64,000 nucleotides of DNA from Mytilus edulis (GCF_963676685.1 NC_092350.1:3968001-4032000); one strand, 5' to 3'. Positions 1-64,000 are shown, numbered from the stretch's first letter. Notes: generated by a model not told the origin, from the sequence alone. Program-made: numbers and translations.

Positions 1-539
1 CCAGTGCAAATAACAAGAAACAAATATACATTTACTACTGTTTACATTGAACTTAATTCATGGTTAACAAATTAACTAGAAACTATTGGTAGTATAATAT
101 AAGAAGTATCTTTCTGTTTACTTTCACCAAAACCCCGCGGAAATCTCACATGCTTAGGTGCGTTCTAAAAGTCATGTACGTTCGTACAACAAAGTTTACA
201 TTAAAAACTATATAATTGTCCCGAATAAACAGCTGTCATGGATGCAAAGAGCTATTGGAGAAATTTGAATTGTTTTTGTTATCTTACAAGAGGGACGAAA
301 GATACCAAAGGGACAGTCAAACTCATAAATCTAAAACAAACTGACAACGCCAAGGCTAAAAATGAAAAACAACCTATGTTTATTCCTGAAACCAGACATA
401 TCCGTTTTTTGTCAAAAATGATTATTTTCTAAAGGTTTAAATATTTCGCGGTAACTTTGTTTGAACTTGTTTGTTTGCTTTTTGGCCTTGAATGTTTGTC
501 CTTAATAATTTAATTAACTATGTAATTGCATTCAGGTAT

Positions 540-997
540 CGCAGATCAAATTTGTTCGTTCATAGTGTGTTAACTTACGCTTTTTGATTTAGTTAAGCCT
601 TCCAATTGATATTTTATTGTGTGTATTTTTATGTTTTGATGTTATACTATTGTTTCAGAAAAGGGAGAAGGATTGGTACCATTTTAATGGTTTAATCCCG
701 TTGCAAGTGTTTGCACCTGTCCTAAGTCAGGAATCTGATGTACAGTAGTTGTCGTGTTTTTATGTAATTTATACGTGTTTCTCGTTTCTCGTTTTTTATA
801 ATACTAGTAGATTAGACCGTTGTTTTTCCCGTTTGAATGGTTTAACACTAGTAATTTTGGGGGCCCTTTATAGCTTGTTGTTCCTAGGCTCCGTTTTGAG
901 GGCCGTACATTGACCTATAATGGTTTACTTTTATAAATTGTTATTTGGATGGAGAGTTGTCTCATTGGCACTCATACCACATCTTCCTATATCTATA
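540..997 (+). mobile_element. Dispersed repeat (retroelement 3'-end-like); related copies at about 8240-8600, 34870-35030, 37985-38125 (minus), 62500-62715 (minus), 63630-63893
   Basis: Shared ...tttgcacctgtcctaagtcagg... and/or ...ggagagttgtctcattggcactcataccacatcttcc segments. Confidence 0.6.
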
Positions 998-1371
998 TCC
1001 TTTGCATGTATGTACAGTACATTAATCATTGAATAAGATGATCAATTCAAACATGCCAAAATTACAAACAATCCATCAACACCCTACATTTAATAATTTG
1101 CGACAATGGTAAAGCTGGTGACGACGGTCAATTAACATGAAAGCACAATTTGCTGTGGAGAAAACACTCAGCTTTTTTTAATCGGTTTGTATTTTTTGCA
1201 TTTTTTGCTGCAAATGTATTTTCATTGTCTGACATACTATTTTAAATAGACTTAGACAGTTACTGGGATTTGTATAACAGGAACCTCCAATGAAAGACAT
1301 TTCTGAATTACTTCACAATAAACCATTTTAACATTTCTTAAGGGGTTGCACTCACTTAAGTTGAAATTGGT

Positions 1372-2048
1372 TTGTTGTTGATATTGCAGTTTTTAACGAC
1401 ATTGACTGGCTACACACCCTCGCACGGTCGGCTAAAAGGTTTGTTGATGATGATGTTGATAATGATAGCAGTTTCTACCGACCTTGACCGGCTACACACT
1501 CTCGCACGGTTTGCCAAAAGGTTTGTTGATGATGATGTTGATAATGGCAGTTTTTAACGACCTTGACTGGCTACACACCCTCGCACGGTCGGTCAAAATG
1601 TTTGTTGATGATGATATTGATGATGATAGCAGTTTTAAACGACCTTGACTGGCTACACTGCTCTCGCACGGTCGGCCAAAATGTTTGTTGATGATGATGT
1701 TGATGATGATAGCAGTTTTTACCGATCTTGAAGGGCTACACAGCCTCACACGGTCGGCCAAAATGTTAGTTGATGATGACGGCAGTTTTCACCGATCTTG
1801 ACTGGCTACACAGCCCTCGCAGGGTCGGCCAAAATGTTAGTTGATGATGACGGCAGTTTTTACCGATCTCGACTGGCTACACAGCCCTCGCACGGTCGGC
1901 CAAAAGATTTGTTGATGATGACGGCAGTTTTTACCGATCTTGACTGGCTACACAGCCCTCGCACGGTCGGCCAAAAGATTTGTTGATGATGACGGCAGTT
2001 TTTACCGATCTTGACTGGCTACACAGCCCTCGCACGGTCGGCCAAAAG
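1372..2048. repeat. Minisatellite of about 9 units, 71-83 bp (about 3 more copies at 2834-3063)
   Basis: Unit GTTGATGATGACGGCAGTTTTTACCGATCTTGACTGGCTACACAGCCCTCGCACGGTCGGCCAAAAGATTT; period 71 (1911->1982). Left-hand units are longer because of (GAT)n expansion. Confidence 0.92.
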
Positions 2049-3849
2049 GTTTCTTTATCTAAAACTAAGACTAGTTTTGATTCTAACAATATCATAGACA
2101 AATTTATTTATTAATCATATCCATCGCATATTTTCATGTAACCTTTTAATTATGAGTTTCAAACAAAAAGATGTAGACATGAGTTCAACGTTATGCTATT
2201 TTATTTACCGTTTATCTTTAATTCTAAGAGTCACAACCCTTTACAGCCAGAATTCTATTTCGTCAAATATATCTCCCCATTCCGACGTTCGTAAAGAAAA
2301 TGAAAGCGAATTGTAGGAATGACGGATGCGCTGCCAAAGTTATCAAATGTACCAGGATTATAATTTAGTAAGCCAGACGCGCGTTTCGTCTACATTAGAC
2401 TTATCAGTGACGCTCATATAAAAATATTTATAAAGCCAAACAAGTAAAAAGTTAAAGAGCATTGAGGATCCAACATTCAAAAAAGTTGTGCCAAATACGG
2501 CTAAGGTAATCTATGCCTGGGATAAGAAAATCCTTAGTGTTTCGAAAAATTAAAAGTTTTGTAAACAGGAAATTAAGAAAAATAACCACATTATTGATGT
2601 TCATGTCAACACCGGAACGTCTACCAGCAGTGGTATCGACCCAGTGTTGTAAAAGTTATCAAAGGTACCAGGATTATAATTTAGTACGCCAGACGATTGT
2701 TTCGTCTACACAAGACTCATCAGTGACACTCATATCAAAATATTTATAAAGCCAAACAAATAAAAAGTTGAAGAGCATTGAGGATTCAATATTCCAAAAA
2801 GTGGTTCCAAATACTGCTAGGTAATTTATGCCTGCAGGGTCGGCCAAAATGTTAGTTGATGATGACGGCAGTTTTTACCGATCTCGACTGGCTACACAGC
2901 CCTCGCACGGTCGGCCAAAAGATTTGTTGATGATGACGGCAGTTTTTACCGATCTTGACTGGCTACACAGCCCTCGCACGGTCGGCCAAAAGATTTGTTG
3001 ATGATGACGGCAGTTTTTACCGATCTTGACTGGCTACACAGCCCTCGCACGGTCGGCCAAAAGGTTTCTTTATCTAAAACTAAGACTAGTTTTGATTCTA
3101 ACAATATCATAGACAAATTTATTTATTAATCATATCCATCGCATATTTTCATGTAACCTTTTAATTATGAGTTTCAAACAAAAAGATGTAGACATGAGTT
3201 CAACGTTATGCTATTTTATTTACCGTTTATCTTTAATTCTAAGAGTCACAACCCTTTACAGCCAGAATTCTATTTCGTCAAATATATCTCCCCATTCCGA
3301 CGTTCGTAAAGAAAATGAAAGCGAATTGTAGGAATGACGGATGCGCTGCCAAAGTTATCAAATGTACCAGGATTATAATTTAGTAAGCCAGACGCGCGTT
3401 TCGTCTACATTAGACTTATCAGTGACGCTCATATAAAAATATTTATAAAGCCAAACAAGTAAAAAGTTAAAGAGCATTGAGGATCCAACATTCAAAAAAG
3501 TTGTGCCAAATACGGCTAAGGTAATCTATGCCTGGGATAAGAAAATCCTTAGTGTTTCGAAAAATTAAAAGTTTTGTAAACAGGAAATTAAGAAAAATAA
3601 CCACATTATTGATGTTCATGTCAACACCGGAACGTCTACCAGCAGTGGTATCGACCCAGTGTTGTAAAAGTTATCAAAGGTACCAGGATTATAATTTAGT
3701 ACGCCAGACGATTGTTTCGTCTACACAAGACTCATCAGTGACACTCATATCAAAATATTTATAAAGCCAAACAAGTAAAAAGTTGAAGAGCATTGAGGAT
3801 TCAATATTCCAAAAAGTGGTTCCAAATACTGCTAGGTAATTTATGCCTG
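1819..3849. repeat. 1015-bp near-perfect tandem duplication (1819-2833 / 2834-3848)
   Basis: Identical ORFs at 2513 and 3528 (offset 1015); junction cctG|cagggtcggcc; one substitution noticed (2760 vs 3775). Confidence 0.93.
2338..2834 (-). mobile_element. Retrozyme (hammerhead tandem repeat), about 1.5 units; HHRs at about 2370-2415 and 2686-2731
   Basis: Same family as 29525-30088. The first HHR has CUGAUAA (G8A). The second has an intact core with a variant stem-III loop (GAAAC-AAUC-GUC). Confidence 0.85.
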
Positions 3850-4057
3850 GGATAAGAAAATCCTTAGTGTTTCGAAAAATTAAAACAGGAAATTTAGAAA
3901 AAAAATACCACAGTATTGATATTCATGTCTGCACCGGATTGTTGACTACTGGGTTGGTGATACCCTCGTGGACGAAACGTCCACCAGCAGTGGCATCGAC
4001 CCAGTGGTGTAAAAATTATGACAGGTACCAGGATTATGATTTAGTACGCCAGACGCC
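3353..4057 (-). mobile_element. Retrozyme array, about 2 units; HHRs at about 3385-3430 and 3701-3746
   Basis: Duplicate of 2338-2834 extended by another unit, ending in tagtacgccagacgc. Confidence 0.85.
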
Positions 4058-4124
4058 AATTCAGCCAATTTAGCTCTTGAAAACCAATTAATTTATCAAA
4101 ATAGCACAATTACGAACCTTATAC

Positions 4125-6720
4125 AAGAGGGTCGAAATATACCAAAGGGACAGTCAAACTCATAAATCTAAAGCAAACTGACAAAACAAACTGACAACGC
4201 CATGGGTGAAAATGAAAAAGACAAACAGACAAACAATAGTACACATGACTCAACATAGAAAACCATAGAATAAACAACACGAACCCCAGCAAAACCTAGG
4301 GGTGATCTCAGGTGCTCCGGAAGGGTAAGCAGATCCTGCCCCACATGTGACACCCGTGGTGTTGCTTATGTGATATCAAATCCGGTAAATAGTCTTATTC
4401 GGTAGGTCACATTCATAAAAGGAAAGGGGGTTGTAGTTATCGTATTGGCTGAATATCGTATCAATTGGGAGATATATACCCTGTATGCAGGTGCTACTAG
4501 AATGTTGCTACTTAGAAATGGAAAGTTCTTAATTGGAAAGCTGAAATCATCTCTTTTGTCGTAAAGTTTTGTTTTCAACCAATCCTCATTGTCAATTTCT
4601 AGATATTAGTCAAGATATGAAGCCGACTTAACTGTATCTGTAGTATCCTTTATCTCTTGTTCAATGGGAAAGATGCGTTCCACATAGTCACCAAATTTTG
4701 AATTATTTAGTGAAAGAACATCATCTATATAGCGGAAAGTAGAGTTAAAATATATTGCTAACTTCTTATCTTTCTTCCTTAGAAGTTACTGCATGAAGTC
4801 AGCTTCATAATAAAAAAGAAATAAGTCGGCAAGTAGAGGGCACAGTTTGTTCCCATTGGAATGCCGACAGTCTGTTGAAAAACACGTCCTCCGAACGAAT
4901 ATGTTGTCAATAAAAAAATCAAGCATCTTGATTATATCAGTTTCCGAGAACTTTTTGTTTGAATCAGAGTGGACCTTTACAAAGTAGGATTTATTCCTTT
5001 CTAAGACAAGATGCTTGTATCTACGTTTTCCATTATTTTTTATGAAGCAAAGCAATACCACCTTTTTTAATTTGTCTTTTAGTTTGGAATGTGGAATACT
5101 TGTGTAAAGAGTAGAAAAGTCAAATGTGTTAATACTGTTACAAGATGAAAGAGAGTAAGATTGTATGTAATCTAAAATATCTTTGGAATTTTTAAGTATC
5201 CACATCTGATTTACGCCACCTCTAGAATAGGCAGTTTCACAATAACTTTGAAGCCCGTCTTTGATTGCTGATAAAATAGATGTTAATAATTTAGAAAGAG
5301 GTTTCGTGGAGCACTTGGAAGACCCAGCAATACACCGTTGTTTGTAAGGAAACTTATGTAGTTTAGGTATCCAATACAGTGGTGGAAGATCTAGTTCTTC
5401 GTCTTTGATTGAAATTCCAAAGGAGCAAAGAACAGACCTATGATTATCCAGGATTTCCTCTTTGGTAAGTGTCGTGAGGGTATATGTTGGGTTTCCAAGT
5501 GAATTGTCAATACCTAATTTGTTTATCAAGCAGTTAATGTAATGACTTTTACACACAAAAACGATGTTATTTGGGGCTTTGTCTGCGGGGACAAGAACAT
5601 ATTTATCATAGAGGTCGGATAGGTGTTGAGCAACATTTGGGTCTTTAAAGATTGACGTAGCATGGGCATTGATGGACCAATTCAGTTTCTTAATTCTGAT
5701 TTGTATCAACGACCTCACTGCCCTTATCCATTCGAAAAGAGAGTCTACGTCTTCCTTCTTGCGCTTAGTCCATTGCCATGGCATAATCCTCGACTGTATC
5801 CATCACAATTTTAAAGTTGTATTTGCAATTGATGGATTTAGGCTCACGATATTTTGGACCTTTCGATAACAAATTTCGTAGATAGAGAAGTGTTATTAAC
5901 AATGTTAAGGTCACCGGTAATAACGTGGCCAGCAGGATTATATGTGAATTGGAAACTAGCACAAGTGCAACCAGGAGGTTTAGACTTAATGTCGTCAATA
6001 TCGAGATCCTGCAAAATGTGTTTGTAATTGAAAATTTTAGTTGCAATAGATTGGTATAGGTATCGGAAATGATTGGTACAGACTGGTCTATGAAATAAAG
6101 AGGTATTTTCTATTCGACTAATTTATGATGAAGGATATTGCCTACGTTGTCGCCATCGAAACCTTTGTTGGCAGAGGAAAGAGTAAGGAAAGATCTTTTC
6201 TCTTTTTCATCTTTTCCAATGCGGACTGGCTTGAAAAGTCTGTGACTTACAATATCCGAAATTATAGCTTCAAGTTTGTATTAGTTTGAATGAGGGTTTG
6301 TAACAGTGGATTCCAAACATAATTTGAACAGAGAATGCAGTTTTGTAAGGGGTAATGAATAAAGTTTCGTGCGAATGTGATGAATACCTAACGGCTGTTG
6401 TATAAATGACAGCAGGTCATTAATGGAGACATCATGCAGAAAAGGTGATGTATAATGACGATGACCATGACTGTGTCTACCTCGAGGAGTCGAGTTGAAA
6501 ATATTCATCACATTCACCGAGTTACACGAAGGACTAGACAGAATACCTATACCATCAATTTGGTCATTGCAACCATAAGGTGTCACAGTTTCCAATTGTC
6601 TAATCAAGTAGTCTTTTTGTCTACGGAGAGTCGTTGAAAGATTAGAATTGTTAGAGCTATGGTATAGCTTTTCGATAGTGCGAACTGTCATATAAACGAT
6701 GGAATAATCGGGCCAATAGA
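4125..6720 (-). mobile_element. Penelope-like retroelement with N-terminal GIY-YIG endonuclease (Naiad-type), decayed and 5'-truncated
   Basis: Motif order on the minus strand: GIY-YIG C-terminal motif (RRQKDYLIRQLETVTPYGCND), linker CTC...PAGHVITGDL, RT motifs LYWIPKLHK, DFSTLYTSIPH, VGIPMGTNC, FRYIDD (about 4720-4737), thumb TKLYDKRDDFSF / YISQLIRYS, then a 3' UTR repeated many times in the window. Several frameshifts and an internal deletion near 4441. Confidence 0.85.
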
Positions 6721-7039
6721 CATGTATATGCCGTTTGTATTTTAATAGACCAACATTTATCTGCTAGTTACATGTATATATTGGGCATCAGTTATTATGC
6801 TTATGTACTTTTGAAAAATTCCACCTGTAAACCGATGAGACAATTATTATGACTTGACTGAAGGTGGGGAGAGATGCAAAATAAGGCTTTACAACTATCA
6901 ATCTATTATCATTTTTGTTTTTCGTCGGAATTTATGCTATGTATAAAACAGACCCACTATGATTTGAACCTGGCAATGCCACAATCAACTGTTTTATGAA
7001 AAATGGTCTCTTATATAATTATTTCAAAAGTTTGCAATA

Positions 7040-7165
7040 ATAACATTAATGGTACCAATTTTTCTGCACCAGATGCGCATTTCGACAATACATGTCTCTT
7101 AAGTGATGCTCGTGGCCAAAATATGTAAAATCCAAAGCTTAATATATAAAAGATGAAGAGTCTCA
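7040..7165 (-). mobile_element. Second retrozyme family fragment with a degenerate hammerhead (7066-7111)
   Basis: Reverse complement reads GAGCAUCA CUUAAGA GACA uguau UGUC GAAA UGCGCA UC UGGUGC. Stems I, II and III co-vary relative to family 1; core G5 is mutated to U. Confidence 0.72.
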
Positions 7166-7589
7166 AAGTATGTACAAGTTTCTCAATGCTCCATAACATA
7201 ATTCAAGTACAACACGTACATGTATATAAGATGCATAAAATAAAAACAAACCCATCTTTATTACTCTTTCAAAGCCCATAGAAACAGATGTACAAAGTCC
7301 AAGTTTACCAATTTTGCTTTTAACCTTTTCTTAAAAAGAGTTCCATTTCTTTTGTAATTTCAATAGGGTTTCCGCCTGTTTCAATAAAACGTCTCTCTAA
7401 GTACTTATTAAGATGGGAGATAACTGGTGTGTGTCAAACCTTTGTATTAATTAAATTGATTAATGTCAATTACATGTAAATGTTATTTTAAGAACTCTCA
7501 ATAGTCATTATTTGTAGTCACTGGACCATATGGAGGGAAATAAACTTATATTTTTTACATGCAACTACATTATGTACCTTTCAAAAGTA

Positions 7590-7919
7590 CAGTGGAGATC
7601 ACTTCTATGCTCTTCAACTTTTTACTTGTTTGGCTTTATAAAAATTTTTTGAGCGTCACTGATGAGTCTTATGTAGACGAAACGCGCGTCTGGCGTACTA
7701 AATTATAATCCTGGTACCTTTGATAACTAACCTCTCATTAAATATGCCAGGAGAACTGTTCTAGAACAGTACGTAGAACTGTCAGCCTGACACCTTTTAG
7801 TCAGTTCTAGGGTAGAATTGTTCTAGGTAGAACTGTTCTAGGACAGGTTAGAACAGTTCTATGACAGATATTCTGACATTCTGACAATTCTAATGAGAGG
7901 TTAGAAGTGATCTCCACTG
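7590..7919. mobile_element. Tc1/mariner-type MITE (TA TSD, 29-bp TIRs); left TIR split by a retrozyme fragment
   Basis: TA-CAGTGGAGATCACTTCT[7607-7728 insert]AACCTCTCATTA ... TAATGAGAGGTTAGAAGTGATCTCCACTG-TA. Confidence 0.88.
7651..7696 (+). ncRNA. Type I hammerhead ribozyme, intact core
   Basis: GCGUCA CUGAUGA GUCU uaugu AGAC GAAA CGCGCG UC^ UGGCGU; predicted cleavage after 7690; palindromic stem III (ACGCGCGU). Confidence 0.9.
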
Positions 7920-9214
7920 TATGTACTTGTTATAAAGTAGATAGGACTAGAAAATTACTGGAGTAAACAAGGACTTTGTCCATAGTTCTGTAGATAGTAT
8001 ATTCATATGCAACCAACCTGGGACATCACATATAAAATCAGTTGCAGCCTTTGAAAGAAAACACCAGCATGGGAGCAAAAGCCGTGTTTCCCTCCCCGTA
8101 ACCCTGAATCTCAGGCTGTCAACCTTTTCATGCATTTATATTCTTGTAATAGAAGGGGTTTTAAGAATGTCATATACATGTAGAATCCAAAATGTGATAA
8201 AAAGAAAACTTTGCTCCATCAACTGATTTTATTAGTTCTTATGTTGTACTGTTACATCACTGTCCAAGGTTAGGGCCGAGTGTGATCCTGCTAACATGTT
8301 TAACTCCGCCAAATGCTGTATGTATGTGTCTACCCATGTCAGGATCCTCAGTGGTTGTCGGTTGTTGATGTGTTACATATTTTTATTTTGTTTATTTGCA
8401 CATTAATTAGGCCGTTAGATTTCTCGTTTTAGCTGTTTTACATTTGTCATTTCGGGAACTTTTATAGTCGACTATGCGATACAGGCCTTTACTCATTGTT
8501 GAAGGCCGTAAAGTGGCCTATAGATGTTAATTTCTGTGTCATATGGTCTCTTGTGAAAAGTTGTCTAATTATCAATCATACCACATTTTCTTCTTTTATA
8601 ACACATCAGTTATTTATCACACGTGACGCAAAAGCTTCTAATCCACCCAAAATACCTTATTGCATCCTTAGTTTCTGATTCATTTGTGCAAGGTCATAGC
8701 TAAGTATGTCTAGTGCATATTTTGGTGGTATGTTTTGTCTGTTTGTTTTGTTTTTTGTTCTCCTCTTTATATGGATTTTGACTTTTCAATTGCCTGATTT
8801 TGCTTTTTTTCTCTCTTTGTATTTTCTCCCTTTTTAAACACAGTGTTAAACCTTTTTTCTCTATACTGATATGTTCGTGCTGCAGAAATGTCTTTAAGAT
8901 GTGGTTAAGAAAAAATAAATTAAGGGATAACTATCTTAGAAAAAAGTTTTATTGCATAGCTGCCAACAACTGTTTATTAACTTCAAAAAGTATAGTGGTT
9001 AAACAAAAAAAAAAAAACAAACGATTGTCTGATTTTCGCTGAAATTTTCTGTGCTCTTCTGTTCTTTAACAAAAAAAAAGTTTTTTTGTCGTTTTTTTAT
9101 TACACACACATACACACATCTTTGTTTAAATTCATCGCAAGACGTTTTCATATATTCATACAACATTTATGCATGACGTTAACTACTACTCCGTTGGTTT
9201 GTTTGTTCCTCAGA

Positions 9215-12200
9215 CTATGTGCATCTCTCGAAAGTTTGGGTCATCTTTGCGCCACTTTCCAGTACTTCCGCAACCTTAAATGACAATCAGTTGCTATGAC
9301 ATCATTGTCGATATCATTATGATTCATTCGTAATAGTTTATTAGTAAATGTTCATAATTTTTACGCAACATACGTCAGACACAATAAAAAGTAATTAGTA
9401 TATTATTACAGCTACAAAATAAAACTGGTTTTGTGACAGATAGTTGGAAAAGTTCAATTTGTTTAAAAGTACACATACAGTTACATTGTAAGTAGTTTTT
9501 TCAAAATCGGCTATTATTTTTTATATTCGGGATGGGGTATGTTTGAGTGCAGTGGTAAACAAGATCCTGTAAACTAAACAAATTGATTTTGATCAGTTGA
9601 AATAAAATATTCTTAAGTTTAAAAACGACTGTGTTTCAATAAACCCTTATCAAGTTTATATTTCAGGTATGTTTAAAAACAGTTGCACTCAATATATAAA
9701 ACGTTTAAGCATTCTATAAAGCTTTTTCATCGCTATTTTTCAAAATTTTCCTTTGTTCTTACGGATTGATAATTTCATTTCTCAGCGGTGTCGAGTGATT
9801 TGAAAACTATCGCTAGAAACTAAGGAGACACGTGGCGTTGCTAATGAAATTGATATGAAATTGATATGAAATTGATAACGTCTTCATAGGTAAAATAGCG
9901 ATAAACAGATTATCTCTGGTCATCTCAACCGTACCGGCTCAAGCGACAAAATCAATCGCGTTAAGATGATCAACGATAATCTACAAGTAGCGATTCGCAA
10001 TATCAGTCTCAGAAGTACGATGTGATTTATGTGGTTGGTTTATAAATAATTTAATTTTTAATGTAACGCGTCTTCTGATTGGTTGACGTTATTTTCTTAT
10101 CAGCCCGTTGGCATAATTTGGTCATGTGTTTGTGTCGTCATCGCAACGGTTTTTAATGGTGTTCTACGGTTTAAAATAAAATTTAGAATTGAATTATAAG
10201 AAATGAATGTAACATTTATTCAGGCTTTCTATTCGAAATAGCATAAAAAATGTGGTGCACACTGTTAAATAACCCGCTACGCGAGTTATTCAGTGTGCCT
10301 CAATTTTTATGATATTTCTTCATAGACAGAAAAAATATTACAGTCATTCCTTAAATAAATAAGGTGATGTGTTATGATTTGCAATGAGATTTTTCCCATA
10401 CAAATGGCATGGCTACAGTAGGGTCCATAAACATTATTAATTTAATGAATACTCACTGCTGTCATTTTATTTCCTTCAACTGTTCGTACAAGTTTTATAT
10501 TTTTCCAACCACCTGGTAGTTCCATTTTTTCCAATACAGTCATTTTGGAATCCGAGTCAAATGTGATAGTAATCTAAAACACAAAGATAGTTATCAAAGA
10601 TACCAGGATTATAATTTAATATGCCAGACGCGCGTTTCGACTATATTAGAATCATCAGTGACGCTCAGATCAAAATAGTTATAAAGCCAAGCAAGCACAA
10701 AGTTAAAGAGCATTAAGGACCCAAAATTCAAAAACGTTGTTCCAAATACGGCTGAGGTAATCTTTGCCTTGGATAAGAAAATCCTTAGTTTTTAAAAAAT
10801 TTCAAAGTTTTTATCAAAATGACCATATTATTGATATTCATGTCTACACCGAAGTGCTGACTACTGGGCTGGTGATACTTTCGGGGACAAAACATCCAGC
10901 AGCAGTGGCATCGACCCAGTGATGTAAATAGTAACTGTTATCAAAGTTATCCGGACTATAATTTAATACGCCAGACGCGCGTTTCGTCTACATAAGACTC
11001 ATTAGAGGACCGTAGTAAAAAAAAAAATTTTAAGCGAATAGCTAATTTACAAGATATCATTAATAGAAATGGGAGCGGGGCGAAAATTGGGATGATGTGT
11101 TTCATTTATATATTAATGAAACAGAAAGTAATGTTAACGTAAACAACATTTCGGACTGTTTTGTGCTGAACGTCCATTCTGGACAAAACATAATATTCAA
11201 AGTCGGCAAAATGGTTTTACGCCTTGTCTCCGTGGTGCATACCTGACATAAAACCAGTAGATTCCTGTTTTACAAGACCTGAAAGTAAGTATAAGCTTCC
11301 ATACACCCACTCATGTGTTTGAACAACTGAAGATGGATCATACACATGTATAATAAATGTTCATATTTGTGAACAGTCTCCAATTCCTCAATCTTGCATA
11401 GGGAAAAGTAAAATCACAAAAATACTGAACTCCGAGGAAAATTCAAAGAGTCAAGTCAATACATGTAATCAAACGACAAAATCAAAAGTTCAAACACATA
11501 AAAAGAAAAAGTAAATTATAATGATACACTTCAATTTTGACTACCTTAAGACATTGTCCAAATGAGTTTTTCGTCACCAATTCCTTCCCCTCTTCGTATG
11601 TATTAGTTGATTTAGGTGTGTTATTTGATTCATTTGTAATTGAGAACGTATCTCCATCTTTGGTGAACTCAAATGTCCATTTAGATTCTTGGTACTTTTT
11701 AATCATTTCATCTGTGAAGCCTGCAAGTTAATTAATACATGTATAATCAATACGTTAAAAAAGCTGAGACTGAGACAAAAAACAAGCATAATTACATGGA
11801 AAACTTAAACTAGGATTTCATTAAATTCCGTTGTCATTCTGCTGATTGTATATTTTAATTTGTAACCGGCTATATATTTTTGCAATAAATACACAAATTC
11901 TTTGGTCGTCATCGTAAATTAATCCCTATATCAAACATTGACCAAGATTCTAAAATTACTAATAAACCTTAACTGTCTTATTTATACAACGTGTACCATG
12001 GTATCGGATTTGTTTCGTATCTCGATACTATAATCCGTTCCCTTTTCATAAATGTGACCTAGCTAATTAGACTATTTACCGATTTTGTAATTACATGAGC
12101 AACATGACAGGTACCACATGTCGAGCAGAATCTGCTTACCATTCCAGAGCACATGTGATCATCCCAGTTTTTGGGTGGGGTTCATGTTGCTTAGTCTTAC

Positions 12201-14539
12201 AGTTTTCTTTGTTGTGTCTTGTGTACTTTTTCTTTGTCTACGTTTTATTTCATTTGTCCGTTTTTTTATCTATGAGTTTGAAAGTCTCTCTGATTACTTT
12301 CGACCCTCCTTTGGTAAATGATATCATTAGTGGGTTTTATTTCCTCCCTTATCGTGACTTATGGTGGACACAACTTTTGGGCATTTTTTCACAAGTTTTG
12401 AGTGCATGCTATTCCGACTACCTAGAATTTAGTATTGTATTTTGAACGATCATATTACTTTAGATAACACATTATTTAATTTGATATTCATTTTAGTAAC
12501 ACTATTTGCCTTTAATTATTAATCTGAACAGAATCACTGCTGTTACTTTGGGTCTTTGTGTTTTATAGTTGTATTTGATGCTTTGTTTTGTTCTGATGAC
12601 TCAAGTCATTTTTAAATTATTGTGGCTTTATATTTGATTTTTGCTTATTGTTTAAGACACAATAAGATGAAAATACAATACTAGTATTATGATATATAAG
12701 ACCGAAACGGGTTTTCGTTACTATTCAGTACATATGCAGGTTATAAAAAAGCATGCTCTCGTCTATCTGTGTATCGTCAAGTTAAACATTTAGTAGATAG
12801 GAATTCACTTATACGTATTTATTATGCTTTTATTAGACCTATATTAGAGTATGGTGATGTTGTATGGGGCAATTGCTCCCCAGTTCGAGTCTGAGCTTCT
12901 TGAAAGTATTCAGATAGAAGCCGCTAGAATTATTACAGGCTTACGACGTAATTCCTCCAGACAAAAACTTTATATTGAATTAGGTTTAGAAACTATGGAG
13001 AATAGACGTAATAAACATAAGCTTATTCTATTTTATAAAATATTAAATGGGATGACACCTGCATACGTATATGAGTTAGTCCAGCCATATCTTCCCAGAC
13101 AAACCCCTTATACTTCGAGGAATGAAAATAACACTTTTCATCCGCCTCTTGCTAGAACTAGCTCTTATCTTAATAGTTTCATTCCTTCCACTGTAAAACT
13201 TTGGAAACGTCTTCCTTTGAGTTGCAAAAATCCCCAAGTTTGGGTATATTTAAAAGTTGACTGGAAAAATTTATAGGACTGAAGATATATTTAAACCTTT
13301 TAACTATGGTATAAGGAAACTTAATATAGCTCATTGTCAACTCAAAATAATGCTAGCAACCTAAAATTTCATCTGTTTAATCAGTTCTTATCAGAGAACA
13401 CTTTTTGTGTAAACTGTAACCACCCTGTTGAAGATAACAAACATTTCTTTTTCAGTTGCCCTAAGTACAATGTTGTAAGACAGATCCTTCTTGATTCCAT
13501 TTACTCCATTGCTGATTGGAAACAGATTCTTTTCATATGATACGAATATTGCTATTTTTAAATCTGTTCAAAAATATATCAGTGACACTCACGTTTTGTT
13601 TAAAACATACTTATTTTTTTTGTTTTATTTATTTTTATTTTTTTTTCTCTTCCACTTTAACATTAATTCATTTTATCCACTAAGCAAGCTTAGTTTCTCT
13701 TTCAAGCCATATATATATATATATGTTGTAGGGTTGTCACTGACTCAGACGTACTTATGAATATAATTATTTTCTGTGACTGTATCTTACATTAATTTGT
13801 AGGATCCTTTACTATAGATAATTTAGCTGATCTGTAACAATAACATCTTCATGCCTTATATATCATGTTCTGTAGTACGCCGCTAGATTAAAACTGACGT
13901 GGAAAGGTAACACATGCCCACCGAAAGCTCTTTTTTGAGAGCCCAGGTGGTCGTGTGGTCTAGCGGGACGGCTGCAGTGCAGGCGATTTGGTGTCACGAT
14001 ATCACAGTAGCATGGGTTCGAATCCCGGCGAGGGAAGAACCAAAAATTTGCGAAAGCAAATTTACAGATCTAACATTGTTGGGTTGATGTTTAGACGAGT
14101 TGTATATACATTATGTACACAGCCATGTATCACCATCATTGATGGCGATCCGATGGATACATCTGTTGTAGGGTTGTCACTGACTCAGACGTACTTATGA
14201 ATATAATTATTTTCTGTGACTGTATCTTACATTAATTTGTAGGATCCTTTACTATAGATAATTTAGCTGATCTGTAACAATAACATCTTCATGCCTTATA
14301 TATCATGTTCTGTAGTACGCCGCTAGATTAAAACTGACGTGGAAAGGTAACACATGCCCACCGAAAGCTCTTTTTTGAGAGCCCAGGTGGTCGTGTGGTC
14401 TAGCGGGACGGCTGCAGTGCAGGCGATTTGGTGTCACGATATCACAGTAGCATGGGTTCGAATCCCGGCGAGGGAAGAACCAAAAATTTGCGAAAGCAAA
14501 TTTACAGATCTAACATTGTTGGGTTGATGTTTAGACGAG

Positions 14540-14611
<72 letters not shown>

Positions 14612-15195
14612 TTAAATACACAAAAAGAGTTTTAAAAGCAGCATTGTCTAGCGCTTTCATCCATCTTGGGACTTTTCAAGACTATGAACGTCGTTATGAA
14701 CGTCGTTATGGGGAACACATTAGTATTATGACGTAACGTCATTGTTCGTAAAATATAAGTAGTATGACGCAACGTTATTGTATATATATATATATATTTC
14801 TAATGACTTATAAAGAATATTTGCATGTTTCAAGGTTCTTGAATACATGATGAGTAAATGCCTATATATTCTTAATATACTTTGCATTTAGTAAGTAACA
14901 CTGTAAACATATATTTTCTCGTGTGTGCTCATAAGTAGCATGCATGTTTCACTATATTGCAATATTTTAAATACAGTTGTTATAATTGAATTATACCTTG
15001 AACATGTAATACGGAGAGAGTTTTTATAGGCTGTGCCTGTTGCTCAATCCTTTTCAATTTGAATAAAATATGTTTAAAATCAAATATGCAGATATGCATA
15101 ATAAATAAAAAATAAAAAAACTGACCCAATACTTTTCCTACAGCTTCGATGTTGGTCATAGATACTGAATTCCATTTTCCTAAAAATTGAGCCAT
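9215..15195 (-). CDS. FABP: Fatty acid-binding protein (FABP/iLBP family), 4 coding exons: 15126-15195, 11545-11720, 10457-10573, 9215-9274; about 140 aa
   Basis: Spliced by hand with GT-AG introns in phases 1,0,0, the typical FABP structure: MAQFLGKWNSVSMTNIEAVGKVLG/FTDEMIKKYQESKWTFEFTKDGDTFSITNES...GQCLK/ITITFDSDSKMTVLEKMELPGGWKNIKLVRTVEGNKMTA/VAEVLESGAKMTQTFERCT*. Has the N-terminal F-x-G-x-W lipocalin/FABP motif. AATAAA on the minus strand at about 9096-9101. Confidence 0.88.
10587..11004 (-). mobile_element. Retrozyme, about 1.2 units, in FABP intron 2, same sense as the gene
   Basis: Begins tagttatcaaagatacc. The HHR at 10621-10666 has a damaged stem II; a second partial HHR at about 10968-11006 has CUAAUGA. 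Confidence 0.82.
13724..14541 (+). mobile_element. Partial tandem dimer (period 440 bp) of a tRNA-like-promoter element inserted in (TA)n
   Basis: 13724-14101 repeats at 14164-14541 with a 62-bp spacer; (TA)n on both sides. Confidence 0.85.
13941..14035 (+). ncRNA. tRNA-derived Pol III promoter region (Leu/Ser-like, not a functional tRNA); further copies at 14381-14475 and 36538-36632
   Basis: A box TGGTCGTGTGG (13948-13958), B box GGTTCGAATCC (14015-14025), long variable-arm-like segment; acceptor and anticodon stems pair poorly. Confidence 0.75.
14541..14605. repeat. (TA)n microsatellite
   Basis: About 32 TA units. Confidence 0.97.
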
Positions 15196-15268
15196 ATCGA
15201 AATACTATGTAGACGTTAACCTGTAGCGCCAGTTAAAAGTATGTGGGTTATTCAGTGACTTTACGTTT

Positions 15269-15279
15269 CTTATATATAG
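15269..15279 (-). promoter_or_regulatory. Candidate TATA box of the FABP gene
   Basis: TATATATAAG on the minus strand about 75-85 bp upstream of the ATG at 15195. Confidence 0.4.
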
Positions 15280-15950
15280 TGTATAAACTCAGCATTAACC
15301 AATATATCAGTCACCAGGTAAACTGATTAATTATAAGGTAGAACGTTCTCAAATATGACCTGCGAAGGGTAGAATCTCTATTCAATATACAATGTAAACA
15401 TTGATTGCGTTGCATTGTAGGTAGAACGTCTGATACTTATTTTACACAAAAGTAGAATGTCCTTTAATTCATGCAAAGAAATTATCAGATTATGAAATAG
15501 GAAGGTAAAAAAATCTTATTTTCAATCAAATTAGTTTTATTTTGATCTTTTATCCCGCAAAAGCATTCATTCAAAAAGAATTCGAGAACCTTCCTATCCT
15601 GTTAATACAATTTGAAATTTCAAGTAACTATTACAACACGTACATGAAGAAGTAACATATAAATCTATCAACGATTTATATTGCCACAGAAATGCCTCTT
15701 AGCGTTAAATATAATGGAAAAAGAAATATTCGTTTTGCGATAACCTCATTGATTCTGTTATCTATCAAAGTTCATGTACATGTGAGTAACCGATAAATAC
15801 AGCATATATAAAAAGGTATAACAAATTATTTGTTTATATTGAATTCCCTCTTCAATTATTATTTATCTTTGAAGGCAGCACCAATTAAGAGGTTATAGCT
15901 TCTTCAAAGGTCTGCTGATTTTTGTTTGTCAATTTTGTTTTCGATCTAAC

Positions 15951-16388
15951 AGAATAATAAGCAAAACAGTCTGGCTATGTCTATTGATTGGCGTCTTAAA
16001 TTATCCCATTGACTGGAACAGATTATGTGAACTGTTATCTGTAACAACCACTGCTCACTATGTACTTGTTAAAGACACTTAAACTGTGGGGATACTAAAG
16101 GTTCTCAATACCTAAATAAAGTAATTCGAAAAATTGATCATGAATAACACGATGTTATATGATTTATATCAATAATATAATCAAACATAAAGGTTATTCC
16201 TGATTAATTTTTCGGATTATTTCATTATTAAAGGTGTTAAGAACCTTTGGTGACCCTACAGTTTAAATTCTACGATAAGTTAGTAGTGAGCAGTGTAGTT
16301 ACAAACGTTCACATAATCTGTCCCAGTCATTGAATGAATTAAGGACGTCAATCAATGGCCACAGCCACACTGTTTTGAATATAATTCT
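15951..16388. mobile_element. Fold-back / palindromic MITE, arms about 200 bp, diverged
   Basis: cagattatgtgaac / gttcacataatctg, cactgctcacta / tagtgagcagtg and aaaggttct / agaaccttt are symmetric about 16170. Confidence 0.8.
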
Positions 16389-17586
16389 AATACCAATATA
16401 CTCTTATAACCGGTTTTCGGTAAGACATATACATAATGTACATGTAATACAGACTGAAATCTGCTAAAACTATTGCAAAATCTAATCTCCCTAAATTATA
16501 ATTTGGTAAATACTCGTGGTAACGTATTGAAATCTCTATCACGAATTATTGTATTGCGCGAAACAAATCTGGGTCACAAACCAGAACCGTGTGAAATACA
16601 TCAACTATAAGAGGGAAACAACGGAACAATGGAAAAATTGAACTGATACATACAAACTTGTTTTATAGCTACACAAGCCCACCCATTTATATAGCAATGT
16701 TATATATACCTCTAAAATGACAGGTCATATGGCGGTAATATTGTACAAATTAACACAAGAACACACATGACAGAGAAATACCCAAATGAATAATATAGTT
16801 GCTGTAGATCCTTGCCTTTACGAGAGTATACAGGATAGCACAATATAACTATAAACTGTGCACCACACAAATGATTCAACGTCATAAAAAGAGACTTTTT
16901 TTACGTTCATTTCATCGCAGATGAATTAATAAAAAATAGAATATGAAAGTGTAATTGTGTTTGTCATGTTGTTATTCAATATATTAAAATGACTCGAAAT
17001 TGTAAAAAAAAAATAATATGCCAAACTCGAAGAATCGACCAACACAATGGGTTTGTGTAACAGAAGATGGATCATACTTATGTATATATAGATACTCGAG
17101 AGTCTATCCTAAATTGAGGTAAATTATATGGCCTTCCGAAAATCCGGTTGTGGTGTACAAAAACATTTTGACACCTCATGTTTGTGGTATAACACCTTTG
17201 CGTAAGATTATTGTTTTCTGTTTGGTATTAAAATAATATTAAGATCCATCGTGTGAATAATTTATTTAGCAATCGCCATTGGGAGTCAGAAGGGTTTAAA
17301 AAAACAGTTGTTCGACCTGTTAGTCATTTGCGTTTTGTTGAAAAATACTTTTTAACTTTTGTGTCTTTCGAAAAAAGTTTTTTTGTGCTGTATTAGGACC
17401 ATTCTACAACGAAATTTGTTTTACATGTACACGTTTAAAATTGCGGTTTTTATTCAATGCAATCACAGGTTTGAACGTAGTTTTCAATTTAGACTTGTTT
17501 ATATACTTGTGCAACATTGTATTTCACCTTGTAATTCATTAAAGAATTGATAGAAAGAAAATAGGTCAATACCATAATCCTCCATT

Positions 17587-18046
17587 TTGACAAAACTTTG
17601 AATTTTTCGAAAAACTAAGGATTTTCCTACCCCAGGAGCAGATAACCTTAGCCGTATTTTGCACAACTTTTTTGAATTTTGGATCCTCAATGCTCTTCAA
17701 CTTTGTATTTTTTCGGCTTTTTAACTATTTTGATCTGAGCGTCACTGATGAGTCTTATATAGACGAAACGCGCGTCTGGCGTATAAAATTATAATCCTGG
17801 TACTTTTGATAACTATTTACACCACTGGGTCGATGCCACTGCTGGTGGACGTTTCGTCCCCGAGGGTATCACCAGCCCAGTAGTCAGCACTTCGGTGTTG
17901 ACATGAATATCAATTATATGGTCATTTTTATAAATTTTCTGTTTACAAAACTTTGAATTTTTCGAAAAACTAAGGATTTTCTTACCCCAGGAGTAGATAA
18001 CCTTAGCCGTATTTGGCACAACTTTTTGGAATTTCGGATCCTCAAT
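17587..18046 (+). mobile_element. Retrozyme, about 1.3 units, with an intact hammerhead at 17737-17782
   Basis: GAGCGUCA CUGAUGA GUCU uauau AGAC GAAA CGCGCG UC UGGCGU; acaaaactttgaatttttcg recurs at 17590 and 17945 (355-bp period). Confidence 0.9.
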
Positions 18047-18048
18047 TA

Positions 18049-18230
18049 TTAAGACATTGTCCAAATAAGTTTTTTTCACCAATTCATTCTATTTTTTGTA
18101 AATATTATTTCTTCTAACATGATATAGGAGTGTAAGTTTATTTATAACATAAAAAAGCTTAGAGACAAAAACAACATACTATATTAGACAACGTATCTAA
18201 ACTATGATTCACAATTGTCGTATTGAATGA
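18049..18230 (-). pseudogene. Third FABP relic (3' part of exon 2 plus adjacent intron-1 homology)
   Basis: ttaagacattgtccaaataagtttttttcaccaattc resembles 11546-11585, and 18157-18225 resembles 11761-11840. The relic is cut on the left by a retrozyme copy. Confidence 0.6.
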
Positions 18231-18349
18231 AGTTGTTCCATATTACAGATTTATTTTGATTAATAACCTGATATCCCCATAAATCTACTCAAGAAGAATA
18301 TAAAGGAAAAACATAATTCTACGTTCTTGTTCATATATGTGTACTGCAG

Positions 18350-18695
18350 TGAATCACTGCTGGTGTAGTTTTTATTCCCCTAGGGTATCATTAGCCCAGA
18401 AGTCAGCACTATAATATGTGTTGACATGAATTATCATTGATAGGTCATTTTTATATATTAACTGTTACTGTTAAAACAAATACTTGGGCTTTTCTAACTC
18501 CGCAATTGAATACAGTAGCTGTATATGGCCAAACCTTTCGGATCTTTTAGGTCTCAATGCTCTTCAACCTCGTAATTTTTTTTGTCTTTTAAACTTTTGT
18601 TTTCTTTGAGAGTCACTGATGAGTCTTTTGAAGACGGAATGGACGTCTGGCACACAAATACAAAATTTGAATCACAGTATCGATGATGAGTGTAT
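18350..18695 (+). mobile_element. Old degenerate retrozyme monomer
   Basis: cactgatgagtcttttgaagacggaatggacgtctggc at 18614-18651 (GAAA changed to GGAA), with flanks homologous to the family. Confidence 0.7.
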
Positions 18696-21654
18696 TCACT
18701 ATTAACATATGTAACGATGAGTTTGACTGAAGTGATACTATACTTTATCATTTTGTATTGTAATTCACTGAGATTATGACAACTACTGCTGGATACAATA
18801 GCCTGTATTTTAATACTTGCGAATATTAATACAGCTGTTGGTTATTTCTTTTAAGTTGTTTTAAGTTTAGTCATTTCAAGACCTTGTATAATTTACTGTA
18901 TGGTGATATTTTGTTCTTTTTTGAATATTGTTCCAGATTTATAGCTGTTTTTATCTACGCATATTGGTCTATGGTGAGTAGTTTTCATATTGGTAATCCT
19001 ACCGCGCTTTTTTAATGTTTCATTACGCCAAATAAAGGTAACAGCAGTATACCAGTGCTTTAAAATCACACATCGATTTTAAGAAACAAATACGGTTAAT
19101 AAACTAAAACCGAGCGAAACATATCCACTATGATGAAAAATCAAAGGAAAACCACGACAACTAAAATGCAACAAAAACAAACGCCGACATGCATAGCAAC
19201 AAACTATATAATAACTGCCATATTCCTGACTTGGTACAGTACATTTTTAAGAAACAATGTTAGGTTGAACCTTGTTTAATGGCTAGCCACACCTCTCACT
19301 TAAAATAAAAATGTTAGAAAATATTGATAAAATGCCAACAAGTTACGTGAAAGAAATACAGCATATGCCCTCTCCACTGAGAAACACACAAACGAATAAT
19401 ATAAGATCGACACAACAGGCAAACTGCAGAACAATAACGAACATCTTCCATCAACGACAGACACCACGAAAAGACCAACGTGACATAGATGGATGCGAAC
19501 ATTTATAGGCCAGCGTACGGTTTTTAACAACGAAAAAACTCATACTGCATAGTTATCATTAAAAGGCCCCGAATTGACAAATGTTACAAAGTTCGAACGA
19601 GACAATCAAAGGCCGAACGAACGAAACAAGGAACGAAAATATCCAATGTGATATTCAGCAACAAACGAAAACTACTTAATTTTACCGGTATACATACAAA
19701 ATGTGCGGGCTTAAACATATTTGCCTGTGCTGAACCAACCTCTTAACTTCGGACACTGGTGTAACAGTTTAACATACATTGTACATGCATAAACAAAGTT
19801 AACTATGGAAATAAGTTAAAACGGCTTTTATAGCTGACTATTTTGGAATGGCTGTAACCATTGTTGGAGACAGTATGATTACCGTTATGTGTTTTCAACA
19901 TGTATGTGTCATTGTGGTCTTGAGTGAAGAGTTGATTCATTGGCAATTATTTCACATATTTTAATTTTAATATATTTTGTATAATGATATTGTCGATTAG
20001 TATTGTTCTATCGTTACTGATAGTTTCAAAGTCTTTAGACCGATCCATAAAAAACTTTGAACTATGGTGAACCTTCTATTAACTTTCACGTAATCTAAGA
20101 TAAATATATCAGTATCTGTTGCTATAATTTATTGTGCTGTACTGTACTGATTTGTATACTTCTGTTTGTCTGGTGTTTTTTGTAGCCATAGTTTGTTCAT
20201 TAGGTTAATCTTATTTACCAGGTTCAACCCACCTTTTTCATTCCCCTTTAAAAATGCCCTGCACCAAGTCAGGAAAATAGCCATTGTTATATTATTGTTC
20301 GTTTCTGTGTGTGTTGCATTTTTACGTTGTGTCGTTTGTATTCTCTTTTTTTTTAATTTATTAAGAAAGACGTGGCACGGTACTTGTCTATCCCAAATTC
20401 ATGTATTTGGTTTTGATGTTATATTTGTTATTCTCGTGGTATTTTGTCTGATGCTTGGTCCGTTTCTGTGTGTGTTGCGTTTCGGTGTTGTGTCGTTGTT
20501 CTCCTCTTATATGTAATGTGTTTCCCTCGGTTTTAGTTTGTTACCCCGATTTTGTTTTTTGTCCATGGATTAATGAGTTTTGAACAGCGGTATACTACTG
20601 TTTCCTTTATTTATTTGAAATAAATGTGCGCCTTATGCTTACTAAATCTTTGTTAAAAAGAGATCTAACAACATATTCTTCATATTAATTTGTTATTTAT
20701 ATTGTAAATAAAAAAATACAACTTGGATTTGCTTAAATTTCTTTTCAGGGGTTTGAGTGCAAGCATTCAGTAGAAATAAAGTGAATTAATTTTATGAGCA
20801 GGCAAGTAACGATAGGTTTGCCTCATTTTGTATGTTGACAATATACAAACATTAGCATGAAGTTTATAATCATAACAAGCAGGTGGTCGATCATCCCAAT
20901 GAGCAGTATGTCAGTTATCACTTCAAAAACAACTTAATCATCTCCGATATCTGATTATGATCAATTTTGCACATTCGTTAGAGTTCTGTTTCGTAATGTG
21001 GAGTATGTATAGGGTAAGTGCTGTCTGTTCTTCTTTTTGTAAGGATTTTGGCACTTGTATACACGTGTATTTTCTAGATTTGTTTACCCTTAGGTATCTT
21101 GCCCCTTTTTTAAAAAGTAATAAGCTTTATTGATCCTTTAATATATAATTCTCCTAAACAGATGTGGAGCAGGATCTGCATGCTTACTCGTCCAGAGCAC
21201 CTGAGATCACCCCCAGCTTTTGGTGGGGGACGTGTTGCTCAGTCATTGGTTTTCTATGTTGTGTCCTCTGTATTACTCTTTGTCTGTTTTTTTAAATTTT
21301 ATTTTTAGCCATGGCGTTGTCAGTTTATTTTCAATCTATGAGTTTGACTGTCCATTTGGTATCTTTCTCTCCTTATTTATCGAAATAATTGCTAATGACA
21401 TATACAACAAACGACATTATAATAGAAAAAGTTTTATTACAATGCTGCCTCAAAACACAATCTTTTTCTTTTAATATCAGATGTTAAATGTGCAATTCTT
21501 ACAATGTGATGGCTTGAAATTTGTTGAAGTTCTTCCTTTTGTTGCTTTTTCTACATCGCATTTCAATACAAACATATTTAGTTAGCATTACAATATGCAA
21601 TAGTTAAAATTCAAACAACATATATTGATCACTCCGCTATTTTGTTTCCTAAAT

Positions 21655-22038
21655 CTATGTGCATTTTTCGAATACCTGGGTCATCTTTTCTCCACTTTCC
21701 AAATCTTCCAAAACCTTTAAAGGCAACCAGCTAATTATATATCAATATATTTCAATCACATTTTTGTAAAGCATAAAATGCATCGAAATCTTAAATCAAG
21801 ACTGATCCTGCAATAACAGAAATAGACATGTCATAAGCATATACTTAAATTAATACCACCTTCATACATTTTCAAGATGGGCCTTTTGTAACCAATTCTT
21901 TTCCTTCTTTTTCGTAAGTATTTATTAATTTGGGTGTGTTGTTCGATTCATTCGACACTGTCCACCTATCTCCAACTTTTGTGAATTCAAATGTCCAGGT
22001 GGATGCTTTGGCCATTTTAATCATTTAGTCTGAATAGC
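21655..22038 (-). pseudogene. FABP paralogue pseudogene (exon 2 at 21860-22038, exon 4 at 21655-21714; exon 3 essentially missing)
   Basis: Exon 2 reads GYSD*MIKMAKASTWTFEFTKVGDRWTVSNESNNTPK...KGPS*KCMK with two stops and intact AG/GT ends. Exon 4 reads VLEDLESGEKMTQVFEKCT*. Only 145 bp separate them and no intact exon 3 is visible there. Confidence 0.85.
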
Positions 22039-24389
22039 CTAAAAGTGTATTACATTTTTCAGGTCATAAATATAATAAATGAAAATGAAAATGAATATAA
22101 CTGTATGAATAAAGTTTTTTGAAGTATCCACCAGTTTTGTTTCCTCCAAAATCGGTCTTCTTATAATTAACGAACGAATCATTTTTGGAATAGCGGATAT
22201 TTGGTTCGAACTAAGATTTTGAACACTTATATATCCCGATAAAATCTGAGGTATAATATTTGGTTCTATGTCTTTACTAGCGGCTAATTTAACTTCCTTG
22301 GTTTTTTATAATACATTTGATATCATCTTCTGATAAAGGTAAGATTTTGTTAAACTCAATAATCTAAACAATGTAAACAATAACTAATAAATGAGAACAA
22401 AATTATGTAATATGGTTTACTCTCTGACGAAATAACTACTTGCTAAACAGATTAGGTGGTACTCAGATATATAGTACTGTTGGGACAGAATATAACTTCC
22501 CATATAAGATGTGTTCCAAATAATTTTTATTATATAACAAACGTTCAATATGGGAACGTGCCTTTTATAATATGTTATTCAATGTTATAAGAAAATGTCC
22601 TTCACAAAGGATAAAATTTCCATAGTAAAAGTTCCCAACAGAACTTATGTTATATTCTAAAAAGTCTTCATTCACACATCGTTGTCAATACGAGTAACAT
22701 GGTTATAATTAGCTGGCTACAGAACCAGGTTTAAACCACTACTTTCTTCATAAGGAAATATCTGTACCAAGTCAGGAATATGACATGTTTTTACACTTGT
22801 GTTTTTGAGATTTTGCCATTTAAGAAGGAACTTTCTGGTTCGAACTTTCCTTTGAGTACGACATTTTTGTTTATCTACTTGTTTGAATACATAATGTAAA
22901 CCAGCTTATTTTCGCGTGTAACATTATCTGGCAATTTAATTTCGCAATACCCTTATTAACGTCATGTAGTTAAAAAAAGAAAGATCAAAGCTTGAAATAT
23001 TCGCGACGATAGATACTCTCGTTTTTTATTGTACACACGCAAATCGCAAAAAAAAAAAATCGTCTTGCGAAATTAAGTTATTTCACAGTATTATAGACGA
23101 GGTTTTGACATTTTTGTACCAAAATAAAACTTCGAAGTAGAAGTTTCGTTTTGTAACAAATGTCTCCTGGACAATTTCACTTATTTCTATCTTGATATAA
23201 AAAAAAATAGGTAAAACCTTAATATTCATATACATAAAATCTTTATTAATGATTTTTCTGATAGAGGGTTGCTGCTCACATGAACGCTTTTAGACCAAGA
23301 GTTCCAAACGGGGAAACTGGAATTTTACAGACGCCATCACCAGTCTGTTGAACGTAATGGAATATTCGTTTCACAGATGATATCGGATATGTCGTAACTA
23401 GAATCCTCTGCCCTTTTTAAAAATGTGATTACCATTTTAGAATGTTAAATGGTTTTGAAATAACATGAGCATGAGATCATCCCCAGTTTGGTGGGCTTCA
23501 TGTCGCTTAGTCTTAAGGGTTCTATGTTGTGTCTTGTGTACTATTATTTGTGTGACTGTCTTTTTATATTGCTTTTTAGTTTATTTTCGATCTATTAGTG
23601 TCCCTCTAGTATCGTTCGCCCCTCTTTTAATAATAGTTATAATATAAAAGTTCCAAGAAAATTGGTTAAATATGTATTATAAATGTTAAAGATAATTCAA
23701 ATTCTAGCAATATATATTACAATTTCACAAATAAATTTGTGCTACAACTAATTAATTACGGCTACTAAGATCGAATGAGTAAGAAGTCACATGACTCTTT
23801 TTTCTTTAAAAAACCATATTATGTAGTATAAACATGCAGTACGGCAGATAATAATCTATATGTGTATTGGCATTCAATAATAAATTAAAATTGCATTAGA
23901 TTCCATTAACTTTGAAAACATAAATGTATAGAATGCAATATAAAAACATGTAAGTTGTTCCACATATTGTTCTTATAGTAAGCATCAATGAAAAGTTTGA
24001 AGGTTAAACAATGTTTTTCATCTTTTCTAAATATTTTCTCAATAATAGCTGCGTTTTCAGTTCTGGAAATGTGAAGAAATCTCATACATGGCGAAAAACT
24101 GTTACATATACTTAACAATCAAGAAACGTTCACGGATTTAGTCGGATAATTCTTGAAGAGGTTTATTAACACAATTGATACTGACGTCGTAATGTTCCAA
24201 AGATGGATTATTTAAACTTTGAGAAAAACTCTGACGAAATATCATTGAAATGAAAGCACATGCATCAATATAGCATCTGTTAAATTTCCTTTGACGTTAC
24301 ACAGATCGAAAACTGTAAGCGAATTTGAAAATGTTTTATAGTGAACTTTTATGGTATATACATTGACCTTATTATTTCTATTAAGTTAG

Positions 24390-26894
24390 TTAAATGTTTG
24401 TAATCAAGCCATCTGTAAGCAACATCCTCAGTTTCCTCCAAGTACCATCCAAGTCCTCTAGACTTTTCGGCCATTGTATAATAAATGCATAGTTCCAAAT
24501 GTACGAAAACTCTACAGGAATATCAGTAATTGTTATATCTTTTGTAATTATAATGATACGCTCCAGATTTTTTGTAATTCTTTCATATTTTGCCCTGTCA
24601 AGTTCGAACATGCAATCATGTGACGATAGGAATTCGGGCGTGATCAGAAATATAATTGACCTGCTGTTTTGAATGCTCTCTGCCTCGTTGTCTGCTTGAC
24701 TCGGTCCAGGTAAAAAATCTCTATCTTTTATACACATTGTCAGCCCCCATTCCTCTTCAAGTTTTGGTATTAGTACATTTTTAATCCAAATGACAATATC
24801 TCCTTCATATGATATATACACGTCATATTTGTAAATTCTCCAGACTTTGTGCTCAACAACACGGCGAATTACTCCATATATAGAGAAGATGATTTTCCAT
24901 CTCTTGTGATAGGCTAAAAGTAACATTGAGATCGTTATGGTTGTAGATAATAATGTTGATGCAAAAGTTAACCACATAGTATTCTTACAGTCTGCAAACA
25001 AGTCATATAAAGAGTTGTACGCTATAAGTGTATCGATAATTGTGCCGTTAGACAATTTACATTTATATGATCGGCTGTCAAGATTGACTTTTGTAGTCTG
25101 AATCCACCTTATAAAGTCTATAGTGTCACAATTGCACTCAAATGCATTATCAGTGATCTGTAACGTCATTCCATGCAGTTCTTGCATCTTATCTGCCCAG
25201 CCTCTGATAGCTGAGCTCACACTTGTTAATCGATTCTTCCTTACGTCCAGCATTTTTACCTTGTTATGTTCGCTCAGTTGTACCGGAATAGACTGAAATG
25301 AATTTTTACTAAAATAGAGATATGTCAAGTTTGGCATTGGATTTAATAAGTCGTCCGGAAAATACCAAATATCATTTTCAGATATATCCATATACTCGAT
25401 AGATCTAGTATCTTTGAAGAACTGGTTTCCGTATAGTCTTATGGCAATATCTAGGTCAGCTTTTTTCCATACAATCGTTTTCAGAGTGTTATAGGGAGAA
25501 CGTTTTAATTGATTCCATGCAAATGAATAATCTCCACCATTAGAAATAAATGTTTCCAGTCGAATTTGAAGAATAAGTATGGCAAGATTTGTATTTGAAT
25601 AAGATACATCGACATATATAAGGCTGTTATTTTTAGGAACTATCAAATACATTTTTGGAAACGTATTTGCTATTGTGTAACTAAGATCTATTTTTTCAAG
25701 TGACTTTGGTAATATCACACAACTGTGAAATGAACAATTTAAATCTGAATTTGAAGTATCTGAAATTTTCCTCTCATAGTTGACAGCATTATATGAATAG
25801 TCCAACGATTTCAATCTAACAGTATTACAAAAAAAAATTTGTATCTCATTTAGATTCTTCTCGCTAAAAAGCAAAAACCTGTTCCCTTTAAAGGAAATAT
25901 GTCGTAAACATTTCGGGTGATCGAAGGAAAGCAAAGATCCAGGCTCATAATCAACTATTCCATTTTCTGATAAATCTAGATTTTCTACACAAATTGTTTT
26001 CAGGTTCTTCATTATGTCCGCTGTAATTGTCAGAACATACGGTATATCGGCACTGTCTATACTAACGTCACTCACATGACCAAAGTTTATTGTCGTAATA
26101 GTGGCATTACGGTATGGGTGTAACAGCTGCAATGCGTGCTTCAAATGCATGAACGTTCCAGAAAAATCTATCACACGGAGGTTCGGAAACGGTAACAATG
26201 CGTTGTCTTCTGTAGCTACAAAGTGCAATCGACAATTTCTGAGAGTTAGCTGTTCTATAGACGGCGAAAACTTTTCAAAGGTTTTATTTGACAAGCGAAC
26301 TAAATAACATGAGTCGAAGTCTATTTCTTTTATGGTTTTTATTTGACCGAATCCATCTCCAAAGTGTGGCAAAGGCATAATATCGAGTCCTAAGAAAGAC
26401 AACTCCGTCAGAATACTGAATGCATGATCAGGATAATTAAAATCCGTAACAAAATCTATCGGTTGAGGCATATTTCTCCTGATATCCAATTTTGTCAAGT
26501 TTTTTATTGGATGAAAAAGTTCTGCAGAATAAACGTTAGAAAGATTAAGTATATTTTCAGACATGTCCAGTATTGTAAGTTCGCGTAGTCCTTAAAATGA
26601 TTTGTTAGATAAATAGGCAAGTTGATTTTGTCTAAAGAAAAGTTCTTCCAAATATTTATAATTAACAAAAGAATTGTTCCCAATCATTCGTAACAGATTA
26701 AAACTCATATCTAAAACTTTAATATCTCCCGGTAAATCCTGAGGTATAAAAGTTAGTCCTTTGTTTTTACAATCTGCTATTTTTACTTCCTCATTTTCCT
26801 TAAATTCATATTTGATATTGCAGACTGATGCATGCACGAATTCATTACAGATGATGATAATAATTAATACTGAAAAATTTATAATCCTCTCCAT
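24390..26894 (-). pseudogene. TLR: Toll-like receptor TLR-A (signal peptide-LRR-LRRCT-TM-TIR) with a single in-frame nonsense codon
   Basis: ORFs 26592-26894 and 24390-26564 are in the same frame, separated by TAA at 26592-26594 where paralogue TLR-C has CAA. The span is 2505 bp, the same as TLR-C. Motifs: LRRCT NAFECNC...C...C, TM WLTFASTLLS, TIR YDVYISY / RDFLPG. Confidence 0.9.
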
Positions 26895-27060
26895 ATTGTG
26901 ACCTAAATATCTGAAATACCTTCGTGAAATACTACATGTTAAGAAATTCTCCGTAGTTTTTATCGTAGTTCACTATACACAGATAGGTGTTAGGTTACAT
27001 ATTTAAACACAGTAAAGTAATGACAGCACTTTTGCACGCATCAAGGAAAGACCTTTACCC

Positions 27061-28822
27061 AATTCACACATAGTTTAGCTGGCCACGTTATTACCGGTGA
27101 GCTCAACATTGTTAATAACACTTCTCTACAAAATGTGTTATCGAAAGGTCCGCAATATCGTGAGCCTAAATCCATCAATTGGAAATACAACTTTAAAATT
27201 TTGATGGATTCAGTAGCGTATTATGCCAGGCAATGGACTAAGCGCGAAAAGGAAGACGTAGACACTCTTTCCGAATGGATTAGGGCAATGAGGTCGTTGA
27301 TACAAATGGGAATTAAGAATCTGAATGGGTCTATAAATGCCCATGCTACTACGTCAATCTTTAAAGAACCAAATGTTGCAAAACACATATCCTACCTCCA
27401 TGACAAATATGTTGTTGTCCCCGCAGATAAAGCCATCGTTTTTGTGTGTAACACTCGGACACCATCACGAGTTGTTTGACTGTTATGGAATAAACATTTC
27501 ACAAATGATATCGGATATGTTCCTTTCGTCGTAACTACAATCCCCTTCCCTTTCATGAATGTGACCTACCGAATTAGACTTTTTACCGGATTTGTTATAT
27601 CATAAGCAACATGACGGGTGCCACATGTGGACCATGATCTGCTTACCCTTTCGGAGCACCTGAGATCACCCCTAGTTTTTGGTGGAGTTTGTGTTGTTTA
27701 TTCTTTAGTTTTCTATGTTGTGTCATGTGTACTATTGTTTAAAATTGAGAAAGGAAATGGTGAATATGTCAAAGCGACAACCACCCGACCATAGAGCAAA
27801 CAACAGCCGAAGGCAACCAATGGGTCTTCAATGTAGCGAGAATTCCCGCACCCGTAGGTGTCCTTCAGCTGGCCCCTAAAATATGCATAATAGTACAGTG
27901 ATAATGGACGTCATACTAAACTCCGAATTATACACAAGAAACTAAAATTTAAAATCATACAAGACTAACAAAGGCCAGAGGCTCCTGACTTGGGACAGGC
28001 GCAAAATTGCGGCGGGGTTAAACATGTTTATGAGATCTCAACCCTCCCCCTATACCTCTAGCCAATGTAGAAAAGTAAAAGAATAACAATACGCACATTA
28101 AAATTCAGTTCAAGAGAAGTCCGAGTCTGATGTCAAAAGATGTAACAAAAGAAAATAAATAAAATGACAATAATACATAAATAACAACAGACTACTAGCA
28201 GTTAACTGACATGCCAGCTCCAGACCTCAATTAAACTGATTGAAAGATTATGTCTTCATCATATGAATATCAGGTACAATCCCTCCCGTTAGGGGTTTAG
28301 TATCATACTATCATAAAATATATGAGAAGAACATAACCCGTGTCATGCCAACAACTGTTTTTTTAGAAATAAATGTGTTTAGTTCCGATGCAAAGACCCT
28401 ATCAGTGAATCAATGTTAAAGCCAAAATATGCAATCTTTAATGACCTGACAACAGTATCGTAACTATATCCCCTTTTAATAAGTCTATTTAAAGGTTTTG
28501 TTAGTTTCTGAGGAGAATACTGACATTTTTGTGCTTTATAAAGAATATTTCCATAAAATTTTGGATGTGAAATACCTGAACGTATAAGATGTCTGCATTT
28601 ATTCCTAAAGTAATGAACATAGAGAAGTTCTCGCTCGGACACACACTCCATAATCTAGTATAATATAAGAGCATAAACCTTAAGCACGGGGAGGCACTCT
28701 ACTGTCTCCACACGGCACTAAAGATATTGTTTGTCTGTTTGTCTTTTTCATTTTTGGCCGTTGTCAGTTTATTTTAGATTTATGTGTTTGACTGTCCCTT
28801 TGATATCTTTCGTCCCTCTTTT
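27061..28822 (+). mobile_element. Internally deleted Naiad-type Penelope copy about 170 bp upstream of the TLR-A ATG, interrupted by a second element
   Basis: AGHVITGELN, LSKGPQYREPKSINWK, YVVVPADKA, then the family 3' UTR; absent from the equivalent position upstream of TLR-C (about 41260). Confidence 0.85.
27741..28724 (-). mobile_element. 3' portion of a second retroelement family (probably Penelope-like), nested, with an 8-bp TSD
   Basis: TSD TATTGTTT at 27733-27740 and 28725-28732; ORF end ...GISHPKFYGNILYK...LIKRGYSYD; another copy of its 3' UTR at about 63350-63960. Confidence 0.72.
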
Positions 28823-29524
28823 ATCAACTTTTTAATTTCTATTCTATGCCTTTTTGTTTTTCTTTGTTACATATTTGTTTATTATTAAAATGAAAACCTA
28901 ACGTGACTTATTCCCGAATGTGACTGTTTTTATGAGTGTGAATTCGTATTCATTTACAGTTAAGACGTGGCATGGTACTTATCAATCCCAAACTAATTTG
29001 TTGGGTTTTGATGTCGTGTTTGTTGTTTTCATCGAATTTTTACAAATGTTTAAAAGTTTGTTGTTGTAGAAAGTATTTGTTCTGTTGTATCATTGTGTTG
29101 TATTGGGGGATAACTACTCATCCAGTTCATTTGGTAGATTCAACTTTGAATCAACGAAATTTACACTATATATTTGGTTTGCAGTTTGATCAGAAGAAAC
29201 AACCACAAAACTAGATAATACAATTAATTATTTAATTAATACTGCTTCAATTAAATATTAATTAGTATTATAATTTTCACTGTTATTAATATAAATTAGA
29301 TGAGTCATATAAATCTAATCTTGAATTTCATCCAAATTCTCTTAATTTTCGGAACACGTTTCAGAAATTTATATATAACGGCACTTTCGGCGTTGCATTG
29401 ACTATTGCCAACAGGGCTGTGGTTTTGTTATTTATTCGGTTTTTTTTTCTATAGCTAGTCACCACATCAGTTTAATCATGTATATCTATTACATTGTCAT
29501 TTTATAACATTTACTGTTTGCAAA

Positions 29525-30088
29525 TAGTTATCAAAAGTACCAGGATTATAATTTTATACGCCAGACGCGCGTTTCGTCTACATAAGACTCATCATTGACG
29601 CTCAGATCAAAATAGTTAAAAAGCAAAACAAATACAAAGTTGAAGAGCATTGAGGACCCAAAATTCCAAAAAGTTGTGCCAAATACGGCTAAGGTAATCT
29701 TCTCCTGGGGTAAGAAAATCCTTAGTTTTTCGAATAATTCAAAGTTTTGTAAACAGAAAATTTATAAAAATGACCATATAATTGATATCCATGTCAACAC
29801 CGAAGTGCTGACTACTGGGCTGGTGATACCCTCGGGGACGAAACGTCCACCAGCAGTGGCATCGACCCAGTGGTGTAAATAGTTATCAAAAGTACCAGGA
29901 TTATAATTTTATACGCCAGACGCGCGTTTCGTCTACATAAGACTCATCAGTGACGCTCAGATCAAAATAGTTAAAAAGCCAAACAAATACAAAGTTGAAG
30001 AGCATTGAGGACCCAAAATTCCAAAAAGTTGTGCCTAATACGGCTAAGGAAATCTACTCCTGGGGTAAGAAAATCCTTAGTTTTTCGA
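29525..30088 (-). mobile_element. Retrozyme, about 1.6 units of 355 bp; HHRs at 29558-29603 (C3A) and 29913-29958 (intact)
   Basis: agttatcaaaagtaccagg at 29526 and 29881; inserted into an older opposite-strand copy (about 29465-29524 and 30089-30290). Confidence 0.92.
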
Positions 30089-31164
30089 CAAACTATGTAT
30101 TATTCTTGATAGTAATGATGTTTTGTCCCAGAATGATAACCCTGGCCTCACAACTTTTTTGGAACTTTTAGTCCTCGGCGATCTTTAACTTGGTAGTTGT
30201 TATTGCTTTCAAACTTTTTACACTTGAGCATAGTTTTGTGTGGACGTAGCGCATGTCTGGTCTATACAATTATTTTGTTAACCTGTTAACTTGAGATGGC
30301 TATTATTCGTTTGTTTCTCTGTCCTATATTTTCTTTCATTTATCTGTTTATTTATTGTAACCCTGTCGTGTAGTGTTGTAATTCCAATGTTATAATTAAC
30401 ACTATCATTAAAGCGGGAGGTTCGGCATGCCCTAAAACCAGGTTCAACCCACCATTTTTTCATAAAATGCCCTGTACCAAGTCAGGAAAATGGCCATTGT
30501 TACATTATAGTTCGTTTCTCTGTGTGTTATGTTTCGGTGTTGTGTCTCTGTTGTGTCGTAGTTCTCTCTTATATTTGATACGTTTCCCTCAGTTTTAATT
30601 TGTAACCCGGATTTGTTTTTTTCTCTATCGATTTATGATTTTTTAACATCGGTATACTACTGTTGCCTTTATTTATCACACAATATTGACTGTTATATCT
30701 CTATATTTGACATTTGTACCTATTACGTCTGTTTGTTTTGTTTACTCATCTTAGTCAATGTAATGGAATTGAATTTGACTGTAATACAAAGTAAACGTTC
30801 AGCAACCTATAAAACCAGGTTAAATCCACCATATTCTACGACAGAAAATGTCCGTACGAAGTCCGGAATATGACAGTTATCATCCCTTTGTTTGATGTGT
30901 TCGAGCTTTTGATTTTACTATTTGATTATGGAATTTCCGTTTTGAGTTTTCCTCGGAGTTCAGTATATGTGTGATTTTACTTTTTATGAACCATATCAAA
31001 AAACGACAACCACTGGACTAAGGTTAATGTCGGTTAATATTAATTTATTATTTACCCTCTGTTTTGAAAAATTTGCCCTAAAAAGAACTTTTCAATATGC
31101 ACAGACGATAAAAAAAAATAAAACAGTCGTGATCCGGAATAGCAGCATACCGCGTTATCTTTAA

Positions 31165-31438
31165 AAGAGGGACGAAAGTTACCAAAGGAACAATCAAACT
31201 CATAAATTGAAAATAAACCGAAAGCGTCATGGTTAAAAATTAAAAACAAAAACAAAAACAATAGTACACATGACACAACATAAAAAACTAAAGAATAAAC
31301 AACACGAACCCCACCTAAAGCTAGAGGTGATCCCAGGTGCTATTGAAGGGTAATCAGATCCTGCTCCACATGTGGCATCCGTCGTGTTGCTTATGTGATA
31401 ACAAATCCGGTAAATAGTCTAATTCGGTAGGTCACATT
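31165..31438 (-). mobile_element. Naiad-type Penelope 3' UTR fragment (others at about 288-370, 12000-12312, 21161-21375, 23260-23630, 36712-37232, 53542-53592)
   Basis: Matches 4125-4420 (aagagggacgaaagataccaaagggacagtcaaactcat...ggtgatctcaggtgctccggaagggtaagcagatcc). Confidence 0.8.
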
Positions 31439-32789
31439 AAGGTATAGCAATGCACCAATACTTATGTATACTAAACAGATTTTTGATTGACAGAATTTTC
31501 TATTTGTAAAATTTGTATTTCATGGCCATGGACAAGCAAGTCGTGTCTACGGACATGTTAGTCGTGGCCACGGACGAGTTACATTTTTTTCTCTAGAGCA
31601 TAAAATTGCCCAAATAAGCTATCATACTCAATTCATCTAATTTTTTTCTGCTTCACGCTGTAAATATTTGCACAGGTACAATGCATAACAATGAAAACAT
31701 CTTGTTCAACTACTTTTACAAGGCGAAAATGAAAGTCGAATCGTTTAGCCCGTAAACAATACTTTTTTTAATGTTATATATTTTACAATTAAAATATTCG
31801 CAAAAAAAGTCCATCTATTTTGAAAGTCCCAAACATTATATTAGTTGACAGTGGTAACGATTTCGTAGTAGCCCACAATGCATTGTGGTTCATTGAGTCG
31901 ATTGGTTAATTTTTCAAGGCCGTGTTTAGGAAATTACTATGCAAATATATTCTGACATCAGGAAATCTAAAGTTCTCGACTTGTTAAACGTGATATATAT
32001 TTTCGTCCTGAGTTCTAGTGATCGATAACACTATCTTAAAAAGTCTTCCGTTTTGAATGTAAGATTACACTTTTTTTTTTAAATCGAACATGTATCAAAT
32101 AAACCTGTTAGAAATATGGTTTGGATGTTGATATACCGAGCCATGCTAAATACATAGACATAGATAAATTTTCAAAAAAAGAGAATAATAAAAAAAAATA
32201 CAATGGATGATTAAAAATAATAGAAGAATCAACTGAAATTAAAACAATTGAATAGAAAAACAATTGCAAAATGAAACTGATAATTGATCATTGTTCATTC
32301 GTAATTTCCTATATCAAAAGGAGTTGTATGATTGCTAATCAGTAAATCTTTTTTGAAAAAAAAAATTCATACGGTTTCAAATATATAAATTTCGCATTAT
32401 GAAATTAATTTTGAATTCCCCCAAATCGGTTAATCTATGGTTTATGGTTATTCCATGTACATAATACAATGAAGTATACATGGTGACACAGCAACTAAAG
32501 AAACATAAGGAAGTTGAAAGTGAAATATTCCCCTTTTATTAACCGATATGTGTATCATGTGTCGCTCGCATTAAAAATAATTTAAGATCTGATATCTTAC
32601 CTTTGTGTTAAGAACATGTTCTTGCATTAATTTGCACTTTTCATAAGTGCAAATTGTAACCACACTTTATTTTGTCGTAGAATCATCAAATTTGGCAATA
32701 GTATACCTCTGGGGATAAATAAAACAATACAAAAAAAATTAATGAGGCTCGCCCGGTTCGGCAACTGGAGTGAAAACAGTGACCAAATC

Positions 32790-33135
32790 CGGTAGGATAT
32801 TTTTTTCTCCCATAGGATATTTAAAAATCCTACAGGATTTTATGAAATCCTATAGGATAAAGTCATAATCCCTTAGGATATTTTAAATATCCTTTGGGAT
32901 ATATAAATCCTATCGGATGAGGATTTTCAAAATAAATTTTTAATCCGAAAGGATTTTTTTTTATCCTATAGGATTACCATGAACGACTTTTTGTCAGAAA
33001 CAAATGTCCCTTAGGATAATTTTTCTCCTAAGGGATTTATTTTGTCCTGTGAGATGTTTTGTCTCCCTTAGGACACATTTTGTCCTGTAGGATATTTTGT
33101 TTTCCCTTAGGATTAAGTTTGACCTATAGGATTAT
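32790..33135. repeat. Degenerate ~22-bp tandem repeat built on the palindrome ATCCTATAGGAT
   Basis: cctataggat / ccttaggat variants recur about every 21-23 bp; absent from the duplicated block. Confidence 0.75.
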
Positions 33136-35740
33136 TTTTTGAATATTGAACGCAACCCTGATCTTTTTTATTCAATTAGCTTTATCATCAATTTGAGAAT
33201 AGTATTTACATCTTTGTTAAAATGTAACAAAATCTTGAATGTCGTAACACATTACCAATATCGTTAGATGACAAACGCATCTATTGCATATCAGGAAGTT
33301 AACAGACAAATATTTGCATAGGTAAAGTTTCAATATCAGATTTTGTAATTGTACCTTTCACTGTTTAATGTAAATCTCTAATTACTAAAAATATCAAAGA
33401 CCTTTTTGAAAGAAATTAAAGACCTTGATAAAGAGACGAAGTTAAATCAGAAACTGTGGTTAAATACTCCTATGACGTTGTTAGTTCCTCTCAGGTTTTT
33501 TAAATTTTTAAATACTTCCTTAGTATCTTTAGTCTCATGTTTCTATTCAATCATCACAATTTCTTTCGGTTGAAAGCTTCTACCTATCTATAAGCGATTA
33601 ACAAATAAACAAAAAAGCAAAAAGGAAACTGTTTTGTATAACTTTTAGAAAGAAAAAGGATTTCGATAAGAAAATTATACAAAATTGTAACTGTTTGTCG
33701 AGTCTGCGACTCATGTGTAAAATACCTTTGCATCCCTTTTGTAAGTGACTTTTGTAGACATAGACGTTTAATGATTTCCCCAACTATCCTGGTTTTGCAC
33801 CAACCTTGGACAAAACTTTGTTCAAGATAGTATCTATAATTAATTATTGTACAGAGAGATCCTGTTTATCCATTATTTTCTTATAAATGAATGCAGTTTT
33901 TCAGCCAGTTAACATAACATTCACCCTATGCTTAAATTTGTTTTAAATGTTGATAAATTTCTTTAACTATCTTGGATTTGCAAAATTCTTGGACAGCGGC
34001 TTGTTTATGTTCTTACATTTATTTGTAATGAAGTCCTGTCATGTAATATTGTCATTGTAGTGTTTATTGTAACATTGCCATAACAGAGAGAAGTTTTGCT
34101 AGCTACAAAACCGGGCTTAACCCACCTTCTTTTTCTCTTACAATCCCATGTACTATTTCAGAAAAATGGCAATTGTTATCTTATAGTTCGTTTCTGTGTG
34201 TGTGTTGCATGGTCGTTTGTTGTTGTTTTGCACTTTAGTTTTTTTGTTGGTTCGTTGTTTTCCCCTGATATTTGATGTGTTTCCCTCAGTTTTAGTTTGT
34301 AACCCGGATTTGTTTTCTCTCTATCGATTTATGACCTTCGAACAGCGGTATACAACTGTTGGTTTTATTAATGATTATAAGATAGTATCTAGAAAAACAA
34401 CTCTTAATCGTTGCCGTATTATATAGCGCTTAACCCCTACTATAAGTCGTTGTAAGGGCTTACAATGATAGATTGGTTGTTGGACGACCAATTTGTCCCT
34501 TTTGACTTTGCCATACTCATGTCTTATTTTATTTCTCTCAAATGTGATCTACCTAATAGGACTTAGATGTATCACTGTTTTTGTACTGACATGTGAAACA
34601 CAACAGTTGCCACATATGCATCCAAACCACATATCCTGAATACCTGAGAATCATATATATACAATAATGACTTTTTTGGTCTTGATTTCTTGATACTGAC
34701 TTTATTAGCAAGAATATCAAGCGAGCCCGCTATGTATTCCGAGCTGATAAAATGATTTAGTGAGTACTCTTCTTTTAGGTCTGATGCATGCCATGATGGC
34801 TGTCTTGGTGCTAGAATAGAGACGAGTGTATTTCATTGATAAATTGGGGCGGATATACAAGATTGTTTACAGTTGTCATTTCTGGGCCTGTTTATAGCTG
34901 ACAATGCAGCATAGTATTTGCTTATTGTTAAAGGCCATACAGTGATCTGAAGTTGTTAATTTCTGTGTCATTTGGTCATTTGTGAAAGTCGTCTCATTGG
35001 CAGTACATTGTAATACCACAAATCCTTTTTTTGTAAGACCGCATTTACAAGTATCAAGTCCTGTTCTATCAACGGGACAATGTACAAATTGCCGATAAAA
35101 AGAAATGTTGAAACAAAAAATTGTTAAGGAAAACTATTCAAGCTTTAATGAAAATAGACAACATTTTCAAAAACAAAATACTGGACTTGTAATAATAACT
35201 GAACAACTACTTAAACACCATTTATGCATGCTATAAAAATTAGAGTAAAACAAGTGCATTATTCAAGAACATAGAATAGGCAGTATAAGACTTATCATGA
35301 GTCGCATGACATGAGAAGAAGGACATTGTTACCAGAATACAGGTGATTATCGCTAGTTCTGAGGTCTGTTTCATGTTCCTCAGTTTTACGTTTTCTATGT
35401 TATGATCTGTGTATATAAGGTGTTTTGTCTTTGGGTCATTTTTCCTTTTTTTGGCCATGGTATTGTCAGTTTATTTTCGATTTACGAGTTCAAATAATCT
35501 ATGGGTTTTTTTCACCTTATTTTTGGAAAAGGGGCACCATGTAAACGAGTTAAAATAAGAAAGTTCTATAACTTGAACTTTAAATTTAGGCGAATGAATA
35601 GCTGAACTTTAATGAATATTGATTTAACTACATCCATTTATTGAACTGTATTTGTTGAATATAAAGTGTGAGTACTAACAACGATAATACTAATTAACAT
35701 GAACGGTTTAAATAACTGTCTCTGATAGTAAGAGAAAAAT

Positions 35741-36462
35741 ATGATGAGAATTATAGTTTATTCAGTGTGCTGAATTACCAAGGCTTTTTAAATGCGATAT
35801 ACAATACGATTCTAATGAGAAAGTAACGATAGCTACTGACGTCTATACCTGAAAATATACCGAGTCATATTAACGTTTTAGATCTGAGTTCAAATGAGTT
35901 AAGTGAAATTGATATCAATTCTTTTGTGAATTATACAGATTTCCAAGTTCTCAATTTGACAAATAATAAACTGAATACGTTATCTAGAAAAGCTTTTCAA
36001 GGATTAAGCAAACTTTCTGTGCTGAACATGTCTCACAATATGCTTGATTTATCTCAGGATTATTCTGTAGAATTATTTCTTCCAATTCAAAATTTAACGA
36101 CATTGGATATAAGTTATAATATAAAACAATCATATGAAGCTAAAGGTTTTAATTATCCCGATCATGCAATTAGTGTTATGTGGGGGTTGTCTATCTTAGT
36201 AATTGACATGATGCCATTACCTCAATTCGGAAGTGGATTCAGTCGATTAAATAACCTGAAAGAATTACACTTTCAATCTTGTTATTTAAAACGTCTTGAG
36301 AATAAAACGTTTCAGAGATTTTCCTCTTCCTTAGAAGTTCTTACTCTCAGAAATTGTTTGTTATACTTTGTGAATACTGAAGTTGATGCTTTGCTGCCAA
36401 ATCTTCGAGTTATAGATTTTTCTGGAACGTTTCTGCATTTGAAGCCAGCACTGCAACTATGA
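35741..36462 (+). pseudogene. TLR: Toll-like receptor TLR-B, 5' fragment only
   Basis: Close paralogue of 55352-56110. It has about 20-bp and 17-bp deletions near the start, a 6-bp deletion (LLPNL vs LLPFPNL), and is truncated after LKPALQL, where the tRNA-like element begins. Confidence 0.88.
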
Positions 36463-36466
36463 AGTA

Positions 36467-36718
36467 TGTAGTACGCCGCTAGATTAAAACTGACGAGGAA
36501 AAGTAACACACGGCTAGCGAAAGCTCTTTTTTTGAGAGCCCAGGTGGTCGTGTGGTCTAGCGGGACGGCTGCAGTGCAGGCGATTCGGTGTCACGATATC
36601 ACAGTAGCATGGGTTCGAATCCCGGCGAGGGAAGAACCAAACATTTGCGAAAGCAAATTTACAGATCTAACATTGTTGGGTTGATGTTTAGACGAGTTAT
36701 ATATATATATATATATAT
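36467..36718 (+). mobile_element. 5'-truncated copy of the tRNA-like-promoter element followed by (TA)n
   Basis: Matches 13871-14101 and has the same 3' end ...AGACGAGTT(AT)n. Confidence 0.87.
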
Positions 36719-38471
36719 CCCAATTGATACAGTATTCCAGGGCTTTTAATTCATATCATGATATCCTTGATAGATGGTTGCTGATCACAAGGAAACTATT
36801 AAAGAGTTCCAAATTGTGAAGTAGACATCATCCCTGTGTAAATTTTACAGACGCCACCATGAATTGGGGGACCGTTATGGAATTACCGTTTCACAGATTA
36901 TATTGGATATGTTCCTTATGTCGTAACTACAATCCGTCTCCCTTTTCACCACGAATGTGACTTACCGAATTAGAATATTTATCGGGTTTGTATTAATATG
37001 AGCATTACGACGGTTACCATATGTGGAGCTGGATCTACCAACCCCGACGGAGCACCTGAGATCACTCCCAGTTTTTAATGGGGTAAGGGTTGCTTTGTTT
37101 CTTGTTTTCTATGTTGTGTCTTGTGTACTTTTATTCGTCTGTTTGTCTTTTAATTTTTTAGCTATGGCGTTGTCAGTTTATTTTCGATCAATGAGTGTGA
37201 CTGTCCCTATGGTATCTTTTGCCCATCTTTTAATTGACGAACCGTAAATAATGAACTGAAGAACATTTTAGACACACTAAACAAATAAATGTATTTTTGA
37301 TGCAATAAATCAATAAGATAATTAGCTCATTCAATTCTATTAATTTCGTTGTTTGAATATGGATAAGCGTTATTGGCCGGAGAACAATTTTTCTAATAGA
37401 ACGCATCTATTTGTAATATATATAAAACACCACCATGCAGTTATAAACATCACATTTATTTATCAAATGAAATGCACGAAATGAAATGAAAATGGTACGA
37501 GTTTTGACAATAAACTACTGTCCAATGATGATTGGGACTGAAATATTTAAAAAACAAAATCTAAATACAAAGGTAAAAAGAGCTGGTTCAATCAAATGAG
37601 ATGATGAATAGAGCCAAATCTGGACAATTAATTTATGCCGGACTTCATCTTTTAATTCAAAAACATTTAACACATTTGAGACATATGAATCATATTTCCG
37701 ATTCTTAAACAGAATGCATGCTCCTCATTTTGACATACTGATAGCTCGACGAATGCATGAGCATTGGTAATAAATAAAGATTAAAAAATCTTACCTATTA
37801 TGAAGTTGAATGCATACTGAAATTTCTAATTTAAACATTTGATCTGGACAGTCGGTTTGCATTTGAGAAATTATGTAGAAAATTACGTTCTAACTTGGTA
37901 AGGCTGAGTTTGCCTCAGATACATTAGACTATTTTAAAGTTCTGTTTAAGTTGTATTGACAAGTATTGCTCTTAACTTTTCTATATAGATATAGGAAGAT
38001 GTAGTATGAGTGTCAATGAAACAAATCTCGACCCAAGGCACAATTTATAAAATTAAACCACTGTAGGCCTAAGTACGGTCGTCAATACGGAGCCTTGGCT
38101 GACACCGAACTGCAAGCTTTAAAGCAGATCTGCAAGACAAATATCATATACTCAATAATTTATATGTTAGCAGTGACAATGTGTTGCCTTTCTACTTCCT
38201 GATATTAAAACATTGCTTTGCATGTATTATCATTGCAGTGTGGACATGCAGTACCAGTGATATATTACATTGCTTTGTCATCACCATGTATTATCATTGC
38301 AGTATGGACGTGCAGTACCAGTGATTTTTATTATACCTGTGCTATAACTAACAAAATTATTGTTAATAAACGTTCTGTGTACTTTTTTTGAAGTGCATAA
38401 TTTCAACATCATTATGTGTTTCAATGAACTTTTATGGTATATGCATTGTCTTAATAATTTTTATAACGATA

Positions 38472-40976
38472 TTATGTGTTTGTAATCAACCCATCAGTGA
38501 GCAGCATCCTCAGTTTCCTCCAAGTATCATCCAAATCCTCTAGATTTTCCGGCCATTGTACAATAAATGCATAATTCCAAATGTACGAAAACTCTTTAGG
38601 AATATCAGTAATTGTTATATCTTTTGTAATGATAATAATACGCTCCAGATTCTTTGTAATTCTTTCATATTTTGCCCTGTCAAGTTCGAACATGCAATCA
38701 TGTGACGATAGGAATTCGGGCGTGATCAGAAATATAATGGACCTGCTGTTTTGAATGCTCTCTGCCTCGTTGTCCGCTTGACTCGGTCCAAGTAAAAAAT
38801 CTCGATCTTTAATACACATCGTCAGTCCCCACTCGATCTCAAGTTTAGGTATTAATACATTTTTAATCCAAATGACAATATCCCCTTCATATGATATATA
38901 CACGTCATATTGGTAAATCCTCCAGACTTTGCGCTCAACAACACGGCGAATAACTCCATAGATAGAGAAGATGATTTTCCATCTCCTGTTATAGGCAAAA
39001 AGTAACAGTGAGATCGTTATGAATGTCGATAATAATGTTGATGCAAAAGTTAACCACATAGTATTCTTACAGTCAGCAAACAACTCATATAAAGAGTTGT
39101 ACGCAATAAATGTATCAATTACTGTGCCGTTGGACAATTTACATCTATACGATCGGCTGTCTAGATAAACTTTTGTAGTCTGTATCCACCTTATAAAGTC
39201 TATATTGTCACAATTGCACTCAAATGCATTATCAGTGAGATGTAAAGTCATTCCATGGAGTTCTTGCATCTTATCTGCCCAGTCTCTGATAGCTGAACTT
39301 ACACTTGTTAATCGATTCTTCCTTACGTCCAGCATTTGTACTTTAGTATGATCACGCAGTTGTATCGGAATAGACTGAAATGAATTTTTACTTAAATAAA
39401 GATATGTCAAGTTAGGCATTGGATTTAATAAGTCGTCTGGAAAAAACCAAATATCATTTTCAGATATATCCATTGACTCGATAGATCTTATACTGTTAAA
39501 GAATTGATTTCCGTATAGTCTTATTGCAGTATCTAGGTCGGCGTTTTTCCATACAATCGTTTTCAGAGTGTGATAGGGAGAACGTTTTAATTGATTCCAT
39601 GCAAATGAATAATCTCCACCAGTAGAAATAAATGTTTCCAGTCGAATTTGAAAATCAATCATAGGAGCATTTATGTTTGAATAAGATACATCCAGATATG
39701 TAAGGCTGTTATTTTTAGGAACTAATAAATAAATTGCAGGGAAAGTATATGCTATTGTGTGACTGACATCTAATTTTTCAAGTGACTTTGGTAATATCAC
39801 ACAACTGTGAAATGAACAATTAAAATCTAAATTTGAAGTACCTGAATATTTTATACCATAGTTGACAGCATTATATGAATAGTCGAACGATTTTAATCTA
39901 ACAGTTTTACGGAGAAAATATTGTATCTCATTTAGTTTCTTCTCGCTAAAAAGCAAAAACCTGTTCCCTTTAAAGGATATATGTCGTAAACATTTCGGGT
40001 GATCGAGGGAAAACAAAGATCCAGGCTCATAATCAACTATTCCATTTTCTGATAAATCTAGATTTTCTACACAAATTGTTTTCAGGTTCTTCATTATGTC
40101 CACTGTAATTGTCAGAACATACGGGATATCAACCCTGTCAATACTAACGTCACTCACATGACCGAAGTTTATTGTCGTAATACTTTTATTACGGTATGGT
40201 TGTAACAGCTGCAATGCATGCTTCAAATGCATGAATGTTCCAGAAAAATCTATAACATGAAGATTTGGAAACTGCAGCAATGCGTTATTGTCTGTGACAA
40301 CAAAGTGCAACCGACAATTTCTGATAGTCAGCTGTTCTACAGAGGATGAAAACCTCTGAAAGATTTCATTCGACAAGCGAACTAAATAACATGAGTCGAA
40401 GTGTAATTCTTTAAGAGTGATCATGTGACCGAATCCACTTCCAAAGTGTGGCAAAGGCATCATATCGATTCCTAAGAACGACAACTCCGTCAGAATACCG
40501 AATGCATGATCGGGATAATTATAATCAGCATCAAAGTCTATCGGTTGAGGCATATTTCTCCTGATATCCAATTTCGTTAAGTTTTTAATTGGATGAAATA
40601 GTTCTGCGGAATAAACGTTAGATAGATTAAGTATATTTTCAGACATGTCCAGTATTGTAAGTTTGTGTAGTCCTTGAAATGAGTTGTTAGATAAATAATC
40701 AAGTTGATTTTGTCTCAAGAAAAGTTCTTGCAAGTATTTATAATTAACAAAAGAATTGTTCCCAATCATTCGTAGCAGATTAAAACTCATATCTAAAACT
40801 TTAATATCTCCCGGTAAATTCTGAGGTATAAAAGTCAGTCCTTTGTTTTTACAATCTGCTATTTTTACTTCCTCATTTTCCTTCAATTCATATTTGATAT
40901 CGCAGACTGATGCATGTACGAATTCATTACAGATGATGATAATAGATAATACTGAATACAGTATAATCTCCTCCAT
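38472..40976 (-). CDS. TLR: Toll-like receptor TLR-C, intact, 834 aa, single coding exon (single-cysteine-cluster type)
   Basis: Uninterrupted ORF. The first ATG (MEEIILYSV..., 40976) aligns with the TLR-A start; the ORF-track start at 41003 is a GTG. Signal peptide, LRRNT (C...C), LRRs, LRRCT, TM, and TIR box1 YDVYISY, box2 RDFLLG, box3-like TWRKLR. Confidence 0.93.
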   Translation of the reverse strand: MEEIILYSVLSIIIICNEFVHASVCDIKYELKENEEVKIADCKNKGLTFIPQNLPGDIKVLDMSFNLLRMIGNNSFVNYKYLQELFLRQNQLDYLSNNSFQGLHKLTILDMSENILNLSNVYSAELFHPIKNLTKLDIRRNMPQPIDFDADYNYPDHAFGILTELSFLGIDMMPLPHFGSGFGHMITLKELHFDSCYLVRLSNEIFQRFSSSVEQLTIRNCRLHFVVTDNNALLQFPNLHVIDFSGTFMHLKHALQLLQPYRNKSITTINFGHVSDVSIDRVDIPYVLTITVDIMKNLKTICVENLDLSENGIVDYEPGSLFSLDHPKCLRHISFKGNRFLLFSEKKLNEIQYFLRKTVRLKSFDYSYNAVNYGIKYSGTSNLDFNCSFHSCVILPKSLEKLDVSHTIAYTFPAIYLLVPKNNSLTYLDVSYSNINAPMIDFQIRLETFISTGGDYSFAWNQLKRSPYHTLKTIVWKNADLDTAIRLYGNQFFNSIRSIESMDISENDIWFFPDDLLNPMPNLTYLYLSKNSFQSIPIQLRDHTKVQMLDVRKNRLTSVSSAIRDWADKMQELHGMTLHLTDNAFECNCDNIDFIRWIQTTKVYLDSRSYRCKLSNGTVIDTFIAYNSLYELFADCKNTMWLTFASTLLSTFITISLLLFAYNRRWKIIFSIYGVIRRVVERKVWRIYQYDVYISYEGDIVIWIKNVLIPKLEIEWGLTMCIKDRDFLLGPSQADNEAESIQNSRSIIFLITPEFLSSHDCMFELDRAKYERITKNLERIIIITKDITITDIPKEFSYIWNYAFIVQWPENLEDLDDTWRKLRMLLTDGLITNT

Positions 40977-41158
40977 ATTGTGACCTGAATATCTGAAATA
41001 CACTTCGCGAAGTACTAGATGTTAAGTAATCCTCTCCATATTGTGACCTGAATATCTGAAATACACTTCGTGAAGTACTAGATGTTAAGTAATCCCCTCC
41101 ATATTGTGACCTGAATATCTGAAATACACTTCTTAAAGAACTAGCTGTTAAGTAATTC
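40969..41158. repeat. 63-bp triplication spanning the TLR-C start codon
   Basis: ctccatattgtgacctgaatatctgaaatacac at 40971, 41034 and 41097; single copy in TLR-A (about 26889-26950). Confidence 0.93.
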
Positions 41159-41854
41159 TCTGTAGTTTACATCGTATTCTATCATACACAGATAGGTTTT
41201 AAGTTACACATTTAAACACAGTCATGTAATGACAGTACTTTTGCACGCATCAATAAAACACATTATCTAATTTGTAATTTCTTTTCTATGCCTTTTTGTG
41301 TTTCTTTGTTACACATTTGTTTATTATTAAGATGAATAAGATAATAACACAATGTTGACTGCTATACCTCTTTTTTGACATTTGTACATTTTACGTCTAT
41401 TTTTTTTGTTCACTCATCGTTGTCAATGTAATGTAATTGAATTTGAAAGTAATACAAATAAAAGGTTAAGCAAGCTAGAAAACCAGGTTAAATCCACCAT
41501 ATTCTACGACAGAAAATGCCCGTACCAAGTCAGAAATATGACAGTTGTCATCCATCTGTTTGATGTGTTTGAGCTTCTGACTTCTGATTATTTACCCCCT
41601 GTTTTGCAAAATTTGCCCTAAAAAGAAATATTCGATATACACAGATGATAAAAATAAAACAGTCGTGATCCGGAGTTGCAACACACAGCCACATCATTAA
41701 GGTATAACAATGTATCAATTCTTCTGTATGTTAAATAGATTTTGGATTGACTGAATTGTCTATTTGTAGAATATGTACACATTTATGTTGCAGTCTCAGA
41801 CTTCAGTCGGTGGTTTTAAGTCAAATATTGTTTTATATGTAGTGTATATGTTAG

Positions 41855-42015
41855 TGGCAATAAGTGAAATTAGGCATTAAGCTTAAATCCTAGGCAATAA
41901 GCAAATGCCTAGGCAGTAAGTCTATTGCCTATATGATGTTAGGCATTAGTCTTAAATCCCATGATTTAAGCTTAATTCCTGGAAAGTGTGCAGACAATAA
42001 GCTTAATGCCTAAAA
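41855..42015. repeat. Degenerate ~21-bp tandem repeat (TAGGCAATAAGCTTAAATCC-like)
   Basis: Recurrent aggcattaagcttaaatcc / aggcaataagcaaatgcc. Confidence 0.65.
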
Positions 42016-42899
42016 TATAAATGCGACATTTATTCATTTTAATTAAAAAATCTTTGTTACATAACAACCTTATGAAAACTAGGGCCTGTTTATCGAAACG
42101 GTCCTAAAATAATCCTATAAGGTATTCTTAGGACAGTCATTATCATAAAGTTAGGACCGACTTACGACATGTCTCAGCATGCACATCTAAGCTATTTTCG
42201 GATTATCTTAGATAGGATATCAACGATAACAGTTGTACCATTTGATTATTTTCTTTCACATATACGAAAGGCAACTATTCAATAGTTTGCAACTTCAATG
42301 AAAACATAATATGTTCGTTTTGTCTGTATGACACGTGTCATTGGTGGTAACAATATTTTATTATGCATCATACAAGTACATTTTATATTCAATTTCACAA
42401 AATGGATTCAGAAACAAGCAACAAGTGTTTATATTAATCTGTTTCCGTAATAAATAAATACATTAAAGCAATAAAAAAAGCATGCTCTGTTTAATTAGCG
42501 CGCGGTTCTACATTAGAATCAATGTTAGTCTGGCCATTCGGTCCAAGTGCTAAAGGTCTTTCGGTCATTTATGAGTGAAATTGGCATGCATAAATACAAA
42601 TTCAAAAATAAGAAAGCAATGAATGAGGTTGTTGAATTTGATATATGACTTTTTGTGCCCGTGCTTCTTGTTAAATATTTGTATGTTTTTATTGTGATTT
42701 AGATACTTGTGGTACTTGTAAATCCTGTCATTATTGTTCATGATGCTTTGTAACATATATGACGTGGCCCTGTATTTATACATCCCGTTATTTTGTTATT
42801 GTACTATGGTAAATGTATGTATTCTTGTCTTTAATGTGTGCTAATACAATGTATGATTGGTCTATTTGCCATTTTGTTCCTGTTTGTTACTATGGCTTT

Positions 42900-43100
42900 T
42901 CGACCTCATGAATATAATACCTTATCTGTATTTGACAAAACTATTATGACTTTTGGTCCTTTAATGCTCTTCAACTTCGTACTTTATTTGGCCTTTTTAT
43001 ATTTTTGGGATTCGAGCGTCCCTGATGAGTCTTTTTTAGACGAAACGCGCGTCTAGCGTAAAAACAAAACTTTATCCTGGTATCTATGATGAGTTAATTT
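42900..43100 (+). mobile_element. Diverged retrozyme fragment with hammerhead core at 43014-43059
   Basis: GAGCGUCC CUGAUGA GUCU uuuuu AGAC GAAA CGCGCG UC UAGCGU; core intact, stem I weakened. Confidence 0.8.
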
Positions 43101-43679
43101 AAATATTTGTTTGTGTTTAAGTGAGTAAGATTTTTTCACAAAAATCTTGACTGCTGTATTTTTTAAACTTTTTTTTTTTTATCTATTACAGTACTTGCAA
43201 TCTTAGGCGTTACTGTTTGACGTGAACTTGACTGATCGGTGAATGATCGGTGACGGATGTTTGACTGATCGATGAGTGATCGGTGATTGGTGACCCATAG
43301 GATCCGTCAGATAAGTCAAATAACATATGTGAGAGTTACCGTGACAACGGTCATCGATCGATTAGTAAATTAAATTGATGCATGGATCGGACGGATGCGT
43401 ATATATTTAAAATTCTTATGTAAACCGAACTCAACAGTGTTTACAATCGATGAACGCGGACCTCTACTGAGAGACCTTAATTTACACGATTATTTTTAAA
43501 AAAATTGGTTGCAATAAAAAAGTAAAAATAGTATAACAGTATAAGATGCTTAGAGCGTTAAATTGTTGGTGTTGATAAATAGTTTTGTATTAAATATTGT
43601 TAACATCAGAGACATATAATACATAATTGTATTATATGTCTCTGCTAACATGAACTTCTTCCTACGAAAATGGTAATAA

Positions 43680-46600
43680 CTGACCGCCATTGGATTTTTG
43701 AACTTTTTATATTTTAGAAGCTTTTTTTTTATAAAATTAAAAGAATGTCAAAGAAATCATATTAAAATTTTGTTTGCATTGTTTAGAACTACCAAAATTA
43801 TTCTTCTTTATATCAAAAATGTTACTATTTTATTTAACATCAGTTATTTTTAACATCTCAAGACAAGTCTTTTAATTAAAATATGATATAATAAGAATTA
43901 AAATACTTAAACTTTTATTTTTGTGGCATAAGAATGCAGTTATTGCTTTATTTTGATACAAATTATTAACCGCCATATGAATTCATTACTTTTTGTTCAT
44001 CAGGATTGGTTGTTTTTCATAAAATATGTTTACTTAAAGGAAAAGGTATCTAATTTTTGTACGTGTTGCTTAAAATGCAAATATGTCTTCATTTTACTGA
44101 ATTTATCGACCGCCATTGGATTTTTGTACTTTTTATAGTTTAGAGTAGGTAGTTTGCAATAGAATTAAAAGAATGTCAGAAAAACCATACTAAAATTTTG
44201 TTCGCATTGTTTAGAACTACCAAAATTATTCTTCTTTTTATCAAAAATGATACTATTTTATTTAACATCAGTTATTTTTAACATCTCAAGACAAGTCTTT
44301 TAATTAGAATAGGATATAATAAGAATGAAAATACTTAAACTTCTTTTTTGTGGAATAAGAATGCAGTTATTGCTTTATTTTCATACTAATTATTAACCAC
44401 CATATGATTTCAGTACAATTTTTCAACAGGATTGGTTGTTTTTCATAAAATATGTTTACTTTAAGGATAACGATACTAAATTTTTGTACGTCTTGCCTAA
44501 AATGCAAATATTTCTATATTTTACTGAAATTATTGACCGCCATTGGATTTTTGTACTTTTTATAGTTTAGAGTAGGTAGTTTGCAATAGAATTAAAAGAA
44601 TGTCAGAAAAACCATACTAAAATTTTGTTCGCATTGTTTAGAACTACCAAAATTATTCTTCTTTTTATCAAAAATGATACTATTTCATTTAACATCAGTT
44701 ATTTTTAACATCTCAAGACAAGTCTTTTAATTAGAATAGGATATAATAAGAATGAAAATACTTAAACTTCTTTTTTGTGGAATAAGAATGCAGTTTTTTT
44801 TGTAATTTATTTTTATTTCATCTGAAAATACACCAAGTATATATTGTGATACATAATTATATAATTAATTCATAATACATATAATGATATTAAATTTTTC
44901 AATAACAGTCTAAAATTAAAAAGTTAGTTATGCTAATTGTTCTAAATTTTCTATTGGATCATACACATCCTTTATCACTCTGGATTAGAATACCTGAATA
45001 TGCTGATAAGGTTTAATGATTGCATCAGCCCTCTCCTATAGCCACATGCATCACTGCCTATACAGTGATGTAAAACATGAGAGGTACCAGGAGAGGCCAC
45101 CAGAGATCATTAACAGATAACATATTGGACAACATGTTGGACAGAGTCACATAATAAATGTCAACCTAAGTCAAGGGGAGATAATTCAGATACAATCAAA
45201 CAAAAACTAGTATATCAATATATATATATAACAATAGCAATAAACATAGATAGTACTTTTAAGATGCACACAAATCACTGTCCAGTTGTGATGTGCATCA
45301 ACATATTATTAATTCTACATGAACTATTATAAAGCCTTAAGTAAGTACATAAATAGAAAGATCTCTCCTCACATGTGAACAAAGTTTTTAATTAATTCCC
45401 ATTTACTATCAAATTTCTCTCTTGCTCTAGGGGATCTGTAAAAGGAGGTAGATATTTTTTCTATTTGGTAGGAATTTTTAATCATAGCTATGACACCTTT
45501 AAGAGTCGGTAATGAAGCATTAAAGCGACATGTATAAATATAATATTTAACCAGAATAGTGAATAAGTTTAGGGAAATATCCCAAGACTCTGACCCAAGA
45601 ACAATATTTTCCACATTAAGAATTAAAGTTAAATTATTTTCAACTAGAAAAAGTGCTGCAATTTCTAACCACAAATTTCTAACTAGCATACATTCCCAGA
45701 AAAGGTGACTTATAGTTTCTTTAGTTTCATTACAGAAACTACATAAGTTAGTTTCTTTTAACCCGTATTTCTGCAATAATGCATTTGTAGCGAGAGTTCT
45801 ATGTAAAATCTTAAACTGGAACATACTAAATTTGTTGTTTTTAGTGCAACAAAAAGGTAAACTATAAAAGAAATCCCAATTTTCTATATGAGTGCCTAGT
45901 TCCTTACACATTTTGTCTTCTTGTTTTGTAGGACGTTCTGTATACATTGACAAGAATTTTGTATAAAAGAACTGACATGACTTTTTATTGTTTTTTATAA
46001 ATTCAAATTTATCGTTAGATATGTGAGTAATTTTCTCTGAAGTAGTGATTAAATTTTTCCAGTCTTTTGGTATCATATGCAGCAAAGAATGGTATTCCAA
46101 GAAATTAATATTAAGATTATATTTTTCGCAGAATTCTTTTAAAGTAAAAAAATTACTGTTTTCATCAAGTAAATCACCTATAAAGAAAACTCCGGATTCA
46201 ACCTACCTCTGGTAAAAGACAGTTTTATTATTAATTTTCAAACTCTTGTTTAGCCATATGGATTGTTTCATGATCCCTTCAGCAGTGCCATTAGTGACAG
46301 TGTTTAGGATATTCCAGTTTAGTAAAATATCTTTCCAGAAATTATTAAAATTTGAAGAAATCTTTTGGATACCATCAGGGGTCATCAACCATATTTTGTC
46401 TGCTCCTAATCTGTTGTATTGATCTATTAACAATGTTTTCCATGGGGATATATTCAAGGGGTCTAAAAGTTTATTTATCCATGTCATCTTTAATGAATAA
46501 CAAAAGGATCTTATATCTGGCATTTTCAACCCCCCATTTTCAAATAACCCTATCATAACTTTTCTTTTAATCTTGTCTGGTTTTCCTGACCACAAGAAAC

Positions 46601-49090
46601 TAAAAAAAATATTTTGAATTTCTTTTATTTTATCATCCGGAGGATTTGGCAAAACTGTCAATGATTGAATTAGAATAGGTAGAGCTAGTGATTTAATGAC
46701 AGTGATCTTTCCCATATATGTTAAATCTCTATAAACCCAGGAATTTAGCAGGCTCTGTATTTTTTTTATTTTTTCTTCAAAATTTACAAGCGTTTTATTT
46801 TCACTGAACAGATCAAATTTTATTCCTAAAAGTTTAAATTTTCCTGAATGATTCCAGTTCAAATTTCTTGTAGTTGTTAGTTTATCCCTTGAGTGAATCT
46901 TTGACCCAATCCATATGGCTTCTGTTTTATCAAAATTAGCCCTAAGTCCCGCACACTCAGAAAATTTTTCTAAAGTATATAAACATTTATCTAAAGATTT
47001 CTCATCCTCGTCTAATAAGAGACATGAGTCATCTGCATACTGGCTTAGTAGATACTCAGAATCATTTATTTTCATACCATTTATATCTGGGTTATTTTTA
47101 AGTGCAGCACTCATAAGTTCTAAAGATAATATAAAGAGATATGGAGATAGAGGATCACCTTGTCTAACACCCCGACCAATATTAAAAAATTGAGAGCAAT
47201 GTCCATTATTTATAATACAGCTCTGAGATTCTGAATATAAGGTCTTGACCCATCTACAGAAAATAGGACCAAATCCTAGAAAAGACAAAGCCAAGTCTAT
47301 AAATGACCACTCAAGAGTATCAAAAGCTTTCTCAAAGTCTAATAAAAGTAAAAGACCTGGTAGATTATCATCTTCTGCCTTTTCCATAATGTCAAAAATA
47401 AGCCTGGTACATTCTCCAATATACCTCCCCTTTATGAAACCTTGCTGTGTTTCACTAATTATATCCCCAAGAAAAGGTTTTATTCTATTTGCTAATGCAG
47501 CTGATGCAATTTTTGTATCAACATTTAATAAAGTGATAGGTCTCCAGTTTTTTAATTGAAATTTTGATTTACCCTCTTTTGGAATGCATGTTATTACTCC
47601 TTGTTTCTGACTAACCGAAAAAGATCCAGTTTCTAAGCTATAATTAAAAGATTTTATAATAAACTCATGGAGGTCTATCCAAAAAAATTTATAAAATTCT
47701 GTTGTAAATCCATCCATCCCTGGAGATTTACCATTTTTCATATTTTTCAATGTTTTTAAGCATTCATTAGTATTCAAATTACCCTCTGCCTGTAACCTCT
47801 GTTCATCAGAAAGTTTGCGGATAAAAGGATTATTTTCATCAAAAAATAGATTTTTATGTTCTTGATGAAGAATAGGATTTGTTGAGGAGTACAGTTTTTC
47901 ATAAAATGATTTTTGTTCTTCTAAAATTTCACTTTGGTTGAAAATTTCCTCCCCATTATCATTAATTAATTTTGGAATTATCTTTTCATTATAATTTCTT
48001 TTTTCAAGATTACAAAAATAGTTAGTACATTTTTCACCTTCTGCTACCCATCTTGCCTTTGCTCTTGCCATAATACCTGTTACTATTTTCTCTCTGTGTT
48101 GAACAAGTTCATTTTCTAAAATTTTAATTTCTGAATTTAATAATTCTGAGGGGTCTATTTCATAATTTTCAAGTAATTTAGCTAGCTAGAGTTCTAAATC
48201 ATTTTCAGTTTTTGTGTAATAAGAATGCAGTTATTGCTTTATTTTCATACTTATTATTAACCACCATATGATTTCAGTACAATTTTTCAACAGGATTGGT
48301 TGTTTTTCATAAAATATGTTTACTTTAAGGAAAAAGATACTAAATTTTTGTACGTCTTGCCTAAAATGCAAATATTTCTATATTTTACTGAAATTATTGA
48401 CCGCCATTGGATTTTTGTATTTTTTATAGTTTAGAGTAGGCTGTTTGTCATAGAATTAAAAGAATGTCAGAAAAATCATGCTAAAATTTTGTTCTCAATT
48501 GTTTAAAATTACCAAAACTATTCTTGATTTTATTAAAGATAGTACTATTTTATTGAAAATCAGTTATTTTTAACATCTCAAGACAAGTCTTTTAATTCGA
48601 ATAGGATATAATAAGAATTAAAATACTTAAACTTTTTTTTGGTGGAATAAGAATGCAGTTATTGCTTTATTTTGATACAAATTATTAACCGCCATATGAT
48701 TTCAATACTTTTTGTTCATCAGGATTGGTTGTTCTTCATAAATTATGTTTACTTAAAGGAAAAAGATATTAAATTTTTGTACGCGTTGCCTAAAATGCAA
48801 ATATTCCTTCTCATATTTGAAAATATTGTAACTTCAATTGCAATGAGTTGTTATAAATATATTTCATATGTACTTTGTACAAAATGTGAATAATTCAAGA
48901 ATAAATTTGCTTAAAGTTAACGTTTTTTGTTTGTTAAATAAACATGAAATTATTCTTCATTTTCATGGAATATATTGACTGCCTTTGGATTTTTGTACTT
49001 TTTATTGTTTAGGAATGGTTACTTTTTAATAAGGCAAAAAAGACTATCAGTAAAATATAATGTAATGTTGTTTGCATTGTTCAAAATTAT
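43680..49090. repeat. 427-bp AT-rich satellite (about 4 units plus a degenerate fifth), split by the LINE
   Basis: gaccgccattggattttt at about 43682, 44108, 44535, 48399, with a variant at about 48976. Confidence 0.88.
44796..48217 (-). mobile_element. 5'-truncated L1/Tx1-clade LINE (ORF2: RT + C-terminal Cys/His motif)
   Basis: KSPGMDGFTTEFYK, NWRPITLLNVDTK, LDFEKAFD, GVRQGDPLSP, QYADD; CSFCNETKETISHLFWEC; in-frame stops at 46203-46205 and about 48186-48188; AATAAA plus a short poly(A) at about 44796-44818; 15-bp TSD AATAAGAATGCAGTT (44781-44795 / 48218-48232). Confidence 0.93.
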
Positions 49091-52000
49091 TCATATTTCT
49101 TGTTAAAAAAAACAGCATATTTTGTAATTTGTTATTTTTTGGCTTCTATTGTGACAAGAATATAGAAAGGCCGTGATTGTGAGTTTTTTTACTGAATTTT
49201 ATGATTATAAGAATACTAAAATTTAAAATATTGAAAATAATAGGCTAAAATTTTCAATAACTGATCCCTTCATTTCGTTTTCTGGAGTATTTTTGGAAAA
49301 TAATAAAATCAAAATCGCGATATAGATACCATTTAAGAACTCGCCGGGTTTGAAAATATAATAATGAAAAAGACCATTCTTTAATGATGATATTTTAATG
49401 TAGATTTTATCTGTACATTTCTTTTCATTTCAATTCATAAAACTTTGCTAAATAATTAATAAAAAATTTATTAGTTGTACTTGAACGTTCGTATTTCACG
49501 GGTCGCCATTTTAATTAGATTAAACGAAACTAAGATTCCGTAATTTGTATTAGTTTATCATGTGACGTATTAAAGTTCAATCCGTCAGTAAGGTCAATCG
49601 GTACTATCAGTCCGATCAGTCAATTACTTTTACTATAAGTCTGACGGATTGATGACGTGAGTTTTACGCGAACTTGACTGATAGGTGACTGATCGATGAC
49701 CGCTGATTGAACGCTAAAACAGTAACGCCTAAGGTTGCAAGTACTGTATGTCGGTTTGTGTTGTTCACGCATTGTTGTCAATATAATGGAATTTGATGCG
49801 ACTGTCATACAAGTGATAGGTTAAGCTAGCTATAAAACAATGCTCAATTCAACATTTTTTACACTTTTACCGACGGTACAAGGGCTGTATAGGCAGGCAA
49901 TGTCGTTAAAACCTTCCATCTGTTGTATTGTGTACACCAGAAAATGCTTGTACCAAGTCAGGAATATGACCGTTGTTATCCATTTGTTTGGTGTGTTTGA
50001 GCTTTTGATTTTGCCATTTGATTAGGGATTTTCCGTAGTTCAATATTTTTGTGATTTTACATTTTACATTCTGCAAATATTGATAATAATTGACGTAATA
50101 AACTGGAAAGAAAAAAGAAAAAAATGCAACTTATATGAAGAAATGCTTACAGGTTTATTGTGTGAATAATTAGTTTATAAACCTTTAGATTTAATAATGA
50201 ACCTTTGTACCATGAGAAATAAACTAATGGTTTCTTCATTTGAAATCATATTAGAGCCATTTAATAGTTATTCGGTGTCTCTTGGTATCGTTAATTCTAG
50301 GATGCCGAAGGATATTATCATGTTTTCTCTTATGTCAGAATATAATGAACAAACTGTTAAAAAAATGTTTATTGGAAAGAAGTGACAGTTTAAAGAAGTA
50401 CTATTCATTCTTAGTCATGCGTGACGAATTTGACCTTTTCGGCATCCATCAAAAATGTATAAATAAACTAAATCATATGATTCTTAAATACAGATAGATA
50501 TTTACAATTTCTTACATTTAATGGTAAATAACTTACGAATTTGATGGTGTTACCCTTAGAACAAAAAAGGATACATACTATCATTGTTTTCGGGCACGAC
50601 TGTTATAAATATCAATTGCGATTTGAAAACATACGAATATTGTGTTATATACACGTCATTCGAACTATTAGTACTTGCATTGACTTATAGGATAATTAAA
50701 CGCGATATATATTTCCCGAGTACTAGTAATTCACATCAATAACAGTATTTAAAAAAGACTTCGATTGTATCATATACACTTCCTGCTAGAAATATGGTTG
50801 GGATGTTGAGATACCGATTAATGCTAAATAAATAGACATAATTGTTAAATTATCAAAAGAGGGAATAATAAAATTAAAATAAAATAAATGATTTATAGTT
50901 ATAGAAGAAACAACTACTAGTAAATAAAATGAAGAAAAAAACAAAAGAAAAACCAAACGTGAAATGAAACTGATAATTCATCATTGTTCATGCGTGGTTT
51001 AATATATAAAAAGGAGGAGTAGTATAAATGCTATACCTGAACTTCTTATCAGTTAATCTTTTTTGAAAAAAATGCATACGGTTTCAAATATATGAATTTT
51101 GCAATATGAAATTCATCCTAAATTTCCCCCAGTCGGTAAATCCGGTGTTAACAGTTATTCAATGTACATAACAAAATGAACTATACAGTGTGACACAGCA
51201 ACTAAATGAACATAGGGACGTTGAAAGTGAAATCTTCCCTTTTTATTAACCGATATGTGTATCATGTTTCGCTCGTATGAATAAAAAGAATAAAAGATCT
51301 GATATATTACCTTTGTGCTTAAGCTTTTGATCTTTCCATTTTATAAACTTGGGACTTTCCGTTTCGAATTTCCCTTGGAGATCTGGTATTTTTGTAATTT
51401 CATCTTTTAATACAAAACTGTTTGCCTATGTCAGCAAAAATTGCCAAAAAATCATAAAACGTATTTTTTTATTCCTCCTAATACATAGCTCTTTAATACG
51501 CAGAGAAGGGCAACAGTAGTATACCATTAAATGACGAAAACAACACAAATTCTGAGCGGGAAATAAATCAAAACGGCATCATACATAAAAACAGATAGTA
51601 CTAAGTTCCCTATTGGAGAAAAGTAAACTCATCGAAACCCCAATCACCACTCCAGGTCAACTATGATCATGAACCAGCTCAATCATTTGTTTTAAAAAAT
51701 CAAAATGACATGTTGTAGATTTAATGCGTCACAAGCGCTTTTTTCGATTTATATTTATCCGGGACGCTGAAAGCCTGTAAACCTTTTCACAAAAAATCTG
51801 AAGTGTAAAATTAATCTTACGAATAAAATAATTTGTTGAAATGTTAAGGAATATTTATGACTTACGATACATTTATACTTAAGATTGGGTGAAAATGGCT
51901 ACTGGTATTTGAAACCCAAGGATTTATCAAAGTAGTTAAAATTTGTATGATTTAGTACCCGACGTTTCAATATTTCATTTTAAATAAATGATCTTACTTG

Positions 52001-55000
52001 GCAAGTAAGGGTCTGTTTCAACGGAATCGTGTAACATTCTGTTCATTAACCTGTTAAATAAATAAAACAAAAGATGTAAATTAAGTTTCAGTCTAGTTAC
52101 GGATAAGACATTGGTGTATAATATTGTGTATAAAATTATTATTCAGAAATATTCATCAGATTCATGGTATGAAAAAAAACATTAATTTCAACAAAGATGA
52201 GTATAAGTATCACACATAACAAACTATAATACCAAAGATAAATATTTGCTCAATCGATTTGCAACATTTATGACCATGTTTAGTAGATCTTAAGCTTTAA
52301 ATTCAGTAATGAACCAGATTAACTAAATTTACAAACTAATACTATACACAGTAAAGAAGGAATAATGTGATATAGAAATGTTACCAATTATCACAATTGA
52401 TATCATGTGGAAATGATATATGCGATTTGTGTTATGTCATGCATGACGACATTTCTTTTTTCATTCATGTGGTGTTCTTCCTTATTTCTTTACCATTCTT
52501 TTGAAGAATCTTAAATAACTCTGAAAAGGTGACACAATCTTTATGTCCGTAACACATTAACAATAGAGGGTGGTGACAAGTTCAGGTATCGAATATTAGG
52601 TATCAAATATCAGGAAGTTGACAGTCAAATATTTGCATAGGTAAACTTTCAATATCAGATTTTGTAATTGTACCTTTCACTTTTCAATGTAAATCTTTAA
52701 TTACTAAAAATATCATAAACCTGTTTGTAAAGAAATTAAAAACTTGATAAAGAGAAAAGTTTAATCAGAAACTGTAGTTAACAACTCCGATGACGTTGTT
52801 AGTTCCTTTCAGTTTTTTTTTATTTTTAAATATTTCCTTAGTATCTTAAGTCTCATGTTTCTATTCAATCATCACAATTTTCTTTCTGTTGAAAGCTTCT
52901 ACTTATTTATAAACGATTTACAAATAAACAAAAAGCAAAAAGGAAATTGTTTTGTATAACTTTTATAAAGAAAAAGGGTTTCGATAAGAAAGTTTGGGTC
53001 TCACATTATACATTGTAACTGTTTTTCGTGTCTGCGACTTTTGTTAGAAAAAATCCTTTGTATCCGTTTTTACTTATAAATGGACTTTTTTTTCATAACA
53101 TTCATTCTATGGTTTAATTTCATAAAATTTTAACAACTTTCTGAAACTATCCTGGATGTGTACCAGAAGCTAGTTTGTCAACATCACAAAGTATCCAGAA
53201 GTAAATTTTATAAAATAAAAATCCTGTTTATCACTTTTTGTCGAGCAGGTGACTTTTGTCGAAAAAACGAGACATAGTTACCTTACATTTCGTTGTCGAC
53301 AACGGCGGCCACAAATATCACTTTTTGAAATTTTAATTTTTTTTTCCAAATTATCCTGGATTTGCACCAACCTTGGACAAAACATTATTCATGATCATAA
53401 GATAGTATCTATAATTAATTATTGTAAAGAAAGATTCTGTTTATTCATTTTACCCCTTAAAAATGAAGGTAGTTTTTCTAACAGTTAACATAACATTCAC
53501 CCTATGCTTAAAATTTAAAAAAATGTTGATAAATTTCTTTAAAAGAGGGACGAAAGATACCAAAAGGACATCAAACTCATAAATCTAAAACAACTATCTT
53601 GGATTTGCAAAACACTTTGACATCAGCTTGTTTATGTTCTTACATTTATTTGTATTGTTGTCCTGTCATGTAATATTGTCATTTTAGTGTTATCTTTAAC
53701 ATTGCAATAACAGCGAGAAGTCTGGCTAGCTACAAAACCGGGCTCAACCCACCTTTGTTTTCTTGAAATACCATGTACCAAGTCAGAAAAATGGCAATTG
53801 TTATCTTACAGTTCTTTTCTGTGTGTGTTGCATTGTCGTTTGGTGTTTTGGTCCAGTTAAGTGTTTTTGTTGATTTGTTGTTTTCCCCTGATATTTGATG
53901 TATTTCCCTCATTTTTAGTTTGTAATCAGGATTTGTTTTCTCTCTATCATTTATGACTTTCGAACAGCGGTATACTACTGTTGGGTTTATGCTTATAAGA
54001 TAGTATCCAGAAATTGTTTTTCACTTATAAAGACATAGTTTTCGAGATTTCTTGAAACTTTTTATTGATTAACATTTGTAAAAACAACTCTTAATCGTTG
54101 TCATATTGTATAGCGCTTAATTTGAATTTGCCATACTCATGTCTGATTTTTTTCTCTCTCTTATGTGACCTTCATAATAGGATAAAAAGTAAAATCACAT
54201 GTATCACTGTTTTTGTACTGACATGCGAAACACAACAGTTGCCACATGCACCCAAACCACATATCCTTAATACCTGAGAGTCATATATATATATACAATA
54301 ATGACTTTTTTGGTCTTGATTTCTTGATACATTATTAGCAAAAATATCAAGCGAGCCAACAAGGGATTCCGAGCTGATGAAATGATTTAGTTAGACTCTT
54401 CTTTTACGTCTAATACATGTCATAATGGTTGTTTTTTTGGTGTTAGAATAGAGACGAGTGTATTTCATTGATAAATTGAGGCGGATAGACAAGATTGTTT
54501 TACAGTTGTCATTTCTGGGATTGTTTATAGCTGACAATGCAGCATAGTCTTTGTTTATTGTTGAAGACCGTACAGTGATCTGAAGTTGTTAATTTCTGTG
54601 TCATTTGGTCTCCTGTGAAAGTTGCCTCATTGACAGTCATACCGCAAATCCTTTTTTTTTCTATAAGATCGCATTTACGAGTATCAAACCCTGTTCACAT
54701 TTTTAAAAAAAGTAAGTAATATCAATGGGAAAATGTACAAATTGCCGATAAAAAGAACTGTTGAAACAAAAAATACTAAAGGAAAACTATTCGAGCTTTC
54801 ATGAAAATAGGCATCACTTTCTCAAACAAAATACTGGACGTGTAATCATAACTGAACAACTACTTAAACTGCATCTATGTATGCAATGAAAATTAAGTTT
54901 TAAACTTGACAAGCGCATTCTTCAAGAACTCAGAATATGCAGTATTAAACTGATCATGAGCCGCACAACATGAGGAGAAGTACATGAATACCAGAATACA

Positions 55001-55351
55001 GGTGATTATCGCTGGTTCTGAGGTCTGATTCATGTTCCTCAGTTTAACGTTCTCTATGTTATGATCTGTGTATGGTTATTTTCAGTTTGTTTCCGATTTA
55101 CGAGTTCAAATTATCTACGGTTTTTTTCGCCTTATTTAGAGAATAGGGGAACCATGTAAACGAGTTAAAATAAGGAAGTTCTATAACTTGAACTTTAAAT
55201 TTAGGCGAATGAATAGCTGAACCTTAATGAATATTGATTTAACTACATTCATTTATTGAACTGTATTTGTTGGATATAAAATGCGAGTTGTAACAACGAT
55301 AATAATAATTAACAAGAACAGTTTAACTGTCTCTGATATTAAGAGAAAAAT

Positions 55352-57849
55352 ATGACGAGATTCATAGTTTATTCAGTAATGTGTATTTTTATTCAGTGTG
55401 CTGAATTACCAAGAGTATTTCAATGCGATATACAATACGATTTTATTAAGAAAGTCACGATAGCTTATTGTAATAACAGTGGACTGACGACTATACCTCA
55501 AAATATACCGAGTCATATCAACGTATTAGATCTGAGTTCAAATGATTTAAGTAAAATTGACACAAATGCTTTTGGGAATTTTTCAGATCTTCAAGTACTC
55601 AACTTGACAAATAATAAACTGAATTCTTTATCAAACAAAACTTTTCAAGGATTAGGCAAACTTTCTGTGCTGAACATGTCTCACAATATGCTTGATTTAT
55701 CTCAGGATTATTCAGCAGAGTTATTTCTTCCAATTCAAAATTTAACGGCATTGGATATAAGTTATAATATGAATCAACCAGATAATGGTACAGGTTATAA
55801 TTATCCCGATCATGCAATTAGTGTTCTGAGAGAGTTGTCTTTCCTAGCAATTGACATGATGCCCTTGTCTCAATTCGGAAGTGGATTCAGTCGATTAAAT
55901 AATCTGAAAGAATTACATTTTCAATCTTGTTATCTAAAACGTCTAGAGAATAAAACGTTCCAGAGATTTTCCTCCTCTGTAGAAGTTCTTACTCTCAGAA
56001 ATTGTTTGTTATACTTTGTGACTACTGAAATTGATGCTTTGCTTCCGTTTCCAAATCTTCGTGTTATAGATTTTTTTGGAACATTTATGCATTTGAAGCC
56101 AGCATTGCAACTTTTGAACCCATACCGTTACGCAAACATAACGACAATAAATTTTGGTCGTGTAAGTTACCCAATGAGAGATTTCATTGACCTCCCTTTC
56201 TCTTTAACAATTACATCCGATATAATCAAGCATCTGAAAACAATATGCGTAGAAAATCTAGATTTATCAGAGAATGGAATAGTTGATTACGAACTTGGAT
56301 CTTTGTTCTCTTTTGATCACCCAAAATGTTTACGTCATCTTTCATTCAAAGGAAACAGGTTTGTTCTTTATAACTTGGAAAAGCGTGATGAGATTAATTT
56401 GTTTTTCAAAAAAGCTATACGATTGAAATATTTAGATTATTCATTTAACGCTGTTAATTATAATATGAAGAAGAAATCAGTAACTCCAAACATGAGTTTA
56501 TTAAGTGCTGATGCAAGTTACGTGTTTTTACCAACATCACTGGAAAAATTAGACATTAGTTATACAGTGATAAACACCGTACCTGCAGTATGGTTGATAG
56601 TTCCTGAAAATAACAACCTTATATTTCTAGATATATCTTATTCAAATACAACATTGTTCATATCTATTCCTAATATTCAACTGACAACTTATATTTCTGC
56701 CGGAACGAGGTACGATTTTGCTTGGCATGAATTAAAAAAATTTCAAAATAGCAGTTTGAAAAATATTGTTCTGAAAAACGCGCACATAAATAATGGGATA
56801 AGAAAGTACGGTGATCGGTTTTTCAAAGATCTCGCATCTGTGGTGTCATTAGATATATCTCAAAATGACATTTGGTATTTAACAGATGAGCTGTTAAAGC
56901 CAATGACGAATTTGACATAGCTGTACTTAAGCCAAAACCTTCTTCCCTCTGTTCCGATACAATTAATTGGTCATTCTTATATAAACATACTTGATGTTAG
57001 ACACATCTACTCACACGTGTAAGTTCTGATATTATACATTGGGCAGATCGGATGCAAGAACTTCATGGAATGACATTACATCTCGTTGGTAATGCATTTG
57101 AATGCAACTGTGAAACTATTGACTTCATAAGGTGGATTGAAACAACCAAGGTGAATCTTGACAGCCGATCATATATATGTAAGTTATCTAATGGAACAGT
57201 TATTGATACACTTATTGCGTACAATTCTTTATATGACTTGTTTGCGGACTGTAAGAGTACAATGTGGTTAACTTTGGCGTCATCACTATTATCTACATTT
57301 GTCACGGTATCTCTGCTGCTTGTGGTATATGGTAAGAGATGGCACATTTTATTCTCTATCTATGAAATAATTCGCCGTACAGTGGAACGTGAAGTCAGGA
57401 AGAGTTAACAATATGATGTTTATGTGTCATATGAAGGAGAGGTTGTTGTTTGGATTAAAGATGTGTTAATACCAAACCTTGTGGATGAGTGGGGACTGAC
57501 AATGTGCATAAAAGATCGAGATTTCTTAAGTGGCACGAGTCTAGCAGATACCGAGGCAGAGAGTATTGAAAGCAGCAGGTCCATTATATTTCTCATCACG
57601 CCTGAATTTAAGTTATCCCATGATTGCTTATTTGAACTCGACAGAGCAAAATATGAGAAGATAACAAAAAATCTTCAGCGAATTATTCTCATCACAAAAG
57701 ATATAACAATAACTGATATTCCAGTTCAGTTTTCCTACATTTGGAGTTATGCTTATCTTATTCAATGGCCTAATGATCCTAGAGATTTGGATGATATATG
57801 GCGGCAGTTAGAGATTCTGCTCACAGATGGATTTGTTTCTAACCAATAA
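55352..57849 (+). pseudogene. TLR: Toll-like receptor TLR-D with three lesions; the first 522 codons (signal peptide + LRRs) remain open
   Basis: TAG at 56918-56920 (NLT*LYLSQN), an apparent 1-bp frameshift near 57001-57006, and TAA at 57406-57408 (RKS*QYDVYVSY). Downstream ORFs encode LRRCT/TM and TIR (RDFLSG). Confidence 0.9.
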
Positions 57850-57895
57850 ACAACTATATAAAAATTATAAATGCAGTGCTCATGGAATAAATTTG

Positions 57896-58282
57896 AATAG
57901 ACAACTTTCGATTCGATGCATTTCCATCAAAAACTTTAGTTTTAGTGAACGTCACGTGTGCGTTTAGGGGCATCGTCACTTCCGTTCCAATGTTGAGCGA
58001 GTGTTTGGAAAACTATAAAGCTATATTGCATGAACTATTCGGCAAATTAAATTCTCATAATTGACAATCCACTCAGCACCGCTGTCATTAGGGAATTGTA
58101 ATTGAGTACCTACTGAACAAACTTTATTTGTTATCTTGCACAATGGCGATCACTAAGACGCTTGGTGAACGTTAATAGTGCAGGGATACAGTCGATACCC
58201 TCTATCCGGTAAATGACGTCACAAAGGCGCGCATAATTGACGAGTCTTTTTCGGTGACGGATGAACTCGAAAGTGGTCTATT
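57896..58282. mobile_element. MITE with ~16-bp TIRs, 47 bp downstream of the TLR-D stop codon
   Basis: AATAGACAACTTTCGA ... TCGAAAGTGGTCTATT (15/16 match). Confidence 0.72.
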
Positions 58283-58889
58283 GCATTACAATGGTTTTCT
58301 TCGTTTTTTTGTTGGGTTTCATGTTGCTCAGTCTCTAGTTTTCCATGTTGTGTTTTGTGTACCCCTGTTTGTCTGCTTGTATTTTTTTCCTTGCGTTTTT
58401 ACCTTTATTGTGACTTGTTATTAAGTTACTTACACTTCTCTTTTGCTGTGCAGTAAACAATCGTCGATTTGATTATAAAATTTAGGGTGTTTGCTTTGTA
58501 ATTTCATGTATAATGTATTTTATTTGACTTAGAAAAAATACATTAGGGCAACATTCGTCGTTTTGAATATTTGATTTTTTTCAATTTCTGATAGAAGGGT
58601 TAAAAGTGCTCAAAGAATTCGATATTTTAGTCCGGTCAAAATTCGTCAAAGTTAACATAGTGTTTTAACTAGAAATTCAACTTTGCTTCGTTATCATGCT
58701 TATGGCATACCAAATAGAACATACATGTACGTAATATGTGTCGTTTAGGTATATGGTGAGGTAACAAGGAAATTATCAATAACTACTTTCTCTATTGTAC
58801 CACTATGTAATATGATAAAGAAAACACTTTTGTTTGGGGGCTTTGCCTAAAAGTACAACATATTTGTCATTGGGGATGAACAGGTGTTT

Positions 58890-59162
58890 AGCAGTATTTG
58901 GGTCTTTGTAGATAGAAGTGGTATTACTATTTGGGTCTTTGTAGATAGAAGTATCATTACTATTTGGGTCTTTGTAGATAGAAGTAGCATTATTATGTGG
59001 GTTTTTATAGATAGAAGTATCATTAATACTTGGGTCTCTGTGGATAAAAGTAGCATTACTCTTTGGGTATTTGTAGATAGAAGTAGCATTACTATTTGGG
59101 TCTTTATTGATAGAAGTAGCATTACTATTTTGGTATGTGTAGATAGAAGTAGCATTACTATT
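58890..59162. repeat. 33-bp minisatellite, about 8 copies
   Basis: TAGCATTACTATTTGGGTCTTTGTAGATAGAAG units; these produce the 11-aa periodic ORFs on both strands. Confidence 0.93.
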
Positions 59163-62100
59163 TTAAGATCTAAGTAGCTGTCAATTGAAATATACTATTC
59201 ACACAATATTTTCTTCAATCGAATATATAGACTGTAAAAAAAATCTCTGAATATTGTATGCTTGACATGTTAAACGCCTGGCACGCGTTTCATCTACAAA
59301 TTAATCATAAGTGACGATCAAATCAAAAACGTTTCAAAGCCAAATAAAGTGTCTTGTAGCAATAAAACAGTAACACACCATTTGAATATAAATCTGTTCG
59401 TTTTGATCTTCTTTTTATGTAATTTCACAAGTTTGCAAATACTAGAAGATGGATAGTGAATCATTCAATTATAACAGACATTTTATGGTATTGTTGTTAT
59501 CTGTTTTAAATCGATGTCTCATTGTAAATATTTATCACATCTCCTGTAAGTTATTAATTGATAAAATGGTTTACAGGAAAAAAAATATACAATAATACAA
59601 TAAACACAATAATAAATACACAATACAACTCAAAAGTAATGAAAAGACTTGAGAGAAAAAAAGCCAGTTATACAAATTCGATGAGATGGATTGTGTAAAC
59701 AAACTTCCTAGTCAAACCCAGTAATAATACGCAAACGTAACAATGTTGCTGGTATTTTGTCAAATACGTACTATCGAACTACCTGTTGGAGAAAAGATGA
59801 TCATTTAAAATATAACCCTGACTGAGCAATTTCATAGAAGATAATGTGCTTACATTTGACGTATAGTCATTTACATTCACACATAAATGGGAAATCGTCG
59901 CACATCAACACATCGGTTCCGCTTTCAACCTAAAAACTATACAAAGATGTTAATGCCATGACAACACATTTCGTATTCACCATAGATTATGGCTTCGAAC
60001 ATACACGAAGAGGTATTGATTTTGAAAAGAACACCCTCTGCAATACAATTAGTAATATATTGATTCAGAAAAATAATTATATTGAATATCCATTAATTTG
60101 ACAACCATAGATTTGATATGGTATTTCGGCTCTCGACAACATAGATGTAAATACAATTTGGAGTTATGGCGCTTTTTTCATTTTGTAATTTGTAGTTGCT
60201 TACAATATGCAACAAACTATTCAATTAAAGTTTTTTACAAAAGATAACAGTAGTTTCATTTGGAGGAAAAGACTACATGAAATGAGATTTTAGAACACAG
60301 AGAAAAAAATATATCTGTATTTTTGATTTTCTTTCACTAGTGTTTAGTTATTACTCTAGTCCTTTAAATTTTCCAGCTTTGAAAATATACCCAAGCTCTC
60401 TCGTGTAATTATGAATACTATATTAATTATGTATGTGTTATAGCTTAAACGTAAATAATAGTTCAAAAGACAAAAGTCCCTAAGCAAATAGCTATATCAA
60501 AAGCTCAAACACATCAAACGAATGTTGAAAGGAGAAAAAGATGACAAGAGACACATATTCATGAATATAAGATAATAGCTTTTAGTAAGTTTATTTTCTA
60601 CTGCCCTGTTAATAAAAATAGTAAATTGCTGAAATAGTGAAAATTTAGGTTATGGATGTAAAAAAAACCGAGATACTTGGAGGGTATTCTTTGTGTGATG
60701 ATCATGTTTTTCTTTTTAAAATCAAGCAAAGGTTCTGTATGCATACTATTTCGAAAATACTTGAACCATACAGTACCCATATAAATGGCTTTAAAAAAAA
60801 CTGCGACATTATCAATGGTTTGCTTTTTTTTTTATTAAAAACTGAAGGTGGTAAAATTTAAAAATTTAAAACTTTTTGAAATGCATTGTATATATTGATA
60901 ACGCAGGACACTACAATACTTTCCTTGTCCACTTTTGGATAATTACTTCCGTGTTATCTTACAAAACCAGCATTGTGATTTAGTCGTATTAATAGTTAAC
61001 ACATATCTTTGTTTTATTCAATCTTTAACAGTCCTATAACCATACTAATCTAATCGTAGTGCGCTTTTGTACTTTTCCTCTTTGATAACAAATTATCAGA
61101 CCAAACAACAGATAAACGAATTGTAATTATCTTTGTGACACAATTTAAACATGTATTTGATAATAAAAAAATAACTATAATAATTATAGTTCTATTTATT
61201 TCTAGATATATGTATCTATTATTTATGACATTTACCCAATAGTTATGTACACAAACTTCGATTATTGAATTATAACTAACTGACTTGAATATTTAAACTT
61301 TTCGAGTTCAAATTAAATAGCTGCAGTGCTACAAACTTAAATTAGCAATCGATGTATTTTCAAGGGTAAACAACAGCATAGCAGTCAGCATTTTTATGTT
61401 GACATAGATTTGTGATTTGTCATATTTTTTAAATATTGAATTGTATGAAACACAAAGGATGTTGTAGCCTTACCCTTTTTTGTACATCTTTTTAGGAATC
61501 GGTCGGGTTTTGAAGGCTCTTTTATTTATTGACATCCCAACTGTATTGATCCAATTGTCATTGATAATTTTTATGTAGTCAAAAAGATAGCCTGTCCAAT
61601 TCTATAATATGAATCAAATAATAAATTTGAAGACAAATTAAGGTAAGCAGTTTTTTATCGTTGGATTAGATACGTCAATTAAAAATAATCAAATGAGGAA
61701 TAACTTCAATTGAGACACTGGCCATCCGAGGTTCAGATGACACGGTTGAAATCTCAGCAAAAGGTCACCGTACAGCCTGAAAACATTAACTAAACACATA
61801 ACGTACAATCAGCTGTTATGTAAAAACATTCTAACTAGAAATTAACAAGCTTTTAACAAAAACAGCAGGAACAGAATGGATACAACAAATTCTTAATCAC
61901 ATATTATGAAACAAGTAGATAAGATATACAATCAGGATCTCGACTGATAAACAGGTAATTGACATATTTACATATTTATATATTTGCAGCGTTATCGTTT
62001 CTTGAACTTTCACGGACTATCGCATCACCTTTGAGATCGATATATTTTTAGGTAATCCGTACTAATTAACTAAGTATTTTTTCTTAAATTAGATATATAA

Positions 62101-64000
62101 CCTTCATAAACATTTTTATTCCTAATCACATAATTTCTATAGAACTCTAACTTACTGTTAATTATAAGATGAATTTTAACAAGTTATAAGACCACGGTGT
62201 GATCAGCTGTTTTAGATTTTTATCTTTATCTTATTTTTGTTTCGCCACATAGATTTCATATTGATATTTTATCGTTGAGTTATTGTAACACCTGTTTAAC
62301 AGTCTTTAATATTTATAATGGTTCATCTTTTAAATTTTGCCAGAATCAATGTATATCAATATTACCAGTATGTGTTTGAGCACCTGTTAAAAAATTACAT
62401 TGCATGCATTATATTATGTCATATATAACATTCTACTACATTGATAAAAAAACAATACCCATCACTAGTTCCCTAATACCTGTGGCATTTATAACAAAAA
62501 GATGATGTGCCATGATTGCCAATGAGACAACTCTCCACAAGAGACCAAATGACACAGAAATTAAAAGCTACAGGTTCCATACGGCTCTCAACAATTAGCA
62601 AAGCCAAAACCGCATAGTCTGAAATCACAAATGTAACACCATTCAAACGAGAAAACTAACGGCCTTATTAATGTTCAAAACTTGAACGGAAAACGAATAT
62701 ATATAACACAGCAACAATAGTGCGTACTATAGTGACTTCCTAATTACGAATTTCAGTTGATCTTAATAATGCACTGAGGGTAAAATATTTGAAAATTAAA
62801 ATAACATTTTTTTTTTAAATCTAGCGCGTCCGAAACGCTTTCTAGTTTTGCTAAAACCCTGAAATCCATAATTTTTTATGCGTGCGTTTTGTAGGTGAAA
62901 ACGAATGTGACCGTTTGTGTAAAATGTGTAGTGATAACTGTGTGGAAAACGAATTTCATTTCCTCATAGACTCTTACTTTTAAAATCTGCGACTGCAACA
63001 TTTCTCACAAATAGACAATTCATGTATACTATCAAACTAAGAACAGTTTCATATTTAGTATGTCAACATCCGAGAATAACTGCTAAATATCTATTGCAAG
63101 ATTTCAGTAAGAGAAAAATCTTTTTATATACAATTTGTTTGATAAAATCTATTTATTTTTGTTCGTTGTACAATTGACATTTATGTTTAAAGTGACTTAT
63201 AACCATAAATGGTCGGGTGTTATAATTATTGTTTTGAGATCCCACTGTATTACATAATATTTTGTGAAAAACACATGTCACTAAAATAAATAATTTACTT
63301 ACTTACTTACTTACATAACTGTTCAAAGAGAGAGGCACCACTACAATGTTCATATGATGAAGACATAATCTTTTAATCAATTTAATTGAGATCTGGAGCT
63401 GGCATGTCAGTAACTGCTATCTAGTAGCCCTTCGTTTATTTATGTTATGCATCATTGTAATTTTGCTTAGTGTCTTTCGATACCTATTCTGATATCTGAC
63501 TGGGACTTCTTTTAAACTGAGTTTTACTGTGCGTTTAGCTATGTGTTTGTTTATTCTACATTGACTATTGACTATAGGTATATTATAATATAATAGTGGG
63601 TTGAGATCTCACAAGACATGTTTAATATTGTTTGCACCTGTCCTAATTCAGGAATCTTGCGTTCAGTGATTTGCGTTTGTTTATGTATGTGGTTCATAAG
63701 TGTTCCTCATTTTTTATTTAGATAAGACCGTTGGTTTCCCCGTTCGAATGGTTCTACTCTAGTATTTGTTGGGGCCCTCTATAGCTTGCTGTTCAGTGTG
63801 AGCCCAGGCTACGTGTGGAAGACCGTGCCTTGACCTATTACTCAGATGGAGAGTTCTCTCATTGGTACTCATACGAAAATCTTCATATATCTATTAACCC
63901 CGCCGCATGTTTGCGACTGTCCCAAGTCAGCAGCCTCTTGCCTTTTTTTGTCTTGTATGTTTATTATTTTTTTTTCATTTATATGTTTAGGAGTCAATTT

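Follow-up and report, generated by a model that had tools for sequence, protein, structure and literature searches.

The window analysed here, a stretch of 64,000 nucleotides from Mytilus edulis (GCF_963676685.1, NC_092350.1:3968001-4032000), contains a cluster of Toll-like-receptor-type sequences at 24390-26591 (-), 35833-36462 (+), 38472-41021 (-) and 55343-56920 (+), the first recognised by LRR and TIR, the second by LRR, and the other two by DNA similarity. Two adjoining open frames at 45369-48185 (-), the longer of which has a strong RVT_1 match, are probably an old LINE. Further features are a set of 71-bp tandem repeats with a 1016-bp duplication of 99.9% identity (1386-3849), the duplication being recent or an assembly artefact, a 338-aa stop-to-stop frame with no Pfam match (4786-5802, -), and a 427-bp tandem unit in 2.6 copies (43681-44795) with no BLAST match to the 440-bp family described below. 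A canonical type I hammerhead (Rfam RF00163) lies at 17739-17782 in a separate repeat family, to which self-BLAST relates copies near 2336-2834, 3351-4056, 7604-7729, 10587-11005, 29518-30095 and 42889-43090; it is probably the described mussel retrozyme.

The subject of this work is a repeat of 440 bp, non-coding (its longest ATG frame spans 62 aa), which is present as two insertions (Table 1). Self-comparison of the window finds 378 of 378 positions identical between 13724-14163 and 14164-14541, and 95.5% identity for a third copy at 36467-36698. T6 runs occur at 13931-13936 and 14371-14376 and T4 runs, inside the unit, at 13770-13773 and 14210-14213; both insertions finish at ...AGACGAGTT and continue into (TA)n. 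As to position, the initial annotation, made from the sequence alone, was correct for all three copies, for their T runs and internal T4, for both promoter boxes and for the tail hairpin with the common 3' end. Its (TA)n borders hold for insertion 1, whereas the third copy has TA on its 3' side only. This copy sits 9 nt past the break of the LRR frame that begins at 35833, the 3' part of which is missing there; no empty site or TSD is readable for it, the Toll-like-receptor paralogues continuing differently and the 3' flank being unrelated. The A and B boxes are assigned by match to their consensus. Both an internal Pol III-type promoter and a T run about one unit downstream are present as annotated, and of the tRNA-like character once ascribed to this region the promoter boxes stand but the tRNA fold does not: ARAGORN reports 0 tRNA genes in the promoter region, and the arrays give no tRNA match at E<=5.

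Table 1. The 440-bp element, its parts and its immediate neighbours in the window.
Feature	Position	Strand	Remarks
(TA)7	13710-13723		5' of insertion 1; belongs to the target microsatellite
Insertion 1, 1.86 units of the 440-bp family-1 element	13724-14541	+	random 5' truncation; the main one of the fixed 3' ends
Second fixed 3' end signal (CAGAC, 5 nt, TAT)	13744-13758	+	recurs at 14184-14198
Predicted long hairpin across the unit junction, T run as loop	13882-13964	+	recurs at 14322-14404
Hammerhead-like string (A4, CTGACG-T, GAAA at 13923-13926, GC-TC, T6)	13890-13936	+	A9U in insertion 1
Invariant motif AAGGTAACAC	13904-13913	+	longest motif unchanged across three families
T run, predicted Pol III terminator and putative joining point	13931-13936	+	
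Predicted unit-length Pol III transcript	13937-14376	+	begins at the first purine past one T run and extends to the T run that follows; putative start and end
A box	13948-13958	+	consensus match
B box	14015-14025	+	perfect consensus match
Tail hairpin and main 3' end signal (TAGAC, 6 nt, TATATA)	14069-14108	+	recurs at 14509-14541
(TA)32 target run	14542-14605		common to insertion 1 and the Penelope 3' fragment, tail-to-tail
Neptune-like Penelope 3' end, family A, 5'-truncated	14606-14781	-	99.4% over 176 nt; same TA run
Insertion 2, 5'-truncated copy of the older A9 subfamily	36467-36698	+	followed by (TA)10 at 36699-36718

Families and arrays

Exact copies of the 28-base tail hairpin number 6371 in the 1.37-Gb genome, against 0 for the control, and many units of this family, termed family 1, are 99-100% identical. 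Two sister families share its layout at 53-63% pairwise identity among the three: family 2, of 475 bp, with copies 98-100% identical, is as young as family 1, and family 3 measures 435 bp. The A and B boxes are clear in family 2 and weaker in family 3, in which the B box is imperfect. No match was recognised as a fourth family by a covariance model run over 88 of the 236 collected sequences or by one genome pattern. At one locus (L171:1160-1700) a family-3 unit follows a family-1 tail directly, with the TATA boundary as the joint. At least half of the sampled element words are present, in a comparison of presence only, in 20 public runs from 11 studies that bear four organism labels and one metagenome label.

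The short family-1 units stand in tandem, with neither an LTR nor a defined 5' end, and the arrays reach 14 full units. Among the arrays with at least four units, 3 of 33 are identical throughout (L097 with 10 units, L220 with 8 and L216+ with 4), and both inverted halves at L216 carry one haplotype. The version of the T run is often fixed inside an array and different between arrays, several junction variants having T4 only. Homogeneous arrays with array-specific junction versions match the prediction for a rolling template; local expansion after insertion could give the same. Although the single arrays L199, L207 and L212 look ABAB or of period 3, dimer or trimer circles as a source of periodic arrays were rejected: among 25 arrays 5 showed perfect periodicity, where shuffling gives 5.9 (P=0.75). 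Reading the junction as a ligation scar is weak, and a hairpin loop tolerates change: the junction shows 38 haplotypes in 109 and, with T-length changes and old copies removed, 16 in 76 against a mean of 6.3 (P=4e-4, for a bin picked post hoc), while the adjoining bin holds 14 in the same filtered test.

Insertion anatomy and Penelope-like partners

Insertion ends were tabulated for 217 unique segments, those cut by a locus edge being left out. The 3' ends fall at the tail in 143 segments, at the second site, some 97 bases beyond, in 36, and elsewhere in 38; in an earlier segment set, TA directly follows 139 of the 151 segments that end at the two fixed sites. Positions of the 5' ends are spread throughout the unit. 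This table agrees with the initial annotation as regards ends that are fixed at the 3' side, of which there are two, and run into TA, and it removes position 13724 as the start of the element: with 5' ends so scattered, 13724 is one of many random truncation points, and the reading of insertion 1 as a 378-62-378 TRIM therefore fails.

A DNA-level origin more generally, as a Helenus-like TRIM of that kind or by Helitron/Helentron rolling circle, had been kept in view by the annotation and is contradicted by the same scatter, which leaves no LTR; we consider it most improbable. Helitrons, like the element, can have tandem arrays, a hairpin near the 3' terminus and a 3' end that is fixed, but the ends of the element show neither TC...CTRR nor subterminal inverted repeats, by which Helitrons and Helentrons would be recognised, and TG...CA ends and a PPT are also absent. 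Helenus has tRNA-like LTRs and occurs in Mytilus (PMC10886601), yet the Mytilus Helenus LTRs, as far as the available text describes them, measure 182-183 bp and have 4-bp TSDs, whereas the element has other lengths, no defined 5' end and a 62-bp piece that does not end in a purine tract. Inverted halves, hybrids with Penelope copies and strand-specific RNA with covarying structure, all taken up below, also speak against a DNA-level origin.

The unit junction is crossed by 109 of the 143 tail-ended segments. A linear monomer as template would cap such segments at about 165 bases, and the template must therefore have been circular, re-copied or multimeric. The 5' ends lying within 10 nt of 13937 number 11 of 179, against 8.5 expected, and thus form no pile-up. 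A tRNA-derived SINE with a 5' tRNA head was rejected on the same counts, as 109 of 143 segments extend past the head and no pile-up occurs there.

An inverted family-1 partner is found at the 5' end of 44 of the 217 segments, and an inverted family-3 partner at that of 3. Penelope insertions have been described with an inverted, 5'-truncated partner at the 5' end (PMC8557442), and the 44 segments thus follow the Penelope pattern. The fixed 3' end, the variable 5' truncation, the partial tandems and the microsatellite target are Penelope-like traits as well. The element is a young, very abundant, non-coding 440-base mussel repeat with Penelope-type insertion anatomy.

In addition, 5 of the 217 family-1 segments adjoin a 5'-truncated Penelope copy head-to-head, at 93.6-100% identity, the copies belonging to families A, B, D (twice) and E (loci L085, L087, L097, L100 and L166). 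These loci are a non-random set: L087 and L097 were chosen for a known nearby copy, L085 and L100 came from a GIY-YIG list, and the fifth from a position-ordered list; three weak partner hits, two at junctions from the Naiad library and one to family E (73-82%), were excluded from the count. The partner families encode an RT with a C-terminal GIY-YIG and a CxxxxCxxC motif. The Neptune-like families also end in (TA)n, and families D and E have two 3' ends each, formed by TAGAC, 2-4 bases and TATA, which come near the two ends of the element. This short TAGAC-spacer-TATA motif is the 3' sequence shared with families D and E; there is no extended BLAST match to the sampled Penelope loci, the partner 3' ends compared being those of Penelope families. 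The head-to-head joints read as two halves of one insertion event that drew on two RNAs, and, as they involve four Penelope families, they do not single out one master. Fixed 3' ends in (TA)n, inverted partners and five Neptune-like joints together make Penelope-type mobilisation into (TA)n, as the initial annotation had suggested, highly probable.

Naiad was considered as the partner and set aside, for no match to the four visible Naiad 3' ends was found and two motif searches were negative. A Naiad frame at L086 matches the published Mytilus Naiad protein by eye. At L099:2491-3178, 1.6 family-1 units lead, with orientation unchanged, into the 5' end of a long family A copy (3179-6602), possibly by a template switch. 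The Neptune-like 3' regions (14606-14781 (-) in the window; L082, L083 and L084) carry differing hammerhead-like motifs of their own, which by eye are of a variant U3-A8 type in family A, a standard minimal core in family B and degenerate in family D.

Transcripts and structure at the unit junction

Stranded RNA was available as three runs of one study, with the selection method unspecified, and about 6% of each run was examined. Reads from the element amount to 4695 of 8.71 M, 5958 of 8.25 M and 3844 of 7.34 M (0.052-0.072%), with a sense bias of about 8- to 100-fold by bin, so that the abundant sense RNA expected from the initial annotation is present and strongly stranded. Sense reads that cross the unit joint number 1643, 2156 and 1240, near full depth, and 8-9% of the reads run on into unlike sequence. 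In an unstranded run of another study (X24) the element makes up 0.003% of reads, of which 63% run on, a signal that looks like passive read-through. In run X21 about 930 sense reads cross the T run, compared with 1100-1400 in the head; depth falls from about 1820 to 1015 at 13900-13910, a drop of some 800, holds at about 940 through 13931 and then climbs to about 1175 by 13951, a rise of some 240 over 13932-13951. These depth changes fit linear molecules or priming bias equally well, and they imply that most head-covering molecules also cross the T run, with a linear share that has its ends near the junction being possible. The RNA is abundant, one-stranded and continuous round the unit, and short reads cannot separate a circle from a multimer. 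A linear permuted monomer is not the sole RNA.

The same reads could come from linear read-through transcripts of tandem arrays, made by Pol II or by Pol III running past the T run, in which case the hairpin would be local, no circle would form and the Penelope partner would be the same. Arrays of up to 14 units do exist, transcripts that span several units have been reported from Cassandra arrays (PMC7215508), and the reads cross the T run with genomic-type junctions: no scar (a shortened U run, a skipped GAGA or a deletion) appears at 1% of reads or more, although Pol III usually leaves fewer U's than its template has. Against a linear template, T6-T8 runs normally stop Pol III, reads that leave the tail into TA number 46-80 per run against about 1000-1500 that continue, 37 of 39 position-ordered genomic segments consist of at most two alignment pieces, and the predicted start and end of the transcript are just the parts that the stem described below would pair. 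On balance we regard a linear template as unlikely, with perhaps a fair minority of the chances.

A second alternative is the one proposed in the initial annotation, a retrozyme/SINE hybrid whose minimal hammerhead, acting as a dimer, would cut after GCUC and release circles or RNA of unit length. A hammerhead-like string is indeed present, and it agrees with the minimal Penelope hammerhead (PMC4209133) in its core, in the GAAA-GC-UC with a palindromic 15.2-16.2 pair and in having a short stem I. The minimal core (CUGANGA...GAAA, palindromic 15.2-16.2, UH) is matched in the A9 subfamily, though not in U9 copies or the sister families; the 36467 copy is the only one in the window with A9. The pattern fitted to the string, post hoc, occurs in 0 of 3000 shuffles. 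Genome copies divide into 1574 that keep A9 and 2881 with U9, of 4455 in total (A9U in 65%), while among sense reads A9 is found in 175 of 1608, 271 of 1893 and 178 of 1208, that is in 11-15%, A9U making up 85-89%. The preferential conservation of the core that a working ribozyme would lead one to expect is absent: families 2 and 3 lack the core altogether, the young 475-bp family included, and the hammerhead stems have 58% of cells paired with 0 two-sided changes.

The remaining evidence points the same way. Stem II has 1-2 bp, compared with 7-8 bp in minimal hammerheads (PMC4209133), and its strand pairs with the A-box strand instead. The hammerhead fold, when forced on the best copy, reaches -12.3 kcal/mol against -39.1, a cost of about 27 kcal/mol. 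Rfam gives no match on the units while it detects the true hammerhead at 17739 in the same window, and Rfam, at E<=5, turns up no other ribozyme in arrays of the three families. At the predicted cut, after 13930, there is no step in RNA depth, but a ligated circle would lack one too and would mask such a cut; a Pol III transcript ending at T6 would, moreover, hold one cleavage site only. A hammerhead-driven cycle is improbable in our judgement, and of the proposed self-promoting hybrid there remain the Penelope mobilisation, the promoter boxes and the sense RNA, without the hammerhead. The string is likely an unneeded relic or look-alike; its fit to the minimal Penelope hammerhead core and stem III, and its absence from the shuffles, are the reasons why it may be a relic.

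What appears, from the alignments, to be conserved and to covary is a stem that pairs the ends of the unit, and not the hammerhead stems. The predicted hairpin consists of three helices (13882-13888/13958-13964; 13911-13922 with the A-box strand; 13927-13932/13937-13942). In a fold of 13937-14376 the first bases pair with the last (z = -4.3), and circular folds give z of -5.5, -6.8 and -2.6; in RNA that continues past the junction, these pairs would make up the hairpin, looped by the T run. In an alignment of 17 rows, hand-picked for diversity and representing the three families, the hairpin is kept in all families and in old family-1 subfamilies, with 95.7% of cells paired and two-sided changes in 10 of 18 pairs (slid controls, 30-43%), part of the two-sided count in helix 3 arising from family 3 sitting one column off. 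Among 53 haplotypes, 3 of 6 pairs of the top stem covary, and RNAalifold recovers two of the three helices unprompted. In the folded units of families 1 and 2, T runs of at least 5 occur only at the junction.

The motif AAGGTAACAC lies mostly in an unpaired loop, and the ends of RNA fragments cluster at 13900-13910. Multimers might be cut in the AAGGUAACAC loop by an undescribed self-cleaving motif or a host nuclease, with RtcB closing the circles. That the longest invariant motif is mostly unpaired and coincides with the strongest fragment-end cluster would suit such a cut; however, 5' ends do not rise just downstream, depth is flat over 13916-13931, Rfam has no ribozyme match at E<=5, and hexamer priming in the open loop accounts for the cluster. 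We give a cut in the loop little chance of being correct. The invariant motif was also tried as a U6-type upstream promoter and rejected, being absent upstream of U6 genes; the U6 snRNA genes are themselves arrayed in tandem, at least 48 of them, with a repeat unit of 733 bp (L131-L145, G000:C10:45057210-45092312).

A proposed route and known elements

The reading preferred here is that of a Pol III transcript whose ends are paired and joined without a ribozyme and which is copied by a Neptune-like RT into TA runs. Pol III would start at the purine at 13937, 11 nt before the A box, and stop in the next T run, in which case only copies longer than one unit could act as sources. The first 30 or so nt would pair with the last 55 or so, leaving the U run as a nick, a structure that is predicted and to which the covariation points. 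A ligase of the host might close the nick, or the reverse transcriptase might bridge it; within this model, closure into a circle through the conserved stem that holds the ends, and not through a hammerhead, is likely. Insertions are seen to end at two TAGAC/CAGAC-spacer-TATA sites in (TA)n, where the Penelope endonuclease would nick the TA repeat and UAUA would prime. The Neptune-like enzyme would then roll the template into TA runs, and copying, to judge from the segments, runs through the junction with no excess of stops there; its products range from part of a unit to 14 units, and many have an inverted partner. We place the whole chain at about even odds (roughly 0.5).

The closest comparison is with metazoan non-LTR retrozymes, which include a 350-390-bp family of Mytilus galloprovincialis (Cervera and de la Pena 2020, PMC7229834). 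As these are described in the accessible texts (PMC7229834; PMC7761336; Li et al., bioRxiv 10.64898/2026.07.22.740005), they share with the element non-coding tandem units of a few hundred bases, highly self-paired and abundant RNA, and a proposed Penelope mobilisation from a circular template. The element differs from them in that no hammerhead is conserved, the units measure 435-475 bp, A/B boxes lie inside them and a T run marks their junction; the available text of PMC7229834 contains 0 mentions of Pol III, and the hammerhead family at 17739 is separate, with no BLAST match to the 440-bp unit. The element behaves like a non-LTR retrozyme and yet fails to show the hammerhead that defines one.

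A combination of Pol III and hammerhead in a tandem SINE, as the initial annotation proposed, would not be new and is already described in Schistosoma (PMC6765202). According to the portion of that paper available, the Schistosoma repeats are tandem and apparently transcribed by Pol III, and single copies cannot propagate, the upstream unit driving the next; there, an active hammerhead cuts the multimers, whereas active families of the mussel element have lost the core and keep the end-pairing stem. Non-autonomous Penelope-like elements such as Chlamydomonas MRC1 (PMC8557442) share head-to-tail multicopy insertions, 5' truncation and microsatellite targets, and were once mistaken for LTR elements. 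Elements of the MRC1 type generally share 3' sequence with an autonomous family, whereas here only the short TAGAC-spacer-TATA signal is shared, and the part of their description consulted mentions no Pol III boxes.

Cassandra and Helenus, of the TRIMp3 type (PMC10886601, PMC7215508), resemble the element in their small-RNA-derived Pol III promoter within a repeated unit and in their tandem arrays, and Cassandra also in its conserved fold (PMC7215508). They have LTR ends, a PBS, a PPT, 4-5-bp TSDs and LTR machinery, in contrast to the element with its lack of a defined 5' end; biv-TRIM (PMC6934838), as far as described in the available text, differs in ends or partner. The tRNA-derived SINEs of bivalves (Martelossi et al. 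2024, PMC11481361) have A/B boxes, a short body and a tail, like the element, but their partners are CR1, L2 and Nimb LINEs, and the element carries about 270 bp more upstream of the promoter. Six diagnostic motifs have 0 matches in the 8 readable supplements of PMC11481361. The literature searched holds no published description of the element, and Repbase, Dfam and key supplements could hold it under another name. The element reads as Penelope-mobilised and retrozyme-like, with Pol III boxes and with the predicted end-pairing stem where a retrozyme has its ribozyme.

The tandem and inverted insertions of Penelope elements have been said to call for an in vitro system as the next task (PMC8557442), and evidence on the life cycle is limited in the accessible text of the recent retrozyme work (bioRxiv 10.64898/2026.07.22.740005). 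An element of 440 nt that is young, accounts for about 0.05% of reads and is found joined head-to-head to Penelope copies thus offers a ready substrate for studies of Penelope insertion. We suggest, tentatively and at somewhat less than even odds, that it represents an animal group of retroelements with RNA circles made with neither ribozyme nor splicing, in which a unit-long Pol III transcript would be zipped, sealed by a ligase and rolled by a Neptune RT. If the RNA is circular, ribozyme-based searches miss a whole group of genomic RNA circles; if the proposed route is true, Penelope elements would have a SINE-like partner, and circular RNA a further route of formation. Thousands of recent insertions have been added to mussel genomes by this element, and one of these, in the window, lies where a Toll-like receptor gene is broken.
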